Shown here: positions 1 through 64,000 of the stretch, piece by piece
Layout: each line of letters opens with the position of its first letter
Numbering within the stretch: position 1 is the first letter of the stretch
Virus record (IMG/VR): IMGVR_UViG_3300023174_000057
Location: 1-64,000 of that record
Length of the DNA stretch: 64,000 nt
Source of the DNA: a virus
Reading direction: 5' to 3' (one strand)
Program-made: the position numbers and the translations under genes
The notes under the pieces: model-generated
Seen by the model: the letters and a program-made list of their open reading frames with translations, nothing else
Told to the model about the DNA's origin: nothing
Database searches by the model: none

Positions 1-2
1 GT

Positions 3-1214
3 GAGGGTGAGGGGAAGGGCGAGGGGAAGGGTGAGGGTGAGGGTGAGGGTGAGGGGAAGGGCGAGGGGAAGGGTGAGGGGAAGGGGAAGGGCGAGAAGGG
101 CAACGCTGGCGAGGGCCGGAACGAGGACAGCACGGACGGCGAGAGCGCCAACGGCGCGGGCGGCGGCGCGGGTAACTCCAAGGTGACTGCCAAGGAGGTC
201 CTCGACCAGCACGCCCAAGGTGCGAACGGGAGCATGGACTCCAACACCGCGCTGGAAGCGGGCCTCAAGGCAGAGCTCGCCAAGGAGCCCGTGACCAACG
301 AAACGGCCCCGTGGCGTCCCTACAGCACCTCGGCGGACGTGATCGTCCGGGTGCAGGCGAAGTCGTCCAACGCGGCGCGGTTCACCAAGCTGGCGGAAAG
401 CGTCCGCGCGTCCACCGTGTACCTCCGCACCCGGCTCTCGGTGATCTTCCGTGCGCTGGAAGAAGCGGGCGTCGAGCACGGGGTCCGCAAGGGTCCGTCC
501 CTCTCGGGTCGGATGCTGGTCAACTCTCACTGCGAGATGAAGGGCGGGTCCATGCCGACGCGCGCCTACCTCGACCGCACCCCGGCGGTTGACATGAGCT
601 TCGCGGCTGCGGTGGTGATCGACGAGTCGAGCTCGATGCACGACAAGCTCCGCGAGACCGCGCAGGTGGCCTACACCCTCATGGACGCCCTCGACTCCAT
701 CGGGGCCAAGAGCATGGCAGTGGGCTTCCGCAATGGGGGGCACCCCAACCCCTACATCACGGCGAGCGAGGTCGAGGGGTGCCACCGCACCCACGGGATG
801 GTGTACGACCTGTTCAAGGATTGGTCGGAGACCTTCAAGTCCGCTGCCCCGCGTCTCGGTGAGATCCGCGCGCAGGGCGGTACCCCCCTCTCGGACGGGG
901 TCGAGTTCGCCCTCCGTGAGCTCTCGGCCCGCGCCGAAGGTCACCGGGTGATCTTCGTCCTCACGGACGGACTGCCCGACTACGGGCACCACAAGGTGCT
1001 CCGCTCGCAACTCCAGCGGGCGGCGGAAGCGGGCATCCTCGTGGTCGGCGTCGGGCTCGGGTACGGGAGCGAGTACGTCCAGCACAGCTTCCCGGAGTCG
1101 GTGTACGCGCCCAAAATCACCGCGCTCCCCAAGCTCCTCGTGGCCAAGCTGGAGACCCTCGTCAAGACGAGCCACGGGCTCGCCAAGCGGGGGAAGGCAG
1201 TCCGGGCGGCGTGA
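3..1214 (+). CDS. VWA (MIDAS) domain protein, CobT-like, 5'-partial, with Gly/Glu-rich linker
   Basis: Frame is open from the window start (EGEGKGEG...). MIDAS DESSSM motif, GGTPL and VLTDG motifs. Confidence 0.8.
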   Translation, partial: EGEGKGEGKGEGEGEGEGKGEGKGEGKGKGEKGNAGEGRNEDSTDGESANGAGGGAGNSKVTAKEVLDQHAQGANGSMDSNTALEAGLKAELAKEPVTNETAPWRPYSTSADVIVRVQAKSSNAARFTKLAESVRASTVYLRTRLSVIFRALEEAGVEHGVRKGPSLSGRMLVNSHCEMKGGSMPTRAYLDRTPAVDMSFAAAVVIDESSSMHDKLRETAQVAYTLMDALDSIGAKSMAVGFRNGGHPNPYITASEVEGCHRTHGMVYDLFKDWSETFKSAAPRLGEIRAQGGTPLSDGVEFALRELSARAEGHRVIFVLTDGLPDYGHHKVLRSQLQRAAEAGILVVGVGLGYGSEYVQHSFPESVYAPKITALPKLLVAKLETLVKTSHGLAKRGKAVRAA

Positions 1215-1318
1215 GCCCCGTGCCCCTCTGGGAAGCGCCCCAGAGGGGCCTCCACGGGCCGGGGGCGCAATCGGTCGTTTCCCGGTTACACCACCACCCC
1301 CCGCTCCGTGGTGCTGGC

Positions 1319-1636
1319 ATGACGACGATGACCACCACCCCCGCCGCCTCCACCGTGTCCACCGTCGCGGACGCCCTCAACGCCCTCGTCCGGGTCATGG
1401 ACCCGGCCCGTGCCCAGCGCGCGGCCTCCGTCGAGGTGGAGAGCGTGAAGCTCTCCCTCAACGGCGCGACCCTCACGGGCGTCACCGCCCGCACGGGCGA
1501 GGGCGGGAAGTACGCCACCCGGATCACCCTCGCCCCCCGCCGCTCGGTGGCCTGTTCGTGCCCCGACGCGACCCAGCGCAAGGTCGCGTGCAAGCACGTC
1601 TCGGCGCTGGCCGCGCGCCTCGCGGGGATGGTCTGA
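1319..1636 (+). CDS. SWIM zinc-finger protein
   Basis: CSCPD...ACKH motif; start follows the class I promoter motif. Confidence 0.75.
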   Translation: MTTMTTTPAASTVSTVADALNALVRVMDPARAQRAASVEVESVKLSLNGATLTGVTARTGEGGKYATRITLAPRRSVACSCPDATQRKVACKHVSALAARLAGMV

Positions 1637-1638
1637 CC

Positions 1639-1854
1639 GTGGACGTGACGGGAACGGTCACCCTCACGGAGATCGCCCTCATGGCCCTCTGGTCCCTCGC
1701 GGGCCTCGGGCTCATGGGCGTGGTCAACCACGTCGCCAACCGGGCTCCCCGGGCTCCCAAGCCGCCCGCCCCACCTGCCCCCGTCAACCGCAAGCGGGAG
1801 GCACCCAAGCCCCCCACGGGGGAGGGGACCACCCCGGTCAACCGCAAGCGGTGA
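1639..1854 (+). CDS. small membrane protein with Pro-rich tail
   Basis: Hydrophobic IALMALWSLAGLGLMGVV segment; duplicated PVNRKR. Confidence 0.5.
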   Translation: MDVTGTVTLTEIALMALWSLAGLGLMGVVNHVANRAPRAPKPPAPPAPVNRKREAPKPPTGEGTTPVNRKR

Positions 1855-1908
1855 CCGGGGGGAGGGGGGCACAAGAAATCCACCCCCCGCCCCGCGTGAC
1901 CACCCGGT

Positions 1909-1945
1909 CGATTCCCGGTTACACCCACCCCCACCCCTCCGTGGT
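1909..1945 (+). promoter_or_regulatory. class I phage promoter-like motif (GATTCCCGGTTACA-N~15-CCGTGGT), identical 37-nt copy at 2235-2271
   Basis: Motif recurs about 16 times, usually ending 6-9 nt before a start codon. Confidence 0.75.
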
Positions 1946-1951
1946 ACGGGC

Positions 1952-2227
1952 ATGAACGCCACCACCGCCACCGCCGCCGTCGAGACCGCCCTCCGCGAGG
2001 AGATCCGCGACCGCGAGTTCGCCCTCGCGGACAAGGAGCGGGAGCTCGCCCGCATCAAGACCGCCCTCCTCGCCGCCCTCGCTCGGCTCGACAAGGGGAT
2101 GGAGGAGGCTCCCGCCCGTGCGGTGGCCATCGCCACCAACCCGGCCCTCGCCGGGGACGTGGAGGCGGGCATCCGCACGGGGCTCCTCAAGGGCCTCGCG
2201 ATGGACGTGCGCGGGATCGTGTCCTGA
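1952..2227 (+). CDS. hypothetical coiled-coil protein
   Basis: ORF with phage-like codon bias behind the class I motif. Confidence 0.7.
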   Translation: MNATTATAAVETALREEIRDREFALADKERELARIKTALLAALARLDKGMEEAPARAVAIATNPALAGDVEAGIRTGLLKGLAMDVRGIVS

Positions 2228-2277
2228 CCAGTGACGATTCCCGGTTACACCCACCCCCACCCCTCCGTGGTGACAGC

Positions 2278-2508
2278 ATGACCCCCAAGTCCAAGATCGA
2301 GTACGCCCGCGCAGTCGCCACCGCCGCCCTCGCCCACCACGCGACGGCAAAGACCACGGTTGCCCAGACCGTGGCGGACGCCGTCACCTACGGGCGCGCC
2401 GAGGCGGGGCGCGAGGCCCTCGCCTACGAGCTTGGCATCCGCGCTTACCAGACCGAGTGTCTGGAGCGGGAGCTCCAGCGGGTGCTCGACATCCTCACGG
2501 CCAAGTGA
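2278..2508 (+). CDS. hypothetical protein
   Basis: ORF behind the class I motif. Confidence 0.7.
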   Translation: MTPKSKIEYARAVATAALAHHATAKTTVAQTVADAVTYGRAEAGREALAYELGIRAYQTECLERELQRVLDILTAK

Positions 2509-2852
2509 GGGAGTGAGGGACGGGGGTGACCCCCACCCGTCCCACTCGGGGTGGGGCAAGAAATCGGTTTTTCCCAGTGATCTCGTTGACTTGGGGGCAG
2601 GGGTGTGACGGGGCCACCCGCCTAAAACCGTATAGTAAACTGAACGGGTGTCCACTACTGGTCAAAATAGCTGTGTTGAGCCCGCATTGAAAATGGCACC
2701 CCTCAAAGGGAAAGACGTTTGGGAAGGCCATTCCCAGACGGTGAGGCAGGGCGCTCCGCGCCGCGCCAGACCGAGAGACGGATGACGGACGGGGGAGGCG
2801 GACGGGGGAGACGGACGGGAGAGACGGATGACGGACGGGTTCCCCCGCGCGA

Positions 2853-3113
2853 CCCCCCTTCGGTGGGACAAGGGGTGTTCTCCCACGGACCCCCCCTTCG
2901 GTGGGACAAGCCCCCTCTCTGGGGGCGTAACGTGCCTCATGGGCTACCGGGTTCTGACGGGCGATTGCCGAGAGACGCTCAAGACTCTGGGGGACGGGAC
3001 CGTCCAGTGCGTGGTGACCTCGCCCCCGTACTGGGGCTTGAGGGATTTGACCTGTTGGGTGAGTTCTCCAAGTAGGGTTCCCCCGGAACGACCCCCTTCG
3101 GTGAGACAAGGGG
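2853..3113 (+). repeat. three copies of ACCCCC(C)TTCGGTG(G/A)GACAAG
   Basis: Copies near 2852, 2889 and 3091. Confidence 0.7.
2939..3047 (+). pseudogene. N-terminal fragment of an N4/N6 DNA methyltransferase
   Basis: MGYRVLTGDCRETLKTL...VQCVVTSPPYWGLRD (SPPY motif IV); similarity then ends. Confidence 0.7.
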
Positions 3114-3156
3114 CCTTTTCCTGTTACGGGGTGGGGGGTGTCTCCGTGGTGGGGTC

Positions 3157-3429
3157 ATGGAAGCGACGTGCGGCGTCAAGTACAGGCTCACGAACGGCAC
3201 TCTCGACCTCGTGCGGGTGGTGAGCCCCACGGGTCGTGGGGTCACCGTCCGTGGTGGTGGCATCCCTGCCACGGTCGCCCGGAAGGTGCTGGGGTCGGGT
3301 GCGAAGCTCTTCGACACCCGGGTGGACCTGTGCGGCACCCGTGTGTACGAGCTCGATTGGTACGAGGGCACCATGTCTCTCACCTACGGGGAGATGCGGG
3401 CGGTGTTGGTGGCGGCGGGGTGTTGGTGA
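3157..3429 (+). CDS. hypothetical protein
   Basis: Behind the class I motif; first gene of a coupled operon. Confidence 0.65.
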   Translation: MEATCGVKYRLTNGTLDLVRVVSPTGRGVTVRGGGIPATVARKVLGSGAKLFDTRVDLCGTRVYELDWYEGTMSLTYGEMRAVLVAAGCW

Positions 3430-3569
3430 TGGTAGTGGTCCGTGGGGGTTCCTACCGCTACCGCTACGGGGTGATGGTTCGGGCGGCGAAGGTTTGCAAG
3501 GAGCCTCCCGAGTCGCTCGACCGGGAGCCCGGGTTCCGCACCCGCCTACCTGTGAGGCAACCGAGATGA
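3429..3569 (+). CDS. FGE/CLec C-terminal-segment mini-protein 1 (46 aa)
   Basis: MVVVRGGSYRYRYGVMVRAAK...PGFRTRLPVRQPR; TGATG overlap with the upstream gene. Confidence 0.7.
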   Translation: MVVVRGGSYRYRYGVMVRAAKVCKEPPESLDREPGFRTRLPVRQPR

Positions 3570-3736
3570 CCAAGAACGGCAACGAGTCACCGATCTTGGG
3601 CGTTCGCGGCGGCAACTGGGACAACGACCGTGGGTTCTATGTGCGGGTGTCGTTGGAGGAGATTCAGTTTGGCTCCCAGCTTCGGGGCACGGACACGGGT
3701 TTCCGCACCTCCCTCTCTGCGAGGCAACCGAGATGA
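3566..3736 (+). CDS. FGE/CLec C-terminal-segment mini-protein 2 (56 aa)
   Basis: VRGGNWDN...TGFRTSLSARQPR; ATGA overlap. Confidence 0.75.
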   Translation: MTKNGNESPILGVRGGNWDNDRGFYVRVSLEEIQFGSQLRGTDTGFRTSLSARQPR

Positions 3737-3888
3737 ACACCCCGTACTTCCGCATCCGAGGGGGATGCTTGATCACCCGCGATCCGTGGTGGGTTCGCCC
3801 TGCGCTCGACACCCCACAGAAGGCTGACGTGAACATCAACAGTCTCGGGTTCCGCACCCATCTCCCTGCAAGGATGCCCCGCGTATGA
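3733..3888 (+). CDS. FGE/CLec C-terminal-segment mini-protein 3 (51 aa; not in ORF track)
   Basis: MNTPYFRIRGGCLITRDPWWVRPALDTPQKADVNINSLGFRTHLPARMPRV; ATGA overlap. Confidence 0.75.
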   Translation: MNTPYFRIRGGCLITRDPWWVRPALDTPQKADVNINSLGFRTHLPARMPRV

Positions 3889-4058
3889 GCGCCACCAAAC
3901 TTCGAGAAGAATCCCACCTTGTTCTTCATGGGGGTTCTTGGAACCGCACGGGTACCCGCACCTTGCGTGCCGACTTCCAAGGTGGGGAGCGACCCGCGCA
4001 TTTCGACGACTGTCTGGGGTTCCGCACGATGCTGCCGGGGCGTAAGGCACGGACATGA
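3885..4058 (+). CDS. FGE/CLec C-terminal-segment mini-protein 4 (57 aa; not in ORF track)
   Basis: MSATKLREESHLVLHGGSWNRTGTRTLRADFQGGERPAHFDDCLGFRTMLPGRKART; ATGA overlaps on both sides. Confidence 0.75.
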   Translation: MSATKLREESHLVLHGGSWNRTGTRTLRADFQGGERPAHFDDCLGFRTMLPGRKART

Positions 4059-4591
4059 AGCTCATCGTCTTGGAAGGCTGCGACGGCACGGGCACGAGCA
4101 CCAACGCGAAGAAGTTGGGGGAGGCCCTCCAGCGCGAGGGCTACAAGACCCTCGTCTACCACCACCCCCCGCACCGTCCGGGTGGGGGTGACTGGGAGCG
4201 GTCCCTGCACTACGCGAGGGAGAGGGCCGAGATGGCCACCCGCACGGCGGACGACACGGTGGTGGTGGCGGACCGCTGGGTGTCCAGCACGGATGCGATT
4301 GCCATGACCCTCGACGGCGAGGTTCGTGGGAGGCTGCTGGGTCTCACTGCACTGGAGAGGCAGTCTCTCCCGACCCCCACGCTCATCGTCCTGCTCGACG
4401 CCCCCGACGCGGTGCTGGACGAGAGGCTCACGGCCCGTGGCGAGTCTCCCCCTCCGCAACGAGGTGAGCTTCGTCGGGTGTACCGGGAGAGCATCACCAT
4501 GACGTGCGACGTGACGGTGAACACGGCGGGAGATAGCGGTCGGGTGTCTGACCGTCTGTTGTCCTTGGCCAAGGCTGCACTGGAGGACTGA
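4055..4591 (+). CDS. tmk: thymidylate kinase-like protein
   Basis: IVLEGCDGTGTST P-loop (Lys replaced by Thr), VVADRW and LLDAP motifs. Confidence 0.8.
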   Translation: MKLIVLEGCDGTGTSTNAKKLGEALQREGYKTLVYHHPPHRPGGGDWERSLHYARERAEMATRTADDTVVVADRWVSSTDAIAMTLDGEVRGRLLGLTALERQSLPTPTLIVLLDAPDAVLDERLTARGESPPPQRGELRRVYRESITMTCDVTVNTAGDSGRVSDRLLSLAKAALED

Positions 4592-4592
4592 C

Positions 4593-4877
4593 ATGAGCAA
4601 GGGTCTACCGAGGGTCTGGAAGGCGACGGTCACCTACGAGGTGTACGTTCTCTCACACCGCGCCGACGAAGCAGCGGACTGCGCCAAGCTGAACCGGGAC
4701 TGCTACGCGGACATCGAGCACACGGGGGTGTCCAGCGCCGTGGTGGTGACGGACATCGGGTCCGTGGAAGACCCGACGAGTCTCCCGTGGGTGGCGATGG
4801 ACGTGAAGAACCCCGACCACAGGGAAGACATCACCGTGCGCGAGTGGCTGGAGCGCATCAAGGGAGAAGAGAAGTGA
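4593..4877 (+). CDS. hypothetical protein (paralog of next gene)
   Basis: VYV...LPWV...DITVREW pattern shared with 4874-5209. Confidence 0.65.
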   Translation: MSKGLPRVWKATVTYEVYVLSHRADEAADCAKLNRDCYADIEHTGVSSAVVVTDIGSVEDPTSLPWVAMDVKNPDHREDITVREWLERIKGEEK

Positions 4878-5209
4878 GCGAACCGAAGCTGTACCGGGTG
4901 AGAATCGAAGCCGACGTGTACGTCGTCGCGGCCAGCGAGCACGACGCCGAGGAGTACGCCCTGCGGGAGAGTGACGTGGTGGACGACGCGATGGAGCACG
5001 CCGAAGCCACGGCTTCCGTCGTCACGGCGAAGAGTCTGAGCGGCGCGGAGGAGAACTGCCTCCCGTGGGTGGACGACGACTTGGAAGACGGCGAGGTTGA
5101 CCGGGACCGCACGGTGAAGGCGTGGGCGGAACTGAACGACGCCGCCACGGCCCAAGCCAAGCGCGAGCGTGAGTTCAACGCCAAGCAACTGAACATCCCG
5201 GGGACGTGA
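4874..5209 (+). CDS. hypothetical protein (paralog of previous gene)
   Basis: GTGA-coupled; VYV...LPWV...DRTVKAW. Confidence 0.65.
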   Translation: MSEPKLYRVRIEADVYVVAASEHDAEEYALRESDVVDDAMEHAEATASVVTAKSLSGAEENCLPWVDDDLEDGEVDRDRTVKAWAELNDAATAQAKREREFNAKQLNIPGT

Positions 5210-5424
5210 TGCGAACCTACCACATTCGCATGATGGACGACTACGGGTGGACCTTGGGGAAGGTATCCCCCGACGCGCCCAACAACAGCGCCGTTCTCAC
5301 CGTCGAGCGCGACGGCACCCGCTGGATCAGCCAAGTCAACGTGGACCGCCTGTCCATCGCAGACCTTTCCTCCCTCGCGGAGTTCTGCGCGCACGCGAAG
5401 CTCGACACTGGGCGCGGGACGTGA
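5206..5424 (+). CDS. hypothetical protein
   Basis: Coupled ORF. Confidence 0.55.
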   Translation: MMRTYHIRMMDDYGWTLGKVSPDAPNNSAVLTVERDGTRWISQVNVDRLSIADLSSLAEFCAHAKLDTGRGT

Positions 5425-5654
5425 CCGTGGCCGTGACCGTAGAAGACCTCCGAACGCTGATCGGGGACGTGCTGTTCCAACGGGGTTATGGTTCGTGGTC
5501 CTTCGACCCGTACACGCGGGATCACGAACCCGGTTGGCACTACGTCCAAGTGGACGCCCGTTCCTACGACGTTCGTAGGCTGACGGTCAACGAGCGGGGT
5601 CGTACGGAAGCCGAAGCCTTGCGGGGTGTACTGGACTCCCTTGGAGTACCGTGA
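5421..5654 (+). CDS. hypothetical protein
   Basis: GTGA-coupled ORF. Confidence 0.55.
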   Translation: MTVAVTVEDLRTLIGDVLFQRGYGSWSFDPYTRDHEPGWHYVQVDARSYDVRRLTVNERGRTEAEALRGVLDSLGVP

Positions 5655-5913
5655 ACCTAGATCAAGCCCGAGCTCTGACCGCACGGTTCCCCGCCTATTC
5701 CCCGCCCCCCGTAGCGGGCTCCCGGTAGCGGTGGTTTCTGCCGCTTCCCACCGCGCACCGTCCCCTGAAGCCGAGCGGCGACAGGGGGGTGGGCTGGGAG
5801 CCCGCCGCCGACAAGGCTGACCTCCGGGCGTTGATGGATCGGATGTTCCCGCCCCGCTAGTATCCCTGTTGACGCCCGTACTCGACGAGTGAGCCCACAC
5901 CCGGAGCTAAACG

Positions 5914-7122
5914 ATGCCCCACGATCCCTTCCAAACCCCCGATCTCAACGACGTTCACCGCCGCATCCTCGACGCGGTGGGGTTCAAGGTACCGGCGTCG
6001 GCCAACCTCGACGATGCCCGCGATGCGCTGGAGGACCACTACCTCGCGATGAAGCGGGGGCCGGAACGGGACCGTTTTGAGACGGCCTTCACGCTGATGA
6101 TATACGGAGACGTGGTGGACGGAAAACCCGAGAGTCAAACCCAATCGAAGATCCGAGCACTGGAGCAGTCGGGGAAGACGGCTCACTCACGGAGACAAGA
6201 GATGAAGAAGAAGTCCAGCGAGCGCGGTGCCGGGTCTGACGGCAACTACATGACCAAGCAGAACTTGTGGCTGCTGCACCGGATGACGGAGCTCCTGTAC
6301 AAGGGCATCCCGGACGGTGTGCTCCTGCCTGATTGGGCTGAGTCCAAGATCAACAGCGCCGCCGACCACATCAAAGCCGTGGCGGGCTGGGCGATGCACG
6401 AGTCCCACGGGGATGACCTCCACCCCGCCCCGGAGGAGAACCCGATCCACCTCGGTGACCGGCACCTCCGTGCGGGCCTCATCCGTCTGGCTCACGCCAA
6501 CCCAGAACTTCGTCCGCACCTCCTCCCCCTTCTCACCAAGGTGGCAGCGGAGGAGGTGAACGTCCCCGGCAAGCACATCCTCGACAATGCCACGGTGTAT
6601 GGCGAGGCCGAGGTGTCAGGCGGTGCCAAGGTGTATGACGACGCCAAGGTGCGGGGCGGTGCCAAGGTGTCTGGCACTGCCGAGGTGAAGAACAACGCCG
6701 AGGTGTTGGGTAATGCCAAGGTGTCAGGCACCGCCCATGTGTATGGCAACGCCAAGGTGTTTCACAAATCAAAGGTGTATGGCGGTGGCCGTGTGTTTGG
6801 CTATGCCAAGGTGGGAGACTTGGCCGAGGTGTATGGCGAGGCCGAGGTGTATGGCACCGCCGAGGTGTATGGCACCGCCAAGGTGTATGAGGATGCCAAG
6901 GTGTATGGCACCGCCGAGGTGTATGATGGTGCCGAGGTGTATGGCACCGCCGATGTGTTTGGCGCTGCCAAGGTGTATGGCACCGCCAAGGTGTATGGCA
7001 CCGCACAGGTGTATGGCGAGGCCGAAATCAGTGGGACCGCAATCATCACGGGCGGTGAGTGGGACGGGTCGGAAGGCCCGATCACCAAAGGTAAGTGGAA
7101 GTCTCCCGGCGTTCCCGCCTGA
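5914..7122 (+). CDS. composite protein: N-terminal domain, internal LRxxLIRLAH tag, hexapeptide-repeat left-handed beta-helix
   Basis: Tag at about 6466-6546, then about 25 VYG(T/N/E)A(K/E)-type repeats (6583-7050). Confidence 0.8.
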   Translation: MPHDPFQTPDLNDVHRRILDAVGFKVPASANLDDARDALEDHYLAMKRGPERDRFETAFTLMIYGDVVDGKPESQTQSKIRALEQSGKTAHSRRQEMKKKSSERGAGSDGNYMTKQNLWLLHRMTELLYKGIPDGVLLPDWAESKINSAADHIKAVAGWAMHESHGDDLHPAPEENPIHLGDRHLRAGLIRLAHANPELRPHLLPLLTKVAAEEVNVPGKHILDNATVYGEAEVSGGAKVYDDAKVRGGAKVSGTAEVKNNAEVLGNAKVSGTAHVYGNAKVFHKSKVYGGGRVFGYAKVGDLAEVYGEAEVYGTAEVYGTAKVYEDAKVYGTAEVYDGAEVYGTADVFGAAKVYGTAKVYGTAQVYGEAEISGTAIITGGEWDGSEGPITKGKWKSPGVPA

Positions 7123-7178
7123 CCCACCGTTTCCCCGCCTATACGCCTTCTCTTGGTTAGGAAGGGTTCCCACACACC

Positions 7179-7451
7179 ATGTCCAGTAATCTCCGTGCGG
7201 GCCTCATCCGTCTGGCTCACGCCAATCCAGAACTTCGTCCGCACCTCCTCCCGCTGCTCAAGGAAGCTGCGAAGGCTCCGGTCAAAATGGAGGCCCGCCT
7301 CATCCAGATCAATGACCGTGTGAAGGACTTTGATGGGTCTTTCCGTGTGGTCAAGACCGTCGAGGTCACCAAAGACTTGGTGAAGGTGACTTTCAAGGAC
7401 GGTGGACGGATCAACGCTGACCCCAACGACATGGTGACCGTTCAGCGATGA
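7179..7451 (+). CDS. tag-bearing small beta-rich (SH3-like) protein
   Basis: MSSNLRAGLIRLAHANPELRPHLLPLLKEAA N-terminus. Confidence 0.8.
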   Translation: MSSNLRAGLIRLAHANPELRPHLLPLLKEAAKAPVKMEARLIQINDRVKDFDGSFRVVKTVEVTKDLVKVTFKDGGRINADPNDMVTVQR

Positions 7452-7672
7452 GCGATCAAGCTCACCGTTCCAAGGTCATCGCCCGACGCTTCACTGGAGG
7501 GTGAGCTCCTCGCCCCGCCAAATGGGCAACAGCCCGCACTTGGCACAGGCAGGGAGCTTCCCGCTCGCACGCATCGCACGGCGCAGTACCGCCCCGCCCG
7601 TGTCCGTCCCCTCGGGATGGAGACACAGCACCTCGGACAACGGCTTGGCAGGACGCCCACGCTTACGGGAGG

Positions 7673-7999
7673 TCAAAGGGACCCCCCCTCCTTCCAACCC
7701 ATCGGCAGAACCTCCACCACCTTGCCGTACACGGTGGTGGTCCAACCGTTGTCATGCCCGTGGTTGTTCCCGATGAGAACACCCCGGTCCGCGTTCACCG
7801 CCTTCACCAAGTGCGTGTACACATTCCCACGCACCCGGCAGTAGGCGATGTCCCCCACGACGAGGTCTTCCCATCGACACGGGGCGATCCGAACAGGCTG
7901 GCGGGATTGAATGAGAGGGAGCATGGAGTTACCGGGCTCACGCGAGACCACGGTCTCCCCACGCTGCAAGGCTTCGATCTTGTAGTTGGGTACTGACAT
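7673..7999 (-). CDS. peptidase S24/S26-like protein
   Basis: GNSMLPLI...GDI...THLVK Ser/His-type pattern. Confidence 0.65.
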   Translation of the reverse strand: MSVPNYKIEALQRGETVVSREPGNSMLPLIQSRQPVRIAPCRWEDLVVGDIAYCRVRGNVYTHLVKAVNADRGVLIGNNHGHDNGWTTTVYGKVVEVLPMGWKEGGSL

Positions 8000-8017
8000 G
8001 AAGGACGTTACGCCCGG

Positions 8018-8470
8018 TCAAACCACCTCCCGAACCACCACGCCCCAGAACGGCGGAAACCCCGCGTCCATCATCGACTCGATACGGGCGTGCATCGCCC
8101 GGATCGCACCTTCCGGCACGCCGTGGGTGTTGCGCGCCGCTGCGACGGCGGGGTCGCACGTCACCCGGACGATGGTGACGGCGTAGCCGTAGGCGAGGGC
8201 CAGCGAGACGTAGGGGGCCATCTCCAAGCTGGTCGTGTTGGTGTTGTCCACGACGACGTGGGCCTCGCCCCGTTGAAGGGCCTCCGTGTACCTGCGAAGG
8301 CACTGGCCGTGGGCCGCGCCGAGCTTGGTCGGGTCGAAGGCGTAGGTGCCCCCGCCCAACTCCACGAAGTAGTGGTCGGCGGACACCACCACCGCGCCCG
8401 TGAGGGACGCCGTGTGGTGAGATTTGCCGCTGCCCGGGACGCCCACGAGGATGGTGACGGTGGTGGTCAT
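8018..8470 (-). CDS. P-loop kinase (AAA_33 / polynucleotide-kinase-like)
   Basis: GVPGSGKS, VSADHYF, VVVDNTN, RNTHGVP. Confidence 0.85.
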   Translation of the reverse strand: MTTTVTILVGVPGSGKSHHTASLTGAVVVSADHYFVELGGGTYAFDPTKLGAAHGQCLRRYTEALQRGEAHVVVDNTNTTSLEMAPYVSLALAYGYAVTIVRVTCDPAVAAARNTHGVPEGAIRAMHARIESMMDAGFPPFWGVVVREVV

Positions 8471-8607
8471 GCTCTCCCCACGGAGACGGTGGGTGTGGTG
8501 TAACAGGAAATCGTTGGTGGTCATGCTCTGTAGACGCGGGCGGGGCGGGGATGCTGACAGCGATTTCTTGTCCGCCCACGGCGGGGGGTGAGTGGCCCCC
8601 CGGCACC

Positions 8608-9012
8608 TCACAGGGAGGCCAGCTTGGCCTCGACCTCGTCGAAGTGGGCCGCAGCCTTGGGACGCCAAGCCGTGAGGAACCGCTTGGCCGACTCCAAGGT
8701 GACCCTAAGCGCCCGGGCGCACTCTTCCCAAGTGTCGATGGGGCTCACCCCCGTCGCTTTGGCCAATCCCTCTCGGAACGTGCCCGTCTCCCAGCCGTCC
8801 ACCCCCGCGATGGTACGGACCCCCGTGGCGAGCACCAGACGGAACGTGGTGTTGCTCCACTTCCCGTTCTTTTCAAACGAGGTGCCGCGCACCACCACGG
8901 TGCCGGGGATGTCCGTCCCCTTGAAAGGGAGAACCTCACCCGCCGTGATGACGAGGAGCCACTGCCCGCGCCCACGGGGGCGCATTCCGTCGTTCCATTC
9001 GATGTTCGTCAT
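8608..9012 (-). CDS. hypothetical protein
   Basis: Behind the class I motif on the minus strand. Confidence 0.7.
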   Translation of the reverse strand: MTNIEWNDGMRPRGRGQWLLVITAGEVLPFKGTDIPGTVVVRGTSFEKNGKWSNTTFRLVLATGVRTIAGVDGWETGTFREGLAKATGVSPIDTWEECARALRVTLESAKRFLTAWRPKAAAHFDEVEAKLASL

Positions 9013-9021
9013 GCCAGCACC

Positions 9022-9059
9022 ACGGAGGCGGGGTCGGGGCTGTAACCGAGAATCGTCAC
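9022..9059 (-). repeat. 38-nt direct repeat containing the class I promoter; partner at 10409-10446
   Basis: 37/38 identity; the pair flanks the FGE scaffold plus mini-gene module. Confidence 0.85.
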
Positions 9060-9229
9060 CGGGTTTGTCTTACCGGGAGGGCGCACCGAAAACCGAGGCC
9101 GTAGCTACGGTCCGCAGGCCCGTACGCGTAGCGAGACGCGGCGCGCACCCACGACGGTACGCTGTCGTTCCAACCGCCGCCGCGGTAGACGCGGAGACGG
9201 GTGTCCGTGGGCTTGGTGGTGGGGTTCAC
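9056..9229 (-). CDS. FGE/CLec C-terminal-segment mini-protein 7 (57 aa)
   Basis: RVYRGGGWNDSVPSWVRAASRYAYGPADRSYGLGFRCALPVRQTR; GTGA overlap. Confidence 0.8.
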   Translation of the reverse strand: MNPTTKPTDTRLRVYRGGGWNDSVPSWVRAASRYAYGPADRSYGLGFRCALPVRQTR

Positions 9230-9393
9230 GTTCGGGGTTCCCTTCCCCGCAACGCGCACCGAAACCCCAAGGCGCTGCCACGGTAAGCAGGCACGAGCGC
9301 GTTGCGAGACGCGGCGCGCACCCACGACGGTCCGCTGAAGTTCCAACAGCCGCCGCGAAAGACGGTGTCGGCGGGCTTGGTAGGGGGCTTCAT
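9226..9393 (-). CDS. FGE/CLec C-terminal-segment mini-protein 6 (55 aa)
   Basis: VFRGGCWNFSGPSWVRAASRNALVPAYRGSALGFRCALRGREPRT; ATGA overlap. Confidence 0.8.
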   Translation of the reverse strand: MKPPTKPADTVFRGGCWNFSGPSWVRAASRNALVPAYRGSALGFRCALRGREPRT

Positions 9394-9566
9394 ACTCGGG
9401 GTTCCCTTACTGACAGGTGGGTGCGAAAACTCATGTTGGTTTCGCGCCACTCGGGCTCGTACGAGCCCCGGTTGTCGGGCCGCATGAACGGGGCGTAGGA
9501 GAGTCCCCAACCGCCGCCCACCAGTACGCGGGGGAGGTTGGGGTCCGGGGGCTGTGCCCGTCTCAC
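9390..9566 (-). CDS. FGE/CLec C-terminal-segment mini-protein 5 (58 aa)
   Basis: GTG start overlaps the scaffold TAG (TAGTG); RVLVGGGW...MSFRTHLSVREPRV. Confidence 0.7.
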   Translation of the reverse strand: MRRAQPPDPNLPRVLVGGGWGLSYAPFMRPDNRGSYEPEWRETNMSFRTHLSVREPRV

Positions 9567-10387
9567 TAGTGGACGGTGCTGGTCCACTCCCAGACGTTGC
9601 CGCTCATGTCGAGCAGCCCGTAGGGGGAGGCACCCTTGGGGCGGGCGGGGGTGCCGTCCGGGTTGAAGCACGGCGCGGTGCGCTCCTTCTGGGAGTGAAT
9701 GCTCGACCAGCAGAGCTCATCCTTGGGGGCGTCGTTGCCCCACGGAAACTTGCGCCCGTCGTTGCCGCGCGCGGCGCGCTCCCACTGTTCCTCCGTGGGG
9801 AGGCCCACCCCCGCCCACTTGGCGAACTCACGGGCGTCCCAGTAGGACACCTCGACCACCGGGTGGTCGCTCAGGTCCACCGTCGCGCCCGACTTGTCCG
9901 TGACGGTGGTGGGCTTGAGCTCCTTGCCCATGTCCGTGGCGTACCAGTTCCACTGGCGCACGGTCGTGGGCGTGAGGGCCATGAAGCCCGCTTCGACGTT
10001 GACCGCCTTTCGGGACTGCGACTCGTCGTCGCCCATCGTGAACCCCACCGCTGCCTCGACGTAGCAGAGGGGCAGGGTGTTCCCATCGGGCAGCACATGG
10101 TTGACGACCCACGTCCCGCCGACCTCGCGGTTGGTGGGCCATTCCAGCACCACCTCGCCCGCTTCGATGCGGGGGCGCGGCACCACCCCGTAGACGGGGT
10201 GGTAGTGGAAGCTCCACACCTCCGTCGCCGTGAGCACCCGGAGGGCGGTGATTCCCTCCGGGAGGTTGAGGGTGGTCACCACCCCGACGACCTCGTCGGG
10301 GTGGTCGCTCTTGGGGAGGGGGTTGCTGGGCTCGTAGTCGAGCCAGCCCCCGCGCTCCCCCTCGCAAAAGCACACTTGGATCTTCAT
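9566..10387 (-). CDS. FGE-sulfatase (SUMF1/CLec-fold) domain protein lacking its C-terminal segment
   Basis: FTMG, HPVVEVSYWDA, LPTEEQWERAARG, FPWG, YGLLDMSGNVWEW, then stop after five residues. Confidence 0.9.
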   Translation of the reverse strand: MKIQVCFCEGERGGWLDYEPSNPLPKSDHPDEVVGVVTTLNLPEGITALRVLTATEVWSFHYHPVYGVVPRPRIEAGEVVLEWPTNREVGGTWVVNHVLPDGNTLPLCYVEAAVGFTMGDDESQSRKAVNVEAGFMALTPTTVRQWNWYATDMGKELKPTTVTDKSGATVDLSDHPVVEVSYWDAREFAKWAGVGLPTEEQWERAARGNDGRKFPWGNDAPKDELCWSSIHSQKERTAPCFNPDGTPARPKGASPYGLLDMSGNVWEWTSTVH

Positions 10388-10513
10388 ACCTCACTCCTTA
10401 CGCCCCCAACGGAGACGGGGTCGGGGCTGTAACCGAGAATCGTCACGAAAAGATTCGACCCCAAGAAGTTTGATTCTTGGTTACGAACGGTGGACGCTCT
10501 CCGTGGTGTGGGC

Positions 10514-10654
10514 ATGGCACCTCTGGGAGTTCGTTCCAAGTACGACATCGCTTCCACCTCTCGCGCGGAGGTGAAGGCCCGCGCCAAGGCGGGTCGGTCC
10601 CGCGCCCGTCAAGCCGCCCGCAAGGCGGTGAAGGCGGCGGTGGCCGAGGGTTGA
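10514..10654 (+). CDS. 46-aa basic Ala/Arg/Lys-rich protein (not in ORF track)
   Basis: MAPLGVRSKYDIASTSRAEVKARAKAGRSRARQAARKAVKAAVAEG, directly behind a class I motif. Confidence 0.6.
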   Translation: MAPLGVRSKYDIASTSRAEVKARAKAGRSRARQAARKAVKAAVAEG

Positions 10655-10767
10655 CCGTCCCGGGGCGGGGTGCTCCCCCGCCCCTTCCGCTGCCATCCAA
10701 GTTCTTGGTGTGGGGGTGGGGCTCCCACGGAGAACTTGGGTGCCCCACCCCTCGCGGGGCCGAGCCC

Positions 10768-10962
10768 TCACTCGGGCTCGATGGGCTCGTTCACGTCGTA
10801 CTCGTTGTACGGGCGCAGGATCTCCGGGCGGTACCGGGCGAGCTTCTCGTCCCGGCACAGGTCACAGACCCGGCAGAGCTCGATGCCCCGCCCATCCGTG
10901 GCCCACCAACTGGGCTCCTTGGACGGGTACCCGCCCACGCAAGCGTGCTCGCGGGGGGTCAC
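10768..10962 (-). CDS. small Cys-containing phage protein
   Basis: DGRGIELCRVCDLC...LARYRPEIL; GTGA-coupled. Confidence 0.6.
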   Translation of the reverse strand: MTPREHACVGGYPSKEPSWWATDGRGIELCRVCDLCRDEKLARYRPEILRPYNEYDVNEPIEPE

Positions 10963-11297
10963 GCTCCCTCCTCCATGAAGGCGATGAGGGCTCGCACGGT
11001 CTCCTCGCGCCCGTTCCACGAGGACACGGTTCGGGGCCACATGGAGCAGTACTGCCCGTAGCACCCCTCCGCGCCGGGGACGGCGAGCGCCTGTCCGAGG
11101 GGCGAGCGGTAGTTGCGACGGCGGGACGTGTTGAGCGTCCCCACGGCCTCAACACCGCTGGGGGCGCGGAGGTGCGGCATCGCGCGCCGCACCACGCGCC
11201 ATGCTGCCTCCAGCGCGGTCTCGATGCCCGCCCCGTTGAGACGGGCAATGCGGTAGGAGGCGCGGGCTGCTTCGGGGAGGTTGACTTCGGTGTTCAT
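10959..11297 (-). CDS. hypothetical protein
   Basis: Behind the class I motif. Confidence 0.65.
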   Translation of the reverse strand: MNTEVNLPEAARASYRIARLNGAGIETALEAAWRVVRRAMPHLRAPSGVEAVGTLNTSRRRNYRSPLGQALAVPGAEGCYGQYCSMWPRTVSSWNGREETVRALIAFMEEGA

Positions 11298-11402
11298 GCC
11301 CTCACCACGGAGACAGGGGTTCCCCCGTAACCAAGAATCGAAGTTCTTGGGCTCCCCGACGATTCCCGGTTACAGCCGAGGGGTCGGTTCCGTGGTGGGG
11401 GC

Positions 11403-11684
11403 ATGACCGCGTTCACCTTCGCCGTCGAGCCCACCTGTCGTTTCGTGGGCGGGGCCGTCACCACCTTCTGGTCGGTGGTGGCGACTGCCCGTGACGGTCG
11501 GCGCTTCCGCCACGACCATGCGGTGTCCGTCAAGGCGCTGGTGGAGCGGGCTCCCGAGAGCATCCGGGCGCTGCGGGACCGCATCGCGGCGTCGGGCATC
11601 TCCCCGGTGGGCCGCGCCCATTGGGAGGAGGTCGCCCCCGTCGTCGGGTCCAAGGCTCACTTCGCCCGCAACCCCCGAGGGTGA
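11403..11684 (+). CDS. hypothetical protein
   Basis: Behind the class I motif. Confidence 0.65.
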   Translation: MTAFTFAVEPTCRFVGGAVTTFWSVVATARDGRRFRHDHAVSVKALVERAPESIRALRDRIAASGISPVGRAHWEEVAPVVGSKAHFARNPRG

Positions 11685-11743
11685 TCCCGGTTCTTGGTTA
11701 CACCCCCACAAGTGCCTCCGTTGGTGAGGCGTAAGGAGACCCC

Positions 11744-12109
11744 ATGAGGACAAAGTCCATCGAGCAGGCCACCAAGGCTGAACACACCGCCCCCGCCCCC
11801 GTTACCGTGCTGGAGTACCAGCCGGGGAACGGCACCCGGTACCTCCTGCACATCACCGACCTTCGGGCGCTTTCCGAAGCGCCCCCGCAGGTCACAGCGT
11901 ACGCGGGTCACGGCGCGTACTACGTCGCCCTCTACACCCAAGGCCACGGAACCTGTATGACGGTCGCGGACACGGGCGGGTACCTCGCCCCATCCTACGT
12001 CGCCGCGAAGCTCAAGGTGAGCGAGGGCGATGCGGTGGTGCTCGCGGAGATCATCGCCCGGTACACGGGCCGCACGGCGGACGACGCCAGCGTGGACGTG
12101 GCGTCGTGA
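11744..12109 (+). CDS. hypothetical protein
   Basis: Class I motif plus AAGGAG SD. Confidence 0.7.
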   Translation: MRTKSIEQATKAEHTAPAPVTVLEYQPGNGTRYLLHITDLRALSEAPPQVTAYAGHGAYYVALYTQGHGTCMTVADTGGYLAPSYVAAKLKVSEGDAVVLAEIIARYTGRTADDASVDVAS

Positions 12110-12456
12110 ACCGCAAGCTCGTTCATAACGAGGGCGAGATCGTCGCCCTTGTGGTATCTGTCCTTGGGGAAAGGAACCCCGAGGCCCTCGAAGCCATGCT
12201 GGGGGTCGAGTTCGCCTACGCGGACGGTCGCTACCCCAGTGACCTCGAAGACGCCACCCCCTACGATGGGGACTGGTCGTGGCAGGACCAGCCCGTGGAC
12301 TTCACCACCTACCGCCGCGGCGAGGAGCCCTACTTCCCCGCGACGTACCCCGCCTTGGCCCTGTACAGCTTCAACGATGACTTCGACCGGGGCGGGTCGG
12401 TGAAAACGCGGTTGCTCCTCTACGTCGAGCGCCATGAACTGGAGGGGGCGTCGTGA
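12106..12456 (+). CDS. hypothetical protein
   Basis: Coupled ORF. Confidence 0.6.
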   Translation: MNRKLVHNEGEIVALVVSVLGERNPEALEAMLGVEFAYADGRYPSDLEDATPYDGDWSWQDQPVDFTTYRRGEEPYFPATYPALALYSFNDDFDRGGSVKTRLLLYVERHELEGAS

Positions 12457-12632
12457 GCGGGCCTAGCTTCTTCCAGACCCTCATGGGGAGGGTGTACTAC
12501 GAGGGCACCCTCCCGAGGCTCGTGCGGGCGCTGGAGCGCATCGCGGACGCCTTGGAGGCCCAGAACAGCACGCTCCCCTTGCGTGAGAGCGCCCCGCCCG
12601 TCGAGACTCCCGCCCCACGTCCCGGTGGTTGA
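12453..12632 (+). CDS. 59-aa hypothetical protein (not in ORF track)
   Basis: MSGPSFFQTLMGRVYYEGTLPRLVRALERIADALE; GTGA-coupled. Confidence 0.6.
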   Translation: MSGPSFFQTLMGRVYYEGTLPRLVRALERIADALEAQNSTLPLRESAPPVETPAPRPGG

Positions 12633-12672
12633 TTCTTGGTTACAACCCCAAACCGCCCTTCGTGGTGCAGTC

Positions 12673-12900
12673 ATGACTCTTGAAGACATCGTCATCGCTG
12701 GCCGCGCCCACGACACCGCCCGCATCCTCGCGGGTGAGCGCCTCCCCTGCGCCGCGTGTGGCGAGGGGGACGTGGGGCTGACCCCCTGCACTGCGTGTGG
12801 TACCAACGCCGCCGACAGCGGCATGGTCCTGCACGAAGCATTGGGGCTCCCGCTCCCCGCACCCCTGTTTGAACCGTGGTGCGGGTTCATCAATGACTGA
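12673..12900 (+). CDS. small CxxC-CxxC zinc-ribbon protein
   Basis: CAACG...CTACG; class I motif upstream. Confidence 0.6.
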   Translation: MTLEDIVIAGRAHDTARILAGERLPCAACGEGDVGLTPCTACGTNAADSGMVLHEALGLPLPAPLFEPWCGFIND

Positions 12901-13675
12901 GTACGCCTACCGGGACGTGTCGCGCCTTGGGCCGTACCGGGAGGACCCCGTGCGGCACTACGGCTTGGCGGTGGACATCTCCCGGGGGTTCACCTGCCTC
13001 CACCTTGAGCGGTCGGACATCGAACAGGAAGCGTTGACGGCGCTCTGTGCCGCTGCCCGCACCTTCGACCCCGACCGGGGGTACGCCTTCAGCACTTGGG
13101 CGGGGCGGCTCATTCGCAACCACCTGTCGGGGGTGGTGCATTTCTACCGCCGGGTGGGGATGACGGGCACACGGAACCAGCGTGGGCTGAGTCGCGGGTT
13201 GCGGCGGCACCTTCGGGAAGGGGGCAGTTGCGAGGCAAGCACGGTGCGGATCTTCCTGCGGGAGAACCGCCACTGGGCGCACCCCACGGATTGGGACTGC
13301 TTCGTCGCGGCCTCCATGTACCTTCACCCCGAGTCCTCCCTTGACGAGACATGGGACCACCGTGAGGGGGTGGACTCCCCGGGTGCGAAGATCCCACGGC
13401 ACGAGACGGTGGAAGACCCGAGGCTGTTGCAGGACATCGAAGACCAGATGCGCGCGGGCGATATCGAGCGGGCGGTGGGGAAGGCCCTTGGGAAGCTGCG
13501 CCCAAGGGAGCGGGAGATCGTGACGCGCCGGGTGCTACCTGATCTCGTCGGTGAGGGGGACACCGTCCCGACGCTCCAAGAAATGGCCGACGAGTGGGGG
13601 GTCACCCGTCAGCGCGTTCAACAAGTCGAGGCCGACGCGATGGGGAAGCTCCAACGGGCTCTGTCCCGGGCGTAA
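12893..13675 (+). CDS. sigma-70 family RNA polymerase sigma factor
   Basis: Region 2 (DIEQEA...FDPDRGYAFSTWA) and region 4 (LRPREREI...TLQEMADEWGVTRQRVQQVE). Confidence 0.9.
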   Translation: MTEYAYRDVSRLGPYREDPVRHYGLAVDISRGFTCLHLERSDIEQEALTALCAAARTFDPDRGYAFSTWAGRLIRNHLSGVVHFYRRVGMTGTRNQRGLSRGLRRHLREGGSCEASTVRIFLRENRHWAHPTDWDCFVAASMYLHPESSLDETWDHREGVDSPGAKIPRHETVEDPRLLQDIEDQMRAGDIERAVGKALGKLRPREREIVTRRVLPDLVGEGDTVPTLQEMADEWGVTRQRVQQVEADAMGKLQRALSRA

Positions 13676-13708
13676 CCCGGTTACAAGCCCCACGGTGTCT
13701 CCGTTGGG

Positions 13709-14473
13709 GTGATGGAGACTGCAATGGACATCCCCCGCCAGCCCAAGGAGACGCTCAAGCAACTGGTTCGCGATGTAATCGCGAACCAAGTGCTGTTTTC
13801 GTCGTCCGTTCCCGACAACCTCGTCCACATGGTGTTCCTGCCCTTGGCGATGGGCGGGTTGCGGTACCCCGTGGACGAGCCCGAGCTCCCCAAGGAGCCC
13901 GCGAAGCCCGTGCGGGGTTTCACCCGCCCGAAGCGCCCGGAGCCCGACGTGGGTGCGGCGCGCGAGGGTCTGAAGGCGGCGGTGGCGGAAGCCCGCGAGG
14001 CTCTCGCCCGTGCCGAGTTCCGTGCCCGCTGGGGCGAGGTGGAGGACAGTGAGGTAGAAGCTGCCCGTGAGGCTCTCTCCCGCGCCGAAGACGCCCTGCG
14101 GGATGCCGAGGGGTCAGCGAACCGTGCTGCGGACGCTGCCCATGAGGCGGCACTCACCGAGTACCGGGCGAACCTCTCAGGGCACCGTGCGAAGCTGGCC
14201 GAGTGGCGCGGGCGGATGAAGGTGTGGCGGGAGGCGTGCGACGCCCTCCAGACCAAGGTGAAGGAGTGGGAGGCGGGGCGGGACGCCCACTTCGACAAGC
14301 TGAAGTCCGACCTTGGTGTGGTCTACGGCTACTACAAGGACTCCATGGGGGGACGTGCGATCAACGGCTTCCCGATGCTGGCGTCGTGCGCCCTCCTCCA
14401 CCGTGAGGATTGGGCGTTGGTGAGGGCGGCGATTGGCCGGGAGCTCGACCGACAGAAGGAGATCGAACTGTGA
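13709..14473 (+). CDS. hypothetical coiled-coil protein
   Basis: Class I motif upstream; long helical region. Confidence 0.7.
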   Translation: MMETAMDIPRQPKETLKQLVRDVIANQVLFSSSVPDNLVHMVFLPLAMGGLRYPVDEPELPKEPAKPVRGFTRPKRPEPDVGAAREGLKAAVAEAREALARAEFRARWGEVEDSEVEAAREALSRAEDALRDAEGSANRAADAAHEAALTEYRANLSGHRAKLAEWRGRMKVWREACDALQTKVKEWEAGRDAHFDKLKSDLGVVYGYYKDSMGGRAINGFPMLASCALLHREDWALVRAAIGRELDRQKEIEL

Positions 14474-14651
14474 GGGAAAATCCATGAGGGGCATCGTCGG
14501 AAAAGTTCGGTATGGGGTGGCGCTGGGCGTGTTGGGGGTGTCTGCGACCCTGTGGGGGATTGCCACGGCGGCGGCGGTTCTGGGCGTGTTGACCGCGACG
14601 GCGATTTCGTCCGATGCCGTGTTCGACCAGATGGGCTGAGGAGGGTGTGCG

Positions 14652-15104
14652 ATGGATGAACTGAAGAGCGTGTTGGAGGTGTGCCTCTCTCTGCAAGAGC
14701 GGTTGTCCGTGAAGGACGCTGACCTCAAGTCGCAGAACGACAAGGTTCTGGCCCTGTGCGCGGAGCTCGACGAGCTCCACGCACTGGTAGACCGTCAGCG
14801 GACGATCCTCACGGGCGTGGCCAACGCCCTTCGGGGCAATCCCCCACCGTTGGCGTCACACAGCCACCACGACCTCGCGGAGAGGGCGGCGGGGGTGGTC
14901 GAGGGGGCGCGGGGGATGCGGGATGCGATTCGTGAGTGGTGGAGGTCCGAGGAGACCCTCCGCATGACCCCCACCCAAGACCAGAGCTCGGAGCGGGAGG
15001 CGGCGGAACAACACACGAAAGCCCTTCATGCGCTTCAAGAGGTCGCCCGCCGTATCAACGAGGGCATGGAGCGCGAAATCGCAAAGGCTTTCGGGGTCCT
15101 GTGA
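14652..15104 (+). CDS. hypothetical coiled-coil protein
   Basis: GAGG SD; helical. Confidence 0.65.
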   Translation: MDELKSVLEVCLSLQERLSVKDADLKSQNDKVLALCAELDELHALVDRQRTILTGVANALRGNPPPLASHSHHDLAERAAGVVEGARGMRDAIREWWRSEETLRMTPTQDQSSEREAAEQHTKALHALQEVARRINEGMEREIAKAFGVL

Positions 15105-15227
15105 TGGCCCCGTGCCGGGATTGCCGTCCGGGTTTCGTGTGCGACCCGTGCGTCCGTAGGTTCCCCCGCGTGTACCTTCCGCCGGGTGAAGAACGGGCGC
15201 GTGTCCTTCGTGAACTGGAGAAGAACC

Positions 15228-15551
15228 GTGAATGACGTGATCGAACGTGTGCAGGGGGTGCTGTGCGACATCGAACGCTTGCAAGAGGCCGGGGTGCTTC
15301 TGCGGCGCGTGGCGGTCCACCTCCCTTTCCGCAGGTATGAGCTTCTGGGCTACCCGGAACGGCAACACCCCGACGCTCTGTCGAGCGTGATCGACTCCCT
15401 TGAACGGGCGGTGGAGATGCACCGTCGTCTAGAGTCCCTGTACGTCTACAGCGGCGCTTACAAGTACCCCGACGAATACGAGCGGACGCCCGAGAGCGAA
15501 CGGGTGTGGTCTGACGTGAAGCGGTACTTTCGGTTCGATGACAGCGAGTGA
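15228..15551 (+). CDS. hypothetical protein
   Basis: Coupled ORF. Confidence 0.5.
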   Translation: MNDVIERVQGVLCDIERLQEAGVLLRRVAVHLPFRRYELLGYPERQHPDALSSVIDSLERAVEMHRRLESLYVYSGAYKYPDEYERTPESERVWSDVKRYFRFDDSE

Positions 15552-15777
15552 GTTGGACTTCGGCGCGGCGTGCCGGGAGATCACGGACCTCGTGGCCCGC
15601 GATTACCCCGGCGCGGCACCTTCGCAGTTCCGCGTGGTGCTGGAGTGGGAGGACGGGGCGTGGTGCGCCTTCGTTCGCACCCGGTCTTCCGGCACCCGCA
15701 TCTACCCCGTCGGGCACCCCACGGCACAGGGCGCGCTTGACCGGCTTCGGGACTATTACCGAAAACGCCTACGGTAG
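15538..15777 (+). CDS. hypothetical protein
   Basis: Overlapping ORF in operon. Confidence 0.5.
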   Translation: MTASELDFGAACREITDLVARDYPGAAPSQFRVVLEWEDGAWCAFVRTRSSGTRIYPVGHPTAQGALDRLRDYYRKRLR

Positions 15778-15780
15778 ATA

Positions 15781-15803
15781 CCCTATGCCCCGTGCGGGGC
15801 ATG
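15781..15803 (+). promoter_or_regulatory. class II (late-type) motif CCTATGCCCCGTGCGGGGCATG; near-identical at 18538-18560 and 19061-19083
   Basis: TAT lies 17-19 nt before the start codon at many late genes; no SD. Confidence 0.7.
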
Positions 15804-16163
15804 AGCGACCTACGTTCCAAAATCATTCGGCTGGCTCACCAGCAGCCGCATCTCCGTCCGCAGCTTCTCCCTCTCCTCAAGGCGGCGGGCAATCTGGGCG
15901 AAGAGCTCAACCCGTACCTTCTGGAGTTCGACAAAGTGCCCGCGTCCGAGGAGGACATGGAAGAGGCCCAAGAGAACCTCGACAACGCGAGCAACGACCT
16001 CCAAGGGATCGTGGAGGACACGTCGCGAAATGTCGCGGCCTTGGTAAAGAAGGCCCTTCGGGAGAGCGGCAAGTTCAACAAGTTCTTCAGCGGGGGGAGC
16101 GCCGAACTGTTCCACGACGATCTCGTCGCTTCGGTGATCTCGGCGGTCCACAACGCCAAGTGA
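15801..16163 (+). CDS. tag-bearing acidic helical protein
   Basis: MSDLRSKIIRLAHQQPHLRPQLLPLLKAAG. Confidence 0.8.
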   Translation: MSDLRSKIIRLAHQQPHLRPQLLPLLKAAGNLGEELNPYLLEFDKVPASEEDMEEAQENLDNASNDLQGIVEDTSRNVAALVKKALRESGKFNKFFSGGSAELFHDDLVASVISAVHNAK

Positions 16164-16193
16164 TCGTTGGGGGAGTTATACCCCGCACGGGAC

Positions 16194-17555
16194 ATGGACT
16201 TCCTCCGTTCCCGCGTCATCCGGCTCGCTCATCAGAACCCCGCTCTCCGTCCGCACCTCCTGCCTCTGCTTGCTTCGGGCGTAAGGGCTGTCATGGCAGG
16301 GAACCATGTCGAGCTCACAGAGGCCAACGGGATGGTGTACGTCACGGGGCCGTACCACCTCATGGCCGAGAACGTGAACCCGCGACTGAAGTCGCAGGGG
16401 TTCCGTTGGGACGGCGGCGCGCGTCGGTGGGAGCTCCCCGCCGCCAAGCTCACGCCCATCAAGCGCAAGAACTTGATGAAGATCATCGAGCCCCTCACGG
16501 CTGCGGGGGCGGCATCCACGGGCACGGATCTCCGTTCTCCCAAGCAGAAGATCGAAGACGAGATGCTGCGTCGGCGCGTGGAGGGGTGGTGCATCGACCT
16601 CCCCTACGACCTTGGGGAGAAGGCCAAGTCTCTGGGGGGTCTGTGGAACCCCACCACCCGGCTCTGGTGTATGCCCGACAAGGCGGCGCTGGATACCCTC
16701 CGCGAGGCCATCAACCAGACGCCCAAGATGGTGGCGCTGCGGGAGATCGCGCGGCGCAAGGCCGAGCGTCTGGGGGTGAACATCCCCTACGAGTACAAAG
16801 ACGAAGCCAAGTCTCTGGGGGGCCTCTGGGATCAGGACACCCGCACTTGGTATATGCCCGACACGTCCACCAAGCAGAAAGTGCTCGACAAGGTCGAGGC
16901 CGACCAAGAGCAAGCCCGACAGGTGGCGCTCCGTCACATGGAGCAGGAGCGGGAGCGGGTCGAAGCCGAGAGGAAGCGTCTGGGCCTCAAGACCTACTAC
17001 GAGCCGGGATACTCGCGTGGCGACCACCCGGCTGTCGGCCAGACCTTCAAGGATCGGAAGACGGGCGAGTTCATGGTAGTGACCGACGTGAAGTCGGTGT
17101 TCTATCGGGAGGACGGTCTGTCCTTCGGGCTTCCCGACGACACGGGATGGATGCACACGATCACGGCCAAGCCCGCCGAGGACGAGACGGCCATCCAAAG
17201 CATCAAGGACCGGGAGCAGCAGGAGCTCACCGTGGCCCAAGCCCGCACTCGTCGCAAGGAGCTCGCCAAGATGTTCCGCGACCGTGGGGACTTTCCGACG
17301 ACCGAAACGGACCTCCGACGTGAGGACCGTCTGGTGCTCTCTGGCCGGAACTCCGTCGCCTACGGCGGCGGGGATTGGTTCGTGATCACCCCGTCCCACA
17401 TCTGGTTCGTTCAGAACAACGGCGGGGACGGCGACAACTGGGGGTCGAACAACGTCGTCACGGGTGGCGCGGGCGCGATGGGCTGGAGGATGCCCCGCAC
17501 GGATGAACTGGTGGGCGAGCTCCAGCAACTCGACACCCTCATCGGTGAACGCTAG
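16194..17555 (+). CDS. tag-bearing protein with DUF5710-like repeats
   Basis: MDFLRSRVIRLAHQNPALRPHLLPLL; two (L/I)PYxxxxxAKSLGGLWxxxTRxWxMP repeats. Confidence 0.8.
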   Translation: MDFLRSRVIRLAHQNPALRPHLLPLLASGVRAVMAGNHVELTEANGMVYVTGPYHLMAENVNPRLKSQGFRWDGGARRWELPAAKLTPIKRKNLMKIIEPLTAAGAASTGTDLRSPKQKIEDEMLRRRVEGWCIDLPYDLGEKAKSLGGLWNPTTRLWCMPDKAALDTLREAINQTPKMVALREIARRKAERLGVNIPYEYKDEAKSLGGLWDQDTRTWYMPDTSTKQKVLDKVEADQEQARQVALRHMEQERERVEAERKRLGLKTYYEPGYSRGDHPAVGQTFKDRKTGEFMVVTDVKSVFYREDGLSFGLPDDTGWMHTITAKPAEDETAIQSIKDREQQELTVAQARTRRKELAKMFRDRGDFPTTETDLRREDRLVLSGRNSVAYGGGDWFVITPSHIWFVQNNGGDGDNWGSNNVVTGGAGAMGWRMPRTDELVGELQQLDTLIGER

Positions 17556-17579
17556 GGGGTCTATCCCCGGGGGCGGGTG

Positions 17580-17855
17580 ATGCACCCGCTAGCGACCGCC
17601 CTTCTGAACCTCCTGAGCTCCATGCCCGACGCTGCCGTGGCGGTGGCCCACCCCACGGACTACCGAGAGCACTTGGCCCCTGCGCTGGGGGACGTGCTCG
17701 TTCGCACCACGAACCAAGCCACGATCATGTCCGGGTGCGTCGGGCACTTCCCCCGCGCCGAGGGGAAGGTCACCGCCCTGTACGTCCGTCTGTCGGTCCC
17801 CCGTGGCGAGGTGCGGGTCGGTACGGTAGCCCTGCTGAAGGAGTTGCAGCGGTAG
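17580..17855 (+). CDS. hypothetical protein
   Basis: CTAT motif 18 nt upstream. Confidence 0.55.
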   Translation: MHPLATALLNLLSSMPDAAVAVAHPTDYREHLAPALGDVLVRTTNQATIMSGCVGHFPRAEGKVTALYVRLSVPRGEVRVGTVALLKELQR

Positions 17856-18041
17856 ATGCCCGAGATCAAGTTCTCCACGGACAAAGCTGAACGCTGGCTG
17901 GACCGCATCGGCAAACGGCTGGAAGTGCTCTCCCCGGAGGAGAGGCTCCAGTACCAGTTACTCCGGGACACCGTGACCGAGGGGCACAAGCTCGACTCGC
18001 AGCAAGCCAAGGCCCTCCACGTCTTGGGAAAGAAGCTATGA
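17856..18041 (+). CDS. hypothetical protein
   Basis: Abuts the previous stop codon. Confidence 0.55.
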   Translation: MPEIKFSTDKAERWLDRIGKRLEVLSPEERLQYQLLRDTVTEGHKLDSQQAKALHVLGKKL

Positions 18042-18526
18042 TCTGCCCCGACTGCGGTCTCAAGAGCCCCACACCCACCACGGATTGGCAAACCAAGGCA
18101 GCGTTCGTCTGCGGGGACTGCCTCAAGAAGGCCGTGCCCGAGCCTCCCGGGGGGTGGCCCATTCTCTCCCGCTGGATCAGCCGTGACCGTGGCCGTGGGG
18201 TGTTCGCCCGCGACGACATCGCGCGCGGGACGACGGTCGAGCGGTGCTGGGTGATGCCCCTGTCCGAGGAGGAGTCCCTGCAAACCCTGTCCATGCCCAT
18301 CACCAACCGCTACCTGTTCCCGTGGGTGAACGGGAAGCGGTGCATCATTTCTGGCAGTGGGCTCCTCTACAACTTCGACCGCTCTGACACCACGGGGCGC
18401 GAGCCCAACATTCTGTGTGTGCTGCGGGAAGGGCTCTCAGCCATCGAGTTCCGCGCCATGCGGAACATCAAGTCGGGCGAGGAGCTCACTTGGGACTACG
18501 CCCACGCCGTCACCCGCCCTGCGTGA
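18038..18526 (+). CDS. SET-domain protein with N-terminal CxxC/CxxC
   Basis: GRGVFARDDI, YN...PN, RAMRNIKSGEELTWDY. Confidence 0.85.
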   Translation: MICPDCGLKSPTPTTDWQTKAAFVCGDCLKKAVPEPPGGWPILSRWISRDRGRGVFARDDIARGTTVERCWVMPLSEEESLQTLSMPITNRYLFPWVNGKRCIISGSGLLYNFDRSDTTGREPNILCVLREGLSAIEFRAMRNIKSGEELTWDYAHAVTRPA

Positions 18527-18557
18527 CTCGGTAGATGCCCTATGCCCCGTGCGGGGC

Positions 18558-19040
18558 ATGAGCGATACCGTGTACATCCTCAAGAACCACAACGGCAAGG
18601 TTCTCGCGCGGCACACCGACGTGAAGAAGCTGGCCGACGAGATGCTCAAGTACGAGGCCCAGACGGGGAACCGCACCCTCATCGAGGTACTGGAGACCCC
18701 GACAAAGAGAGCCTCGTTGAGAGTTCCCCCTCAAGTAACCGCACTCGCAAAGGAGTTCATGGCCGGTTACGGGCTCAGGGGAACCCCCGAGGTGGACTAC
18801 ACCCCGATGGCGTTAACCTTCGTATTCCCGAACTGGTTGGGCACCTTGAAGGATCTGCGGGATGCCATCGAAGGGCGGACGCATCGAAGGGGTAACACTT
18901 TCGAGGATCATTTTCGTGAAGCCATCGACGGCGAGGAGTACGTCGTCGGGGACAACCCAAGTTTCGCCGTCCGCGGCACCGACGCCGTAGTGGTGTTTCC
19001 CCTTCGCCCCTACGACCCGGACGAAGACGCCCCTCTCTGA
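18558..19040 (+). CDS. hypothetical late protein
   Basis: Class II motif identical to that at 15781. Confidence 0.7.
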   Translation: MSDTVYILKNHNGKVLARHTDVKKLADEMLKYEAQTGNRTLIEVLETPTKRASLRVPPQVTALAKEFMAGYGLRGTPEVDYTPMALTFVFPNWLGTLKDLRDAIEGRTHRRGNTFEDHFREAIDGEEYVVGDNPSFAVRGTDAVVVFPLRPYDPDEDAPL

Positions 19041-19080
19041 CTACCCCCGACCGTTGATTGCCTTATACCCCGTGCGGGGC

Positions 19081-20001
19081 ATGAGCACCCTGCGATCCTC
19101 CCTCATTCGGCTGGCTCACCAGCAGCCGCATCTCCGTCCGCAGCTTCTCCCTCTCCTCAAGGCGGCGCGCGTCACCCAAGAACTCATCCGGGTGAAGTAC
19201 GTCAACCTTGGGGACTTCGGCGGGACCGACCCCGTGGAAGACTCTTGGGTGCTGGATGTCGCTGGGCCGACGTTCGACTACCGTGACGAGCTCAAGCGTC
19301 TGGGCTTCCGTTGGAACTCAGCCAGCAAGGTTTGGAGCATCGACGCGACGCTGTACAAGTACGGCGGGCGGCGCAACGCGGAGTTCTACAAGAACCGCAA
19401 GCTCCAAGAAGCTGCCTTCCCGGTGGTGCAAACCCTCGCCAAGAAGCACAACGAGGCGGCAGAGGCGTTCAACCGTGGGGTCCGTCCCGGTGGTGGCGGT
19501 GGTGGCGGTGACGACCGCGAGGTCGTCGAGCACTGGCAGCGGCTTGAACGGATGCAGCCCAAGCTGGAGGCGGCGGGGCTCAAGGTCGAGCACACCTACC
19601 CCGGTCGCTACGACGTGACCGAGGGCACAGTGACCGTGAGCGGCAACACCTACCCGTTCGTCGCGGTCATGAAGAAGTACGGGTGGAAGTGGAACCCGTC
19701 GAAGAAGGCGTGGCAGATCCCGGTTCCCGAGTACCACGCGATCCAAGACAAGTGGATGAGTGACATCGTGCGGGAGCTCCCGAGTCGTCCCGAGCCCGTG
19801 GTGTCCGCCGTGTTCTCGGAGATGAGCCAGCGTGAGCTCGCGGACTGGGTGGGCAGTCACTACGGCTACGAAGACCTCACGCAAGACGGCGAGCAGGACG
19901 CGAAGGTGGGGATCGCCCGCTACATGGCCTACCTCAAGGGCTTGAGCCCGAAGGACCAGCAGAGCTTCTACGAGAAGCAAAACCGCCTCTACGGGCGCTG
20001 A
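19081..20001 (+). CDS. tag-bearing protein with two GxxWnxxxKxW modules
   Basis: MSTLRSSLIRLAHQQPHLRPQLLPLLKAAR; LGFRWNSASKVW and YGWKWNPSKKAW. Confidence 0.8.
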   Translation: MSTLRSSLIRLAHQQPHLRPQLLPLLKAARVTQELIRVKYVNLGDFGGTDPVEDSWVLDVAGPTFDYRDELKRLGFRWNSASKVWSIDATLYKYGGRRNAEFYKNRKLQEAAFPVVQTLAKKHNEAAEAFNRGVRPGGGGGGGDDREVVEHWQRLERMQPKLEAAGLKVEHTYPGRYDVTEGTVTVSGNTYPFVAVMKKYGWKWNPSKKAWQIPVPEYHAIQDKWMSDIVRELPSRPEPVVSAVFSEMSQRELADWVGSHYGYEDLTQDGEQDAKVGIARYMAYLKGLSPKDQQSFYEKQNRLYGR

Positions 20002-20014
20002 AGGAGCTCCTCCC

Positions 20015-20833
20015 GTGAACCTGCGATCCAAGGTCATCCGCCTCGCCCATGCCCAGCCCGGTCTCCGTCCTCTCCTCCTGCCCCTCCTCAAGACGGCGGG
20101 GGACGTGATCCCGTTCGCGGGTCGCGCTCCTCGCAACTCGCACACGGTGACCCTCGCGGGTGACAAGTACGTCCTGTCCACCCATTCGGGCGGGATGATG
20201 GGCGACCTCATGGAGCTCCCCGAGGAAGCCGAGGAAGGGGCGCGCATCATCCACGTTCGTCCCGAGGACCCGTGGAAGTACCTCTGGGCCTACGACACGG
20301 ACCATCAAGTTCTGGCCATGTGGCGGGTGTCGGACGGGAACGAAAAGGAGTACGGGTCTGCTAGGTCACAGACGGCGCTGTTGGTGAAGCTCGACAAGAA
20401 GGGCGAGCTCAACCGGGTGACGGGTGCCCAGTTCCGATCCATCGAGACGGCGATGCGCGCCCAAGACGAAGCCCACACACGGTCGCTGGAGCAGTGGGTC
20501 GAGGAGACCAAGACCACCTCCCAGCGGGACGTGGACGCCCTCGTGCGGGAGTACTTCGACACGAAGGTCCGCCCCGCGATGGACCGTGCCGTCCGTGACG
20601 TTGAGCAGGGTGTGATCCCGCTGGGCTTCAAGGCCAACCCCGGTGGTTTTCCGGTCGATAGGCAGATGAAGTCCTACGTCACGGGGAAGCTGTACGAGAA
20701 GCTCCTCGACCTCGACGTGATCGACGCCTACGTCCGGTCGCAGGGCGTGGACCTCGACGCGATTGACAGCCAAGCAACCCAGTGGGCGCGGGACGACGTG
20801 TGGTTCGACTACCTCAAGTCCGTCCTGCGCTGA
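20015..20833 (+). CDS. tag-bearing hypothetical protein
   Basis: MNLRSKVIRLAHAQPGLRPLLLPLLKTAG. Confidence 0.8.
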   Translation: MNLRSKVIRLAHAQPGLRPLLLPLLKTAGDVIPFAGRAPRNSHTVTLAGDKYVLSTHSGGMMGDLMELPEEAEEGARIIHVRPEDPWKYLWAYDTDHQVLAMWRVSDGNEKEYGSARSQTALLVKLDKKGELNRVTGAQFRSIETAMRAQDEAHTRSLEQWVEETKTTSQRDVDALVREYFDTKVRPAMDRAVRDVEQGVIPLGFKANPGGFPVDRQMKSYVTGKLYEKLLDLDVIDAYVRSQGVDLDAIDSQATQWARDDVWFDYLKSVLR

Positions 20834-20848
20834 TAAGAAACCCAACAC

Positions 20849-21130
20849 ATGAGCACTCTTCGTTCCAAGGTCATCCGGCTCGCGCACCAGCGTCCAGAGT
20901 TCCGCCCCCACCTTCTCCCTCTCCTGAAGGAAGCGGCTATGCCCCCTGCGGACCGAAAGAAGAAGGTTGCCGAGATTTTCAAGAGGTTCAAAGGGATCGG
21001 TGATGGGATGGTCCGTGGCGGGAAGCACAAGATCATGCTCGCCGTCGAGGGTTACAACACCGTAGTGCTGGAAGACGCCACCGACGAGGAGATCGACCGC
21101 ATTTACGCGAAGTACATCCTCAAACTCTGA
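20849..21130 (+). CDS. tag-bearing small protein
   Basis: MSTLRSKVIRLAHQRPEFRPHLLPLLKEAA. Confidence 0.8.
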   Translation: MSTLRSKVIRLAHQRPEFRPHLLPLLKEAAMPPADRKKKVAEIFKRFKGIGDGMVRGGKHKIMLAVEGYNTVVLEDATDEEIDRIYAKYILKL

Positions 21131-21145
21131 AGGAACCTCTCACCC

Positions 21146-22090
21146 ATGAATATCCTGCTGCAACTTCTCGCCATCCTCCGCGCCCTTCAGTGGTCGCACC
21201 AGACCGCCCACTGGAAGGTCCGTGGCGAGCCGTTCTACGGCGACCACCTGCTCTTCCAGAAGCTCTACGAGGCCGTGGGCGAGGAGATCGACACGCTGGC
21301 CGAGAAGATCGTCGGGATCTACGGCCCGGGCGCGATCACGAACCTGTCGGTGATCTCAGACACGCACCAGTTCATCGCGAACCACGCGGCGACGGGGGCG
21401 GGTGACAGTTCGTACCAGTGCGCCCTCCAGATGGAGGAGCACCTCCAGCGGGCGCTCAAGCTCGCCTACGACGAGCTCAAGGCCAGCGGGGAGATGTCCC
21501 TCGGCCTCGACGACTTCCTCATGGCGACGGCGAACGCTCACGAGACGGCGCTGTACCTGCTCCGTCAGCGCAACCGCCCCAAGGCGGCGAGCGCGAAGAC
21601 CGCTGCCTACGGTGACGAGGGTCGCACGGCGGCGGACCGCCTCGCGGCAATCCAGCAGCCCAAGGGCTACAAGCCCGTGTACGAGGGGAACGCGATGGCC
21701 GTCCCGTTGACGTGGGGCACCTCGGGCAAGATGGTCCCCTACGACGTAGCCAAGTACATGGCACCGCTGTTCGACGCGGCGAAGGGTGGAGTGGCCTACG
21801 TCCTCGACCAGAACAAGGTGTTCACGGCGGCGGGCCTCGCTGCGGTCGAGAAGGCACTTGAACAACGCATCGCGGACGATTACGGGGAGCAGTACGCGAT
21901 GGACTCGGAGTACCTCCAAGGCAACGACACGCCCAACGCCGAGATCGCTCTGACCATCTCGGGCGAGCAGGCAGATATGGCTCGCAAGGTGAAGGTGAAG
22001 ATCACTCCGATCACCTCGCCTACGTCTGGCAAGGCTGGCCTCAAGGTGGTGTTCAACCCCACCCACGATCAGATCGAGGCGATCCGCTAG
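21146..22090 (+). CDS. Dps/ferritin-like N-terminal domain fused to an unknown domain
   Basis: HQTAHWKVRGEPFYGDHLLFQKLYE...IDTLAEK; KTAA and RTAA in the linker. Confidence 0.75.
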   Translation: MNILLQLLAILRALQWSHQTAHWKVRGEPFYGDHLLFQKLYEAVGEEIDTLAEKIVGIYGPGAITNLSVISDTHQFIANHAATGAGDSSYQCALQMEEHLQRALKLAYDELKASGEMSLGLDDFLMATANAHETALYLLRQRNRPKAASAKTAAYGDEGRTAADRLAAIQQPKGYKPVYEGNAMAVPLTWGTSGKMVPYDVAKYMAPLFDAAKGGVAYVLDQNKVFTAAGLAAVEKALEQRIADDYGEQYAMDSEYLQGNDTPNAEIALTISGEQADMARKVKVKITPITSPTSGKAGLKVVFNPTHDQIEAIR

Positions 22091-22773
22091 CGCACCTTGG
22101 TCTTGTAGCCTCGCAGATCACCGATCTGCACCAAATACCCCCCGTTGTTCCGCTCCTTGTACTCCAGCCGGAACGGCTTCACGCCGGGGGGGAGCCCGTA
22201 TTTCTCAATGGCCTGACGGTGGAGCTCTGCCCAGAACGCCCATCCCCTGCGACTGCGCGGGTCGTGGAGGACCACGTTCTTGGCGGCGCGGGCGATCTGC
22301 CACCTGTAGTGCATGGCCGAGTTGTGGTAGTACTCCTTCACCGAGGGGGGTTCCTTTTGGCCCCACCCGCTGGTGGGGGCTTCCATCAGTCCCGCAGTGG
22401 CGACGACGGCTATCTCGACGTAGGGGTCGTTGGGTTGCAGGGGTTCGCGCTTGTACTTCCGGGCGAAGGTCTTGATGTACAGGGACGCCCGGTAGAGCTC
22501 CTTGGGGGACGCGCTCGCCCACACGAGGCACTCGCGCCCGCGCTTGGTGAGGGCTCCCTCACTGTCTAGGTGAGCCCCCATGATGTGGCTGAAGAGATTC
22601 CCCCGGTACAACTGGTCCCCACGGTAGATCCCGGGGAAGGGCGTGCCCGACAGGTAGTTGATGCCGTGGAAGAGCCAGAAGTCGTAGCCGACGTTCCGGT
22701 CATTGGCGGCGAACGCCTCGTAGGTTCGCATCGACCGCTGGAAGGGACCGCGCTTGTGGACTCCCTTGGGCAC
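22087..22773 (-). CDS. hypothetical protein
   Basis: Long ORF with TATA motif upstream. Confidence 0.6.
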   Translation of the reverse strand: MPKGVHKRGPFQRSMRTYEAFAANDRNVGYDFWLFHGINYLSGTPFPGIYRGDQLYRGNLFSHIMGAHLDSEGALTKRGRECLVWASASPKELYRASLYIKTFARKYKREPLQPNDPYVEIAVVATAGLMEAPTSGWGQKEPPSVKEYYHNSAMHYRWQIARAAKNVVLHDPRSRRGWAFWAELHRQAIEKYGLPPGVKPFRLEYKERNNGGYLVQIGDLRGYKTKVR

Positions 22774-22794
22774 GCAGGACTATACGGGCGGTGG

Positions 22795-23274
22795 TTACCG
22801 TCGTCGGGACCTCCCTCGATGGCGGTCCAAGGCGTACACGGCCACGGGAGGGGCAACGGGTGCCCCGGCGATGAACGCCTCGCGGTTGTACAGGGACACC
22901 ATGCGACGAACGGTGTCCGCCTCGCGGATAGAGTACAGGTCGGGGCGGCACCCGTTGCCGTGGTGGTAGTGGCCCAACAGCATGGGGATCTGTCGGCACA
23001 TGGCGCGCGACCGACGCAGGATGCGTAGGGACGCGAGGGCATCGTCCAGCATCGTGCGGTGACCGCTGCGATTGACGGAGGAGATCCCGAAGGGGATGCC
23101 CCGTCGTCCGAAGCCCGTCTCGTACAGGGACACCGTGAGAAGCAGAGCTTGCTCCTGCGGGTCACTGGTGGCCTCAACCACAGTGCGCGCGACGGACTCC
23201 AGCCGTTCGTGGGGTTCACGCCGCGCGAAGGAGAGCATCACAGCAAGCCAAAGAGAAACAATGATGTCGGTCAT
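22795..23274 (-). CDS. exported lysozyme/SLT-like protein (tentative)
   Basis: Hydrophobic N-terminus, YETGF (ExxF) and YHHG. Confidence 0.4.
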   Translation of the reverse strand: MTDIIVSLWLAVMLSFARREPHERLESVARTVVEATSDPQEQALLLTVSLYETGFGRRGIPFGISSVNRSGHRTMLDDALASLRILRRSRAMCRQIPMLLGHYHHGNGCRPDLYSIREADTVRRMVSLYNREAFIAGAPVAPPVAVYALDRHRGRSRRR

Positions 23275-23330
23275 GGGGGAGTCTTTCTCCGCGCCGACCC
23301 CTGTCACCTTCCCCCCACGGTAAAATCCCG

Positions 23331-24875
23331 GTGATGAAGGTGCTCAGTGGCAAGCGCGCGTTGGTGACCCTCACGCGCGGTATGTCGGAACTGGCAAGGC
23401 TGGTGTCAGTCACCTATGGGCCGCATGGGTCCAAGGTGGGTGTCGCGAAGCAAGGAAGAGTGCTGGTGACGACCGATGGGTCGGCGTTGGCGCGTGAGAC
23501 TCGGTTCAAGGGTGACGAGAGACTTGGGGTGTCCTTGGTTCGGGCAGCGACCTCCGTGGTGGAAGGGGGAGCGGGGGACGGTACAAGCACGACGGTGCTG
23601 TTGGCAAATGCCCTCGTCCAAGCCGCTCTGGATCATCACACCCCCCGGACTTGGAACCCGAGGGCTCTCGTCCAAGAAGTGCGCTCGTACCTCCCCGCCG
23701 TCGAAAGTCTACTCACCGAGATCTCCCGGTCGCCCACCGAGACCATCCTCCACCGTGTCGCCCAGATGTCCTCCCACGGCGACGACATGGTGGTGGAGGC
23801 CGTGGTGCCAGCGGTCCTACGGGTGGGGGAGACGGGCACGGTGCTGGCGCAGCCCGGTGAGGGTGTGGGCATCGAGCAGGACTACCGAGACGGGCTGGTG
23901 CTCGACGTGGGTTGGGCGGCGCACTCGATGGGACGGGGTGACGGCACCGACCGGGTGTTCGACGGCCCGATGGTGGCCGTGGTGAACCGACCGCTGTCCT
24001 CGTTTGATGACGTGCGGAGCTTGATGGAGGAGGCGTCACAGTGGCCCGGGCGCGGGCTGGTGCTCTTCTGCCCGAAGATCGCCGGGGACGCCCTTGCCAC
24101 GTTGGTGATGAACGACGCGCAGGGGGTGCTCCCCTGCATCGCGGTGAGGTACCTCAACCCCTCCCTCTACGAGGTCCACGATTGGATGGAGGACGTGGCG
24201 ACGGTCACCAATGCCACGAATCTCGGTCTTGAAAGCGGTGACGACCACCGGGAGTTCCGAGCGGAGTGGTTGGGGAGCGCCCGCAAGATCACCGTGGGGC
24301 GGGATCGCACGGAGATTCTTTCGTACCCCGACGCGGGCGACCGTATCGGTGCGAGAGTTGAAGAACTCCTTCGTCGCGCGGCGGACACCACCTCCGACTT
24401 TGACCGGGACAGGTACAGGTCACGCGCAGCGGCGATGGACGGGGGTCTCTGCATCCTCAAGGTCGGCGGGCACACCACCCCGGAGGCAGTGGAGCGTCGC
24501 TCGCGCGTCGAGGACACCCTGCACGCTGTACGGGAAGCCCTCACGTCGGGGGTGGTGCCGGGAGCGGGGCGCGCTCTGCACTTCGCCGCGTCACAGCCTG
24601 AGCTCCAAGAAACGCTGGGGGGTCGAGTGCTCGCCCGTGCGCTGGAGGAGCCCTTGAGAGTCCTGTGCGACCGTGCGGGCACTTCGTTCAACACCCTCCC
24701 CGCGCTTCCCGACGACGACCCTTGGGTGGGGTGGTGCCCGGTGCGGGGGACGGTGACGGACTTCTGGGAGACCCCTGCGGTGATCGACCCCGTGGGAGTG
24801 GTGAAGAGTTCCCTCCGTGCGGCGATGTCCGTGGCGTGCGAGGTGCTGCTCACGGAAGTCGTCCTCGTCCGCTGA
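23331..24875 (+). CDS. groEL: GroEL-like chaperonin
   Basis: TYGPHG, VTTDG, GDGTSTT, LKVGG, GVVPGAG, VIDP. Confidence 0.9.
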   Translation: MMKVLSGKRALVTLTRGMSELARLVSVTYGPHGSKVGVAKQGRVLVTTDGSALARETRFKGDERLGVSLVRAATSVVEGGAGDGTSTTVLLANALVQAALDHHTPRTWNPRALVQEVRSYLPAVESLLTEISRSPTETILHRVAQMSSHGDDMVVEAVVPAVLRVGETGTVLAQPGEGVGIEQDYRDGLVLDVGWAAHSMGRGDGTDRVFDGPMVAVVNRPLSSFDDVRSLMEEASQWPGRGLVLFCPKIAGDALATLVMNDAQGVLPCIAVRYLNPSLYEVHDWMEDVATVTNATNLGLESGDDHREFRAEWLGSARKITVGRDRTEILSYPDAGDRIGARVEELLRRAADTTSDFDRDRYRSRAAAMDGGLCILKVGGHTTPEAVERRSRVEDTLHAVREALTSGVVPGAGRALHFAASQPELQETLGGRVLARALEEPLRVLCDRAGTSFNTLPALPDDDPWVGWCPVRGTVTDFWETPAVIDPVGVVKSSLRAAMSVACEVLLTEVVLVR

Positions 24876-24915
24876 TTCTTGGTTACAGATGGTGGGGTGC
24901 CACCGTGGTGCTGGC

Positions 24916-25131
24916 ATGAGCTACAACCCCCGCACCCGCTACGCCATCAACACTCTCACCTTTGAGTTCAAGGGCGCGGTTGAGACCGTTCGCTGGACCT
25001 ACGAGCGGGACGAGGACGGCGTCTACGAGATCCCCGTGGGCGTCCCTTCCTTGATCCCCCCGGAGTATTACCGGGCGATGTGGGCCGCTATTCATGCGGC
25101 GGCGGCGGTCACCCCTCCCGTGCGGGTGTGA
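24916..25131 (+). CDS. hypothetical protein
   Basis: Behind a class I motif at 24874. Confidence 0.6.
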   Translation: MSYNPRTRYAINTLTFEFKGAVETVRWTYERDEDGVYEIPVGVPSLIPPEYYRAMWAAIHAAAAVTPPVRV

Positions 25132-25186
25132 GTCACCGCCCACGGTAGCCTTGTTCCGTTGTACGGCTATAGAACGGAACAGGTAA

Positions 25187-26167
25187 ATGCGTGGGCTAAC
25201 GCTTCGACTCACCAACATCTCAGCGTCGCCCTTGGCGCTGGCGGACCTTCCCAGCCAAACGATCTTGGGGCCGGGGGAGACGCGGGAGCTCCTTTACACC
25301 AGCGAGGTGCAGGTATCGCTGGAGTACGGTTCGATCAACGGGTACCTCGTCTCGGGACGGGTCACGGTCCAGTTCGTCTCGGGCACCGTTCTCAACCAAG
25401 CGCCCGTTGGCCGTACCTACATCGGGGCGACGCCTTCGACGGAAGGGGGGCGAGGGCTCGTACCCCCCGCCGCCATCGCTGACCGAGAAGGTCACCTCAA
25501 AGCCGACGGGACGTGGACGAAGATCACCCCCGCCGCCATCGGGGCAATTCCGCAGTCCCTTCTCACGGCGCAAGGCGACACCCTGTTCCGTGGGGTGACG
25601 ACGACGCAGCGGTTGCCCCTCGGCACGCTGGGGCAGGTGTACCGGGCGGGGGTGGTGAACCCGGAATGGTTGGACGCCGCGAAGGCGGGGTTGCTGTCCG
25701 CCCGCCCGCTTCCCGGCCCCACGCTGGCGGGAGTTCTGTACTGGGCGACGGACCAGCCCCCCGGCAGTCAGCTTTCCATCTGCTACTTCAACGGCAGCGG
25801 CTACGCTTGGTTGAACCTCAGCACGGGCGGCGGCGGCGGTGGAAACACCAACACCGTCGTGGTCGATTTCGACTACAGTGACACGTCACCGTTGGTTGTG
25901 GGTGTGGTCACGGCGGGGATGCACCTAGACCGGGCGCTGGTGTCCGTGACGGGTGCTTGGAACGGGGCGGCACCCACGGTGACTTTCGGCACCGTATCTT
26001 CGCCTTCCCTTCTATTGGCCTCCCTAGATGTAGACCTGACCTCGGTCGGTCAGTACGAATCGGGCGAGCTCAATACGTTCGCCTCGGGGGGCAATCTGAT
26101 CCTCACGATCACCCCCAACGGGTCCACGTCAGGTACGGGGACTCTGCTCTTCACCCTCGTAAGCTGA
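25187..26167 (+). CDS. putative virion structural protein
   Basis: Thr/Gly/Ser-rich beta composition; GLVPP...HLKADGTW fibre-type motif. Confidence 0.6.
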   Translation: MRGLTLRLTNISASPLALADLPSQTILGPGETRELLYTSEVQVSLEYGSINGYLVSGRVTVQFVSGTVLNQAPVGRTYIGATPSTEGGRGLVPPAAIADREGHLKADGTWTKITPAAIGAIPQSLLTAQGDTLFRGVTTTQRLPLGTLGQVYRAGVVNPEWLDAAKAGLLSARPLPGPTLAGVLYWATDQPPGSQLSICYFNGSGYAWLNLSTGGGGGGNTNTVVVDFDYSDTSPLVVGVVTAGMHLDRALVSVTGAWNGAAPTVTFGTVSSPSLLLASLDVDLTSVGQYESGELNTFASGGNLILTITPNGSTSGTGTLLFTLVS

Positions 26168-26189
26168 ACCCTCACAGGAGACACGGATC

Positions 26190-27077
26190 ATGGCAAACTA
26201 CAGCAAGCTCGCTGGAAACATCGGCGCGGATTTTCAGATCGACAAGACGGGCGTCAGCAGCCTCGGGGGCGGCTCGGGTCCCGGCCCTCAACTCGGTCAC
26301 GTCAGCGGCGACCTCGTCGTCGCCACGGATCTGACCACGCTTCCGGGCAGTCTCAGCCAGATCATCGCGCAGCACGTTTCGTCGGCGTCGCAGAACGGGA
26401 ACACCCTCACGACGTTCCAGATGTACCAGCAGAGGTTCGTCCTCGCTGATAGCTTCAGCGGCGGGTCCGTTCCCAACAACTCCGCGACGATGCAGTTCCT
26501 CGTCTGCCACACGGCGAGCGGGTCTTGGGATGTGGGGGACATCGCCTTCGACAACGGTCTGAACGACAGTAGCCCCGTCATCCGTATCCAGATCCAGAAC
26601 GGCTACCTCGTCACGATCCACGGATCGAACATCACGGCGGCGGGCTCGCTCCCGACCCTCGCGGCGAACTCGGCGTACATCTGGGACGGGTCGGCCTTCC
26701 AGACGTTCATCTCGGGTTACACGGGCATCTCCAAGGTCATCCGCGTTCCCTTCGTTACCGCCGACTTCCCCGGCACCAAGGTTTCGACTGCCGAGATCCC
26801 CGCCGACGCCACGATTCTCCGTTCGCGCGTTCGCGTCTACAACGGTGGCACTTTCAGCGCGGGCACCGTCACGGTGGGCTACACGGGCAGCGCAGCGGTG
26901 CTCATGGCGACCACGGACAGCGACCTCACCACGGCGGGCAACTTCATTGTCGAAGGCACCACGGGCAACGCCGACTGGGATTCGAGCTCCCACCCCGTGC
27001 TGCTCACCCTCGCGGGTGCCCCGGCTCCCGGCGGCGCTGGCGAAGTCATTGTCGAGTACGTTGACCCTGATGTCTGA
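26190..27077 (+). CDS. putative virion structural protein
   Basis: AGGAG SD; C-terminal domain resembles that of the previous gene. Confidence 0.6.
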   Translation: MANYSKLAGNIGADFQIDKTGVSSLGGGSGPGPQLGHVSGDLVVATDLTTLPGSLSQIIAQHVSSASQNGNTLTTFQMYQQRFVLADSFSGGSVPNNSATMQFLVCHTASGSWDVGDIAFDNGLNDSSPVIRIQIQNGYLVTIHGSNITAAGSLPTLAANSAYIWDGSAFQTFISGYTGISKVIRVPFVTADFPGTKVSTAEIPADATILRSRVRVYNGGTFSAGTVTVGYTGSAAVLMATTDSDLTTAGNFIVEGTTGNADWDSSSHPVLLTLAGAPAPGGAGEVIVEYVDPDV

Positions 27078-27385
27078 TCCTCGCGGCCCCTAACGGCCCT
27101 ATCGCGCCCCCGTGTGTAACCCACACGGGGGCGTTCGGGTCGCACCTGTTGACCGTAGGGCTAGAGTACATCGTCTCGACCTACTACGGAGGCGGGTACA
27201 ACACGGCCACCGCGCTGACGCTCTCCTTGCCGCAGTCGTTCCCCAACTACGATGTGACGGCTGGGTTTGTTGGTAACGGGGGCGGCGACAGCTACCCGAG
27301 TGGTTCGCCTCAAGCATTCGGGAACTACGTCGAGCCGCTGTTCGCGTAGACCTGCGTTTCCCGCCCTATACCCCGCCGCCTTGCG

Positions 27386-29866
27386 ATGGCTGCGAAGATC
27401 GCCAAGGCTGACCTCACCCCCGTCCGACAGCGGACCCAGTACACCTGCATGTCCGCGTCGATGTCCATGTGCCTCCAAGCACACGGGCACGGGTGCGACG
27501 AGGACGAGGTGAACCGGGTGATGGGTGCTCGCCCGATGCAGGGTGCGACGTGGGAGCAGGCCCTTGCCTGCGCCCAGCACTACGGGATGCGGGGCACCCT
27601 CACCTCGCCCTGCACCTTCAAGCAACTCAAGGCGTGGACGGACGCAGGAACGCCCGTCATCATCGCGTGGAATCCAGAGGGGCGGGAGTGGTCGCACGCG
27701 AGCGTGGTGTTCGACGTGGACGATGACGAGAACGTCCATGTGGCCGACCCCAACATCCCCGACCCGGAGCAGACCGTGCGGGTGGTGCCCAAGGCCGAGT
27801 TCTACGCCAAGTGGTACGAAAAGTGGCCCAAGTATCTCGTGCGCCGTCCCGCGATGGCCATCGAGCGAGAAATCACCCAAGACGGGAGACAAGTGATGGC
27901 AGCGGATTTCATGGCGGGCAAGAAGGAGCTACGGTCGCAGAAGGACAAGGGCATGGCCCGGTTCCTCAAGCAGGGTCCGGTGCGGCCCACGGAGAAGTCC
28001 GACGCCGCCAAGGCGATGTCCAAGGCTCACTGGGAGGCCCTCAAGAGCGAGGGCCGTGCAGGGCTCCCCGGCGCGGGCGGCGGCGCGGGCTACCACAAGG
28101 ACAAGTCCCAGTACGACCGGGGACACGGCAAGAGCGTCGAGCGCGAAGCTGGCTCCCTCACCCAGCCTCTCATGACCCGCCGTGACTACGGTGCCGTCAC
28201 GGCCAGCGACTACGCTAGCATCCTCAAGTACGCCGTGGACCTCCCCGCCGACGTGGAGCGGTACGTCGAAGAGGGCACCGATGCGGGGATGCCTGAAGAC
28301 AAGGCGTGGGCCGTCGCATGGTCGCGGTACTGCAAGTACAAGAACCCCGAAAGCGAGCACTGTCAGATGAACAAGTCAGAGTATTTCCCCGGTCGCAAGG
28401 CCAAGTTCGAGCGCGGCGTGTCCATGACCGTGGACGAGGTGGCCGAAGTCGTCGGCCCCGAGTTCAAGGAGATGAACGAAGACCCGCCCGAGTCCGTGAA
28501 GAAAGTGATGGAGGGGATGCAGGGAAAGACGGCCCGCCGTTCGCCCCTCCTCGCGATGGAGCAGTTCGCGGATATGCTCCGGGACGGCAAGTTCGAGGAG
28601 GGCGTTCCCGCCGACCCCACCGAGAACATGAGCCCCGAGGACGCCGCCGAGTGGGAGCGTCAGACCGAGGAGCACAAGGACGAGTTCAAGACCGCTGACC
28701 TCGAAGCGGTGCTCCACCGGGACGGTGAGAACAACGCCATTGTGGAGCAGTTCTTCCACAAGTCCGCAGACGTGTCCGACCTCTGGGTGGGCTGGATCGA
28801 GGATCCCGAGGGCTACATGGCCCGGTTCATCCCGCCGACCCCGAGGGGGGCCGTGAAGCGCCAGATCCTGAAGGCCGTGAACGATGTCGGCGTGGACCTC
28901 GACTGGACAGTGATGCAGGCTGGGAAGGCTCTCAAGACCAACCTCGACCCGAACTCCATCTCCCCGACGTGGTTCTCGAAGCTCCCGTACGAGGACAAGG
29001 GCGCACTCAGGGCATTCCTGGACATGGCACCGGGCCGCACGGCTGGCAAGGTCGCTGCCTGGGTCGAGAAGGATGACGCAAAAGGTCATCGCTGGATGAT
29101 GGACGCAACCGGCACGACCACGCTGGATGCCGCCCACATCAATGAGATCCCTGGTCCGGGGGTCCCCCTCTACATCCTGAAGTTCATCCTGAAGGATGGG
29201 ACGGCGATGAAGGACCGCAAGAACTACAAGAGCCTCAAGGATGCCCAGAAGGCGGCGCAGCAGTGGTTCACCGCTGATGCCCGCGGTGACAGCCTTGTGT
29301 TTCAAGGGTTCTCGAAGCTCGCTGCAACGGGCCTCTACGGGTTCACGAAGGAGACCGAGGGCGCGTGTGGTGCAGGAGTCAACAAGCTCCAGAAGGCGGC
29401 GAAGAAGATCGCTGCGAGCCTGTACGCGAAGGACAACGGATCACCCGCGTTCCTCGCCAAGCACGCATCGAAGGGTGGGAGCAAGACCGCATCCATGCTC
29501 CTCAAGGCCATGGAGTCCCTCGGACCTCTCGCTCAGATCAACAAGACCGCTGGCAAGTCGGGCAACGGCCTGTACGGCTTCAGCGAGAAGACGGCCAAGC
29601 TGGGCCTCGACGCTTGCAGCGCCCTTCACCACGAGGCGGGCGTGATCGCCGCCGATCTGTTCGCCCGCAAGGGTGCTGACCCCGTGAAGGTGGCGGGCTA
29701 CCTCACGGCGAACGCCAAGAAGGGCAAATGCGCGTTCAGCGATTTGCTCGCAGAAGTCGCCCCGGACGTGAATGCGATGGTGATCGGCAAGCTCGCGGCT
29801 GACTTCATGGCGAGTGACGAGACGGCTGACGACGAGTTGGTGGACGACACCCTCGTTGAGCCCTGA
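27386..29866 (+). CDS. peptidase C39-like domain followed by multiple modules separated by K/R-x-A motifs
   Basis: QRTQYTC...HASVV...DPN (Gln/Cys/His/Asp); internal duplicated GLYGF...AxxLxA and KFExGV units. Confidence 0.75.
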   Translation: MAAKIAKADLTPVRQRTQYTCMSASMSMCLQAHGHGCDEDEVNRVMGARPMQGATWEQALACAQHYGMRGTLTSPCTFKQLKAWTDAGTPVIIAWNPEGREWSHASVVFDVDDDENVHVADPNIPDPEQTVRVVPKAEFYAKWYEKWPKYLVRRPAMAIEREITQDGRQVMAADFMAGKKELRSQKDKGMARFLKQGPVRPTEKSDAAKAMSKAHWEALKSEGRAGLPGAGGGAGYHKDKSQYDRGHGKSVEREAGSLTQPLMTRRDYGAVTASDYASILKYAVDLPADVERYVEEGTDAGMPEDKAWAVAWSRYCKYKNPESEHCQMNKSEYFPGRKAKFERGVSMTVDEVAEVVGPEFKEMNEDPPESVKKVMEGMQGKTARRSPLLAMEQFADMLRDGKFEEGVPADPTENMSPEDAAEWERQTEEHKDEFKTADLEAVLHRDGENNAIVEQFFHKSADVSDLWVGWIEDPEGYMARFIPPTPRGAVKRQILKAVNDVGVDLDWTVMQAGKALKTNLDPNSISPTWFSKLPYEDKGALRAFLDMAPGRTAGKVAAWVEKDDAKGHRWMMDATGTTTLDAAHINEIPGPGVPLYILKFILKDGTAMKDRKNYKSLKDAQKAAQQWFTADARGDSLVFQGFSKLAATGLYGFTKETEGACGAGVNKLQKAAKKIAASLYAKDNGSPAFLAKHASKGGSKTASMLLKAMESLGPLAQINKTAGKSGNGLYGFSEKTAKLGLDACSALHHEAGVIAADLFARKGADPVKVAGYLTANAKKGKCAFSDLLAEVAPDVNAMVIGKLAADFMASDETADDELVDDTLVEP

Positions 29867-29869
29867 CCG

Positions 29870-30175
29870 TCAGTTCGCGACCACGTCGCGATCCCATTCG
29901 GGCTTGGGCGCACCCTTCCAGACCTCGACCCCTCTCTCGTAGCCGAGATCGTAGTCCACGCTCTTCCCCACGGGGAGGTGCGGGTCTCGGCCCATTTTCT
30001 CACGGCCCATGATGTACCCCGTGGCGAACGCAGCCTTGTCGCCGCACGGGCTGGGGACGCGAGGCCATCGCAGACGGTTGGCCTCCATCGTGAGGATGGT
30101 GGAAGTGTCGTCATCCCCCAGAAAGCTGGGGTCGCGCAGCGCAGCGAGTTGGAACAGGATCAGATAGGGGTCCAT
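29870..30175 (-). CDS. hypothetical protein
   Basis: ORF with GAGG SD. Confidence 0.55.
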   Translation of the reverse strand: MDPYLILFQLAALRDPSFLGDDDTSTILTMEANRLRWPRVPSPCGDKAAFATGYIMGREKMGRDPHLPVGKSVDYDLGYERGVEVWKGAPKPEWDRDVVAN

Positions 30176-30357
30176 GTCAGTTCCTCGGTGTCACGGCTCG
30201 CACCGGAACACCCAGTATAAGAACGCGAAAAAGGCAGGAAAGAGGATGGGGGCCAGACGCACCTCCCACTGTTCCGATGGTGAGAGGTCATCCCAGCTAG
30301 GCAGGGGTTCTTCGGGTTCTGACATACCTCTCCTTTACGCTCTCGTAGGGTAACAGC

Positions 30358-32805
30358 ATGACCAAGGTCGCGAACCACGAGATCCGCTCGGCCATGAGCT
30401 CGGCCTCGGCCACGAACCCCTCCACCAACTGGGCGTCGCTGGCCATCAGTGTCGCGCGCGTGAAGGAGGTCCAGTACGAGGAGATGAAGGTCACCCTCGT
30501 CATTCTCCAAGGCGAGGCGCAGGTGTCCGAGTACACGGGCGTGGACATCACCGTCCCCAGCGGCGGGAAGCGACACTTCTTTGGCGCGGTGCCAGAGCGC
30601 GGTGACATCTGCTACGTCGGGTGGGCGGCGCGGGAGAGCGCGGGTACGGCCAGCGCGAAGTCCCCGGTGATCCTTGGGTGGGTGCCCTCTGCACAATGGA
30701 TGGGCCACGAGTGGATTCCGTACCAAGCGATGTCTCGGGGCGAGAACATGGACACGGTGCGAGACCGCACGGTGGCCTCTGGAACCTTTGAGCGGGTGCG
30801 CTTCAAGGTGCGCCACCTTGCTCCCGGCAACGTGCTTGCGAGCTCGTCGCAGGGCAGTGACTTGGTGCTGGACGAGGGGGTGCTCCTCACCAACCGCCGT
30901 GGCAACGAGGTCCGTCTCCGAGACAGTGACCAAGCCCTCATCACCCGGTCGCTCCAGACGTATCAGTCAGTGGCGGGAGCCCGGGTCTACTCTGGGATGG
31001 TCCACCGGGAGGCGCGACTGCTCCCCAGCACCCTGTTCAGCGACGGGAAGGATTGGGCCACCTCGCCACAGATGGCGACGGACACCACCCCGCGCAACGC
31101 GGATGCGCTCGGTGACTCCATCTACCAAGACGGCTTCCTCACGCCGGGGCAGATCTTCACACGCACGAGCGCCGACGTGGAGTCTGAGTTCGTGCAGGAC
31201 CGCGACGGCTCGGTTCCCGCCCGGATCGACCCGTTCGTGTTCCTCCAGTGGGGCGGGCTGATCGACACGGCGGGCTACCGCACGGAAGATGGCTTCCCCG
31301 GAGGTCTGTCCAACACGGTGTACGGCGGCAAGGCGATGTACCGGGTGGGCCTCAAGCCCGATGGCACGCTGGACAACGCCATCGCCCGCTCCACGAACAT
31401 CAACACCCCGCCCGTCGAGTCCCTCACAGAGTACCGGATCGAGGTGACACATACCAGTGATGGGACACTTCCGGTGTCGGAGCAGACGGACGGGTTCGAC
31501 AGTGAGAGGCTCCCGACCTCGGCACCGACTTCTGGCAGTCCCCTTGGGCAGGGGAAGCAGCCATTCTTGGAATGGGTGATGGGGTCGGTGGTCGGCAACG
31601 ACCCGTACAGCTTCAACGGTCGGCCTCTCTACGGCGTCCCGCTCAAACCCCAAGTCCGTGACGCCTCTGGGAATGTCTCCCCCGCGATGGTGTCGGCGCT
31701 GACATCACCGCTGAAGGACCACGCCGCCACCCTGTTCCGGGTGATCTCTCAGGTGCCCGGTCCCAATGGGACTACCTCGTCGAGCTTCACCAGCTTCACC
31801 AAGGACGGGCGCTTCAAGGCGTACCTCGCGGGGACTCCCGTCAGCGCAGAGGTGGCCACGGAGGGTGACCTTGCGCTCACCGTGGGCGGGGTGCTCAACC
31901 TCAACCTCACCGGGGGCATCTCGATCAACGGCGCGTCCGGGCCGGGGAACGTCGGGCTCGCCCTTGGGAGCGCGACGGGTGCCGTGGTGATTTCTGGCGG
32001 CGGACCCCTCAACGCCAACGCCGCCGCCCAAGCAGCCGCACCCAACAACCTCAACCCCAACAACCCCAGCGTGGTGGTGGATGGCTCACAGGGCGTGGCC
32101 GTGCGGTCTGACGCCAACGTCAACATCTCGGCCACGCAGTCGGTGAGCATCTCCAACACGGGCGCGGCGACCATCGACGCCCAGAACCAAGTGGCGATCC
32201 GCTCGGGCGGGAACGTCACCATGACGGCCTCGACGCACAACGTCGTCGTGACGGGCGCGGAGACGGTCAACTACAGCGGCCCAGAGAATGGCAACCCCGC
32301 CAGCGGGCCGTCCCGACAGGTGACGTTCTCCAGCACCCCGGCGACGGGGAACGTCGGCGGCACGGTGGACCGATACCGCATGGTGTACGGGGACCGGGTT
32401 GAAGAATTTCAGACCACGGGAAACCACACCACCAGCATCATCGGGCAGGGCAACCTCACCTACGAGACCAACCTCGGGCGGTTCCGGGCGCGGGCGGGCA
32501 CCAACCAGATAGACGTAGACTCTGCCAGCGGCATCACGGCCACGGCAGCGGTCGGGAACGTCTCGGTCACCGCCAACGTCGGCGGGGTGTCCTTCACTGG
32601 GCAGACGGATGCCTCGCTCCGGGCCATCACGGGCACCGCCACGGTGGCGGGCGCGACGGGCGTGCGGCTCGTCTCCCCGCAGGGATCTCCCGCCACGTCG
32701 TCACCGCTCGCGTACATCCTGTGCGGGGGGGACACCGACCCGCTCACGGGCATCCCCTACTCGACCTTCATGGTCCCTCGGGGGCAGAAGCTCGCGACGG
32801 TGTGA
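30358..32805 (+). CDS. baseplate hub/spike (Gp5/VgrG-like) protein
   Basis: N-terminal OB-like part (PERGDICYVGW), long beta-helix-like Asn/Thr/Gly C-terminus, C-terminal DPLTG. Confidence 0.6.
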   Translation: MTKVANHEIRSAMSSASATNPSTNWASLAISVARVKEVQYEEMKVTLVILQGEAQVSEYTGVDITVPSGGKRHFFGAVPERGDICYVGWAARESAGTASAKSPVILGWVPSAQWMGHEWIPYQAMSRGENMDTVRDRTVASGTFERVRFKVRHLAPGNVLASSSQGSDLVLDEGVLLTNRRGNEVRLRDSDQALITRSLQTYQSVAGARVYSGMVHREARLLPSTLFSDGKDWATSPQMATDTTPRNADALGDSIYQDGFLTPGQIFTRTSADVESEFVQDRDGSVPARIDPFVFLQWGGLIDTAGYRTEDGFPGGLSNTVYGGKAMYRVGLKPDGTLDNAIARSTNINTPPVESLTEYRIEVTHTSDGTLPVSEQTDGFDSERLPTSAPTSGSPLGQGKQPFLEWVMGSVVGNDPYSFNGRPLYGVPLKPQVRDASGNVSPAMVSALTSPLKDHAATLFRVISQVPGPNGTTSSSFTSFTKDGRFKAYLAGTPVSAEVATEGDLALTVGGVLNLNLTGGISINGASGPGNVGLALGSATGAVVISGGGPLNANAAAQAAAPNNLNPNNPSVVVDGSQGVAVRSDANVNISATQSVSISNTGAATIDAQNQVAIRSGGNVTMTASTHNVVVTGAETVNYSGPENGNPASGPSRQVTFSSTPATGNVGGTVDRYRMVYGDRVEEFQTTGNHTTSIIGQGNLTYETNLGRFRARAGTNQIDVDSASGITATAAVGNVSVTANVGGVSFTGQTDASLRAITGTATVAGATGVRLVSPQGSPATSSPLAYILCGGDTDPLTGIPYSTFMVPRGQKLATV

Positions 32806-32837
32806 CGCCTATAGGGTTGCACCTGTAGAGGTGCCTC

Positions 32838-33635
32838 ATGTCCATCGTGTTGAACGGCGAGAAGGTCGCTACCCCGGGTCTGGAAACCGTCTCGTGGCTC
32901 GACGACCCGAAGGTCCCGAAGACCACGGACGTGAACCCGCGCACGCAGTGGCTCAGGGCCATTGTGATGCACACGGTCCACGGGAAGACGGGAAAGCTCC
33001 TGCCCGGGCTTTCCAAGCCCAGCACCCGTGCGGAGAGCTACGCCAAGTACCAAGCGAGCACCAGCCGTGACGTTTCGTGGGACTACACCATCGACACGGA
33101 CGGAACCATCGTGGCCTCCAACGACCCGGTGAAGTTCTACACATGGCAAGCCACGTCGGTGAACCCGTTCACCCTCGGGATCGAGCTCGTGCAGGAGGAC
33201 AACGGCGACCTGTACGAAGGGCAGATCGCCGTGGCCGTGCAGTTCTTGGACGTGCTCACCCGCGAGCTCGCGGACCGTGGTCACCCGATCCAGCGTCAGG
33301 TGCCCATGACCGCCGATGGCAAGCCCGTGAAGGGGATCGTGAAGCGCATCGAGGACTCGTCCCAAGCCAAGAACTTCTCTGGTGTGGTGGGCCATCGCAA
33401 TCAGACGACGAACCGTGGACCCGGCGATCCCGGAGATCACATCTTCAACGCGCTACTGAAGGCCGGGTACAAGGGATTCAACCTCGACACGAACGACGAC
33501 GTGGTTTTCTGGAAGGACATCCAGACCCGTCTGGGCGTTACCCCGGCTGATGGGATTCCCGGCAGGGCTACGCAAGCGGCTTTGTTGAAAGCCGGGTACA
33601 AGCACGGGTTGTGGGTTTCTAGGCCGGGGGACTGA
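32838..33635 (+). CDS. N-acetylmuramoyl-L-alanine amidase (endolysin-like) with PG-binding C-terminus
   Basis: IVMHT, SWDYTID, GIEL, VGHR...GDPG; IQTRLG...DGIPGRATQAAL. Confidence 0.8.
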   Translation: MSIVLNGEKVATPGLETVSWLDDPKVPKTTDVNPRTQWLRAIVMHTVHGKTGKLLPGLSKPSTRAESYAKYQASTSRDVSWDYTIDTDGTIVASNDPVKFYTWQATSVNPFTLGIELVQEDNGDLYEGQIAVAVQFLDVLTRELADRGHPIQRQVPMTADGKPVKGIVKRIEDSSQAKNFSGVVGHRNQTTNRGPGDPGDHIFNALLKAGYKGFNLDTNDDVVFWKDIQTRLGVTPADGIPGRATQAALLKAGYKHGLWVSRPGD

Positions 33636-33684
33636 AAAATCAGCGCGTCCCTTCTCGCACGAACGCCCCGGTGACTGATCCCGG

Positions 33685-34263
33685 TCAGTCGTCCTCGCGA
33701 CTGTAATCGGTCGGCGTCCCTCGGGCGGCGAGCGCCCGGTAGAACACCTCTCGGCAGTCGAGGGCGTCTTGGAGGGCCGTGTGGGCAACCTCCCGCGACA
33801 GGCCCAGATGATCCCGAAGGCTGTCCAGCGAGAGCTTGAGGTTCCCGTCCAGCCCCCACGCCATGTACGCCACCGTGGTGGTGTCGATGGTGCGGTGGGA
33901 GATCTTGGGCTCCACGCCCGCGCGCTTCAGTTCCGCCGCGATGAACCCCGTGTCGAACTTCGGGTTGTGACCGATGAGGGTCCCGCCCTTGAGGTGCTCG
34001 ACCAGTTCCCCGGCGATGGCGCTGAAGGGCGTGGCGTTCGCCCACGCTTCGGGTGTGTACCCGTTGACCTTCAACGCGACGGGTTCAGCCGTCTCGATGT
34101 GCTGCGGGGCGACCTTCCGTGACCACATGAGAGTGATCTTCCCCGGCCCCGTGTACGGGTACTCGACCTCTTCGCGCACGATGGCGACCTCGATCACCTC
34201 GTTGACGGTGGGGTCGAGCCCGGTGGTCTCGGTGTCGAGGTAGATGCGGACAATGGGCTCCAT
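33685..34263 (-). CDS. DEDDh 3'-5' exonuclease (DnaQ-like)
   Basis: LDTETTG, GHNPKFD, HTALQDA. Confidence 0.9.
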   Translation of the reverse strand: MEPIVRIYLDTETTGLDPTVNEVIEVAIVREEVEYPYTGPGKITLMWSRKVAPQHIETAEPVALKVNGYTPEAWANATPFSAIAGELVEHLKGGTLIGHNPKFDTGFIAAELKRAGVEPKISHRTIDTTTVAYMAWGLDGNLKLSLDSLRDHLGLSREVAHTALQDALDCREVFYRALAARGTPTDYSREDD

Positions 34264-34349
34264 CAGTCTCTCCACGGAGTGATGTGCTGGTGTGTAACCA
34301 GCACCCTGTCGGTTCCCTGCCTATGCCCCACGGTTGGCAAGGAGCCACT

Positions 34350-34715
34350 ATGTCTGTAAATCCTCGTAGGGTCGTCGCACGTTACCTATCCGCAGCCGCC
34401 CGCCTCGATCAGAAGGTGCGGTCCACCGCGAACATGGCCCTCATCAAAGCGGGGATGGACGGCAACGGGCGTTTCCGCTCGCCGGGGATGGCCCTTTCCC
34501 GCATCAGCGAAGTTCTCGCGGATCACGGGATCGAGTGGGGGCAGGTGATCCAGAGCTTCCCGCTGAAGCAGCCGCAGGGGCGGATGGTGATCGACCTCGC
34601 CCTGTCGAACCCAGCCGACTCGTTCAGTCCCACGGACCTCGACGGCACGGTGCTGGCGTTCCAGTGGTACCAGTTGGCCGACGACAAGTACGAGATCGTC
34701 GCCTACCTGAGCTAG
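34350..34715 (+). CDS. hypothetical late protein
   Basis: Class II motif plus AAGGAG; N-terminus RRVVARYLSAA. Confidence 0.7.
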   Translation: MSVNPRRVVARYLSAAARLDQKVRSTANMALIKAGMDGNGRFRSPGMALSRISEVLADHGIEWGQVIQSFPLKQPQGRMVIDLALSNPADSFSPTDLDGTVLAFQWYQLADDKYEIVAYLS

Positions 34716-34897
34716 ACGATCTCGACCTTCACGACCCACGATGTGTTGAAGATGTGGGGTCCGTCCTTGATCAGCACGTCCCTCTGCGCGTCGGTGAGGG
34801 TCTCCCAATCATACGATTGGATCTCCTCGATGGCATTGACGCACGCCTTCACGGACTCCCGGTTGACCTTGGGGTGCTTGGCCTTGGGGATCAGCAC
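34712..34897 (-). CDS. hypothetical protein (start uncertain)
   Basis: ORF downstream of the mini-gene array. Confidence 0.45.
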   Translation of the reverse strand: MLIPKAKHPKVNRESVKACVNAIEEIQSYDWETLTDAQRDVLIKDGPHIFNTSWVVKVEIV

Positions 34898-34972
34898 GTC
34901 GCAGACCTTGCGGAACTTGGGGCTGGGCTTGTCCGTAAAAGGCAGCGGGGTTCGTGGGAGTCACGTCCGGGA

Positions 34973-35146
34973 TCATCGCGGTTCCCTTCCCCGCAACGCG
35001 CACCGAAACCCCAAGTCGCCGCCACGGCTCGCAGGCACGCCCGAGTCGCGAGACGCGGCACGCACCCACGACGGCTCGCTGTGGTACCAACTGCCGCCGC
35101 TAACGACGCGGAGACGGTTGTTGGAGGGCTTGAAGGGGGGGTTCAT
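34973..35146 (-). CDS. FGE/CLec C-terminal-segment mini-protein 9 (57 aa)
   Basis: RVVSGGSWYHSEPSWVRAASRDSGVPASRGGDLGFRCALRGREPR; ATGA overlap. Confidence 0.8.
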   Translation of the reverse strand: MNPPFKPSNNRLRVVSGGSWYHSEPSWVRAASRDSGVPASRGGDLGFRCALRGREPR

Positions 35147-35304
35147 ACTCGGGGTTGCCTTACTGGCAGGTGGGTACGGAACCCCAGACTGCCGCCCCGG
35201 ATCGCAGGCCCGCGCGCGTCGCGAGACGCGACGGGCACCCAAGACGGTCCGCCGCTGTACCAAGACCCGCCACGAATCACGCGAAGCCGGTTGCCGATCC
35301 TCAC
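35143..35304 (-). CDS. FGE/CLec C-terminal-segment mini-protein 8 (53 aa)
   Basis: RVIRGGSWYSGGPSWVPVASRDARGPAIRGGSLGFRTHLPVRQPRV; GTGA overlap. Confidence 0.8.
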   Translation of the reverse strand: MRIGNRLRVIRGGSWYSGGPSWVPVASRDARGPAIRGGSLGFRTHLPVRQPRV

Positions 35305-35474
35305 AGCGTCACCTCGTAGGGGTGGATTTGGATGTAATCGTAGTCGTCGATTCGACCGCGCGAGTCCACGCGGAGGGTTTGGACGTAGGCGTTCGCCCCC
35401 TCCTCCGTGGCGAACACGCCAAGGATGAAACGGTCCCCGTGGACCCAACCCGCCGTTACGATCCAGACGGTCAT
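35301..35474 (-). CDS. small hypothetical protein
   Basis: MTVWIV...ILGVFATEEGA; GGGCGTAA motif upstream. Confidence 0.6.
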   Translation of the reverse strand: MTVWIVTAGWVHGDRFILGVFATEEGANAYVQTLRVDSRGRIDDYDYIQIHPYEVTL

Positions 35475-35482
35475 GCGGGCGA

Positions 35483-36211
35483 TTACGCCCGGAGGCCGCG
35501 CAGCACAGCGGTGATCTGCTTGGCGGTGATCCCGTGGGCGGCACACAGGGTGTCGAGGCTCTCCCCGGCGAGGAGCCCGTCGATCACGGGGACCATGTGG
35601 GGTTGACCGATCCGGGCGAGATGGCGGCGCACCATGTCCACCCGGGATTTGCGGTCGAGCGCGTCGTCCGGTGACGCCTCCGCAGGGTCATGGTAGTCGG
35701 GGTCCATCCCTTCACGGGGGACCTCACGAACGGCGGCGGGGTGGACCACGGGGCGGAACGCTTTGCCCCGCTGGACCTCACGGGCCGTCTTCAGCCCGCG
35801 CGTGGCGCGGAGCGCGCCGTCCGTTGCCCAACGACGGAGCTCGGTGCTTGCGCTCTGGTACGCCCAGACGCGGAGCACGGACATCTGGACAGGCTTGCCG
35901 CCCTTGAGGAAGGGGGCGAGGGTGTCCTTCTCGATCAACCGGGCGAGGAAGGTCTGGACGTGATCCTCGATCACGTTGAGATCCCTCGACCGCGCCATCT
36001 TGGTCGAAAGGTGCGCCACGAGGATCTGGAACACCTTTGCGTTCCGCTCCAACCACCGGGCAGTGTAGTTGACCTCAGTCTCGTTGACCGCCTCGCGAAC
36101 GGCCACGGCCAGTGGTGTCTCCGACCCCGCGAAGGAGACTACCGCCTCATCACCCGCGACAACCGCACGGGCGGCGGCAAGCGCCGCTGATCCCCCTGCC
36201 AACTTGTCCAT
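35483..36211 (-). CDS. divergent sigma-factor-like protein
   Basis: IEDHVQTF...WAYQSASTELRR (region-2-like) and C-terminal HTH-like segment. Confidence 0.5.
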   Translation of the reverse strand: MDKLAGGSAALAAARAVVAGDEAVVSFAGSETPLAVAVREAVNETEVNYTARWLERNAKVFQILVAHLSTKMARSRDLNVIEDHVQTFLARLIEKDTLAPFLKGGKPVQMSVLRVWAYQSASTELRRWATDGALRATRGLKTAREVQRGKAFRPVVHPAAVREVPREGMDPDYHDPAEASPDDALDRKSRVDMVRRHLARIGQPHMVPVIDGLLAGESLDTLCAAHGITAKQITAVLRGLRA

Positions 36212-36400
36212 TCTCAGAGCTCCTGTGGTGTCCCGTGAGGTCTAAGACCCTTGGGTTACGAGCGATGGGTATACACCCACGGGGGACGGGGCGCAAGACA
36301 AATCCGTTACGCCCTCTCCACGGAGCGGGGGGCGGGATTGTAACCGGGTTCGTTGGTCGTGTTATAGCGCCCTCGGGGTGTACCCCTCACGAGGAAGCGC

Positions 36401-37699
36401 ATGAACCGTCTGGCATCGTTGTACAAGCTCGGGATGGCCCTCCGGGCCTACCGCATGATCAAGCAAGCGGGAGCGAACGATGACGCTCTGGCTCGGGCGC
36501 AGTTCTTGGAGGGGGTGCTCGGCAAGCCCTTCAACAGCGTGTCTGGGCGGGGTAGCCCCATGTCGGCCATCTCCAAGCTCCTGATGGAGCTCTATGGCGA
36601 CCCGACGATGGACGTGAGCTCGTCCCCGTGGATGGCCCGCAACACCAGCACCTACGACAACATCGTCCGTGGCCTCGACTCGATGGTGCGCGGCAAGGGC
36701 GGCAAGACAGGCGAGGAGATCCTCCAAGAGGACCTCCTTCGGGGCCTCTCGGGGAAGGGCAACGTCTTCTACCGGGCGGGGCAGCAGTTCTCCCCGGACA
36801 GCATCAAGGCCGACCCCGACAGCGCCCTCGCGGACATGAAGGGCCGATCCTCGGCCTACGCCAAGAAGATGGCCATCGACGTGATCCGCTCGGAAAAGAG
36901 CCGCGACAAGAGAGAAGAGGGCTTCGGGGCTCCCGGTCACGAAGAGGACTCCTCGGAGCTCGTGCTCACGCTGGGTCGGGTCGAGGCGCTCGCCATCGAC
37001 GACCCCAACGGAGCTTTCGGACGCGGCTTCCACGAGTGGATCAACAGCATCGCGGACAAGGTCCTCACGCCCGAAATGAGCGGGCGCGTGAAGGGCTACA
37101 TCGATCTGAAGATGGAGGGGAGCAACATCTCCGACTCCGCTTACGCGGAGCAGATCGGTGTCATCCGCGAGTCCTTCGCGCGGGCCAAGAAGGTCTGGAG
37201 CGAAGCTGTAGAGAAGTCCTTCAACCAAGCCGCTTCGTCGGGTCGGTTCCCCAAGTTCATCGAAGACGCCCAGAACGCCGTCGCTCTGGCCAACGAGTTC
37301 CGCAGAAAGGCAGCAAGGAAGATCATGGCACGCAACCTCACCGCAGCGGAGCGAGACCTTCGCTCCAAGGTCATTCGTCTCGCCCACCAGAACCCCAGCC
37401 TCCGTCCGCACCTCCTCCCGCTCCTCAAGCAAGCCGACGCAGAGCCCTCGGCGGAACAGATGGCGAGCGAGATCATGGCGGGCCGTCCGTGGGGCGGCGA
37501 CAACTACAAGCCCAAGGCCAAGGACTACGACGATCCCGCGCCGGGTCCGGGCTCGCCGCCCTGCCAGCCCGATGGCGAGGGCGGGTGCTACGAGCACACG
37601 GATATGTACAAGGGCTACGGCAGCACCAACTCGGGCTCCAACGGCTCGGCGGCGCGTCGCGAGTACAACAAGAAGTACCGCAAGATGATGGGTCTGTGA
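36401..37699 (+). CDS. hypothetical protein with internal tag (possible internal start 37325)
   Basis: DLRSKVIRLAHQNPSLRPHLLPLLKQA at about 37355-37435; AAGGAAG before ATG 37325. Confidence 0.75.
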   Translation: MNRLASLYKLGMALRAYRMIKQAGANDDALARAQFLEGVLGKPFNSVSGRGSPMSAISKLLMELYGDPTMDVSSSPWMARNTSTYDNIVRGLDSMVRGKGGKTGEEILQEDLLRGLSGKGNVFYRAGQQFSPDSIKADPDSALADMKGRSSAYAKKMAIDVIRSEKSRDKREEGFGAPGHEEDSSELVLTLGRVEALAIDDPNGAFGRGFHEWINSIADKVLTPEMSGRVKGYIDLKMEGSNISDSAYAEQIGVIRESFARAKKVWSEAVEKSFNQAASSGRFPKFIEDAQNAVALANEFRRKAARKIMARNLTAAERDLRSKVIRLAHQNPSLRPHLLPLLKQADAEPSAEQMASEIMAGRPWGGDNYKPKAKDYDDPAPGPGSPPCQPDGEGGCYEHTDMYKGYGSTNSGSNGSAARREYNKKYRKMMGL

Positions 37700-37929
37700 C
37701 GGCTCACGTCGGTCGCTTCCCGCCGCCGACGAAGTAGTCCCAGTACGAGAACGCCGGGATCGAGTAGTACAACCACCCGCACCCGGCGCACACCCCACGG
37801 GGGCACGACATCTCGTCGCGCCCCCGTTTCCATTTCACCTCGCCCAGCGTCACCTTGCCCTTGCACTGGACGCAAGCCTTCAGCTTGTCGAGTTGGATCA
37901 CGAAGGTGGTGCGGGCTGTATCGTCGGAC

Positions 37930-38703
37930 ATGGGTTCCTACGTTCTACCTTCACGGGCCGAGGACTTCATCCCGACGTTGAAAGACGGCACCGTTCACCT
38001 GCTGCTCACCGACCCCCCGTACTACGGCATCACGGATGACGCGTGGGACAACCAGTGGGCGAGCGACCGTGAGTTCGCGGATTGGTTGTCGGGCATCTTC
38101 CTCCGCGCCCTCCCGAAGCTCACCCCCACGGGCTCGTTGGTGTTCTTCGGCGGGCTGGGTAGGCACGGGTCGCACCCGCTGTTCCGGGTGGTGACGGCCC
38201 TCGAAGACGGGGGCTACACGTTCCGCAACTGGGTGACGTGGAAGAAGCGCCGCGCCTACGGCAAGTCGCACGACTACCTCTACGTTCGGGAGGAGATCCT
38301 CTGGTTCTCCAAGAACCCGGACCGGACGGCGGTGACGTTCAACAAGCCGTACACCGACGAGGTCCGTGGGTACGCGGGCTATGATCCCAAGTACCCCGCG
38401 CACAGCGAGTACAAGCGCGTCGGGAACGTGTGGACGGACATCGACCCGGTGATCGACGACGTGCCGGAACTGTTCCGGCCCAAGAGGTCGTGCCAGAAGC
38501 CAGACAAGCTCATGTCACGGCTGGTCGCCACGCACAGCAACGAGGGGGACTTGGTCGTGGACCCCTTCGCGGGATGGGGCAGCACGGGCATCGCCGCTGT
38601 CACCCTCGGGAGGAAGTTCCTCGGGTGCGAGGCCATCGAAGCGGATGCCCTTGCGGCGGATGGGCGCGTAACCGCCGCCGTGCCTATCATCTATGGTCTG
38701 TGA
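37930..38703 (+). CDS. N6/N4 DNA methyltransferase (beta class)
   Basis: TDPPY before VDPFAGWGST. Confidence 0.9.
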   Translation: MGSYVLPSRAEDFIPTLKDGTVHLLLTDPPYYGITDDAWDNQWASDREFADWLSGIFLRALPKLTPTGSLVFFGGLGRHGSHPLFRVVTALEDGGYTFRNWVTWKKRRAYGKSHDYLYVREEILWFSKNPDRTAVTFNKPYTDEVRGYAGYDPKYPAHSEYKRVGNVWTDIDPVIDDVPELFRPKRSCQKPDKLMSRLVATHSNEGDLVVDPFAGWGSTGIAAVTLGRKFLGCEAIEADALAADGRVTAAVPIIYGL

Positions 38704-39385
38704 GGTAACGCCCGTGAAGGTACTTGGAATCTCGACCACCACGCACGCCTACGGCGAGTCGGCCAGCGGTGCGATGTTGGAAGCTGTGCTGCGGGTGGCA
38801 GCTTCGCGCGGTCACGAGGTGACCCTCCTCGACGCGGCCAAGCTCCACGTCGTCCAGAATCTCTCCTGCTACGCGGGCGGGGGTCGCAATTGTGCCCACC
38901 CCGACGCGGGTCCGTACCGCTGCTGGGCGCACAAGAACTCCGCGGACGACCCTGACGCCTACGGGGGCGTGGACGAGATGCCCGCCTTGTACGACGGGAT
39001 TGCAGACGCCGACGTGGTGGTGTGGGCGACGAGCGTCCGGTGGATGTCTCACTCATCCCTCCTCCAGCGCGTAATCGAGCGCATGAACACGCTGGAGAAC
39101 CGCGCATCCGTGTACGGCGAAGACAACCCTCTCACCGGGAAGTTGGCGGGGGTGCTGGTGGCGGGCCAGCACTATGAAGGGCAGAAGGTCGCGATCTGTC
39201 TTCAAGAGGTGTTCATCCGCCTTGGGTTCACCGTCCCGCTCGACGCCCAGATGGTGTGGCAACGCACCCTTGACCTCACCGTCGAACAGGGTGAGGGATC
39301 GAACCGCCCGCACGTCGCCGCGCACTTGGTGTCCCCCACGGGCCGGGGGCAGATCACCCGGTACCTCCAAGCTCTCGGGCTGTGA
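38693..39385 (+). CDS. flavodoxin-like / NADPH-dependent FMN reductase family protein
   Basis: VLGISTT..., Cys cluster, ADVVVWATSV, IERM, GKLAGV. Confidence 0.7.
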   Translation: MVCEVTPVKVLGISTTTHAYGESASGAMLEAVLRVAASRGHEVTLLDAAKLHVVQNLSCYAGGGRNCAHPDAGPYRCWAHKNSADDPDAYGGVDEMPALYDGIADADVVVWATSVRWMSHSSLLQRVIERMNTLENRASVYGEDNPLTGKLAGVLVAGQHYEGQKVAICLQEVFIRLGFTVPLDAQMVWQRTLDLTVEQGEGSNRPHVAAHLVSPTGRGQITRYLQALGL

Positions 39386-39389
39386 CACC

Positions 39390-40025
39390 GTGAGGATCGC
39401 ACACGTTTCTGACATTCACGGTCACTACAGCACCCTCGACCGGCTGGGGGGGGACGCGCCCGACCTTTGGGTAATCACGGGTGACTTCTTCCCCAACAAG
39501 ACCCGGGGACACGTCCCGACCGAGACCCGCTGGCAGACCAACTGGTTCGGTTACAAGTCGTTCAGCATCCGGCGGCGGTTGATGGGGGCACCCGTGCTCT
39601 TGGTCCCCGGCAACCACGACTACGCCAACCTCGCAGGGCTCCTGCGCCGCGACGGGGTGGACGCCCAAGAAGTCACGCCCGATGGAGTGGAGTTTCGCGG
39701 CGTGCGCTTCGCGGGCTTCGGGCACATCCCGTTCATCGCGGGAGAATGGAACCGCGAGGTCACCGACGTGGAGCTCCACGAGCTCACCCACAGCACCCTC
39801 GACTGCGACCCGGACGTGCTCCTCACCCACAGCCCGCCCAACGGCATCCTCAACGGGCGCTACCCCGGCATCTCCTCCCTCACCACCGCCCTCACCTACC
39901 GCCCGCACAGGGTCACCCACCACCTGTTCGGGCACTGCCACGAGGACGGAGGCAAGAGCGTCGAGCACATGGGCATCACCTTCGTGAACAGCGCCACGAC
40001 CCTCCAGTGGGTCGAGCTCCCGTAA
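39390..40025 (+). CDS. metallophosphoesterase
   Basis: SDIHG, TGDF, PGNHD, THSPP, FGHCHE. Confidence 0.9.
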   Translation: MRIAHVSDIHGHYSTLDRLGGDAPDLWVITGDFFPNKTRGHVPTETRWQTNWFGYKSFSIRRRLMGAPVLLVPGNHDYANLAGLLRRDGVDAQEVTPDGVEFRGVRFAGFGHIPFIAGEWNREVTDVELHELTHSTLDCDPDVLLTHSPPNGILNGRYPGISSLTTALTYRPHRVTHHLFGHCHEDGGKSVEHMGITFVNSATTLQWVELP

Positions 40026-40165
40026 GGCACCCCCCAGATCGAACAGAACGGCCCCTTCCGTGCCCGTTCTCTGGCCGGATGGGTGTCGGTAGCCAACGAG
40101 GGTCTAGGACGCCTCGGAAGGGCTGTCCGTGGGCTCCCACCGTGAGCCTATCAACCTCACAGGGT

Positions 40166-40549
40166 ATGGACCCCGACGACGTTCGCATTCCACCCCCACC
40201 GCCGTCACCGAAGCTCAGTTTTCACTGGGTGCCCCGTCCACAAGGGGCGACGGGTCTGGAGGAGTGGTGCCAGTGGTTGAACTTCCTCGACGGGATTCTC
40301 ACGTCGCACGCGCTCACAGGGGGGAGGTTCACGGAGCTCAACGGGCTGATGTCCCGTGCGTGGGGGGTCTCACCCCTGCTCTACGGCACGATGAAGTTCT
40401 GGCTGTTCTGGTTCGGGCTGAAGTGCTTGGAGAGGGCGTCCGTCAGCAAGGGAGCCCAAAGGGTCCGTGAGAGGGTTCTCCAAGGGATCTTCTTGGTGTT
40501 CCTGCTGGTGTTCCTCTGGCACCTCTTCGTCCTGTCACTTTCGCCTTGA
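40166..40549 (+). CDS. small membrane protein (DUF5658-like)
   Basis: LNFLDGILT...ELNGLM, three hydrophobic segments; CTAT motif 17 nt upstream. Confidence 0.6.
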   Translation: MDPDDVRIPPPPPSPKLSFHWVPRPQGATGLEEWCQWLNFLDGILTSHALTGGRFTELNGLMSRAWGVSPLLYGTMKFWLFWFGLKCLERASVSKGAQRVRERVLQGIFLVFLLVFLWHLFVLSLSP

Positions 40550-41368
40550 CCCCTCCCCCCCTCCCGTAGTAGCCCCCCAAGCTGGATCGTCACCCTCCCC
40601 CCGCAAGGGAGGAGGGGTTGTGGAACACCCTCCCGGTCTGGACCTCGTGAAGCTGCTCCCGTGGAAAGGGGTCGCCTCTCGACAAATAGCCCGGGGAAAG
40701 ACAGGCACCTCCCCAACAGGGGTGCTTGAAGGATTCCAGACCGAAAAGGTCGTAGACAGGTGTACTGAACACCCAAGCAGTCGCTACCGACGATCCCTGA
40801 GAGACGACGAGGCAACCTGTAGATACCGACGAGGCAGACCCCCAAGCCCCTGAGAAGGCCAGTAGGGTCCGTCCCCAACCTCCCGGTGAGTAAGGGTTCC
40901 ACCTCCCCTCTCCCAGCATTGAAAGGATGAAGCCAAGTGCCTACGGTAAGAGGCCCTGAGAGAGGTACGAAAGACTAGCTCTCGTTGCTCCCGACCTTCC
41001 CCGTTCCCGTTGGATCTGTTCGTAGGGAACGACTCCTCCCTCCTCCCAGAGAGGTAGAGAGGTAGTAGAGGGATAGATAGAAGGTTGGATGTAACTGGTA
41101 CCAGAACCTACCACCACCAACAGAACCACACTCAGTCATCCCAATCTCAGTAACACCAACAGTCTCAGTAACAGCATCACCAGCATCAGTAACACCAGCA
41201 CTACCCGTAGCAGTACCAGTAACCGTAGTAGTACCAGCACCAGTAGTAGACGCAGTACCAACGGATAGCCTTGACGGTCTGTAACAGCCCAAGAGAACCA
41301 ATCCGACCTCTTTGAGAGGCTCGGGAGGGGTGAGGTGCGTCTAACGAGCCTATCACTCACGGAATCCT
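40550..41368. other. long non-coding-like, lower-GC, low-complexity region (candidate replication origin)
   Basis: No ORF with phage codon bias; CAGTAACA(C/G)CA-type degenerate repeats at 41095-41260. Confidence 0.35.
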
Positions 41369-41692
41369 GTGAGTGACACGAGAACCTTGTTGCCGTTCCG
41401 TGGGTTGGTGGACAACTGCTGGAGCCTGTTGAGGGGAGACCTGTTCGTGAGCTTCCCTACGAGCTCTCGGTCACATCCCTCACGGGAAGTCTGTCTCCAG
41501 CCTATCGGGTACATCTGGCCGGGAGACTTCTGGGAGGGGCTGGTAGTCCCTACCCTTGCTGATCTGCTACGGAACCCCCCCACCTATCAGTTCGGGTGGA
41601 GGAACCCCCTCGCGAGGAATCTCGTGGAGGCGTATTTTCGGCGTTCCCTGACAGGATCGGTCTGGTCCTCGTGGGTGGACTTCTCTTTCTGA
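41369..41692 (+). CDS. hypothetical protein
   Basis: CCTAT motif upstream. Confidence 0.5.
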   Translation: MSDTRTLLPFRGLVDNCWSLLRGDLFVSFPTSSRSHPSREVCLQPIGYIWPGDFWEGLVVPTLADLLRNPPTYQFGWRNPLARNLVEAYFRRSLTGSVWSSWVDFSF

Positions 41693-41712
41693 CCGACTGA
41701 CAGGAGACCCTC

Positions 41713-42144
41713 ATGGCTGGTAGGCACATCACCCTCGACGCATCGGTTCGTGACCCCTCGGTGTTCTCCCACGACCACCTCCGGGGGTTCTTCCTCGGCC
41801 TCTGTGAGAAGCTGGACATGGAGATCATCCACGGACCCGTCTTCAAGGACGTGGGGATCGACCCTGCCAAGCTGGCAGCGGTCAAGTCCGGGGGGGTCTT
41901 CCAAGACGAGGGGGGTACCACCGGGATGGTGGTGATCAGCACCTCTCACATCTCGATCCACACTTGGGAGCTCCGTCGCTTCTTTCAACTCGACGTGTTC
42001 TCCTGCAAGAACTTCGACGGGGAAGCTGCCCTTCGGTTCATCTACGAGTCCCTCGGGGTCGTCCGCGCCAGCCTGTGCGAGATCGTCCGCTACGACGAGT
42101 ACACCCCTCCGACCGTCATGCAGACCACCACCGTCGTCCGGTGA
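41713..42144 (+). CDS. speD: S-adenosylmethionine decarboxylase proenzyme
   Basis: GRHITLD, GTTGMVVISTSHISIHTW, LDVFSCK. Confidence 0.85.
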   Translation: MAGRHITLDASVRDPSVFSHDHLRGFFLGLCEKLDMEIIHGPVFKDVGIDPAKLAAVKSGGVFQDEGGTTGMVVISTSHISIHTWELRRFFQLDVFSCKNFDGEAALRFIYESLGVVRASLCEIVRYDEYTPPTVMQTTTVVR

Positions 42145-42191
42145 CCCTCGGGGCGTAACGGCGGGAGGCCCTATGGTGGGCCTCCTGTACG

Positions 42192-42839
42192 GTGCCCACG
42201 GTGTACGTCCCAACCTCCTGCATCTTGTTTCACGGTCCCGGCTCGGAGGCTGCGGGTCACGCCGCCGCCACGGCTTTCGGGAGGTTGCTCCCCTTCACGG
42301 GGTCGTCCCTCAAGAAGGAGGGGGCACGGGAGCTCGTGTCCCTCCTCTCCCAGCGGGCCGTGGGCAGTGGCCGCTCGGCGGTGTTGGTCGGTCCCGTGGA
42401 CGAGGTCAACCCCGCCACCAGTGATGTCCTCCTCAAGACCATCGAGGAGTTCAACCCGGACGGCACCCGCCCCTTCTTGTGGGCGTGGGACCTCGGCGGG
42501 GTGTCCCTCACCCTGCGGTCCCGGTGCGTCCTACGTTTCTGCCCCGGGGCGGACACCCGCACGGAGGACTACCTCTCCGTGGCCGAGTCCCTCGTCGGCG
42601 CGTACCGGGAGGGTGATTGGGTGACGGTGATCGAGACGGTGAAGGAGAGCGAGGGGTCAGACCTCCTCATCCGCGCCGTGGTGGACCTCCTCGCCCCCAA
42701 GCTCGCCGTCACCGACCCAGACCCAAGGCACGTCTCTCTCTGGGAGTGCCTTCGACCTCTGTTCAACGGGGCACCTCTCACGCCCGCTCGCTTGGTGGCA
42801 GCGTTCCTTCAAGCCGACCACCGGGCGGGGAGCCCGTGA
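42192..42839 (+). CDS. clamp-loader delta'-like subunit
   Basis: ILFHGPG, ATSDVLLKTIEE, TLRSRC. Confidence 0.7.
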   Translation: MPTVYVPTSCILFHGPGSEAAGHAAATAFGRLLPFTGSSLKKEGARELVSLLSQRAVGSGRSAVLVGPVDEVNPATSDVLLKTIEEFNPDGTRPFLWAWDLGGVSLTLRSRCVLRFCPGADTRTEDYLSVAESLVGAYREGDWVTVIETVKESEGSDLLIRAVVDLLAPKLAVTDPDPRHVSLWECLRPLFNGAPLTPARLVAAFLQADHRAGSP

Positions 42840-43795
42840 AGCTCCCTGCGGCACTCTTGGTGGCGGGCACGGATGCCCACCGTCGCCGCGCGTTCGTCCG
42901 TGATCTCGTCACCAAGTGTGCGCGGGAGGGCTACGACACCCCGCCGTTGGACGGGACGGACAGGGCTGGTGTGCAGTCCCTCATGGGCTTTGTCGGGGTG
43001 CTGTCGTCCAAGCCCACCCTCGCCGTGGTCACGCACCCGGAGAAGTTGCACCCCGCCGACGTGGGCGACCACCTCCGTGACCCCAACCCCTGTCTCACCC
43101 TCCTGCTGGTGAGCGAGGTGGACAAGCCCTCGGGGGGCATCCTCGACGGGTTCCCCCCCGCCCAGACCAAGACGTTCACCCTCCCGCCCTTCTACAAGCT
43201 CGATGAGCACGCTGCGGAGTACGCGCGGGAGCTCGCCAAGTCTCGTGGTGTGGCCCTCCCTGATGGTCTCGCGCGGGCCATCGTGCGGAAGGTGGGCAAC
43301 GACCTCGGGGTGGTCTACTACGAGATCGACAAGGCCGTCACCCTCGCCCGCGCCCTCGGTGTGGTCCTGCTGGAGCCCGCGCACCTCAAGGGGACTCTCG
43401 CGCCTCTCACGGAGCTCGATGGCAGCACCGTGGTGGAAGCACTGGGCACCCGTAACGCGAAGCTCCTCGCGGACGAGCTCACCCGGTACAAGAACTCCAA
43501 GAAGGGCGACCCCACCATCGAGCTCTGTGGGCGCACGCTCACACCCACGGTCCTCCGTTGGCTCCAAGCCGCTCATCTCCACGGCAAGGGGGTGTCACCC
43601 GCCAGCGCCTCTGGGAGGGTAGGGTCGAGCCCGTGGTACTGGGAGCACAAGGTTCTCCCCTGTGCGCGAGCATGGGGGACTGATGGGTGCCGGGATCTGG
43701 TGGGGGCCATCGCACGCGCGCAAAACGCCGTGTTCGACGGGGCTGTCAGCCCTTGGGCGTTGCTGGAATCCGGCCTCCTTCGATTGTCTCGGTGA
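42836..43795 (+). CDS. clamp-loader delta-like subunit
   Basis: VGNDLGVVYYEIDK; follows the delta'-like gene. Confidence 0.65.
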   Translation: MKLPAALLVAGTDAHRRRAFVRDLVTKCAREGYDTPPLDGTDRAGVQSLMGFVGVLSSKPTLAVVTHPEKLHPADVGDHLRDPNPCLTLLLVSEVDKPSGGILDGFPPAQTKTFTLPPFYKLDEHAAEYARELAKSRGVALPDGLARAIVRKVGNDLGVVYYEIDKAVTLARALGVVLLEPAHLKGTLAPLTELDGSTVVEALGTRNAKLLADELTRYKNSKKGDPTIELCGRTLTPTVLRWLQAAHLHGKGVSPASASGRVGSSPWYWEHKVLPCARAWGTDGCRDLVGAIARAQNAVFDGAVSPWALLESGLLRLSR

Positions 43796-43906
43796 CCCCC
43801 GTTTGCCCTTTGATATCCGACCCGATGTACCCCCAGCGGGGGGGTCGGGGCGTCCACCCATCTTTTCCCCGACAACAACGCCTTGAGACGAGTGAGGAGT
43901 CAACTC

Positions 43907-46891
43907 ATGCTCGACGGGAGCCCTTTCCCCAATCTTCTGAGTGAGTTCGTGTACACGCGCACCTACGCGCGCTGGTTGGAGGACGCCAAGCGCCGCGAAT
44001 CGTGGCCCGAGACCGTCCTTCGTTACGTTGACTACATCTTCAAGGACAAGACCGTGCCGCACGGGCTCCGGGAGCGGGTCGAGAAGTTGATCCTCAACTT
44101 CGACGTGCTGGGTTCGATGCGGGCGTTGTGGTGCGCGGGTCCCGCGATGGACCGCGACAACGTGTGCGGGTACAACTGCTCGTCCCTGCCCGTGGACAAC
44201 CTCCGGGCGTTCAGCGAGGCCCTCTACATCCTCATGCAGGGCACGGGCGTGGGTTTCAGCGTCGAGCGCACGTTCACCGACAACCTCCCGGAGATCGCCC
44301 AACCCACGGGCGACACCATCGACTACATCATCCAAGACAGCACCGAAGGCTGGGCCGATGCCGTGTACTTCGGGATGGTGCAGTACCACCTCGGGCACCG
44401 GGTCAACTGGAACTACTCGCTCATCCGGGCGAAGGGTGAACGCCTCCACACCAAGGGTGGGCGGGCCAGCGGGCCGGAACCCCTCAAGCGAGTGCTGGAT
44501 TTCGCTGGAGAGACCATCGCCAACGCGGCGGGCCGTCGCCTGAAGCCCATCGAGGCGCACGACATCATGTGCATGATCGCGGAGATCGTGATGGTGGGCG
44601 GGTTCCGCCGCGCCAGCCTGATCTCCTTCAGCGACGTGGACGACGCGGAGATGCGCGACGCCAAGGACTGGTCGAAGGGGACGTTCCCGTCGATTCGGTA
44701 CATGGCGAACAACAGCGCCGTGTACTTCGACCGCCCCACGGAGGAGGTGTTCTGGCGCGAGTGGAACTCCCTCGCCAAGTCGGGCTCGGGCGAGCGGGGT
44801 TTCTACATCGTCAGTCCCCAGAACGTCGTCAAGCGCGGCGGCGAGTTTCGCAGTAATCCCTGCGTCACCGGGGACACCCGCGTGATGACCGACCGTGGCA
44901 TGGTCCAGATCCGTGACCTCGTCGGCAAGCCCTCCAAGCTCCTGCTCGACCAGCGGTTCGGCACGGACGGTTTCGGCCACACCACGGAAGCCGGGGCGTT
45001 CAAGACGGGCACGAAGGAAGTTTTCCGCCTCACCACGGAGGAGGGGTACACCCTGCGCCTCACGGCAGACCACCGTGTGATGACATCTCGCGGGTGGGTC
45101 GAGGCTCGTCACCTCACCCCCGCCGACCGGGTTCACGTCATCAACCACGGCGGTGGTTTCGGCACCAAGGGGGATGAGAACCTCGGGATGCTGGCCGGGT
45201 GGTTGTCGGGCGACGGCTGCGTGCTGGAGAACGGTGTCCCCCGCTTCTACTTCTACGGCGAGAAGCGTGAGCTCACGGCTCGCATGGCCGTGGCAGCGCA
45301 AGCCGTCACCGGGGGTGCGCTCCCGATGTTCCACACCTACCTCCCGATTGACCGTGACACCTTCCAGAGCGCGGACCTCCGCGAGTACCTCGGGGGGATG
45401 GCCAAGGGCCGGGTGCCGGAATTCGTCTGGCAGGGCACCAAGGACTGCCAGCGCGGTTACCTCTCGGCCCTGTTCAGTGCCGATGGGTCTGTGCAGGGAA
45501 CCCGTGAGAAGGGGGCCTCGGTGCGTCTGTCGTCGGTGGAGGCAGACCTCCTCCGCGACGTGCAGATGCTCCTGCTCAATTTCGGCGTAGCGTCGAAGCT
45601 CTACTTGAACCGACACGAGGCGGGCACCCGCCTACTGCCCGATGGCAATGGTGGTCTGGCTCCGTACCCGTGCCAAGCGGATCACGAGCTCGTGGTGAGC
45701 AAGGCCAACCTCGTCGCGTTCCACCGCAACGTAGGCTTCATGCTGGCCTCCAAGGAGGCCAAGCTGACTGCGCTCGTCGATGGGTTCGTTCGTGGCCCCT
45801 ACGCCGAAAAGTTCACCGCTCGGGTATCCACCATCGAGTCCTGCGGCGTCGAGGACGTGTACGACCTCACGGAGCCGACGACGCACTCGTTCGTGGCGAA
45901 CGGCGTGGTGGTCCACAACTGCGGCGAGATCCTCCTGCGCTTCAAGCGGGCGACCGACCCGTGGACGGGCGCGGGCGGCGGTGGGCAGTTCTGCAACCTC
46001 ACGGCGGCGGTGATGCGCCCGCACGACACCCTTGAAACGATGGCCGAGAAGGTTCACGCGGCGACGTGGCTGGGGGTGATTCAGTCCTCTTACACGCACT
46101 TCCCCTACCTTCGCCCCGCGTGGAAGGAGCTTTGCGACGAGGACCGCCTCGTGGGCGTGGACATCACGGGCCAGTGCGACAACCCGGCGCTCTCGGGCGA
46201 CGAGGAAGCGATGACGTACCTCAATGCCCTCGCACGTTCGACGGCGATCATCGCGGCGGCAACCCTCAAGGTTAACCGCCCTGCGGCGATCACCTGCGGC
46301 AAGCCCAGCGGGAACTCGTCGCAGTTCGTGGACTGCGCCAGCGGGTTTCACACCCGCTACGCGAAGCACTACTTCCGGCACGTTCGGATTTCTTCCAAGG
46401 ACCCGTTGTTCCACCTCGTGCGGGACCAAGGCGTACCCCTCTTCAAAGAGAACGGGCAGGAGCACTTGGAGGACGACAAGGTGGACGTGTGGGTGGCGCG
46501 GTTCCCGGTGAAGAGCCCCGATGGTGCGAAGCTCCGCGAGCACGAGCGGGCGCTTCAGCAGTTGGAGCGGTACCGCCAGATCATGCGGACGTGGTGCGGT
46601 GACAAGGGTCACAACCAGAGCGCGACCGTGTACGTCCGGGACGAAGAGTGGCAGGAAGTCGGTCAATGGCTCTGGGAGCACTTCGACGAGGTGACCGGGC
46701 TGTCGTTCCTGAACTACGACGGGGGCGCGTACCGCCTCGCCCCCTACGTCGAGATCACGGAGGAGGAGTACCTCGCCGCCCAGAAGGTGATGCCGCGCGT
46801 GCGGTTCGACCTGCTGCGTCGGTACGAAACGGGCGACATGGGCGACGGTGCCCGTGAAGCCGCGTGCGTGGGTGGGGCGTGCGACGTTTGA
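43907..46891 (+). CDS. nrdJ: class II (B12-dependent) ribonucleotide reductase containing an intein
   Basis: YTRTYAR, GYNC, GTGVGFSV, NP|CGEI, TCGKPSGNSS, C-terminal ACVGGACDV. Confidence 0.92.
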   Translation: MLDGSPFPNLLSEFVYTRTYARWLEDAKRRESWPETVLRYVDYIFKDKTVPHGLRERVEKLILNFDVLGSMRALWCAGPAMDRDNVCGYNCSSLPVDNLRAFSEALYILMQGTGVGFSVERTFTDNLPEIAQPTGDTIDYIIQDSTEGWADAVYFGMVQYHLGHRVNWNYSLIRAKGERLHTKGGRASGPEPLKRVLDFAGETIANAAGRRLKPIEAHDIMCMIAEIVMVGGFRRASLISFSDVDDAEMRDAKDWSKGTFPSIRYMANNSAVYFDRPTEEVFWREWNSLAKSGSGERGFYIVSPQNVVKRGGEFRSNPCVTGDTRVMTDRGMVQIRDLVGKPSKLLLDQRFGTDGFGHTTEAGAFKTGTKEVFRLTTEEGYTLRLTADHRVMTSRGWVEARHLTPADRVHVINHGGGFGTKGDENLGMLAGWLSGDGCVLENGVPRFYFYGEKRELTARMAVAAQAVTGGALPMFHTYLPIDRDTFQSADLREYLGGMAKGRVPEFVWQGTKDCQRGYLSALFSADGSVQGTREKGASVRLSSVEADLLRDVQMLLLNFGVASKLYLNRHEAGTRLLPDGNGGLAPYPCQADHELVVSKANLVAFHRNVGFMLASKEAKLTALVDGFVRGPYAEKFTARVSTIESCGVEDVYDLTEPTTHSFVANGVVVHNCGEILLRFKRATDPWTGAGGGGQFCNLTAAVMRPHDTLETMAEKVHAATWLGVIQSSYTHFPYLRPAWKELCDEDRLVGVDITGQCDNPALSGDEEAMTYLNALARSTAIIAAATLKVNRPAAITCGKPSGNSSQFVDCASGFHTRYAKHYFRHVRISSKDPLFHLVRDQGVPLFKENGQEHLEDDKVDVWVARFPVKSPDGAKLREHERALQQLERYRQIMRTWCGDKGHNQSATVYVRDEEWQEVGQWLWEHFDEVTGLSFLNYDGGAYRLAPYVEITEEEYLAAQKVMPRVRFDLLRRYETGDMGDGAREAACVGGACDV
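44861..45919 (+). mobile_element. intein with LAGLIDADG homing endonuclease
   Basis: Begins CVTGDT after SNP, ends VVHN before CGEI; LAGWLSGDG and LSALFSADG motifs. Confidence 0.92.
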
Positions 46892-46916
46892 CCGACCCCT
46901 CGCGAGGTCAGAAATG

Positions 46917-46955
46917 AGAAGGGCCGGGTCGCCTCGCGGTGACCCGGCCCTCTTC
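46917..46955. terminator. hairpin between convergent genes
   Basis: AGGGCCGGGTC(G)C...GTGACCCGGCCCT inverted repeat. Confidence 0.7.
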
Positions 46956-46977
46956 GTTTGACCCGTGTTGGTTACGG

Positions 46978-47745
46978 TCAGACGCTCTTGAGCGCGGCCA
47001 TGAACTCGTTGTGGGCCTTCTCGACCTTCGCGCCCCCGCCGAAGATCACGTCGGTCGCGGCCTTCGCCACGGACACGATCTTGTCCCAGCCGTTCTTGAT
47101 GTAGTCGCGGAACTTCGCGAGCACACCCACGATGGAGAACGCTTGCTTCTGGGCAGCGGTCTTGCTCGGGGACGCCTCGCGGGCCTCCAGCACGAACCCG
47201 TCGAGCGACACGCGCATGGTCTTGTGCTGCTCTTGGAGAGCCTCGTTCGTCGAGACGATGAACTTGGCGACCTCGTCACCGTACTTCGCCGCCACCGCCG
47301 CGAGCATCTGCTCCTGCACGGAGTTGAGGGTGCCCTTCACGGCCACGACCTTGAGCTTCGCTTGGGCCTCCACGAGAGAGGTCTTGCGCTCGATGATGAC
47401 GTTGCCCTGCGCCTCCAAGTTCTCCTTGTAGGCGTCCTTGATCGCCTCGACGGCGTCCTTGTAGGTCTTGTCGGCTTCCTTCAGACGCTTGAGGAGGTCA
47501 CCCGCCACCGCGTCGATCTCCGCTTGGATCGTCTTGAGGTGGGTCTCCGCAGCCGACAGGTCACGGATCTGGTTCGTGAACCCATCGTAGCCCTGCACCA
47601 GCACCGTGGGCATCTTCGACGCGGCGGTGCGGAGCGCGGTCTCGGCCTCCTCTTCGCGGAAGAGATGGGCGATGGCGCGGCGGTTGGGGTCACCCTTGGG
47701 GAGGGTGCTGGCGACACGGAGCAGTTGGGCCTTCAGATCGGACAT
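46978..47745 (-). CDS. coiled-coil late protein with diverged tag-like N-terminus
   Basis: MSDLKAQLLRVASTLP...LRTAAS; CCTATA upstream; KTAA internal. Confidence 0.7.
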   Translation of the reverse strand: MSDLKAQLLRVASTLPKGDPNRRAIAHLFREEEAETALRTAASKMPTVLVQGYDGFTNQIRDLSAAETHLKTIQAEIDAVAGDLLKRLKEADKTYKDAVEAIKDAYKENLEAQGNVIIERKTSLVEAQAKLKVVAVKGTLNSVQEQMLAAVAAKYGDEVAKFIVSTNEALQEQHKTMRVSLDGFVLEAREASPSKTAAQKQAFSIVGVLAKFRDYIKNGWDKIVSVAKAATDVIFGGGAKVEKAHNEFMAALKSV

Positions 47746-47840
47746 GGGGTTTACCTCGTCTGTGTGGATGTCTCGCCCGCAACCAGACGGGCATCAACCC
47801 GTGGAGCTTATAGGCTCTTCAATCGGGCGTAACGTGAACT

Positions 47841-50168
47841 ATGTCCCCGACTAGCAAGTCCCAGCCCATGTACTTCTCAGGGCGGGTCCATTCCGTCAAC
47901 TTCTCGGACGAGGCCAAGGCGTTCTACGTCCTCCGCATGACCCTCGACGCGGAGTGCGTGCAGGGGGGCACGGGGGTCATCACCATCCGTGGGGACATCC
48001 CCGGGGTGAAGGTCGCCGTGGGCGCGTGGTTCGGCTGGGAGGGGGTGTGGGACGACCATCCCAAGTACGGGCGGCAAGTGAAGGTCACCCGCGCCCCGGT
48101 GCTGAAGGACGGGTGGGACAACGACACCTGTGTGAAGGTGCTGGTCTCGCAGGGCATCGGTCCCGCCGTTGCGGCGAAGCTCCGCGAGGCGTTCACGGAC
48201 GACCTTGCGATTGCCCTTGCCGACCCGGAGCGGATCAAGACGGTGCCGGGGATGACCCCGTTCATCGCGGAGCACATCGCCCACAAGTGGAAGCTCGCCC
48301 GCAGTCAGTACCTCACCCTCGACTTCTTGGGTGACCTCGGGCTCCCGCAGGGCAAGATCCGACAGGTCTGGGAGGTGTTCGGGGACACGGCCCAAGACGT
48401 ACTGGCCACCGACCCTTGGTCTTTGTTGAAGATCGACGGTGTCACGTTCGATGACTGCGACGTGGTCGCCCGTCGCTTGGGTTTGGACTGCTCGCCGTCC
48501 AACCTCAACCGCGTGAAGGGCGCGGTTTACCACGCGACCAAGACCAGCAAGGGGATGGGGCACCTCTATCTCTCGTCGGGAGAACTCTTGGGTGCCGTGC
48601 GCCCGCTGGACCCGCTCATGTCCGACCGGGACATCGCCGCTGGGCTCAAGGCTCTCGTAGAGGATGCCCGTCTGGTGGTGGACCGGGCGACACTCCCCGG
48701 ACTCACGGCCATCTACGACCCGTGGTCCTTCAAGACCGAGAGCGGATCGGCGGATGTCCTTCGGGACAGGCTCGCGACCGCTGCGATCCCTCCCGACCGC
48801 GCCGCGAGGTACGCCAAGGCGCTCCTTGGGGAGGAGACTCCCGGTCTGACCCTCCGTGAGGCCGGGGCTCAGTACCTCTCCAAGGTGGGCACCAGCCTCG
48901 GTATCTCTCTCTCCTCGGCGCAGATGGGGGCTGTGCTCAACGCCCTCACCGAGTCCGTGTCCGTCATCACGGGACTCCCGGGCTCGGGCAAGACGACCTC
49001 CCTCCGCATGGCTCTCACCCTCCTCCACGAAGCCGGGATGGTCCCTCTGGTGGTCGCGCCTACGGGCATTGCCGCGAAGCGGGTGGCGTCGGTCACGGGC
49101 GTCACTGCGAGCACAATCCACCGCGCCTTCAAGGCCAAGGGGATCGAGAGCGAGGACGGGCGAGAAGTCACCTACGCTGGGGTGGTGGGCGACCGGAGCG
49201 AAGCCTCCGTGAGCAACGGTGCCGACGAGCAATGGGGCTACGGCCCCAACAACCCGCACCCCGCTGAGGTGGTGGTGATCGACGAGTCCAGCATGGTGGA
49301 CCAAGCCGTCCTGTACCGCATCCTCACCTGCACCCGCGCCGACACCCGTCTGGTGTTCGTCGGTGACGCAGCGCAGCTACCCTCGGTGGGCGCGGGCAAC
49401 GTCCTGCGCGACATCATCGCCTCGGGGCGCTTCCCCACGGTGTCTCTCACGGAGATCTTTCGCCAATCCGACACCAGCCCCATCGTGACGGCAGCGCACG
49501 ACATCTTCCACGGGCGTGTGCCAGAAGCTCCCCTTCAGTCGGACTTCCGGCTGTTCCCGCTGGCCGACGAGGACGAAGTGTTGAAGCTGGTGCTCAACCT
49601 GTCCGAGAAGCTCTACGGGCAGCGGGCCAATTTCCAAGTTCTGTCCCCCCGGCACGCGGGCACCTTGGGCGTGACCAACCTCAACACCCGGTTGCGTGCG
49701 ATCCTCAACCCCGCGCAGCACGGGCTCCACGAGATGACCGTGGGCGGTGAGGTTCTCCGTGAGGGCGACCGGGTGATCGTGAGCAAGAACGACTACAAAC
49801 TCGGGGTCTTCAACGGCGACGTGGCCAAGATCAATCGCATCGACAAGAACGCCAAGATGGTCGAGATCAAGATCCACGGACCGCCCGTGGTGATGGTCTC
49901 GGTCCCGTTCGCCAAGGTAGGGACACTCCTCCGTCTCGCGTATGCCGTGACCGTTCACCGTTGTCAGGGCTTGGAGTACGACGTGGTGGTGATGCCCTTG
50001 GTTGGGAGCTTCGCCCACCAACTCCAGAGGAACCTCTTCTACACGGCCATCACCCGCGCCAAGAAGAAGGTGTTGTTGGTCGGCACCTACAGCGCGATGG
50101 TGCGAGCGGTGGACAACAACCGCGAAGACGCTCGGAACACGCTCTTTTCCCACCGTCTGCGAGCGTAA
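47841..50168 (+). CDS. recD2: RecD2-like SF1B helicase
   Basis: GLPGSGKT, APTGIAA, IDESSM, GDAAQL, EIFRQ, TVHRCQG, YTAITRA. Confidence 0.9.
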   Translation: MSPTSKSQPMYFSGRVHSVNFSDEAKAFYVLRMTLDAECVQGGTGVITIRGDIPGVKVAVGAWFGWEGVWDDHPKYGRQVKVTRAPVLKDGWDNDTCVKVLVSQGIGPAVAAKLREAFTDDLAIALADPERIKTVPGMTPFIAEHIAHKWKLARSQYLTLDFLGDLGLPQGKIRQVWEVFGDTAQDVLATDPWSLLKIDGVTFDDCDVVARRLGLDCSPSNLNRVKGAVYHATKTSKGMGHLYLSSGELLGAVRPLDPLMSDRDIAAGLKALVEDARLVVDRATLPGLTAIYDPWSFKTESGSADVLRDRLATAAIPPDRAARYAKALLGEETPGLTLREAGAQYLSKVGTSLGISLSSAQMGAVLNALTESVSVITGLPGSGKTTSLRMALTLLHEAGMVPLVVAPTGIAAKRVASVTGVTASTIHRAFKAKGIESEDGREVTYAGVVGDRSEASVSNGADEQWGYGPNNPHPAEVVVIDESSMVDQAVLYRILTCTRADTRLVFVGDAAQLPSVGAGNVLRDIIASGRFPTVSLTEIFRQSDTSPIVTAAHDIFHGRVPEAPLQSDFRLFPLADEDEVLKLVLNLSEKLYGQRANFQVLSPRHAGTLGVTNLNTRLRAILNPAQHGLHEMTVGGEVLREGDRVIVSKNDYKLGVFNGDVAKINRIDKNAKMVEIKIHGPPVVMVSVPFAKVGTLLRLAYAVTVHRCQGLEYDVVVMPLVGSFAHQLQRNLFYTAITRAKKKVLLVGTYSAMVRAVDNNREDARNTLFSHRLRA

Positions 50169-50193
50169 GGGTCAGGGAGAGGACACACACACA

Positions 50194-50586
50194 ATGAGCA
50201 ACGACGAGCTTCGGGCACTGGTGCAGCGGGTCAAGGCGGGTCTGAGGATCACCAAGGTGGTCGCGACCCGCTCGGTGAAGGGACGGGGCGGCGACACCTT
50301 CGCGGGTTTCTCTGCCGCGTGGAACAGCGTGCAGGAGGACGGCGGGCAGGGGCTCGTCTCCAGCACCGACGACGGCGAGGAGTCTCAGACCCTCACAGGC
50401 ATGACGATGCAGGAAGGCATCGTGGCGTCCATCCTCGTGGCCCGTGAGGCCGACATTGCGGCGTATCGTAACGCTGCGGCGGGTGGAAACATCTCGCAGT
50501 CCCACGCTGACGCGGCCATCGCGGCCATTCGCAGCAACTACAGCAAGATGCTCGTGCAAGCCCTTGGGAACGATGTCAACAAGTGA
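50194..50586 (+). CDS. hypothetical protein
   Basis: SD and codon bias. Confidence 0.65.
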   Translation: MSNDELRALVQRVKAGLRITKVVATRSVKGRGGDTFAGFSAAWNSVQEDGGQGLVSSTDDGEESQTLTGMTMQEGIVASILVAREADIAAYRNAAAGGNISQSHADAAIAAIRSNYSKMLVQALGNDVNK

Positions 50587-51328
50587 CCCCATGCTCGACC
50601 CCTCTCACATCGAGGGGTTGTACACGTCCCTCGGCGCGATGCAGGTCGAGCTCGACGCGGACCCTCTGGAGCTCGGCCCCAAGCGGCTGAACGCCAAGAT
50701 CGCGGAGTGCCGGGGGATGCTCTCCCGGTGCGAGCGGATCTTCCTCGACGTGTCGCAGTCCCTCCACCGCTACAAGCGGGAGCACCGCGCAGCATCCGCC
50801 GACTTCAAGCTCCGTATGCGCGACCTCCTCACCAACGACCCAGAGGTGAGAATGGGTCGGAACGTGACGGACCGTGAGGCCATCGCGGCCAACAAGATGC
50901 GCCCGGAAGCAGAGGAGATCGACCGTCTCACGGCGTGCGTGGAGGACTTGGAAGCGGTCATCACGGTGGTCCGCACCAAGCGCGCCGACCTCAAGGACAT
51001 ACAGGGGCGGCTGAAGGACCAACTCAAGGTCTGCCAAGAGGAGATCTCCCTTGGCGGGCGCTGGGGGCGGGGTCAGCCGTCTCTCCGTCGCGATCCCGGT
51101 AGTGACTCGGTGAACGCCTTCTTGGGCGAGCTCTCACACACGCCGCGCGCGGCGGATGAGAACTTGGGTCCCGCTGTCGAGCTCTTGGGCGACACCACGG
51201 CACCCACTGACCGGGTGTTGGAGGCCCTCCCCGACGAGGTGCCCGTTCTGATCACGTCACACCCCGACACGGAAGTGTTCACCGACAAGGGCATCGACGA
51301 CATCCTCGACATTCTTGGGGCTCTCTGA
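50573..51328 (+). CDS. coiled-coil protein with acidic tail (recombination-mediator-like, tentative)
   Basis: Helical; located between helicase and SSB. Confidence 0.55.
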   Translation: MSTSDPMLDPSHIEGLYTSLGAMQVELDADPLELGPKRLNAKIAECRGMLSRCERIFLDVSQSLHRYKREHRAASADFKLRMRDLLTNDPEVRMGRNVTDREAIAANKMRPEAEEIDRLTACVEDLEAVITVVRTKRADLKDIQGRLKDQLKVCQEEISLGGRWGRGQPSLRRDPGSDSVNAFLGELSHTPRAADENLGPAVELLGDTTAPTDRVLEALPDEVPVLITSHPDTEVFTDKGIDDILDILGAL

Positions 51329-51420
51329 AAAAAAAATCGGAGCCCGCCCCCCACTGAGCGTAACAACACCTGCGAGCAACCTGTCCCAACCACTGACCCG
51401 CTCGCACCAAGGAAGACAAC

Positions 51421-52134
51421 ATGAGCAGCTATCAAGAGATCGGCTTCGGCGTCAACGACTCCACCATCGGGGTCAAGGGCAAGCGTTTCAAGGCGAAGGA
51501 GGGCGAGACGTACCGCGTCAGCTTCGTCTGGTGGCCGGGGCTGGAGGAGGGCAAGCCTGACCTCAACGCCCAGACCCCGCGCTTCATGGGCGCGAAGCGG
51601 CTGTACATCGCGGGCGTCGGCTACTTCATCTCCAAGTCCCCGGAGTACGAGCGTCTCGCCGGGAGCGCGGCGAAGATGTACGTCGGAACCGTGATCTGCA
51701 AGTGGCCCACGGACAACCGTGGCAACCTCGACAAGGGGCGCTTCGCCTCGGGCGACTTTGAGATCAACTCGTGGGTGATGAGCACCGACAAGTACCGCGC
51801 CATCGAGTCTCGCCACCGCGAGTTCCCGCTGGGCGAGCACGACCTCACGCTGTCCTGCACGGACACCCAGTTCCAGAAGATCGACATCAGCCCGTGCCGG
51901 GAGAGCCTCTTCCGCAAGATCGTGGAGAAGGACCCGGAGCGCGCAAAGACGATCATCGCGGAGGCGGCGGCAGTGGCCCGTGACCTCCCCCGCGACCTCG
52001 CCCAAGACCTCACTCTCGACCAGATCCGCGAAAAGATGGGCAAGGGTGGCGGCGCTTCTCCCGTGGCTCACACCGGGACCACGACGAACAACAGCGCCGA
52101 CTTCGACGGGATGCTCGACGACATCTTGAAGTGA
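51421..52134 (+). CDS. putative single-stranded DNA-binding protein
   Basis: Aromatic OB-like core and acidic DFDGMLDDILK tail; replication context. Confidence 0.6.
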   Translation: MSSYQEIGFGVNDSTIGVKGKRFKAKEGETYRVSFVWWPGLEEGKPDLNAQTPRFMGAKRLYIAGVGYFISKSPEYERLAGSAAKMYVGTVICKWPTDNRGNLDKGRFASGDFEINSWVMSTDKYRAIESRHREFPLGEHDLTLSCTDTQFQKIDISPCRESLFRKIVEKDPERAKTIIAEAAAVARDLPRDLAQDLTLDQIREKMGKGGGASPVAHTGTTTNNSADFDGMLDDILK

Positions 52135-52213
52135 GAGTATCGTAGTCCACGGCGCACGACCGGCACCTCGGGGGCTCCCCCCCCCTCCCCCGACCCAAGC
52201 CTTCGCGCGCCTA

Positions 52214-52253
52214 GAAGGGCGCACCGGGTTCCCCCTTCCCCGGTGCGCCCTTC
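52214..52253. terminator. 15-bp stem hairpin
   Basis: GAAGGGCGCACCGGG...CCCGGTGCGCCCTTC. Confidence 0.65.
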
Positions 52254-52273
52254 GCCTATTTCGGAGACCCTCC

Positions 52274-52939
52274 ATGAAGGTCATTGGACTCGACCCCTCA
52301 CTTTCTAATTTCGGGTGGGCAATCCACGACACCACGGCCACGGGCCAAGCCCGGTGCATCGCGCGGGGTAGGCATTCCACCCCCGCCGACATGACCTTCG
52401 TGGACCGCTACACGTTCATGCGGGATTCGTTGCGGGAGCTCATTCAGAGGCACCAACCCGACAAGGTGGGGATCGAGAGCCCGTTCTTCGGCGGCACGTT
52501 CAGCGAGGGGATGTACGCGCTGTTCGTCTACTCCAACGAGGCTCTCAAGCTGGAGCGCCGCGACGTGGTGTACTTCTCGCCCCTCCAAGTGAAGGCGCAC
52601 GCGCGGGAGTCTCTCGGTCGCCCCGACAAGTGGAAGATGCAGAAGCCCGACATGGTCGCGGCGATGAAGCACGACCTCGGCGGTGGCGGCAAGAACGTCA
52701 ACCACAACGAGGCCGACGCCTACTTGGTGGGCCGTCTCGCAGGGCGGTTCTGGCGCTACCTCGACGGGGATCTCACGGACGCGGACCTCACCCCGGAGGA
52801 GCGTAAGCTCTTCGCAGAAGTCCACACCTACCAACGCGGCAAGAGCGCGGGGAAAACAGAGAGAAAGGGATTGGTCTACCGTGAAGAAGACAGGTTCTTC
52901 CGCTGGTCGAAAGCGGGTGGTGGGGGTACGTCCCCGTGA
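52274..52939 (+). CDS. ruvC: RuvC-like Holliday junction resolvase
   Basis: IGLDPSLSNFGW, GIESPF, NEADA. Confidence 0.85.
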   Translation: MKVIGLDPSLSNFGWAIHDTTATGQARCIARGRHSTPADMTFVDRYTFMRDSLRELIQRHQPDKVGIESPFFGGTFSEGMYALFVYSNEALKLERRDVVYFSPLQVKAHARESLGRPDKWKMQKPDMVAAMKHDLGGGGKNVNHNEADAYLVGRLAGRFWRYLDGDLTDADLTPEERKLFAEVHTYQRGKSAGKTERKGLVYREEDRFFRWSKAGGGGTSP

Positions 52940-53219
52940 ACTCCAGACGCTCCTGCACTGCTCGATGCGCTACGCCCTCGGGCGCATGACGTATATGCCG
53001 GGGCTGGTCCAAGACCTCATCCGGGAGTACCGGGAAGTGTTCACCAACGAGATGCTGCGGCAACTCGCGGACGAGATCCAGAGCGAGCACGACCTCCGTG
53101 GTGGCAAGCTCGGCATGGACTTCGACACGACGGGGTGGTTGCAGTTTCGCGATTGGCTCCGGGCGACTGCCGACGCGGGCGTAACCTACCAGCCCCCATC
53201 ACCTCAACCCAAGGAGTAG
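52920..53219 (+). CDS. hypothetical phage protein
   Basis: MRYALGRMTY motif; start uncertain. Confidence 0.55.
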   Translation: MGVRPRELQTLLHCSMRYALGRMTYMPGLVQDLIREYREVFTNEMLRQLADEIQSEHDLRGGKLGMDFDTTGWLQFRDWLRATADAGVTYQPPSPQPKE

Positions 53220-53224
53220 CCCCA

Positions 53225-54442
53225 ATGGCCACCGCCAAGAAATCTGCCGCCGCCCCCAAGGTCTCTGCCCTCACCCGCGCCCGTTCCGCCATCAAGACCG
53301 TCTTGAAGGAAGACCCCACGGTCCCTCTGTCCGAAGAGCTCCTCAAGCAGTCCACCCCGCACATCCCCACGGGATCTCTGATCGTGGACTACGCCATCGG
53401 CGGGAAGATCAACAAGTGGGGCATCGCGCCGTGCCCCGGCCTCCCCCGTGGCCGCATCACCCAGTTGTACGGCCAGAACTCGGCGGGGAAGACCACCCTC
53501 GCCCTCACCATCGCGGCGTCCGTGTGCGCGGCGGGTGGGACGGTCGCGTACATCGATTGGGAGCACGAGGTCGAGCCCCGCTACGCGAGCGCGCTCGGGG
53601 TTCCCATCAGCGACGAGTCCCGGTTCCTCCTCGTCCAGCCCGACTCTCTGGAGGACGGGATGAAGGCGATGGCCGTGTACATCAACGAGGGGGTGGACCT
53701 GATCGTCCTCGACTCGGTGGGCGCGGGCAAGCCCGAAGCGCAGGTGAACCGTGAGGTGGGTGAGATCGGTGACCAGACCCGTGTGGGCATCGTCGCCCAG
53801 AAGTGGTCCGAGTTCCTGCCCCAAGTGAAGATGATGATGTCCAAGTCGGGCACCACCATCCTCGCCATCTCTCAGCTTCGCAAGACCATCGCGGCCATGA
53901 CGGGCGGTCCCGACAGCGCCCCGCAGGGTGGCGAGGCGTGGAAGTTCTACACCAGCGTCCGCCTCATGCTCCGGGTCTTCCAGAAGGAGAAGGCCAAGCA
54001 GTTCGACCCGCTGACGGGCAAGATGGAGGAGAAGGTGGTCGGCACCATCGTCGCCCTCAAGCTCGACAAGTGCAAGGTGAGCGATTCTGTCAACAACGAG
54101 TTCAAGTTCTACCTCAAGTCGGGCTACGGCATCGACAACACCCGCTCGGTGGTGGAGCTCGCGCTCAACCACAAGATCATCACCAAGTCCGGGGCGTGGT
54201 ACTCGTGGCCCACGGGACCCAAGGGAGAGGTCCGGTCGCAGGGCTTGGAGGGTCTCCTCAAGGCCATCAACGACGACCCCAAGAACCTCCAGACGCTCTT
54301 CGCCCAAGTGACGCCCAAGCTCATGCAGCAGACGGCCAACGTGGAAGCCCCCGTCGAAGACGAAGACACCAGTGAGCTCGATGCCCTCCTCTCGTCGGTC
54401 CACGGCGTAAAGGCTCCCGCCACCGTCGAAGACGAGGGCTGA
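53225..54442 (+). CDS. recA: RecA recombinase
   Basis: IPTGS, GLPRGRI, GQNSAGKTT, IVLDSV, ISQLR, GGEAWKFY. Confidence 0.93.
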   Translation: MATAKKSAAAPKVSALTRARSAIKTVLKEDPTVPLSEELLKQSTPHIPTGSLIVDYAIGGKINKWGIAPCPGLPRGRITQLYGQNSAGKTTLALTIAASVCAAGGTVAYIDWEHEVEPRYASALGVPISDESRFLLVQPDSLEDGMKAMAVYINEGVDLIVLDSVGAGKPEAQVNREVGEIGDQTRVGIVAQKWSEFLPQVKMMMSKSGTTILAISQLRKTIAAMTGGPDSAPQGGEAWKFYTSVRLMLRVFQKEKAKQFDPLTGKMEEKVVGTIVALKLDKCKVSDSVNNEFKFYLKSGYGIDNTRSVVELALNHKIITKSGAWYSWPTGPKGEVRSQGLEGLLKAINDDPKNLQTLFAQVTPKLMQQTANVEAPVEDEDTSELDALLSSVHGVKAPATVEDEG

Positions 54443-54456
54443 CGGGAGCTCGGCAG

Positions 54457-55653
54457 ATGACGGTCAAGATTCGGGTACGAGACTTTCAGTCCATCGAGGA
54501 TGCGGAGATCGAGGTCTCGGGTCTGACCGTCATCACGGGCCAGAACAACACCGGGAAGTCCGCCATGCTGCGCGCCGTCCACGGCGTGTTCACCAACGCT
54601 CGCGGAACCAAGTACGTCCGTCACGGCAGGGACCAGTGCTCCGTCACCGTCACGTTCGGTGACGGGCGCTCGGTCACATGGGAGAAGGGCGAGAAGGTCA
54701 ACCGCTACACCGTGGACGGCAAGGTGCTGGACAAGGTGGGTTCGGGAGTCCCCGTCGAGGTGGAGTCCTTTGGCGTGGTGCCCATCACGGCGTCGGGACG
54801 TGAGCTCTGGCCCCAGTTCGCACCACAGTTCACCGGGCAGGTGTTCCTGCTCGACCAGCCCGGGTCGGTGCTGGCCGAGTCCGTCGCGGACGTGTCTCGG
54901 GTGGGGGTGCTGAACGAGGCTCTGAGAAATACCCAGAGTGACAAGCGCGCCCTGTCATCGGAGCTCAAGGTCCGCCTTGGTGACGTGGTCCGGTACGAGG
55001 CACAGGAGGCGTCCTACGCAGGGCTGGACACGGTGGAAGCCCTCGCCCAAGAAGCCGAGATCCTCCACAGGCAGGTGGCCGACACTCAGCGCCAACTGGA
55101 AGGGGTCATCACCCTCCGAGACGCCATCACTGCCCGCACCCAGACTCTTCTCGACCTCCGTCCCGTGGAAGGGGTTGCGGTGCCGGGTGGGGTAGACGAG
55201 GCCCGCTCAACCCTCAACCTACTGGACGACGCCCTCGACCTCCAAGCCAAGCTCGGAGGGGTCACCCGCTCCCTTGAAGTTCTGGCCCCTGTGGCTGGGG
55301 TCACCGTCCCCGACGATACGGACACCACCCGCGCTCGCAAAGTGTCTGACGCCTTGTCCCTCGTCGCAGATCTCCGTGACCGGATGCGACCGTTCATGGA
55401 CGTGGTGGGTGAGGGGGGAGCTCTCCGCGAGGTGGCGACCGACGACCTCCCCGACGTGGACGGGGCGTCCAAGGGGCTCTTGGGGTTGGCCGACCTTCGC
55501 GCGATGCAGGACACCCTCACCGCTCGACAGACGGCCATCACCGCGTGCCGCTCCGACCTCCAGCGCACCACGGAGGAGTACGAGGTGGCCGTCCACGAGG
55601 TGCAGGAGATCATCGGGGACGCGGGTAGCTGCCCTATATGCGGTCACCCCTAG
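54457..55653 (+). CDS. Rad50/SbcC N-terminal half (Walker A, coiled coil, zinc hook)
   Basis: DFQSI, GQNNTGKS, ends CPICGHP; no Walker B. Confidence 0.8.
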   Translation: MTVKIRVRDFQSIEDAEIEVSGLTVITGQNNTGKSAMLRAVHGVFTNARGTKYVRHGRDQCSVTVTFGDGRSVTWEKGEKVNRYTVDGKVLDKVGSGVPVEVESFGVVPITASGRELWPQFAPQFTGQVFLLDQPGSVLAESVADVSRVGVLNEALRNTQSDKRALSSELKVRLGDVVRYEAQEASYAGLDTVEALAQEAEILHRQVADTQRQLEGVITLRDAITARTQTLLDLRPVEGVAVPGGVDEARSTLNLLDDALDLQAKLGGVTRSLEVLAPVAGVTVPDDTDTTRARKVSDALSLVADLRDRMRPFMDVVGEGGALREVATDDLPDVDGASKGLLGLADLRAMQDTLTARQTAITACRSDLQRTTEEYEVAVHEVQEIIGDAGSCPICGHP

Positions 55654-55664
55654 AGGTGCCCGCC

Positions 55665-55946
55665 ATGCGAAGGCTGTTTCCGCTGTTCGTGTTTCTCACG
55701 TTCGTTTCGTCGTGCAAGTGCCGACAGACGGGCGTGATCTACCCCACCAACGCTTGCACCAACGGTTCTACCACCTGCATGAACGGGCGTCCCTACGCTT
55801 GCGGGGGTGGTGCTTGGCGTCCCGTGGGCGACGTGACGTGTGCGGCTGTGGGCGGCGTGTGCTGCCTCGACGCAGTCTCACAGGTCCATGCGTGTGTGGC
55901 CCAAGACCGCTGCGCCCCCACCACGTCGGGAGGTAACCGACCATGA
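55665..55946 (+). CDS. Cys-rich putative lipoprotein
   Basis: MRRLFPLFVFLTFVSSC lipobox-like signal; 10 Cys. Confidence 0.6.
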   Translation: MRRLFPLFVFLTFVSSCKCRQTGVIYPTNACTNGSTTCMNGRPYACGGGAWRPVGDVTCAAVGGVCCLDAVSQVHACVAQDRCAPTTSGGNRP

Positions 55947-56545
55947 GCGACATCGCCATCGCTGCCAAGGTGCTTCAAGACTTCTTGTCGTCGGAGTTCG
56001 GGTTCACCGTCCACGACAAGGAGACCTCGACCCTCATGAAGGCCGTCGCCTTCGGGATGGACGTGGGGTCGGCGTTCTCGCCGGGGCTCCCCAAGGGCGA
56101 GGACTTCATGACCCGCTTCGCGACGACCATTGGGAAGGAAGTGTTCCTGCCCAAGTCCATCCGGGACAACCCCGCGTCGCTGATCGAAGTGGTCACGCAC
56201 GAGGCCCAGCACGTCATCCAGTTCAACGACACCCACGTCGAGTTCGCGTGGTTCTACCTGACGGATGCGTCGGCGCGGGCGCAGTTTGAGGCTGACGCCT
56301 ACGCGAGCGGTCTCTCCCTGCGGTGCTGGCTCACGGGGGAGACTCCCAATGAGAGCATCCCGTGGGTGCTGGACTCCCTCGTGAAGTCCTACCACCTCAA
56401 GGCCGAGGACAAGGTCTACGCCGAGGCCGCTCTGAAGTCTCACATGGCGAGCCTGTCGTCGGGCCTCGTGATGACCCGCGCCGCGCGCAGCGCCATCGTG
56501 TTCCTCGACAAGAACTACCCCGATCTCAAGGGCTCCGTTCAGTGA
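55943..56545 (+). CDS. HExxH zinc metalloprotease-like protein
   Basis: VTHEAQHVIQF...FEADAY. Confidence 0.65.
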   Translation: MSDIAIAAKVLQDFLSSEFGFTVHDKETSTLMKAVAFGMDVGSAFSPGLPKGEDFMTRFATTIGKEVFLPKSIRDNPASLIEVVTHEAQHVIQFNDTHVEFAWFYLTDASARAQFEADAYASGLSLRCWLTGETPNESIPWVLDSLVKSYHLKAEDKVYAEAALKSHMASLSSGLVMTRAARSAIVFLDKNYPDLKGSVQ

Positions 56546-57036
56546 AGCCCGTCGAGACGTACTACCACTGCACCTACGCGCGAAACCTAAGCGCGATTGC
56601 GAAGAAGGGTCTGCGCCCTTCGGCAACGCCCGTACTGATGCGTGCGGCACCGGGCAACCTTCGGGGCGTGTACCTTTCGGATTCGGGAGGGTTGCCCTTC
56701 TGGTTCCGCAAGCTGATCGACTGGGCGCAGCACGATTCGGACAACCCCGTCGAAGATGGGATGGTCCCGGTGGTGTTGCGGGTCACCACGGCGTGTGACA
56801 CCGTCGAGGACGTTGCGGGATCGCAAGACTCGGGGAACGAAGCGGTCGTGTGCTCCCGCCCCATCGTGCCCGGAGCGATTCGGGTGTGGGACGGGAGCTC
56901 GTGGGTGCCGGTGTCTCAGGGGGTCGATCAAGACCGTGGGGCGCAATGGGTCGAGGACGAAGATTTCGACCTCGGCGGCTACTACGAGCTACTGGGCCCC
57001 TACGAGAGCCCGCTCATGCCACGCGACCGGGCGTAA
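56542..57036 (+). CDS. ADP-ribosyltransferase-fold-like protein (tentative)
   Basis: YYHCT...NLSAIAKKGLRP...GVYLS. Confidence 0.45.
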   Translation: MKPVETYYHCTYARNLSAIAKKGLRPSATPVLMRAAPGNLRGVYLSDSGGLPFWFRKLIDWAQHDSDNPVEDGMVPVVLRVTTACDTVEDVAGSQDSGNEAVVCSRPIVPGAIRVWDGSSWVPVSQGVDQDRGAQWVEDEDFDLGGYYELLGPYESPLMPRDRA

Positions 57037-57118
57037 CGTCTGGGCACCATGCCCGTCACCCTCATCTGGCGAACCTAATCTCGTTGCGCTAGGCTTGCGG
57101 ACGGTGCATACTTCCCGT

Positions 57119-57868
57119 ATGCACGAACGGCGACACGCCTCTCGTACTTTTACTTGTGCCTGTGGCAAGATCGTCACGGGAAAAGTCCGTATGGGCGATG
57201 ACCTTTGTTTGGCCTGCCACCTCAACACTAGACCGAAGTATCCCCGTAAAGGGGTTGAAGTTCCGTGCGAGTGGTGCGGGAACTGGGTGTACCTAACCCG
57301 TTCGGCGCATCAATCTTCGGGCCATATTTTTTGCTCCAGAGAGCATAGCAACGAATGGTGGCGTCGGGATCAAGTTGTCTTGACGTGTAAGGTTTGTGGG
57401 AAAACACGCAGGGAGGCCAAATCCCACGCCAATCGGTACAAGGTGTCTTACTGTTCCTTGTCTTGCCGAAACTCTGACCCCGATATGAGGGAACAACTGC
57501 ATCAAGCCAGCTTGATGCAAGAAATCCTCTTTGAGTCCAGTGCCGAGAAATTGGGTTTTTCTTTTTTGGATGCGCTAGGTGTCAGCTACGAGAAACAACA
57601 TCCCATCAAAAGCAAGTTCATCGTCGATGCCTTGATACCACACGTCAAGGTGGTCTTGGAATTCGATGGGGACTACTGGCACGGAAATCCCACCCTCTAC
57701 AAGACGCCGGATGCGAGGCAAATTCGGCAGATGAAGCGGGATGCGGCTCGGGACACCTACTTGGGCTCATGTGGGTATCGGGTGGTTCGTATTTGGGAGT
57801 CCGACCTGAAGCGTAATGCCGATGCAGTCAAATCTCGTCTGTGCTCGATCCTCATGGTGTCTCAATGA
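57119..57868 (+). mobile_element. free-standing endonuclease gene (zinc fingers plus Vsr/DUF559-like domain)
   Basis: CxxC...FCS repeats, VLEFDGDYWHG, YRVVRIWE; visibly lower GC; inserted at the mre11 start. Confidence 0.8.
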
Positions 57869-58839
57869 TAACGCTTGTGTGGAGGACCGACGTACACCTG
57901 TCGGATCACACCCCCCGCTCGCGTACGGACAATTGGACGGACACGGTTCTTCGTAAGCTCTCCGACATCGGTGAGATCGCCCGCAAATCGGGTGCGAACG
58001 CCGTGATCGACGGCGGGGACTTCTTCGACATCAAGGCACCGGGCCGGAACTCTCACGCCTTGATTCAGCGGGTCATGGCCGTCCACCGGGACTACCCCTG
58101 CCCGGTGTTCGCGAACGTCGGCAACCACGACTGCGTGTACGGGGACTACAGCTACCTTCCGCAGCAACCTCTGGGAGTTCTGTACGAGGCCGGGACGTTC
58201 CGCCGTCTGTACGACGAGCACGAGGCCGTGTTCACCCTCCCCGGCATCAAGGTCCGGGTGGTGGGTGTGCCCTACCACGGGGTGAAGTACGACATGGACC
58301 GCCTTGCCCGGATCAAGAGGGGTGACGAGGACTACTTGGTGGTGGTCTGCCACCTGCTGGCCAGCCCGACGCAGTCCACCATGTTCGACGCCGAGGACGT
58401 GATCCGGTACGACACGCTGGACGACCTCCCCGACGTGGACGTGTGGGCCTTCGGTCACTGGCACAAGGACCAAGGGATCGAGCTCACCCCCGGCGGCAAG
58501 ACGGTGGTCAACATCGGGAGCCTCACCCGGGGGGCTCTCTCCCAAGACAACCTTGACCGGGTGCCCTCCGTGGCCGTGATGCGCTTCGACCGCGACGGGT
58601 TCACCGTCGAGAAGCTCTCCGTCCCCCACGCCCCGGCCAACGAGGTGTTCGACCTTGAGAAGCGGGACAAGGAGCAGATCCAGCAGACGATGATCGAGGA
58701 GTTCGTCGATCACCTGTCGCAGACCTTCGCCCCGTCAGCCCAGAAATCCCTCACGGATGCTGTGAGGGACATTCCCGGCGTGCCCGACTCCGTGCGCGAA
58801 AAGGCCATCAACTACATCGAGCGGGCGGGCGGGCGGTAG
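57865..58839 (+). CDS. Mre11/SbcD-like nuclease
   Basis: TDVHL, GGDFFD, VGNHD, FGHWH, GSLTR. Confidence 0.85.
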   Translation: MITLVWRTDVHLSDHTPRSRTDNWTDTVLRKLSDIGEIARKSGANAVIDGGDFFDIKAPGRNSHALIQRVMAVHRDYPCPVFANVGNHDCVYGDYSYLPQQPLGVLYEAGTFRRLYDEHEAVFTLPGIKVRVVGVPYHGVKYDMDRLARIKRGDEDYLVVVCHLLASPTQSTMFDAEDVIRYDTLDDLPDVDVWAFGHWHKDQGIELTPGGKTVVNIGSLTRGALSQDNLDRVPSVAVMRFDRDGFTVEKLSVPHAPANEVFDLEKRDKEQIQQTMIEEFVDHLSQTFAPSAQKSLTDAVRDIPGVPDSVREKAINYIERAGGR

Positions 58840-58848
58840 AGTTTCTGC

Positions 58849-59805
58849 GTGTCGCAGAGATACCTCTATTGGAGTTCACTGGAGCAGTACGAGCTCTGTC
58901 CCCGGTCTTTCCTCTGGGGTCATGGGTACGGGACCATCGACCTTGGGCGGGGGCCGGGTCGGTCGAAGGCCAAGCCCGAGAAGGACAGCAAGCACCACGC
59001 GGTGATGGGCATTGTGCTCGCCCGGGCCGTCGAGCACCTGTACAACGACGAGATGTGGCGCGAGCCCGAGACGCTCGTCCAGAAGCTCACGGACTTGGTG
59101 ACCCGCGAGTTCACCTTCGCCCTCAACGAGCACTACATCGATTGGAACGAGGCCCCGCCCAAGTCGGAAATGCTGGACGTGTGCTTGAAGGGGGTGACGG
59201 GCTACCTCAAGACGATGAAGGCCAACAGGCTCTTGGGTCCCTACGCCAAGAGCGAGGTGGACCTGACCGCATGGGTGGACCAGTACACGCCCGTGGGCGG
59301 GCGTCCCGATGTGATCGTCCGTCGTGACGACACCGGGATCACCATCCTCGATGGCAAGAACTCCCTCACCCCCGGCAAGTACACCAACCCCGACCAGCTT
59401 CGGTGGTACGCCCTCTGTTTCTACCTCGCGTACAACACCCTGCCCAACCGTCTGGCCTTCGTGTATTTCCGGTACCCCGAGGGGACACCTCCCAAGGATC
59501 ACCCGGAGGGTGCCCCGTGGACCGGGCTGGTAGAGGTTCCCTTCACCCGTGAGGACCTCAAGACCATCGGGGTGCGCGCCAAGGAGACGCACCGGGCGAT
59601 GCAGAAGGAGCTCTTCGACCCGTCCCCGTCTGCCAAGGCGTGTCGGTTCTGCGACTACAAGACGGTGTGCGACGCGGCGCATCAGCCCACCCCGCGCAAG
59701 CCGAAGTCTCTGCCCGTGGTCGAGGGCACGGTCGAGCACACGATTTCCAATTCTGACGGGATCGTTGAGTTCGGGTTCGACGTGGGCGTAAAGACCAAGC
59801 CATGA
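58849..59805 (+). CDS. PD-(D/E)XK (RecB/Cas4-like) exonuclease
   Basis: CPR, GRPDV...ILDGK, QLRWY, CRFCDYKTVC. Confidence 0.8.
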   Translation: MSQRYLYWSSLEQYELCPRSFLWGHGYGTIDLGRGPGRSKAKPEKDSKHHAVMGIVLARAVEHLYNDEMWREPETLVQKLTDLVTREFTFALNEHYIDWNEAPPKSEMLDVCLKGVTGYLKTMKANRLLGPYAKSEVDLTAWVDQYTPVGGRPDVIVRRDDTGITILDGKNSLTPGKYTNPDQLRWYALCFYLAYNTLPNRLAFVYFRYPEGTPPKDHPEGAPWTGLVEVPFTREDLKTIGVRAKETHRAMQKELFDPSPSAKACRFCDYKTVCDAAHQPTPRKPKSLPVVEGTVEHTISNSDGIVEFGFDVGVKTKP

Positions 59806-60080
59806 CCACCGCACCCGACTTGAAGGCTCGCCTTGACCTCGCGGTCAAGCGCCGGGACGACTTGGCCGCGAAGCGCCAACGGCTACTCATCCGTCTGGAG
59901 GAAGCAGAACGCTCGCTGGAGGAGCTCCGTGCCAAGTGTCGGGCCAAGAACATCGACCCGGACAAGCTGGACGAGGTGATCGCCAAGCTGACCACGTCTC
60001 TGGAGGCCACCGTGGCCAACTTGGAGGCGAAGCTGTCCGAGGCCGAGAAAGCCCTTGAACCCTTCACCAACAGAAAGTGA
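59802..60080 (+). CDS. small coiled-coil protein
   Basis: Heptad pattern. Confidence 0.65.
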   Translation: MTTAPDLKARLDLAVKRRDDLAAKRQRLLIRLEEAERSLEELRAKCRAKNIDPDKLDEVIAKLTTSLEATVANLEAKLSEAEKALEPFTNRK

Positions 60081-61204
60081 CCGTGACCGTGAACCTCAAC
60101 AGCACCGACCTCAACGCCGCGCTCAAGGTGGTCCGCACCACCGTGGGCTCATCCAGCGACATCTCGTCCCACTACGTCTTCCGCATCCGTGAGGGTGGTC
60201 TGGAGGTGCTCTCCTACGACGGGCGCACGTTCTCCTCGTGCGTCGTGCCGCACACCAAGAGCGACGAGGACATGACCTTCACGGTCGAGGCGAGGCGTGT
60301 CCACGTTCTCCTCGACAGCGTGGGTGACAACCAAGCTCTCGACGTGTCCGTGGCCGAGAGCGAGGTGGTCTTCCGCACCCCCCGTGGGAAGATGTCCTTC
60401 TCGTCCCTCGACCCGTCCCTGTTCCCCTACTGGGACGACGTTCTGGCTGGGGCCACGCTGACGGCTACGGTCCTCTCCGACCGTCTGCACGGCGCGCTCG
60501 GCCACGCCAAGCAGTTCATCTACGATCAGGAGAGCAAGAACCCCGGGCTGTGCGTGGCCGAGTTCCGTGGCGGGGTGCTCCACTGCACCGACCAGATGGC
60601 CGTGAGCTTCGTCAGGATGCCGGGGCTGGAGTCCTGCAAGCTGCGGGTCTTCGTGAAGGACCTCCCCAACGTCCTGTCATTTCTCGCCACGGCGAAGGGC
60701 GAGGACGTGGAGGTGCTGGAGTCCGACCGCGCGAGCTTCATCCGGCGCAAGGACGGGGCCGTGTTCGGTGAGGCCCTGTACGCGCATCGGTTCCCCGACA
60801 TCTCGGTGGATTGGTCGCTGGAAGACGACCAGACGTGGAGCATCTTCCAAGAAGAGCTCCTCGACGGGGTCAAGTTCCTTCAGTCCGGGGCGAGGACCGA
60901 CGAGCCCAAGGTTCGGTTCACCCGCGAGGGGGACAAGATCAACCTCGCGATGACCGCCGTCAGCGGCAAGCCCCTGCCCCTCTCTGTCCCCTTGGTGGAG
61001 TTCAAACAGAAGGACGGGGGCGTAACGGAGATGCCGACGTTCGCCGTGACGGACACCTACCTCTCCAAGATGCTCAACGGGAACATCAACACCAAGGTGT
61101 CGCTGGGCGTGACCAAGAAGGGCTCTGGGGGGTGGGTTCGTGTTCGCGACGACCGAGGCACGGACACCTACCACACCACGGTCGCATGGTTGAAGAACGC
61201 CTAA
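60077..61204 (+). CDS. DNA polymerase sliding clamp (beta-like)
   Basis: 375 aa with three-domain clamp pattern (LSYDG, FPYW, CTDQ, RFPD); clamp loaders nearby. Confidence 0.7.
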   Translation: MTVTVNLNSTDLNAALKVVRTTVGSSSDISSHYVFRIREGGLEVLSYDGRTFSSCVVPHTKSDEDMTFTVEARRVHVLLDSVGDNQALDVSVAESEVVFRTPRGKMSFSSLDPSLFPYWDDVLAGATLTATVLSDRLHGALGHAKQFIYDQESKNPGLCVAEFRGGVLHCTDQMAVSFVRMPGLESCKLRVFVKDLPNVLSFLATAKGEDVEVLESDRASFIRRKDGAVFGEALYAHRFPDISVDWSLEDDQTWSIFQEELLDGVKFLQSGARTDEPKVRFTREGDKINLAMTAVSGKPLPLSVPLVEFKQKDGGVTEMPTFAVTDTYLSKMLNGNINTKVSLGVTKKGSGGWVRVRDDRGTDTYHTTVAWLKNA

Positions 61205-61821
61205 GAACCCTCAACAACTCCCTGCGTCTTGCACAGGGCCGTCGCGAGGAAGTGCGACGGTCCCTGCAAGACGCACGGGATGCTGTGGCCCGCATCGAGA
61301 ACGAGTCACAGTTACTCGATCACGTCGCCGCCTTGCTCCACACCCTCATCGACGGAGAGATCACCGAAGGTGTAACCGCCATTCAGTCCCTTCAGACCGA
61401 GGGGGTTCGGGCGGTGTTCAACGATCAAGACCTCACGGTGAGAGCCGACGTGGAGGTGTCCCGGGGCAAGGTGAACGTGTCCCTCGTCACCACCCAGCGG
61501 AAAGAGAACGGGGACGTGATCGAGGGACTCGCCCTCGATGGGTTTGGCGGTGCCGTCAGCACCGTGCAGGGGATTCTCCTGCGGCTCGCCATCCTCTTCC
61601 GGCGCGGGCTACGTCCCGTGCTGTTCCTCGACGAGACGCTGCCAGCTTTCGATGATCGCTACGTCCACAACATGGCAGCGTTCCTCAAGACCCTCTGCAA
61701 GCGCATGGGCGTGGACATCCTGCTGGTGACCCACAACCCGACGTTGGTCGATGCCGGGGATCGTGCGTACCGTATCCGGCGGGACAAAGGGTTCTGCACG
61801 TTCCACAGGATCACCCCATGA
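61186..61821 (+). CDS. Rad50/SbcC C-terminal half (signature, Walker B, H-loop)
   Basis: GFGGAV, LFLDETL, ILLVTHN; no Walker A. Confidence 0.8.
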   Translation: MVEERLRTLNNSLRLAQGRREEVRRSLQDARDAVARIENESQLLDHVAALLHTLIDGEITEGVTAIQSLQTEGVRAVFNDQDLTVRADVEVSRGKVNVSLVTTQRKENGDVIEGLALDGFGGAVSTVQGILLRLAILFRRGLRPVLFLDETLPAFDDRYVHNMAAFLKTLCKRMGVDILLVTHNPTLVDAGDRAYRIRRDKGFCTFHRITP

Positions 61822-62384
61822 AAAGCGAAGGTCAGGTGCGCCACAAGCTCCAGCAGGTGACGTACCGCCACCTCCAGCGGGCTATCCGCACGAAGCTCTC
61901 CCGCCGACCCGAGAATTGCACGCACAACCGCCGTGTGAAGCTCCCGGTGATCGAAGACGAGATTCGGTACTGCCACGTTCGGAAAGACGCGGACGGCGAC
62001 GCTCTTGTCTGCGACGAGTGCTACGACGGGCTGGAGCGCGCCGCGCAGTGTCCCGCGTTTGAATGCGCCCACACCAAGGACGGGGTGAAGGCCGACTTCA
62101 CCGATTTCTTGCGGGGGTCCGACGTGGCGACCATCGCCGCCCAGTACCCGGACCTCGCGGCCCTTCTCTGGACGCTGGACGACGCCGACCCCGTACCCAT
62201 CGACGTGGGCACGGACCCCGACCCGCCGAAAGCCCCGGAACCCCCCGCCCCTCCGTACCAGATCCTCTACCTGCACCAAGATGGTGGCGCGGTCCCCGTC
62301 CCGATCATCCCCAACACCTTCCACCGGGCCGTGGTCCACAACCCGGTCACCTTCACGCTTCCCGCCGTCGAGGGTGACAAGTGA
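61818..62384 (+). CDS. Cys-containing hypothetical protein
   Basis: Coupled ORF. Confidence 0.6.
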   Translation: MKSEGQVRHKLQQVTYRHLQRAIRTKLSRRPENCTHNRRVKLPVIEDEIRYCHVRKDADGDALVCDECYDGLERAAQCPAFECAHTKDGVKADFTDFLRGSDVATIAAQYPDLAALLWTLDDADPVPIDVGTDPDPPKAPEPPAPPYQILYLHQDGGAVPVPIIPNTFHRAVVHNPVTFTLPAVEGDK

Positions 62385-62872
62385 GCCTCCTCCAATCGGT
62401 CAAGATGACGGGGGCGGCAAAGGGCGTCCCGCTGTTCGTCGAGGTGCCCGTCCACCCGGAGACCTCCCCCTACCTCGTGACGAGCAACAAGGGGCTGCTG
62501 TGGATCGACAGCAGCTTCAACGGGGTCTTGCGATCCGCCGTGCTGCGCTCGCCGTGGTCCACCGTCGCGGGCGACACCTCTGCGGCGGTGGTACGGGCCA
62601 TCCGTCAGCGGGGCACAGAACTGTCGTGGGGCAACGCCTTCCCGTTCACCGACGCGGGGGTGCGCGCGGCCCGTGAGTACCTCAAGACCTACGATCTCAA
62701 CGAGTGTGACCTACTTCACCGACCAGCGGCACCGTGGGTTCCCGAAGGCTGCGCCGTGCTGGTCCCGAAGGACCGTTCGTACCTTGGCATCGTCGGTGAG
62801 CTTGGGGAGGGCGCGCACACCGTGGTGATACACAACCCATCGCGCGGGATGGCCGTGCTGGGTGCGTGGTGA
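62381..62872 (+). CDS. hypothetical protein
   Basis: Coupled ORF. Confidence 0.6.
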   Translation: MSLLQSVKMTGAAKGVPLFVEVPVHPETSPYLVTSNKGLLWIDSSFNGVLRSAVLRSPWSTVAGDTSAAVVRAIRQRGTELSWGNAFPFTDAGVRAAREYLKTYDLNECDLLHRPAAPWVPEGCAVLVPKDRSYLGIVGELGEGAHTVVIHNPSRGMAVLGAW

Positions 62873-62902
62873 CGTTCTTTTGGCTATTCCCTTCCTACGC
62901 CC

Positions 62903-63526
62903 ATGGACACCCTGCGATCCAAGGTAATCCGGTTGGCCCACGAGAACCCAGAACTACGTCCTCACCTTCTCCCTCTTCTCAAGACGGCCAGTAGATCCTT
63001 GGATCAACTGCGGGCGGACTTGGAAAAGGTGAGTCAGGTTTCGTTCGCTCGGAACGTGCAAAACAATCGCCGCTACACCCCGGAGCAGAAGGCGAAGGCG
63101 GTGGAGAAGGCCGATGCCATTCTTCAGTCCGGGGAGGTGGACTACCTCCTCAAGATTTCCAACCGTGATACGGACCGCTTGACGGACATCTTGACCTTGA
63201 TCCGTTCGGGGGGGCCGAGGATCGGCACGGCGCATAGCAAGGCTGAAGATGACGCCGAGCGATACGTCCGCGAATTGGAGTTCTTGTCCAAGTTCAGCAC
63301 CCTTCCCGAGATGGTCCCCGTGGACCGTCAATTGATGACGGGCAAGTTCCACACGCGGGATTTCGGGGGTCTGGATACGCTGGCTCAACGGATTCAGTCG
63401 GTCAACACCGAGAATCAACTCAGCCGCGAAGATTCCGAGAGGCTCTTGGCCGAATGGCGTTCCCGCACCTTCGGTCCCGACAGGGGCAGCGACCCCCTCA
63501 ATTTCGGGGATCGTTACCGGGATTGA
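62903..63526 (+). CDS. tag-bearing hypothetical protein inserted among replication genes
   Basis: MDTLRSKVIRLAHENPELRPHLLPLLKTAS; CTAT 18 nt upstream. Confidence 0.8.
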   Translation: MDTLRSKVIRLAHENPELRPHLLPLLKTASRSLDQLRADLEKVSQVSFARNVQNNRRYTPEQKAKAVEKADAILQSGEVDYLLKISNRDTDRLTDILTLIRSGGPRIGTAHSKAEDDAERYVRELEFLSKFSTLPEMVPVDRQLMTGKFHTRDFGGLDTLAQRIQSVNTENQLSREDSERLLAEWRSRTFGPDRGSDPLNFGDRYRD

Positions 63527-63587
63527 TGCCGTGGTCCACCGTCGCGCGGGACACCTCCGCTGATGTCGTGCGGGCGTAACGTCCCCC

Positions 63588-64000
63588 GTGAACTCCCCCA
63601 TCGGTGAGTGGCTGGAAGCCCATCTCACCACCCTCCCCCTCTCCGAAGACTGCGAAGGCTACCTGCTGGGGCGAGGCGCGAGCCCCGACACCATCGAGCG
63701 GTTGGGCATCCGCGAGTGGGAGCCAGCATCTACCCCCGCTCCCAGCGAGCACTTCACGTCCCGCTACGGTCGGCACGGCGAGAAGCTGACCGAGATGGTC
63801 ACGATCCCCCTGCGTGGCCCCACGGGCACGCTCACGGGGATCGAAGCCCGTTCGTGGCACGAGAAGCGGGTGACGGACTTCCGGGTACCCGAGGCCGAGT
63901 GGAACCCCGTCGCTCTCGGCCTACCGAGGGCGGCGGAAGCCATGTGGGCGGGCGGGTCCGTGTGGGTGGTCGAGGGCGTGTACGACCTGTGCGCCTTGGA
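63588..64000 (+). CDS. DnaG-like TOPRIM primase, 3'-partial (not in ORF track)
   Basis: YLLGRG, TIPLR...GIEAR, VWVVEGVYDLCAL. Confidence 0.75.
   Translation, partial: MNSPIGEWLEAHLTTLPLSEDCEGYLLGRGASPDTIERLGIREWEPASTPAPSEHFTSRYGRHGEKLTEMVTIPLRGPTGTLTGIEARSWHEKRVTDFRVPEAEWNPVALGLPRAAEAMWAGGSVWVVEGVYDLCAL

Follow-up and report, generated by a model that had tools for sequence, protein, structure and literature searches.

Among natural systems of targeted protein hypermutation, DGR variable proteins are the best known, and to our knowledge every described case places the variable region within one polypeptide, in a genome that owns the reverse transcriptase (RT) gene. The cassettes of Neisseria pilE/pilS and Borrelia vlsE carry no start codons, and their expression requires DNA rearrangement into a single expression site. 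Among DGR targets, TvpA of Treponema denticola (PDB 2Y3C) has an FGE-type C-type-lectin fold whose module carries the variable region, and in TvpA, as in all described targets, this region ends a single polypeptide. DGRs with several targets, and stable paralogues without a variable region, have been described in the DiGReF (PMC3521204) and MetaCSST (PMC6642488) surveys, and a single ORF of three tandem FGE paralogues has already been described. Cellular DGRs also diversify caspase/STAND-lectin conflict sensors, which have been proposed to act as hypermutated antigen sensors (Dore et al. 2024, PMC10907252). In a survey of 224 jumbo phages, FGE-type lectin domains were reported to be absent (PMC7824862), which makes the domain itself unusual for a phage of such size.

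Here we analysed a window of 64,000 nucleotides, the first 64 kb of a 166,764-bp IMG/VR contig (64.5% GC, estimated to be 39% complete), in which the body and the end of an FGE-type lectin are separate ORFs, unlike in TvpA and the other described targets. The body is a scaffold gene at positions 9566-10387 on the minus strand, which encodes an N-terminal domain and an FGE-sulfatase domain ending after ...NVWEWTSTVH, and which covers positions 14-192 of the 255-position Pfam profile PF03781. It is the sole N-terminal FGE-sulfatase part in the contig. The C-terminal module absent from this scaffold, PF03781 positions ~200-254, is covered by mini-ORFs of 46-68 amino acids, of which the contig has 16 in four arrays; relative to TvpA, the end piece is thus present in 16 copies, four of which (array A) are non-templated. 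Array A (3429-4058, plus strand) comprises four copies and lies 5.5 kb from the scaffold in the opposite orientation. Array B (9056-9566, minus strand) comprises three copies chained to the scaffold stop through the junctions TAGTG, ATGA and GTGA; its member B1 is diverged and of the GFRT type, and B2 and B3 match the DGR template described below. Array C (34973-35304, minus strand) has two copies, an intermediate one with a GFRT tail (C1) and a template-matching one (C2), and array D (65318-66556, plus strand), beyond the window, has seven. B2 and D2 are nearly identical despite a separation of 56 kb. We refer to B2, B3, C2 and D1-D6 as canonical copies.

Relatives with 92, 87 and 50% identity share the point at which the scaffold is cut, and the number of units adjacent to it varies from three in G0 (100% scaffold identity) to two in G1 (87%) and none in L106 (92%). 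G1 contains a B2/B3 hybrid, and its locus syntenic with array C carries three diverged modules different from those in array C. Two related phage contigs (87% and 50% scaffold identity) likewise have arrays of diverged modules, so the two module classes are a feature of the lineage. No relative among those examined carries a module fused in frame behind the scaffold, and in none of the four genomes examined does the scaffold locus contain A-type modules. A frameshift or read-through fusion of scaffold and module was considered as the main route and rejected, as the frames rotate by -1 at each junction and each unit has its own start; no slippery site for scaffold read-through is present at GTC CAC TAG. 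The 167-kb contig yielded no reverse transcriptase, resolvase or tyrosine recombinase. In-frame repeats of the module, as many as ten, occur in the public proteins P0150 and P0154.

Array A belongs to a chained unit that begins with a 90-aa ORF (3157-3429, plus strand, GC3 0.85) and runs into a thymidylate kinase gene, tmk (4055-4591, plus strand; Pfam Thymidylate_kin PF02223, 32.3 bits against a cut-off of 27, E 1e-7). Directly 5' of the 90-aa ORF lies a leader or promoter-like motif, TTACGG...CTCCGTGGTG...ATG (3124-3156, plus strand), which recurs before the gene starts at 9045, 10432, 11330 and 69464, all on the minus strand; the genes sharing it include the scaffold gene. The four tip modules follow on the plus strand as A1 (3429-3569, 46 aa, RGGSY...GFRTRLPVRQPR), A2 (3566-3736, 56 aa, RGGNW...GFRTSLSARQPR), A3 (3733-3888, 51 aa, RGGCL...GFRTHLPARMPRV) and A4 (3885-4058, 57 aa, HGGSW...GFRTMLPGRKART). 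The stop of the 90-aa ORF overlaps the A1 start (TGATG), each of the junctions A1/A2, A2/A3 and A3/A4 is an ATGA overlap, and a further ATGA at 4055-4058 couples tmk to A4. AGG or AAGG, read by eye, stands 7-11 nt 5' of the starts of A2, A3, A4 and tmk. The first-pass annotation, made from the sequence alone, had described four intact, perfectly coupled ORFs at 3429-4058, located away from the scaffold and with the last one overlapping the tmk start by ATGA, and this description stands, with overlapping junctions throughout and the sole N-terminal FGE-sulfatase part on the minus strand at the scaffold locus. It had also noted that two of the ORFs were missing from the ORF track, and A1 and A2 do indeed lie inside longer first-start calls (3138-3569 and 3236-3736).

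The two motifs that the same annotation had read in all four ORFs, GGx(W/Y/L) and GFRTxLxxR, are exact. They occur as GGSY, GGNW, GGCL and GGSW, and as GFRTRLPVR, GFRTSLSAR, GFRTHLPAR and GFRTMLPGR, in A1, A2, A3 and A4, respectively. A six-frame translation of the 166,764-bp contig contains five matches to GFRT.L..R, four in array A and one in array C, against a mean of 0.05 over 20 shuffles of the contig, and the pattern in array A exceeds chance. Neither sigma-70-like sites nor terminator-like sites of note were found within 3100-4600, and no Rfam family matched around array A. The 90-aa ORF had no Pfam or PHROG match and no Atlas lead, and the small ORFs 3' of tmk gave no lead in the same three resources. 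A candidate methyltransferase remnant at ~2940-3060, proposed by eye from an SPPY-like motif, was discarded after no Pfam match was obtained. Relatives of tmk in public metagenomes range from 92 to 42% identity.

A1-A4 are homologous to the C-terminal module in C-type-lectin domains of the FGE-sulfatase type, an identity that the first-pass annotation had missed. They have no match to PF03781 at E ≤ 1, and the canonical copies B2, B3, C2 and D1-D6 match positions 196-254 of this profile with 12.8-36.2 bits, D1 (18.7) and D2 (12.8) falling below the cut-off of 23.3 bits. A profile built from the nine canonical mini-ORFs only scores A1 at 23.1, A2 at 23.8, A3 at 32.3 and A4 at 31.9 bits, compared with a maximum of 6.4 bits over 200 shuffles of each. 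A profile of the A-type modules aligns weakly (E 0.5) with the last 35 residues of the PorK FGE-like domain.

The fold was modelled on a construct (P0322) in which the scaffold reading frame, shared by B3, is extended into that module with Gly at four stops, and for which the alignment comprised 81 natural homologues (78 full-length FGE domains), paired and in native order. AlphaFold2 assigned pLDDT values of 87-97 to the FGE part and 85-96 to B3, and of 30-39 over most of the out-of-frame linker; the best solved-structure match is TvpA (2y3c, Z 26.2, rmsd 3.1, 222 residues, model range 85-439). The scaffold and the canonical module B3 are thereby predicted to make up one complete FGE-type lectin fold, a result that speaks to sequence compatibility and fit to the fold, not to assembly in trans, because the alignment was paired and in native order. 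For a natural fusion of an N-terminal module to a scaffold in G2 (L098 5543-6574), AlphaFold2 gave module pLDDT values of 26-39 and predicted no docking of the module in that topology. The strands and turns predicted for B3 are recognisable in A1-A4, with counterparts of the hydrophobic strand before GG, the GG-W turn, V-R, G-F-R and x-L-P, and with the loops replaced. The framework of array A has diverged as well, from SWVRAASR to FYVRVSLE or RTLRADFQ.

The canonical copies are, judged from their sequences, variable regions written from a DGR template repeat. In their nucleotide alignment, the variation falls on the first two bases of NNC codons and on isolated bases, and the variable region contains 51 invariant columns without any A, although the flanks do contain A. 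These adenine-free invariant columns give the predicted template reading WNNNEPSWVRAASRNTNEPANRNNNIGFRCA, and a search with the conserved 27-mer located the predicted template at positions 1165-1300 of L187, a 2,470-bp contig of the MAG 'uncultured delta proteobacterium KT_bin-2017'. The template lies there immediately after an RVT_1 gene and beside a full-length target gene. A second template-matching target in the same MAG combines Peptidase_C14 with FGE-sulfatase, the module occurs in this MAG only within full-length or long proteins, and the junction motif NVWEWTSTV is common to the phage scaffold and the host target. Within the phage contig no template was found, as 0 of the 16 units have A at all variable sites, and RVT_1 had no match in the 166,764-bp contig, G1 or G2, fragments that are 39, 13 and 24% complete. 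The remaining ~60% of the phage genome may encode an RT, or else the 2.5-kb contig of the MAG may itself be phage-derived.

Compared with this template, the canonical copies differ at 44-70% of the A sites and at 1-9% of the non-A sites. The corresponding values are 73% and 15% for C1, and 44-75% and 23-41% for A1-A4, B1 and D0. The arrangement resembles multi-target DGRs in that one template serves several variable regions and diversified copies coexist with stable paralogues. However, the stable paralogues in those systems are full-length and lie in the RT-owning genome, whereas the stable copies in the phage are module-only ORFs of 46-57 aa, in a contig without an RT gene. It also resembles the caspase/STAND-lectin sensors, since a matching template stands beside an RT in a MAG with a Peptidase_C14 + FGE-sulfatase target, but differs from them in that the phage copies are split and lack an effector domain, and that array A is beyond the reach of the template.

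The last point rests on several features of array A. Its members differ from the template at 31% (A1), 33% (A2), 23% (A3) and 41% (A4) of the non-A sites. A GC-rich, IMH-like 3' end (GGGTTTCGGTGCGCGCGCGGGG) is common to the variable regions of the host and the canonical copies. A1-A4 lack it, their best gapless match having 9-10 mismatches in 22 positions compared with 3-5 in the canonical copies. Together, the non-A mismatches and the missing IMH-like end mean that array A is not a current target of the L187 template. The 40 natural protein variants of array A, which come from at least seven related contigs, showed no hypervariability; by contrast, B3 and the G1 module in the equivalent position disagree at ~13 of 30 variable-region residues. 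As array A lacks each tested feature of an active DGR variable region, it is best regarded as a derivative of such a region and not as a member. The proposal made at first pass that the array may hold fixed variants agrees with the absence of a template match, of an IMH-like end and of hypervariability between relatives; its further suggestion that these variants are older is less secure, as a different origin is possible.

Intact orthologues of all four modules are present in at least seven other contigs, as represented in a protein collection that lists called ORFs only and in which broken copies are invisible. Natural protein variants number nine for A1, 14 for A2, six for A3 and 11 for A4, drawn from numerous independent assemblies, on contigs of 3.4-272 kb. 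A 271,727-bp contig in the collection encodes A1-A3 proteins identical to those of the window, and other contributing contigs are those of 5,825 bp (P0119, P0063, P0003), 14,411 bp (P0294, P0303, P0305), 3,387 bp (P0292, P0302, P0306), 4,870 bp (P0295, P0086, P0309) and 265,895 bp (P0298, P0304). The module cores are nearly invariant among these variants, with two single substitutions in total in the A2 core WDNDRRFYVRVSLEEIQFGSQLRGTDTGFR across 14 variants. The changes cluster at the N-terminal junction and the tail, and all changes in length are in frame. One A4 variant (P0135) carries an exact 33-nt inversion of 3981-4013 that leaves the frame open, another variant (P0307) joins the head of A3 to A4, and nine A2 variants have an A4-like tail; the inversion, the chimera and the tail swaps, with cores kept, suggest that units are reshuffled while their cores persist. 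In a 5,825-bp contig, the one relative in which modules and tmk are linked by contig, identity is 90% for tmk, compared with 95% for the A1 core and 91% for the A3 core; the neutral expectation at that tmk divergence would be ~75-80% core identity, by rough estimate and not by computation.

Further signs of constraint come from codons and composition. Ten residue columns, excluding the start Met, are invariant in A1-A4, and synonymous codons differ at eight of the ten. The called frames of array A have GC1/2/3 values of 0.61/0.53/0.74, compared with 0.63/0.47/0.84 in long genes; the order GC3 > GC1 > GC2 is seen in the called frame of each of A1-A3 and on pooling the array, and is weak in A4 alone, and the GC periodicity shifts with the frame at each array A junction. 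Searches with tmk, the A-type profile and a back-translated A2 core pattern returned no match in the viral or genome contig collections, and the phage nucleotide collection returned none either. The array A modules are likely to be selected and fixed, and the earlier view that they are not decaying fragments is borne out by copies intact across these contigs, near-invariant cores, synonymous changes, coding GC and in-frame indels. As a separate observation, ORFs of 50 aa arise easily at 64.5% GC, which counts against the reading that we prefer.

Based on this evidence, we propose, with a probability of roughly one half, that array A consists of fixed tip modules which have escaped the template, are translated separately and complete the truncated scaffold in trans. 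On this view, the phage's single FGE-type C-type-lectin scaffold ends directly behind the NVWEW strand, and the C-terminal, ligand-facing piece that it lacks is encoded many times over as separate ORFs. Array A would have lost homology to the template and the 3' recognition element, so that it could no longer be rewritten and would be inherited as fixed sequence. Array A and tmk would be transcribed from one leader, with each array A peptide translated by termination-reinitiation at the overlapping stop and start codons and then completing one scaffold molecule non-covalently. The outcome would be binders of fixed specificity beside hypervariable ones; translation, assembly in trans and binding of the array A peptides are what we infer here. 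A functional split of the scaffold is favoured over a recent break, because the truncation point is kept in relatives down to 50% identity, because one relative (L106) keeps the truncated scaffold without a module behind it and, as weaker evidence, because a search of longer proteins turned up no close fusion containing an A-type module. Given its diverged framework, array A may fit a different scaffold, encoded in the unsampled ~60% of the genome, or none.

The constraint on array A could also act on something other than the peptides. Its members may be relics, old variable-region cassettes that are functionless as peptides and stay open only to let ribosomes pass from the 90-aa ORF to tmk, in which case selection would act on translation flow and not on peptide sequence. 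The overlap of A4 with the tmk start and the chaining of the entire unit are consistent with this, as is the ease with which a GC content of 64.5% keeps short ORFs open. The make-up of the array also shifts among relatives, as in the A3/A4 chimera P0307 and the A2 variants with an A4-like tail, and the other arrays are gained and lost fast, with three, two or no copies behind the scaffold. However, coupling leaves unexplained a nearly unchanged A2 core in 14 variants, a framework of GG, W/Y, VR, GFRT, L and R that is kept through synonymous codon changes, and the gathering of changes at the junctions and not in the cores; we consider relics unlikely. Somewhat less probable in our estimation are stand-alone small proteins that act on the host, for example as mimics or competitors of the module in a DGR-diversified caspase-lectin sensor, and so serve counter-defence. 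The MAG that carries the template has a template-matching Peptidase_C14 + FGE-sulfatase target, an architecture proposed as an antigen sensor of conflict systems (PMC10907252). Moreover, the phage scaffold and the host target share NVWEWTSTV, and the L106 scaffold without adjacent modules indicates that scaffold and modules need not be stoichiometric partners. Against such a role, a fragment of 50 aa from a beta-rich fold would probably not fold alone, and array A is no longer closely like the host module.

The signs of exchange between arrays bear on another possibility, namely that the modules are silent cassettes of the pilS/vls type, donors that recombination or gene conversion moves to the site behind the scaffold, their own translation being incidental. 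Like pilE/pilS, vlsE and shufflons, the phage stores in arrays a set of alternative ends for a single constant protein, and these show signs of inter-array exchange. The near-identity of B2 and D2 across 56 kb, the chimeras and tail swaps, the B2/B3 hybrid in G1 and the inverted orientation of array A relative to the scaffold would all fit. In contrast to pilE/pilS and vlsE, each phage unit has its own start and coupling, with AGG/AAGG 7-11 nt 5', and no fused expression site was seen: no relative examined has an in-frame module fusion behind the scaffold, A-type modules are absent from the scaffold locus in the four genomes examined, and the 167 kb contain no resolvase, tyrosine recombinase or RT gene. 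Silent donors thus appear improbable, below both of the preceding alternatives. We give the least credence, and very little, to the idea that A1-A4 are active variable regions of a different, unseen template repeat. The diverged modules of relatives do form subfamilies resembling other templates, one A2 codon is N, G or C among relatives and requires two-base changes, and only 39% of the genome is sampled. Yet the 40 natural variants show only scattered single substitutions where the canonical copies hypervary, and A1-A4 are without the GC-rich IMH-like end.

If array A does consist of template-escaped tips that complete the scaffold in trans, a broader and more tentative picture can be drawn, in which a two-tier repertoire is deployed on one split scaffold. 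Conserved, germline-fixed tips (array A and similar modules) would stand next to tips under continual rewriting from a DGR template, one located beside a bacterial RT and not in the sampled phage DNA. As separate peptides, all tips would compete for the same body, and escape from the template would be a way to fix a useful specificity. We think this possible, although it is more doubtful than not. A full-text literature search retrieved no account of a truncated scaffold with module-only genes, nor of modules beyond template reach, and what is new here is the fixed, non-templated, conserved class of modules.

Storing the ligand-facing end of a binding protein as many mini-genes would be a new mode of storing and deploying binding diversity, and the fixing of some tips by drift out of template reach would likewise be new. 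Such a format could potentially serve binder engineering as a small, modular combination of scaffold and peptide. Array A offers the best experimental handle on the system, as it is constant across related phages and would allow a search for partners and ligands without a moving target. If the two-tier reading is true, a virus would possess a recognition system of an innate-plus-adaptive style.

The four chained mini-ORFs that precede tmk (array A, units A1-A4, window 3429-4058) recur in related phages in altered forms. A natural variant of the last unit, A4 (P0135, 77% identical), carries an exact inversion of the 33 nt at window 3981-4013, which replaces GGERPAHFDDC with TIVEMRGSLPT and retains an open frame without a stop; inspection by eye revealed no inverted repeats flanking this segment. 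Among counterparts of window 3733-4058, including P0307 and P0149, the units are reshuffled, with the head of A3 joined to the body of A4 in a single ORF and an A4-like tail found on nine A2 variants, and these joins together suggest that arrays in those genomes contain fewer units. In C1, a minus-strand unit of array C (window 35143-35304), the variable part is near the DGR template (15% of non-adenine template positions differ, against 1-9% in template-matching copies) and the tail is of the GFRT...PVRQPRV type found in array A. C1 is a hybrid of a template-like variable part and an array-A-type tail, and looks like a fixed-type unit that underwent partial overwriting or recombination.

A homologue of the truncated FGE-sulfatase scaffold gene (92% identical) was identified in a related phage (metagenome contig Ga0129333_10026218, L106:4400-5522), where it ends at the same truncation point (..TSTVHK, stop TAA) and is followed by no mini-genes, only by the usual leader motif and the next gene. 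This conserved motif, CGATTCTCGGTTACRG ... CTCCGTGGTG ... ATG, lies directly 5′ of several gene starts (window 3124 and, on the minus strand, 9045, 10432 and 11330; contig 69464, minus strand); it is probably a promoter or a 5′ leader element of the phage. Among neighbouring genes, those for a VWA-domain protein (PF00092, window 183-1214) and an AAA_33 kinase-like protein (PF13671, window 8018-8668, minus strand) have no evident connection to the arrays.

In the template-bearing MAG (CAISKJ010000407.1 and CAISKJ010000074.1), the variable region of a caspase-like Peptidase_C14 and FGE-sulfatase target matches the template; its junction reads NVLEWTSTVDGNKRV, and the phage scaffold end NVWEWTSTVH is close to that sequence. 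Module and scaffold are joined in the relative G2 (IMGVR_UViG_3300023174_000096, L098:5543-6574), in which the stop of one template-matching module is lost and its reading frame continues into the scaffold N-terminus. This ORF is a natural circularly permuted fusion; AlphaFold2 assigned its module part a pLDDT of 26-39. A 1,349-bp contig of a Terriglobia MAG (RGPS01000530.1) encodes two phage-type modules, with a PPTTKPTTKP linker, in one frame that no stop interrupts; the contig is probably a piece of phage DNA that was binned with that MAG. In the public proteins P0150, P0151, P0154 and P0196, the same C-terminal lectin module is repeated 4-10 times in tandem and in frame, adjoining or surrounding one FGE scaffold, an arrangement that is a fused counterpart of the chained mini-genes.

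Follow-up and report, generated by a model that had tools for sequence, protein, structure and literature searches.

A truncated FGE-type CLec gene and stand-alone variable-region genes with bacterial DGR templates in a 272-kb phage

Scaffold I and its mini-genes

The window analysed here, which covers the opening 64 kb of a virus record of 166,764 nt (G000), carries on its minus strand a gene for an FGE-type CLec protein, scaffold I, followed by a chain of three very small genes (minis); two further mini arrays lie elsewhere in the window (Table 1).

Table 1. Position of the scaffold, the minis and the upstream motif in the window
Feature	Position	Strand	Description
Scaffold I, 273 aa	9566..10387	(-)	~100-aa beta-rich N-terminal domain + FGE-type CLec domain without C-terminal VR segment
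Promoter-like phage motif upstream of scaffold I	10396..10446	(-)	one of 18 genome copies; promoter role inferred
Mini m1, 58 aa	9390..9566	(-)	old, diverged; 27/75 non-A differences from TR1; conserved among strains
Mini m2, 55 aa	9226..9393	(-)	young class-1 VR; 16/24 A vs 2/75 non-A differences from TR1
Mini m3, 57 aa	9056..9229	(-)	young class-1 VR; 14/24 A vs 1/75 non-A differences from TR1
Mini a1, 46 aa	3429..3569	(+)	old, diverged
Mini a2, 56 aa	3566..3736	(+)	old, diverged
Mini a3, 51 aa	3733..3888	(+)	old, diverged; conserved in 6 cluster members
Mini a4, 57 aa	3885..4058	(+)	old, diverged; conserved in 10 cluster members
Mini b1, 53 aa	35143..35304	(-)	class-1 VR, intermediate age; 12/75 non-A differences
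Mini b2, 57 aa	34973..35146	(-)	young class-1 VR; 16/24 A vs 2/75 non-A differences

Scaffold I ends in GNVWEWTSTVH*, its stop lying five residues past the GNVWEW motif. A profile search matched it to positions 14-192 only of the 255 of PF03781 (E 2e-31), in agreement with the preliminary description, according to which the gene stops after GNVWEW and lacks the final segment of the domain. Its predicted structure reached a pLDDT of 92.6. The N-terminal domain gave no match to a known family or in the Atlas, and neither a signal peptide nor a fibre domain was found in the protein.

The window TAG at 9566-9568 is an AAG-to-TAG variant located one codon ahead of a TGA that is found clade-wide, and the window junction therefore has two consecutive stops (TAG, then TGA). 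An assembly error at this TAG, which had been named as a possible refutation, is ruled out by the clade-wide truncation and by its recurrence in three independent contigs, 99.96-100% identical to the window, that carry the scaffold I protein (P0382). More than 40 phage homologues with 45-87% identity keep the truncation and end 5-8 residues past GNVWEW, so that the conserved stop which was to be sought in related phages does exist; among bacteria, truncated FGE domains were found in 0 of 83 cases. In a quick tree, the 20 scaffolds sampled form one clade on a long stem, separate from the bacterial FGE domains (SH-aLRT 99). As judged by sequence comparison alone, the split of the scaffold from the mini segment is old and real. 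The split scaffold/mini system was found in no GenBank phage, and two distantly related jumbo phages (485 and 257 kb) lack it.

The next copy of the promoter-like motif after the one upstream of scaffold I, at 9009-9059, would open the following transcription unit if the motif is a promoter as inferred, and the 38-nt repeats bracketing the module are two of its copies. This motif (18 strict copies genome-wide) precedes small clustered genes, at 1276-12682, 24873 and 36307 in the window. Scans for sigma-70 promoters and for terminators found nothing.

The nine minis of the window (46-58 aa) carry the GGxW...(G/S)FR signature, and the best of them match PF03781 positions 207-254; compared with TvpA, they match 252-291. 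They correspond to the final 45 positions of PF03781, but as separate genes. They are chained by ATGA/GTGA start-stop overlaps, and nearly every mini has its own coupled start: the GTG start of m1 overlaps the clade-wide scaffold TGA, and a4 is coupled to a thymidylate-kinase-like gene. Beyond the window lies a fourth array of seven minis, c0-c6 (G000 65318-66556, plus strand), and a further 13 stand-alone minis (two of them weak), together with one fused copy, are found in the other half of the genome. Counted over the whole 272-kb circle, there are two scaffolds, one fused mini and about 29 minis that stand alone, two of them weak; sizes are 46-68 aa, and most of the minis are located far from any scaffold. 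The positions of the nine mini-ORFs and their chaining, as previously described, were all confirmed, but the total had been undercounted, the phage having about 30. Gene callers miss many minis. Databases contain 841 short mini homologues, and in relatives the arrays near a scaffold reach about 30 minis.

Several outlying cases were encountered. Two distant phages, on a 392-kb contig (L087:10800-20834) and a 171-kb contig (L089:11000-13400), carry highly diverged minis, up to about 30 of them, with no match to either template, and L089 has a TET/JBP gene near its minis. A 1.3-kb contig of a Terriglobia MAG (L110, RGPS01000530) also has minis and is probably mis-binned phage DNA. Elsewhere (L112:6271-6552), a mini lacks its stop and reads into a downstream fragment, giving 93 aa.

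Bacterial templates for phage variable regions

The variable codons of the minis are NNC, and the fixed columns are devoid of adenine. A template pattern was inferred from these codons and then found in a contig of a GTDB MAG, 'uncultured delta proteobacterium KT_bin-2017' (L109). Relative to this template (TR1), the young minis differ at about 45-70% of adenines versus 0-7% of other sites; for m3, c5 and c6, 12-16 of 27 adenines and 2-3 of 93 other sites differ (p 1e-7 to 5e-11). Almost all variable residues of 61 database minis (845/854) can be reached from TR1 by A-to-N changes alone. Adenine retention is 42% and C is the rarest outcome, which resembles single-round bRT mutagenesis (PMC7826257). 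A second class of minis, carried by the same phage, follows a template in another MAG (TR2, L140), from which 0-4 of 72 non-A sites differ. The class-2 template pattern that we had guessed gave no match, and the actual TR2 was reached through RT homologues. A further candidate source, a 1-kb metagenome contig (L107) with an RT end and a TR, was rejected as an unrelated FGE-type DGR.

Most young-mini VRs are followed on their 3' side by a hairpin with a 5-6 bp GC stem and a 7-nt loop, as is the VR of m2. The hairpin of phage DGRs has a 7-10 bp stem and a GRNA loop, which the mini hairpin lacks; the host VRs are also without the canonical form. By their adenine-specific match to TR1 and TR2, the young minis are DGR variable regions of bacterial templates. 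The earlier proposal had likened the minis to the C-terminal segment that forms the variable surface of DGR targets, but it had missed that they are real VRs with templates in bacteria and none in the phage.

This absence was established on a closed genome. The window record and a second IMG/VR record (G002, 105,516 nt) together make up a single circle, of which each is one half: their ends overlap by 369 nt on one side and join within a CobT/vWA gene on the other. Sampled stretches of a 271,727-nt contig (ERZ2680843 NODE_60) are >99.9% identical to both records, and this contig spans the G000/G002 join, the coordinates closing with a 74-nt terminal overlap. Since the two records close as a 272-kb circle, the CheckV completeness of 39% for G000 is too low. 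Neither half contains an RT, whether searched with PF00078 or with a profile built from 120 related DGR RTs, and a scan for bAvd and for AAC-rich templates found nothing in either half. No RT, Avd or TR was found in G000, G001, G002 and four other records, although the ENA contigs of relatives were searched only partly. The TR1 pattern is absent from IMG/VR, where only distant RTs occur. With RT, TR and Avd missing from its closed genome, the phage is not an autonomous DGR of the BPP-1 type.

Other genes of the window deserve mention. A B12-type ribonucleotide reductase with a LAGLIDADG intein is encoded at 43883-46891 (+), the RecA-like gene at 53135-54442 has a phrog_9666 insertion, and a hexapeptide repeat with an 18-nt period, at 5914-7122 (+), specifies a beta-helix-like protein. 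A phage GroEL-like chaperonin (23331-24875, plus strand) could, as a conjecture, help to fold a split domain. A 70-nt repeat (6466, 7191, 15810, 16203, 19090, 20021, 20858, 37358 and 62912) codes for a peptide of about 25 aa common to nine otherwise unrelated proteins, possibly a targeting tag.

On the bacterial side, the 2.5-kb contig with TR1 has a YMDD RT immediately ahead of the template and an FGE target encoded on the other strand; a caspase-FGE target is located elsewhere. L140 carries an RT together with TR2. In two other loci (L138 and L139), bAvd adjoins homologous RTs. The nearest RTs are annotated as Polyangiales, Polyangiaceae and Sandaracinaceae (Polyangiaceae being Myxococcota), have TIR-kinase-FGE and FGE targets, and lie in bacterial loci. 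That the host is a DGR-bearing myxobacterium is an inference from the TR match only. A DNA search of four candidate hosts against positions 1-20000 of the window gave only FGE/VR similarity and short chance matches, with no clear spacer, and no CRISPR or prophage link to a host was found.

Several observations bear on the age of the imprint. Of 702 silent third positions compared in the young minis of several phage contigs, only 33 differ from TR1, whereas ordinary genes have a pS of 0.17-0.22 between such phage strains; this argues that the TR1 imprint is recent. At the fused-mini locus, about ten different TR1-type VRs sit on scaffolds that are at least 90% identical, and between G002 and NODE_60 all ten differences in 21 kb fall in the fused mini. 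Conversely, a1-a4, m1, c0 and every mini of the distant phages have diverged by drift from either template; a dN/dS test of the old minis gave a p of 0.26. In comparisons of near-identical assemblies, the alleles were mostly the same and no clean A-only change was seen at any mini; the one differing patch, a 17-nt block with A and non-A changes, fits either homing or gene conversion.

Two other origins of the imprint have to be weighed. The first is capture: VRs already mutated in host DGR targets would have been recombined into the phage and then multiplied, the split protein remaining as described. Host VRs do share the mini backbone, m3 being 67% identical to the tail of the host caspase-FGE protein, the phage encodes RecA and RecD-like proteins, and its minis recombine actively, as seen from chimeric minis and from duplicates (the VR of m2 is identical to that of c2 at G000 65664). 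However, the mini flanks are phage-specific on both sides, and all 61 database minis are distinct alleles (61/61), which is many for a host with few targets, even if the MAG is incomplete and other targets are possible. Moreover, in eight phage minis the codon just 5' of the VR is the CTC of the template, but it is AAA or AAC in both host VRs; in our view this codon speaks weakly for the template, rather than the host targets, as the source of the copies. Capture thus appears unlikely to us. The two host VRs do have more A-to-C changes than the phage VRs (12/40 against 8/98), which counts against homing from the host DGR.

The second is a relic, left by an ancestral phage DGR that was lost, the minis being frozen since; in a variant, the template would be on an unseen co-infecting element and not on the host chromosome. 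The fact that distant relatives have only diverged minis would fit the former, and the TR1 contig, at merely 2.5 kb, leaves room for the latter. We give both very little credence: at silent sites the minis stay much nearer to two separate bacterial templates than the phages do to one another, one orthologous locus is hypervariable, no RT scar was found in the phage genome, and the contigs with related RT loci are 140-360 kb long and surround these loci with bacterial-type genes. Homing from an external template onto the phage minis, for which there are no read data, remains in our opinion the probable origin of the young minis.

Probable completion of the scaffold by separate peptides

How does a truncated scaffold obtain its final segment? 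One answer would be a single chain, either because a frameshift or readthrough links m1 to the scaffold, or because the minis are silent cassettes for conversion into one expressed copy. The first mini does lie in the -1 frame at the scaffold stop in several phages, there are no translation data, and one mini is fused in frame to a second scaffold. Nevertheless, across phages the junction has neither a conserved frame (it is +1 in L009) nor a slippery site, and one scaffold (L092) has no adjacent mini; a conserved frameshift at the junction is thus rejected and a frameshift fusion unlikely, and in the window two stops would also have to be passed. In silent-cassette systems of the pilS/vlsE type, donors lack their own start and serve one expression site, while the minis come with coupled starts and stops of their own and in scaffold I there is no VR that could be converted, which excludes an identity with such systems. 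The old minis, furthermore, stay open and are conserved among strains. We therefore judge a purely one-chain CLec to be quite improbable, more so than capture.

The fused mini is itself informative. In scaffold II (G002:C1:25340-27107, also present in L009 and L177), a mini is fused in frame at the N-terminus, amounting to a circular permutation, and four more minis flank the gene. This permutant indicates that the VR segment need not follow the GNVWEW strand covalently. Its single-sequence fold prediction, made with no alignment, had a pLDDT of only 35 and carries no weight either way.

A structure model of scaffold I with m3, a check put forward in the preliminary description, docked the mini into the scaffold with a score of 0.95, against 0.00 for the best control; the mark applied to this score was reached by 58 of 80 solved pairs and by 2 of 110 mismatched pairs. 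The model runs agreed in 96% of contacts, the partner had a pLDDT of at least 84, and that of the scaffold rose from 72 to 92. In the model, the GFR strand of the mini packs on scaffold residues 140-141, 176-189 and 265-268. Since scaffold and mini are the halves of a known fold, however, this pass may merely reflect intact FGE folds already familiar to the prediction model; it shows likeness and not binding.

It could also be that the peptides act without the phage scaffold, either by invading or poisoning host CLec sensors through strand exchange or because the arrays soak up host DGR cDNA. Minis and host caspase-FGE and TIR-kinase-FGE proteins have a common template and hence a common fit, and about 30 minis face only two scaffolds. 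Against this, scaffold and minis co-occur across the clade, usually adjacent, and purifying selection acts on the scaffold (pN/pS 0.43) even though it is incomplete alone. It would also, by inference, be unfavourable to displace a core strand that is covalently attached. We find action without the scaffold hardly credible.

Completion of the scaffold by the minis in trans, the two-piece binder originally proposed, is supported by the conserved truncation, the absence of a junction frame or slippery site, the remote minis, the permutant and the complex model. There are no data on translation or complex formation and hence no experimental proof, but we hold this completion in trans to be highly likely.

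Comparison with known DGRs, proposed mechanism and implications

The closest known counterpart is the DGR of Treponema denticola, whose FGE-type CLec1 target TvpA (PDB 2Y3C) is accompanied by seven remote targets (PMC5758913). The phage proteins share with it the FGE-subtype CLec fold, the C-terminal VR, the use of one remote template for several VRs and the lack of an FGE catalytic role. TvpA, however, is a single-chain surface lipoprotein with RT and TR in its own genome, whereas in the phage the domain is split, the VRs are about 30 stand-alone genes of 46-68 aa, and RT and TR are in another organism. The fold and motifs are also those of the formylglycine-generating enzyme (SUMF1) and EgtB. 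In SUMF1, two catalytic cysteines lie in the loop after RGGS; as the minis have a variable, NNC-coded loop at this place, FGE enzyme activity is not expected.

Bordetella phage BPP-1, whose avd, TR and brt work in trans from a plasmid (PMC5758913), offers another comparison. As with its mtd target, the diversified gene is a phage gene, A-to-N retrohoming at AAC codons is the inferred route and a hairpin lies 3' of the VR, here without the GRNA loop. BPP-1 nevertheless encodes the whole cassette and targets its tail fibre, while the present phage has no machinery and its targets, judged from gene context, are not of the virion type: the split gene lies among small early-type genes and has no fibre domain, unlike a single-chain receptor-binding target of the virion. 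The word 'receptor' in the preliminary description, taken in the tail-fibre sense, is thus unsupported, the context suggesting an early cytoplasmic role.

The donor DGRs resemble the clade-5 cellular DGRs in their caspase-FGE and TIR-kinase-FGE targets. Clade-5 DGRs diversify putative antigen sensors in multicellular bacteria, namely Thiohalocapsa PB-PSB1 (PMC10907252) and cyanobacteria (PMC7517822), and have been reported to act in trans on distant targets of the same genome. Their targets, however, are intact host proteins, and the literature, searched in open-access sources only, yielded no phage-encoded targets of this kind, no split CLec and no phage that exploits a host DGR. All DGR targets in the open literature searched are single-chain and in the same genome as RT and template. 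The earlier remark that no described system of this kind was known to its author stands within this scope.

We propose the following sequence of events. On infection of a DGR-bearing host, the host RT would make adenine-mutagenised cDNA that homes onto the minis of the replicating phage. Two findings make such homing in trans plausible: the components of DGRs can act in trans (PMC5758913, PMC10907252), and homing is linked to replication (PMC12875486). Tandem duplication and recombination would then shuffle the minis, and copies no longer matching the template would drift into the old class. Each 6-kDa peptide is predicted, with support from the model, to complete the CLec binding face by placing its GG-W and GFR strands in the scaffold. 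One particle could in this way express dozens of specificities and the population sample far more. Trans complementation and external homing taken together, that is a host-templated, non-autonomous DGR repertoire on a split CLec fold, are in our estimation a fairly likely account of the system.

The function of the complexes is the weakest step. They may be early cytoplasmic binders directed against host defences. An early cytoplasmic role is suggested by the lack of a signal peptide, of a fibre domain and of an FGE catalytic loop, and by the position of the motif before small clustered genes. Binders that neutralise defence proteins or mask phage antigens are favoured because the donor DGRs diversify putative immune sensors (PMC10907252), the host targets of the same template being caspase-FGE and TIR-kinase-FGE proteins of this putative kind. 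A counter-defence role is inferred, with no ligand identified, and could as well prove wrong as right. The fullest version, in which a lytic-type phage parasitises a myxobacterial sensor DGR to obtain an antibody-like, adaptive counter-defence repertoire with different templates per host, is put forward only tentatively, with our confidence leaning slightly against it.

In conclusion, this case points to the use of a DGR across genomes and to a natural two-piece CLec with a swappable 6-kDa variable peptide. Surveys start from the assumption that a phage target must be carried along with its RT (PMC5758913), and RT-anchored searches for DGRs are blind to such a system. If the proposal is true, it would provide a compact peptide-plus-scaffold binder library for engineering and a sequence-based host marker for uncultured phages, as the VR would name the host template. 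It would also be phage-side evidence for an untested idea, namely that the DGR-diversified CLec proteins of bacteria are immune sensors (PMC10907252).

Follow-up and report, generated by a model that had tools for sequence, protein, structure and literature searches.

The DNA analyzed here (the window; 64,000 nucleotides) represents bases 1-64,000 of a 166,764-base IMG/VR record, referred to as G000, with a GC content of 64.5%. Central to the locus is a scaffold gene on the minus strand (positions 9566-10387), encoding a protein of 273 aa that matches PF03781 over positions 14-192 of 255. The N-terminal domain of this protein is β-rich, spans ~100 aa and is of unknown family—a search of the ESM Atlas with the first 95 residues gave no usable match. 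The C-terminal part corresponds to the first three quarters of an FGE-sulfatase/C-type-lectin (CLec) domain and ends five residues past a GNVWEW motif. The gene, present in a single copy in the contig, does not encode a complete CLec domain with a 3' variable repeat; instead, the scaffold stops before a set of separate repeat ORFs of 46-68 aa, here termed mini-genes. These cover PF03781 positions ~196-254 of 255, i.e., the C-terminal quarter absent from the scaffold, and a whole-domain match is achieved only by scaffold and peptide jointly. The mini-genes supply the C-terminal part that the scaffold lacks, and we therefore take them to encode the second of two chains into which the domain is split. 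An earlier note on this DNA had described them as targets reduced to the variable region, which captures their nature as variable regions but misses this complementary role.

A profile search of the contig recovered 16 mini-genes in four arrays, nine of them within the window, with a gap (E = 1e-16 to 0.05) separating them from the next match. The four named in the earlier note, with coordinates and minus-strand orientation given correctly, are all real but form only part of this inventory. On the plus strand, an array at 3429-4058 consists of four old, diverged units: a1 (3429-3569; 46 aa; HMM E = 6e-18), a2 (3566-3736; 56 aa; E = 5e-19), a3 (3733-3888; 51 aa; E = 2e-21) and a4 (3885-4058; 57 aa; E = 2e-23). 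Next to the scaffold, the minus-strand array at 9056-9566 holds three: the old unit b0 (9390-9566; 58 aa), whose GTG start overlaps the scaffold stop codon, and the young units b1 (9226-9393; 55 aa) and b2 (9056-9229; 57 aa). Two more occupy 34973-35304, also on the minus strand—the young c2 (34973-35146; 57 aa) and c1 (35143-35304; 53 aa), of intermediate age—and seven lie beyond the window, at G000 65318-66556; the core of one of these, d2 (G000:65664-65834), is identical to that of b1. Two of the arrays are thus located 25-56 kb away from the scaffold. The mini-genes have their own starts, with purine-rich, RBS-like sites upstream of most, and are mostly linked through overlapping stop and start codons; most of these ORFs were missed by gene callers. 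GGxW and GFR motifs and open frames persist in old units after template identity has been lost, which suggests selection on the peptides, with the caveat that profile detection favors such units. The leader of d6 carries a Lys-Pro repeat expansion (G000:66350-66410; L002:1492-1550), and short repeats vary the leaders of several units.

The premature end of the scaffold is a conserved trait. In 47 of the first 48 homologs, the protein stops 5-12 residues past the WEW motif, the remaining one being a fragment, and two more truncated homologs were found beyond that set (~49 truncated in total). A pseudogene or an assembly error at the scaffold stop was rejected, as the same end recurs in three other assemblies and in these ~49 homologs, among which no fused scaffold-peptide phage form was found (lengths of 150-478 aa were searched). 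Arrays accompany the scaffold in related contigs as well, one stretch holding as many as 13 units and 10 kb of a 392-kb contig holding 21. In one relative (L149, 5568-10834), the genes adjoining the scaffold encode an AAA_5 ATPase and a CobT/vWA protein, which recalls MoxR-vWA conflict modules. In L009 (10001-10300), another phage FGE gene ends 11 residues past WEW beside a full-length paralog, with no mini-genes found in that 60-kb record.

From a structural perspective, the AF2 model of the scaffold reached a pLDDT of 92.6, and a Foldseek search with it returned FGE-fold proteins only, TvpA among them. When scaffold residues 85-273 were modeled together with peptide b2, the complex scored 0.90 (best control, 0.02), with a contact agreement of at least 91% and a partner pLDDT of at least 76; of 80 solved pairs, 58 passed the mark applied to such complexes, as did 2 of 110 mismatched ones. 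Model confidence for the scaffold itself was 87-91 with the peptide and 43-48 with unrelated partners. The complex model indicates a predicted fit, not binding, and the halves of a split domain may pass through memory of solved full-length FGE folds.

The window derives from a jumbo-phage fragment (167 kb, 39% complete). CheckV estimated the completeness of G000 at 39%, which implies a genome size of ~430 kb, and relatives of this phage were found on contigs of 272, 350 and 392 kb. Matches to PHROG families (major head, portal, UvsX-like recombinase, clamp loaders, GroEL and sigma factors) identify G000 as a large tailed phage. The scaffold and the mini-genes lie among small accessory genes, a sigma factor and a SET protein. 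A motif scan placed a repeated element of the GGTTAC-N14-17-CCGTGG type at 10396-10446 (minus strand), preceding the scaffold operon; this element occurs at 16 sites in the contig, just upstream of the start codons of mostly small accessory genes, over window positions 1276-36353 and concentrated in the first 37 kb. We infer that it is probably a phage promoter. Several further features of the contig were recorded. A coding repeat of 70 nt (roughly LRSKVIRLAHQNPxLRPHLLPLL) recurs nine times, at or close to the beginning or end of several genes (6466-6535, 7191-7260, 15810-15879, 16203-16272, 19090-19159, 20021-20090, 20858-20927, 37358-37427 and 62912-62981), perhaps encoding a shared targeting or packaging peptide. 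A coding tandem repeat with an 18-nt period spans 6533-7072 within the ORF at 5914-7122. A ribonucleotide reductase with a LAGLIDADG intein is encoded at 43883-46891; the contig holds three intein-bearing proteins altogether and also encodes an actin-like (Volactin) protein and a type IB topoisomerase domain.

A bacterial template for the mini-genes

The earlier note had inferred adenine mutagenesis from codon alignments of the copies at 9056-9229, 9226-9393 and 34973-35146. Every codon triple it listed is correct, and 18 of the 23 variable columns in these three copies do fall at codon positions 1-2, as it had claimed. Across seven distinct young copies in the contig, A occurs in 0/63 invariant core columns and in 27/36 variable columns. 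A degenerate pattern built from the invariant positions and run against 185,579 species genomes matched a single one, an uncultured deltaproteobacterial MAG of 8.1 Mb. The matching template (113 nt) lies directly behind a gene for a 378-aa reverse transcriptase (RT; PF00078) with a YMDD motif, and both fragments of the template predicted in the earlier note (54 and 21 nt) occur in it letter for letter. The predicted association of template and DGR RT was therefore borne out, but in a bacterial genome rather than in the phage contig. Adenines fall at codon positions 1-2 in 25 of 26 cases, and the template can encode ~10^14.9 peptides with no stop codon possible. The MAG also holds Avd, a second template start and full-length targets, including a caspase-FGE fusion; only two targets of the 113-nt template were found in it. 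Named relatives of the RT belong to Polyangiales, Polyangiaceae and Sandaracinaceae, in cellular contexts beside TIR-kinase-FGE or kinase-FGE targets. The host of the jumbo phage is probably a Polyangiales-like myxobacterium, a putative link based on the template match alone, without CRISPR or infection evidence.

Comparison with this template upheld the mutagenesis claim, since most mismatches of the three young window copies coincide with template adenines. The copy b2 differs at 15/26 A sites and 1/87 non-A sites (Fisher p = 6e-11), b1 at 18/26 and 5/87 (p = 1e-10), and c2 at 18/26 and 4/87 (p = 2e-11); across young phage units overall, the ranges are 11-18/26 adenines and 1-7/87 other bases. 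One unit of a related contig has no non-A mismatch at all, and the phage family displays 17 distinct adenine patterns with at most four non-A mismatches to the template. The old unit b0, in turn, has 34/87 non-A mismatches. The copy at 35143-35304 (c1), said in the earlier note to fit mostly the same pattern, is indeed A-biased (19/26), but 17/87 non-A sites have changed too (p = 9e-7); it is older or, in part, of another source. Neutral paralog drift was rejected as an explanation, given that the invariant columns lack any A and mismatches follow template adenines. Generic likeness to any DGR template was likewise rejected: three other related bacterial templates gave 20-29 non-A mismatches with the five young units tested, against 1-5 for young copies with the matching template, so the match is specific. 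Moreover, units of one related phage match two different bacterial templates, with 1 and 5-6 non-A mismatches, respectively.

Young units hardly vary over the final 14 bases of the template match, which also agree with the host targets. A constant, IMH-like segment is therefore present 3' of the mutable zone, although its function as an IMH is only inferred. A target-recognition hairpin common to host and phage targets was not evident: a short stem-loop lies 3' of b1, and no structure is common to c2, d5 or the host targets. Several units share three further template bases 5' of the point at which the host targets stop matching, a weak observation.

The phage records themselves yielded no DGR machinery. 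The absence of an RT and a template from the window, stated in the earlier note, extends to the full 166,764-base contig, in which an AAC-rich scan and a full-length sliding match found no template. Pfam, protein and custom profile searches detected no RT or Avd in G000 and four related phage records. These records are, however, mostly fragments (G000, G001, G002 and G065 are 13-39% complete), and the 272-, 350- and 392-kb relatives were outside the search; missing machinery in fragmentary records is not proof of its absence from the genome. Among 2.9 million IMG/VR viral contigs, the nearest RT was 44-45% identical and neither the template core nor the pattern was present. A metagenome scan, finally, recovered mutated units alone, with no template.

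Strain comparison and a second phage lineage

Four assemblies of the G000 phage have identical arrays where they overlap. The picture differs between strains: in two sister strains, neighboring genes are 99.6-99.9% identical (1/729 and 2/474 bases differ), and c2 differs from its sister-strain ortholog at 18/26 adenine sites and 6/87 others, and d1 at 17/26 and 8/87. One sister strain has three units where G000 has six, and one (L192) carries a different core behind an unchanged 5' flank of c1. The copy d6 is common to G000 and a sister strain. The arrays thus change fast between strains but not within a population consensus, a pattern that fits episodic rewriting combined with duplication and conversion. 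Given the identity of the four assemblies in their arrays and the occurrence of d6 in a sister strain too, rewriting is at most episodic. The differences between sister strains could also have arisen if existing units underwent gene conversion with one another.

An unrelated phage of 99 kb (IMGVR_UViG_3300013132_000033, L013; 90% complete, 30% GC) shows the same architecture, with a truncated scaffold followed by at least 11 mini-genes at L013:9800-12100. Its scaffold, which bears a 38-aa tail of its own, is truncated also in the nine closest homologs, and its nearest named full-length relatives are from Bacteroidota. Young mini-gene cores in this phage have 56-71% GC and are flanked by sequence of ~19% GC, with older cores grading down to 25%; only 0.24% of windows in this genome reach 55% GC. 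GC-rich cores in an AT-rich phage are the pattern expected if a GC-rich foreign template had been written in and then ameliorated. Searches of this 90%-complete genome revealed neither an RT nor Avd nor a template. Together with the related phage whose units match two templates, this lineage matters more than the absence of machinery from the fragmentary records.

Interpretation and competing explanations

The split, its conservation and the adenine-specific derivation of the young mini-genes from a bacterial DGR template are established. The reading that we favor, with somewhat more confidence than doubt, is that DGRs of the host act in trans for the phage and diversify its repertoire of two-chain binders, with function, expression, ligands and retrohoming being inferred. 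A binder of the FGE-subtype CLec class would have its two chains encoded separately: the scaffold would be constant, and the mini-proteins of 46-68 aa, encoded in an array, would supply core strands and the entire variable binding surface. Upon infection of a host with an active DGR, cDNA produced by the host RT, Avd and template would take the place of a mini-gene core in the phage, by retrohoming in trans. Units would then be multiplied and shuffled by tandem duplication and gene conversion, with old units left to drift, and each peptide would fold into the shared scaffold—giving at least 16 simultaneous binding specificities per phage. As to where the binders act, an intracellular role early in infection, against host proteins such as host CLec-bearing conflict systems rather than in tail fibers, is favored because the operon lies among small accessory genes behind a promoter-like motif and because the donor DGRs diversify sensors resembling conflict systems. 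This is the least certain part of the reading, and we hold it only tentatively, at a little under even chances; a surface or virion role is not excluded.

The most direct challenge to a host source is that the phage owns a DGR (RT, Avd and template), derived from a Polyangiales-like host and located in the unassembled 60% of its genome, in which case the mini-genes would be ordinary non-adjacent targets and only the split would be new. The low completeness of the four records (G000, G001, G002 and G065) leaves room for this possibility, and phage DGRs with non-adjacent targets within 50 kb are known (PMC5758913). We nevertheless regard it as unlikely, given the lack of a close RT or template in IMG/VR, the observation that for none of the 120 best RT homologs does the longest contig equal one of the long phage contigs, the match of units to more than one bacterial template, and the second phage, 90% complete, devoid of machinery and with cores of foreign base composition. 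Alternatively, the phage might not be a retrohoming target: variable regions that were already mutated might have been taken up from host target genes, or from free cDNA, by homologous recombination of the phage and kept as mini-genes. The end product would look alike; the phage encodes a UvsX-like recombinase, the arrays are static across four assemblies and no shared target hairpin is evident. Against such capture, just two targets of the template were found in the host MAG, compared with dozens of distinct adenine patterns in the phage family (17 of them near-perfect), and the three extra template bases beyond the match limit of the host targets speak weakly in the same direction; we judge capture improbable, to much the same extent as a phage-owned DGR.

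Other explanations dispense with the two-chain binder. The peptides alone could swap into the C-terminus of host CLec sensors (caspase-, TIR- or kinase-FGE) as dominant negatives, or the arrays could titrate host DGR cDNA. It is true that the peptides reproduce the variable segment of the host itself, that a distance of 25-56 kb separates two arrays from the scaffold, and that the host targets are conflict-system-like fusions (PMC10907252). Yet such a decoy or sponge would leave unexplained a truncated scaffold that is conserved in both phage lineages, usually beside an array, that lacks core strands and whose model confidence falls from 87-91 to 43-48 with unrelated partners; old units also keep frames and GGxW/GFR motifs that a DNA sponge would not need, detection bias acknowledged. 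We consider this explanation very unlikely. Slimmer still is the prospect that the units are silent cassettes, joined to the scaffold by DNA rearrangement into an expression site, or partners in ribosomal frameshifting from the scaffold into the first unit, so that a full-length protein is made. In its favor, the start of b0 lies within the stop codon of the scaffold, in the -1 frame, which is open upstream. However, no fused scaffold was found among the ~49 homologs, the spacing and frame of the junction vary among relatives, a terminator-like hairpin separates scaffold from array in L013 and L147, units occur upstream of the scaffold too, and units have starts of their own, most with RBS-like sites.

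A broader version of the reading based on host DGRs in trans is that phages without DGR machinery routinely parasitize host DGRs, and that a two-chain receptor displaying many specificities at once evolved at least twice as an antibody-like counter to the DGR-diversified immune sensors of their hosts. We see the arguments for and against this generalization as evenly balanced.

Relation to known systems and further candidates

TvpA of Treponema denticola, an FGE-subtype CLec protein (PDB 2Y3C), is the prototype of a remote-target DGR. The phage mini-genes resemble TvpA-type remote targets in fold family, in having a C-terminal variable region with adenine-specific mismatches, in the existence of several dispersed targets per template and in the placement of adenines in the matching template (25/26 at codon positions 1-2). 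They work like a remote target of this kind but do not amount to a complete DGR, because they fall short of whole domains and searches of their replicon detected no machinery. Remote targets known so far comprise whole domains and share a genome with the RT, whereas the mini-genes number at least 16, encode only a peptide and need a separate scaffold—with the targets on a virus and the template in a bacterium. The DGR of Bordetella phage BPP-1 (mtd-avd-TR-brt) and other tail-fiber DGRs are different: no RT, Avd or template was found on the mini-gene phage, and the target is not a single tail-fiber gene but has small accessory genes as neighbors. The DGR-diversified CLec sensors of multicellular bacteria are akin to the donor DGRs described here, which are of that type and have caspase-FGE, TIR-kinase-FGE and kinase-FGE targets; unlike the phage units, such sensors are cellular, full-length and served by their own RT.

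Published surveys provide a partial frame for these observations. According to PMC5758913, DGR components act in trans within a cell, phage DGRs are expected to lack remote targets, the number of targets is at most seven or eight, and targets down to 44 aa are described as folds alone. The RT-anchored method of PMC8144416 misses remote targets, by its own account, and no domains of the FGE/CLec family appear for the 224 jumbo phages reviewed in PMC7824862. In the passages of PMC10907252 and PMC7159879 that were searched, neither a split domain nor phage use of a template is described. More generally, we found no description of a split CLec domain accompanied by peptide arrays, or of a phage that exploits a host template, in the literature (subscription papers not covered). 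If the preferred reading holds, the system would exemplify a virus that diversifies its own genes through the DGR of its host. Targets of this sort are invisible to RT-anchored surveys, and their ORFs are mostly skipped by gene callers. The CLec fold would be naturally splittable at the boundary of the variable region, thereby offering a ready-made scaffold for peptide display with ~10^15 encodable peptides and no stop codon. Additionally, such a match to a template serves to predict which host an uncultured jumbo phage has, and the peptide ligands, once found, would give a handle on the role of cellular DGRs in multicellular bacteria.

Other viral records contain related arrangements. In two phages of 37-38% GC (L203 and L204, ~4500-4650), full-length FGE genes have 69-71% GC in their last 96 bases and are possibly whole-domain targets of a host DGR. 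Viral contigs of ~60% GC (L209-L212, ~3500-5700) carry several short ORFs ending in the FGE C-terminal segment beside longer FGE genes, a possible third mini-gene lineage. Lastly, a frequent viral or proviral family (L010-L085, many IMG/VR contigs) displays runs of short, full-length FGE paralogs with diverse C-terminal segments.
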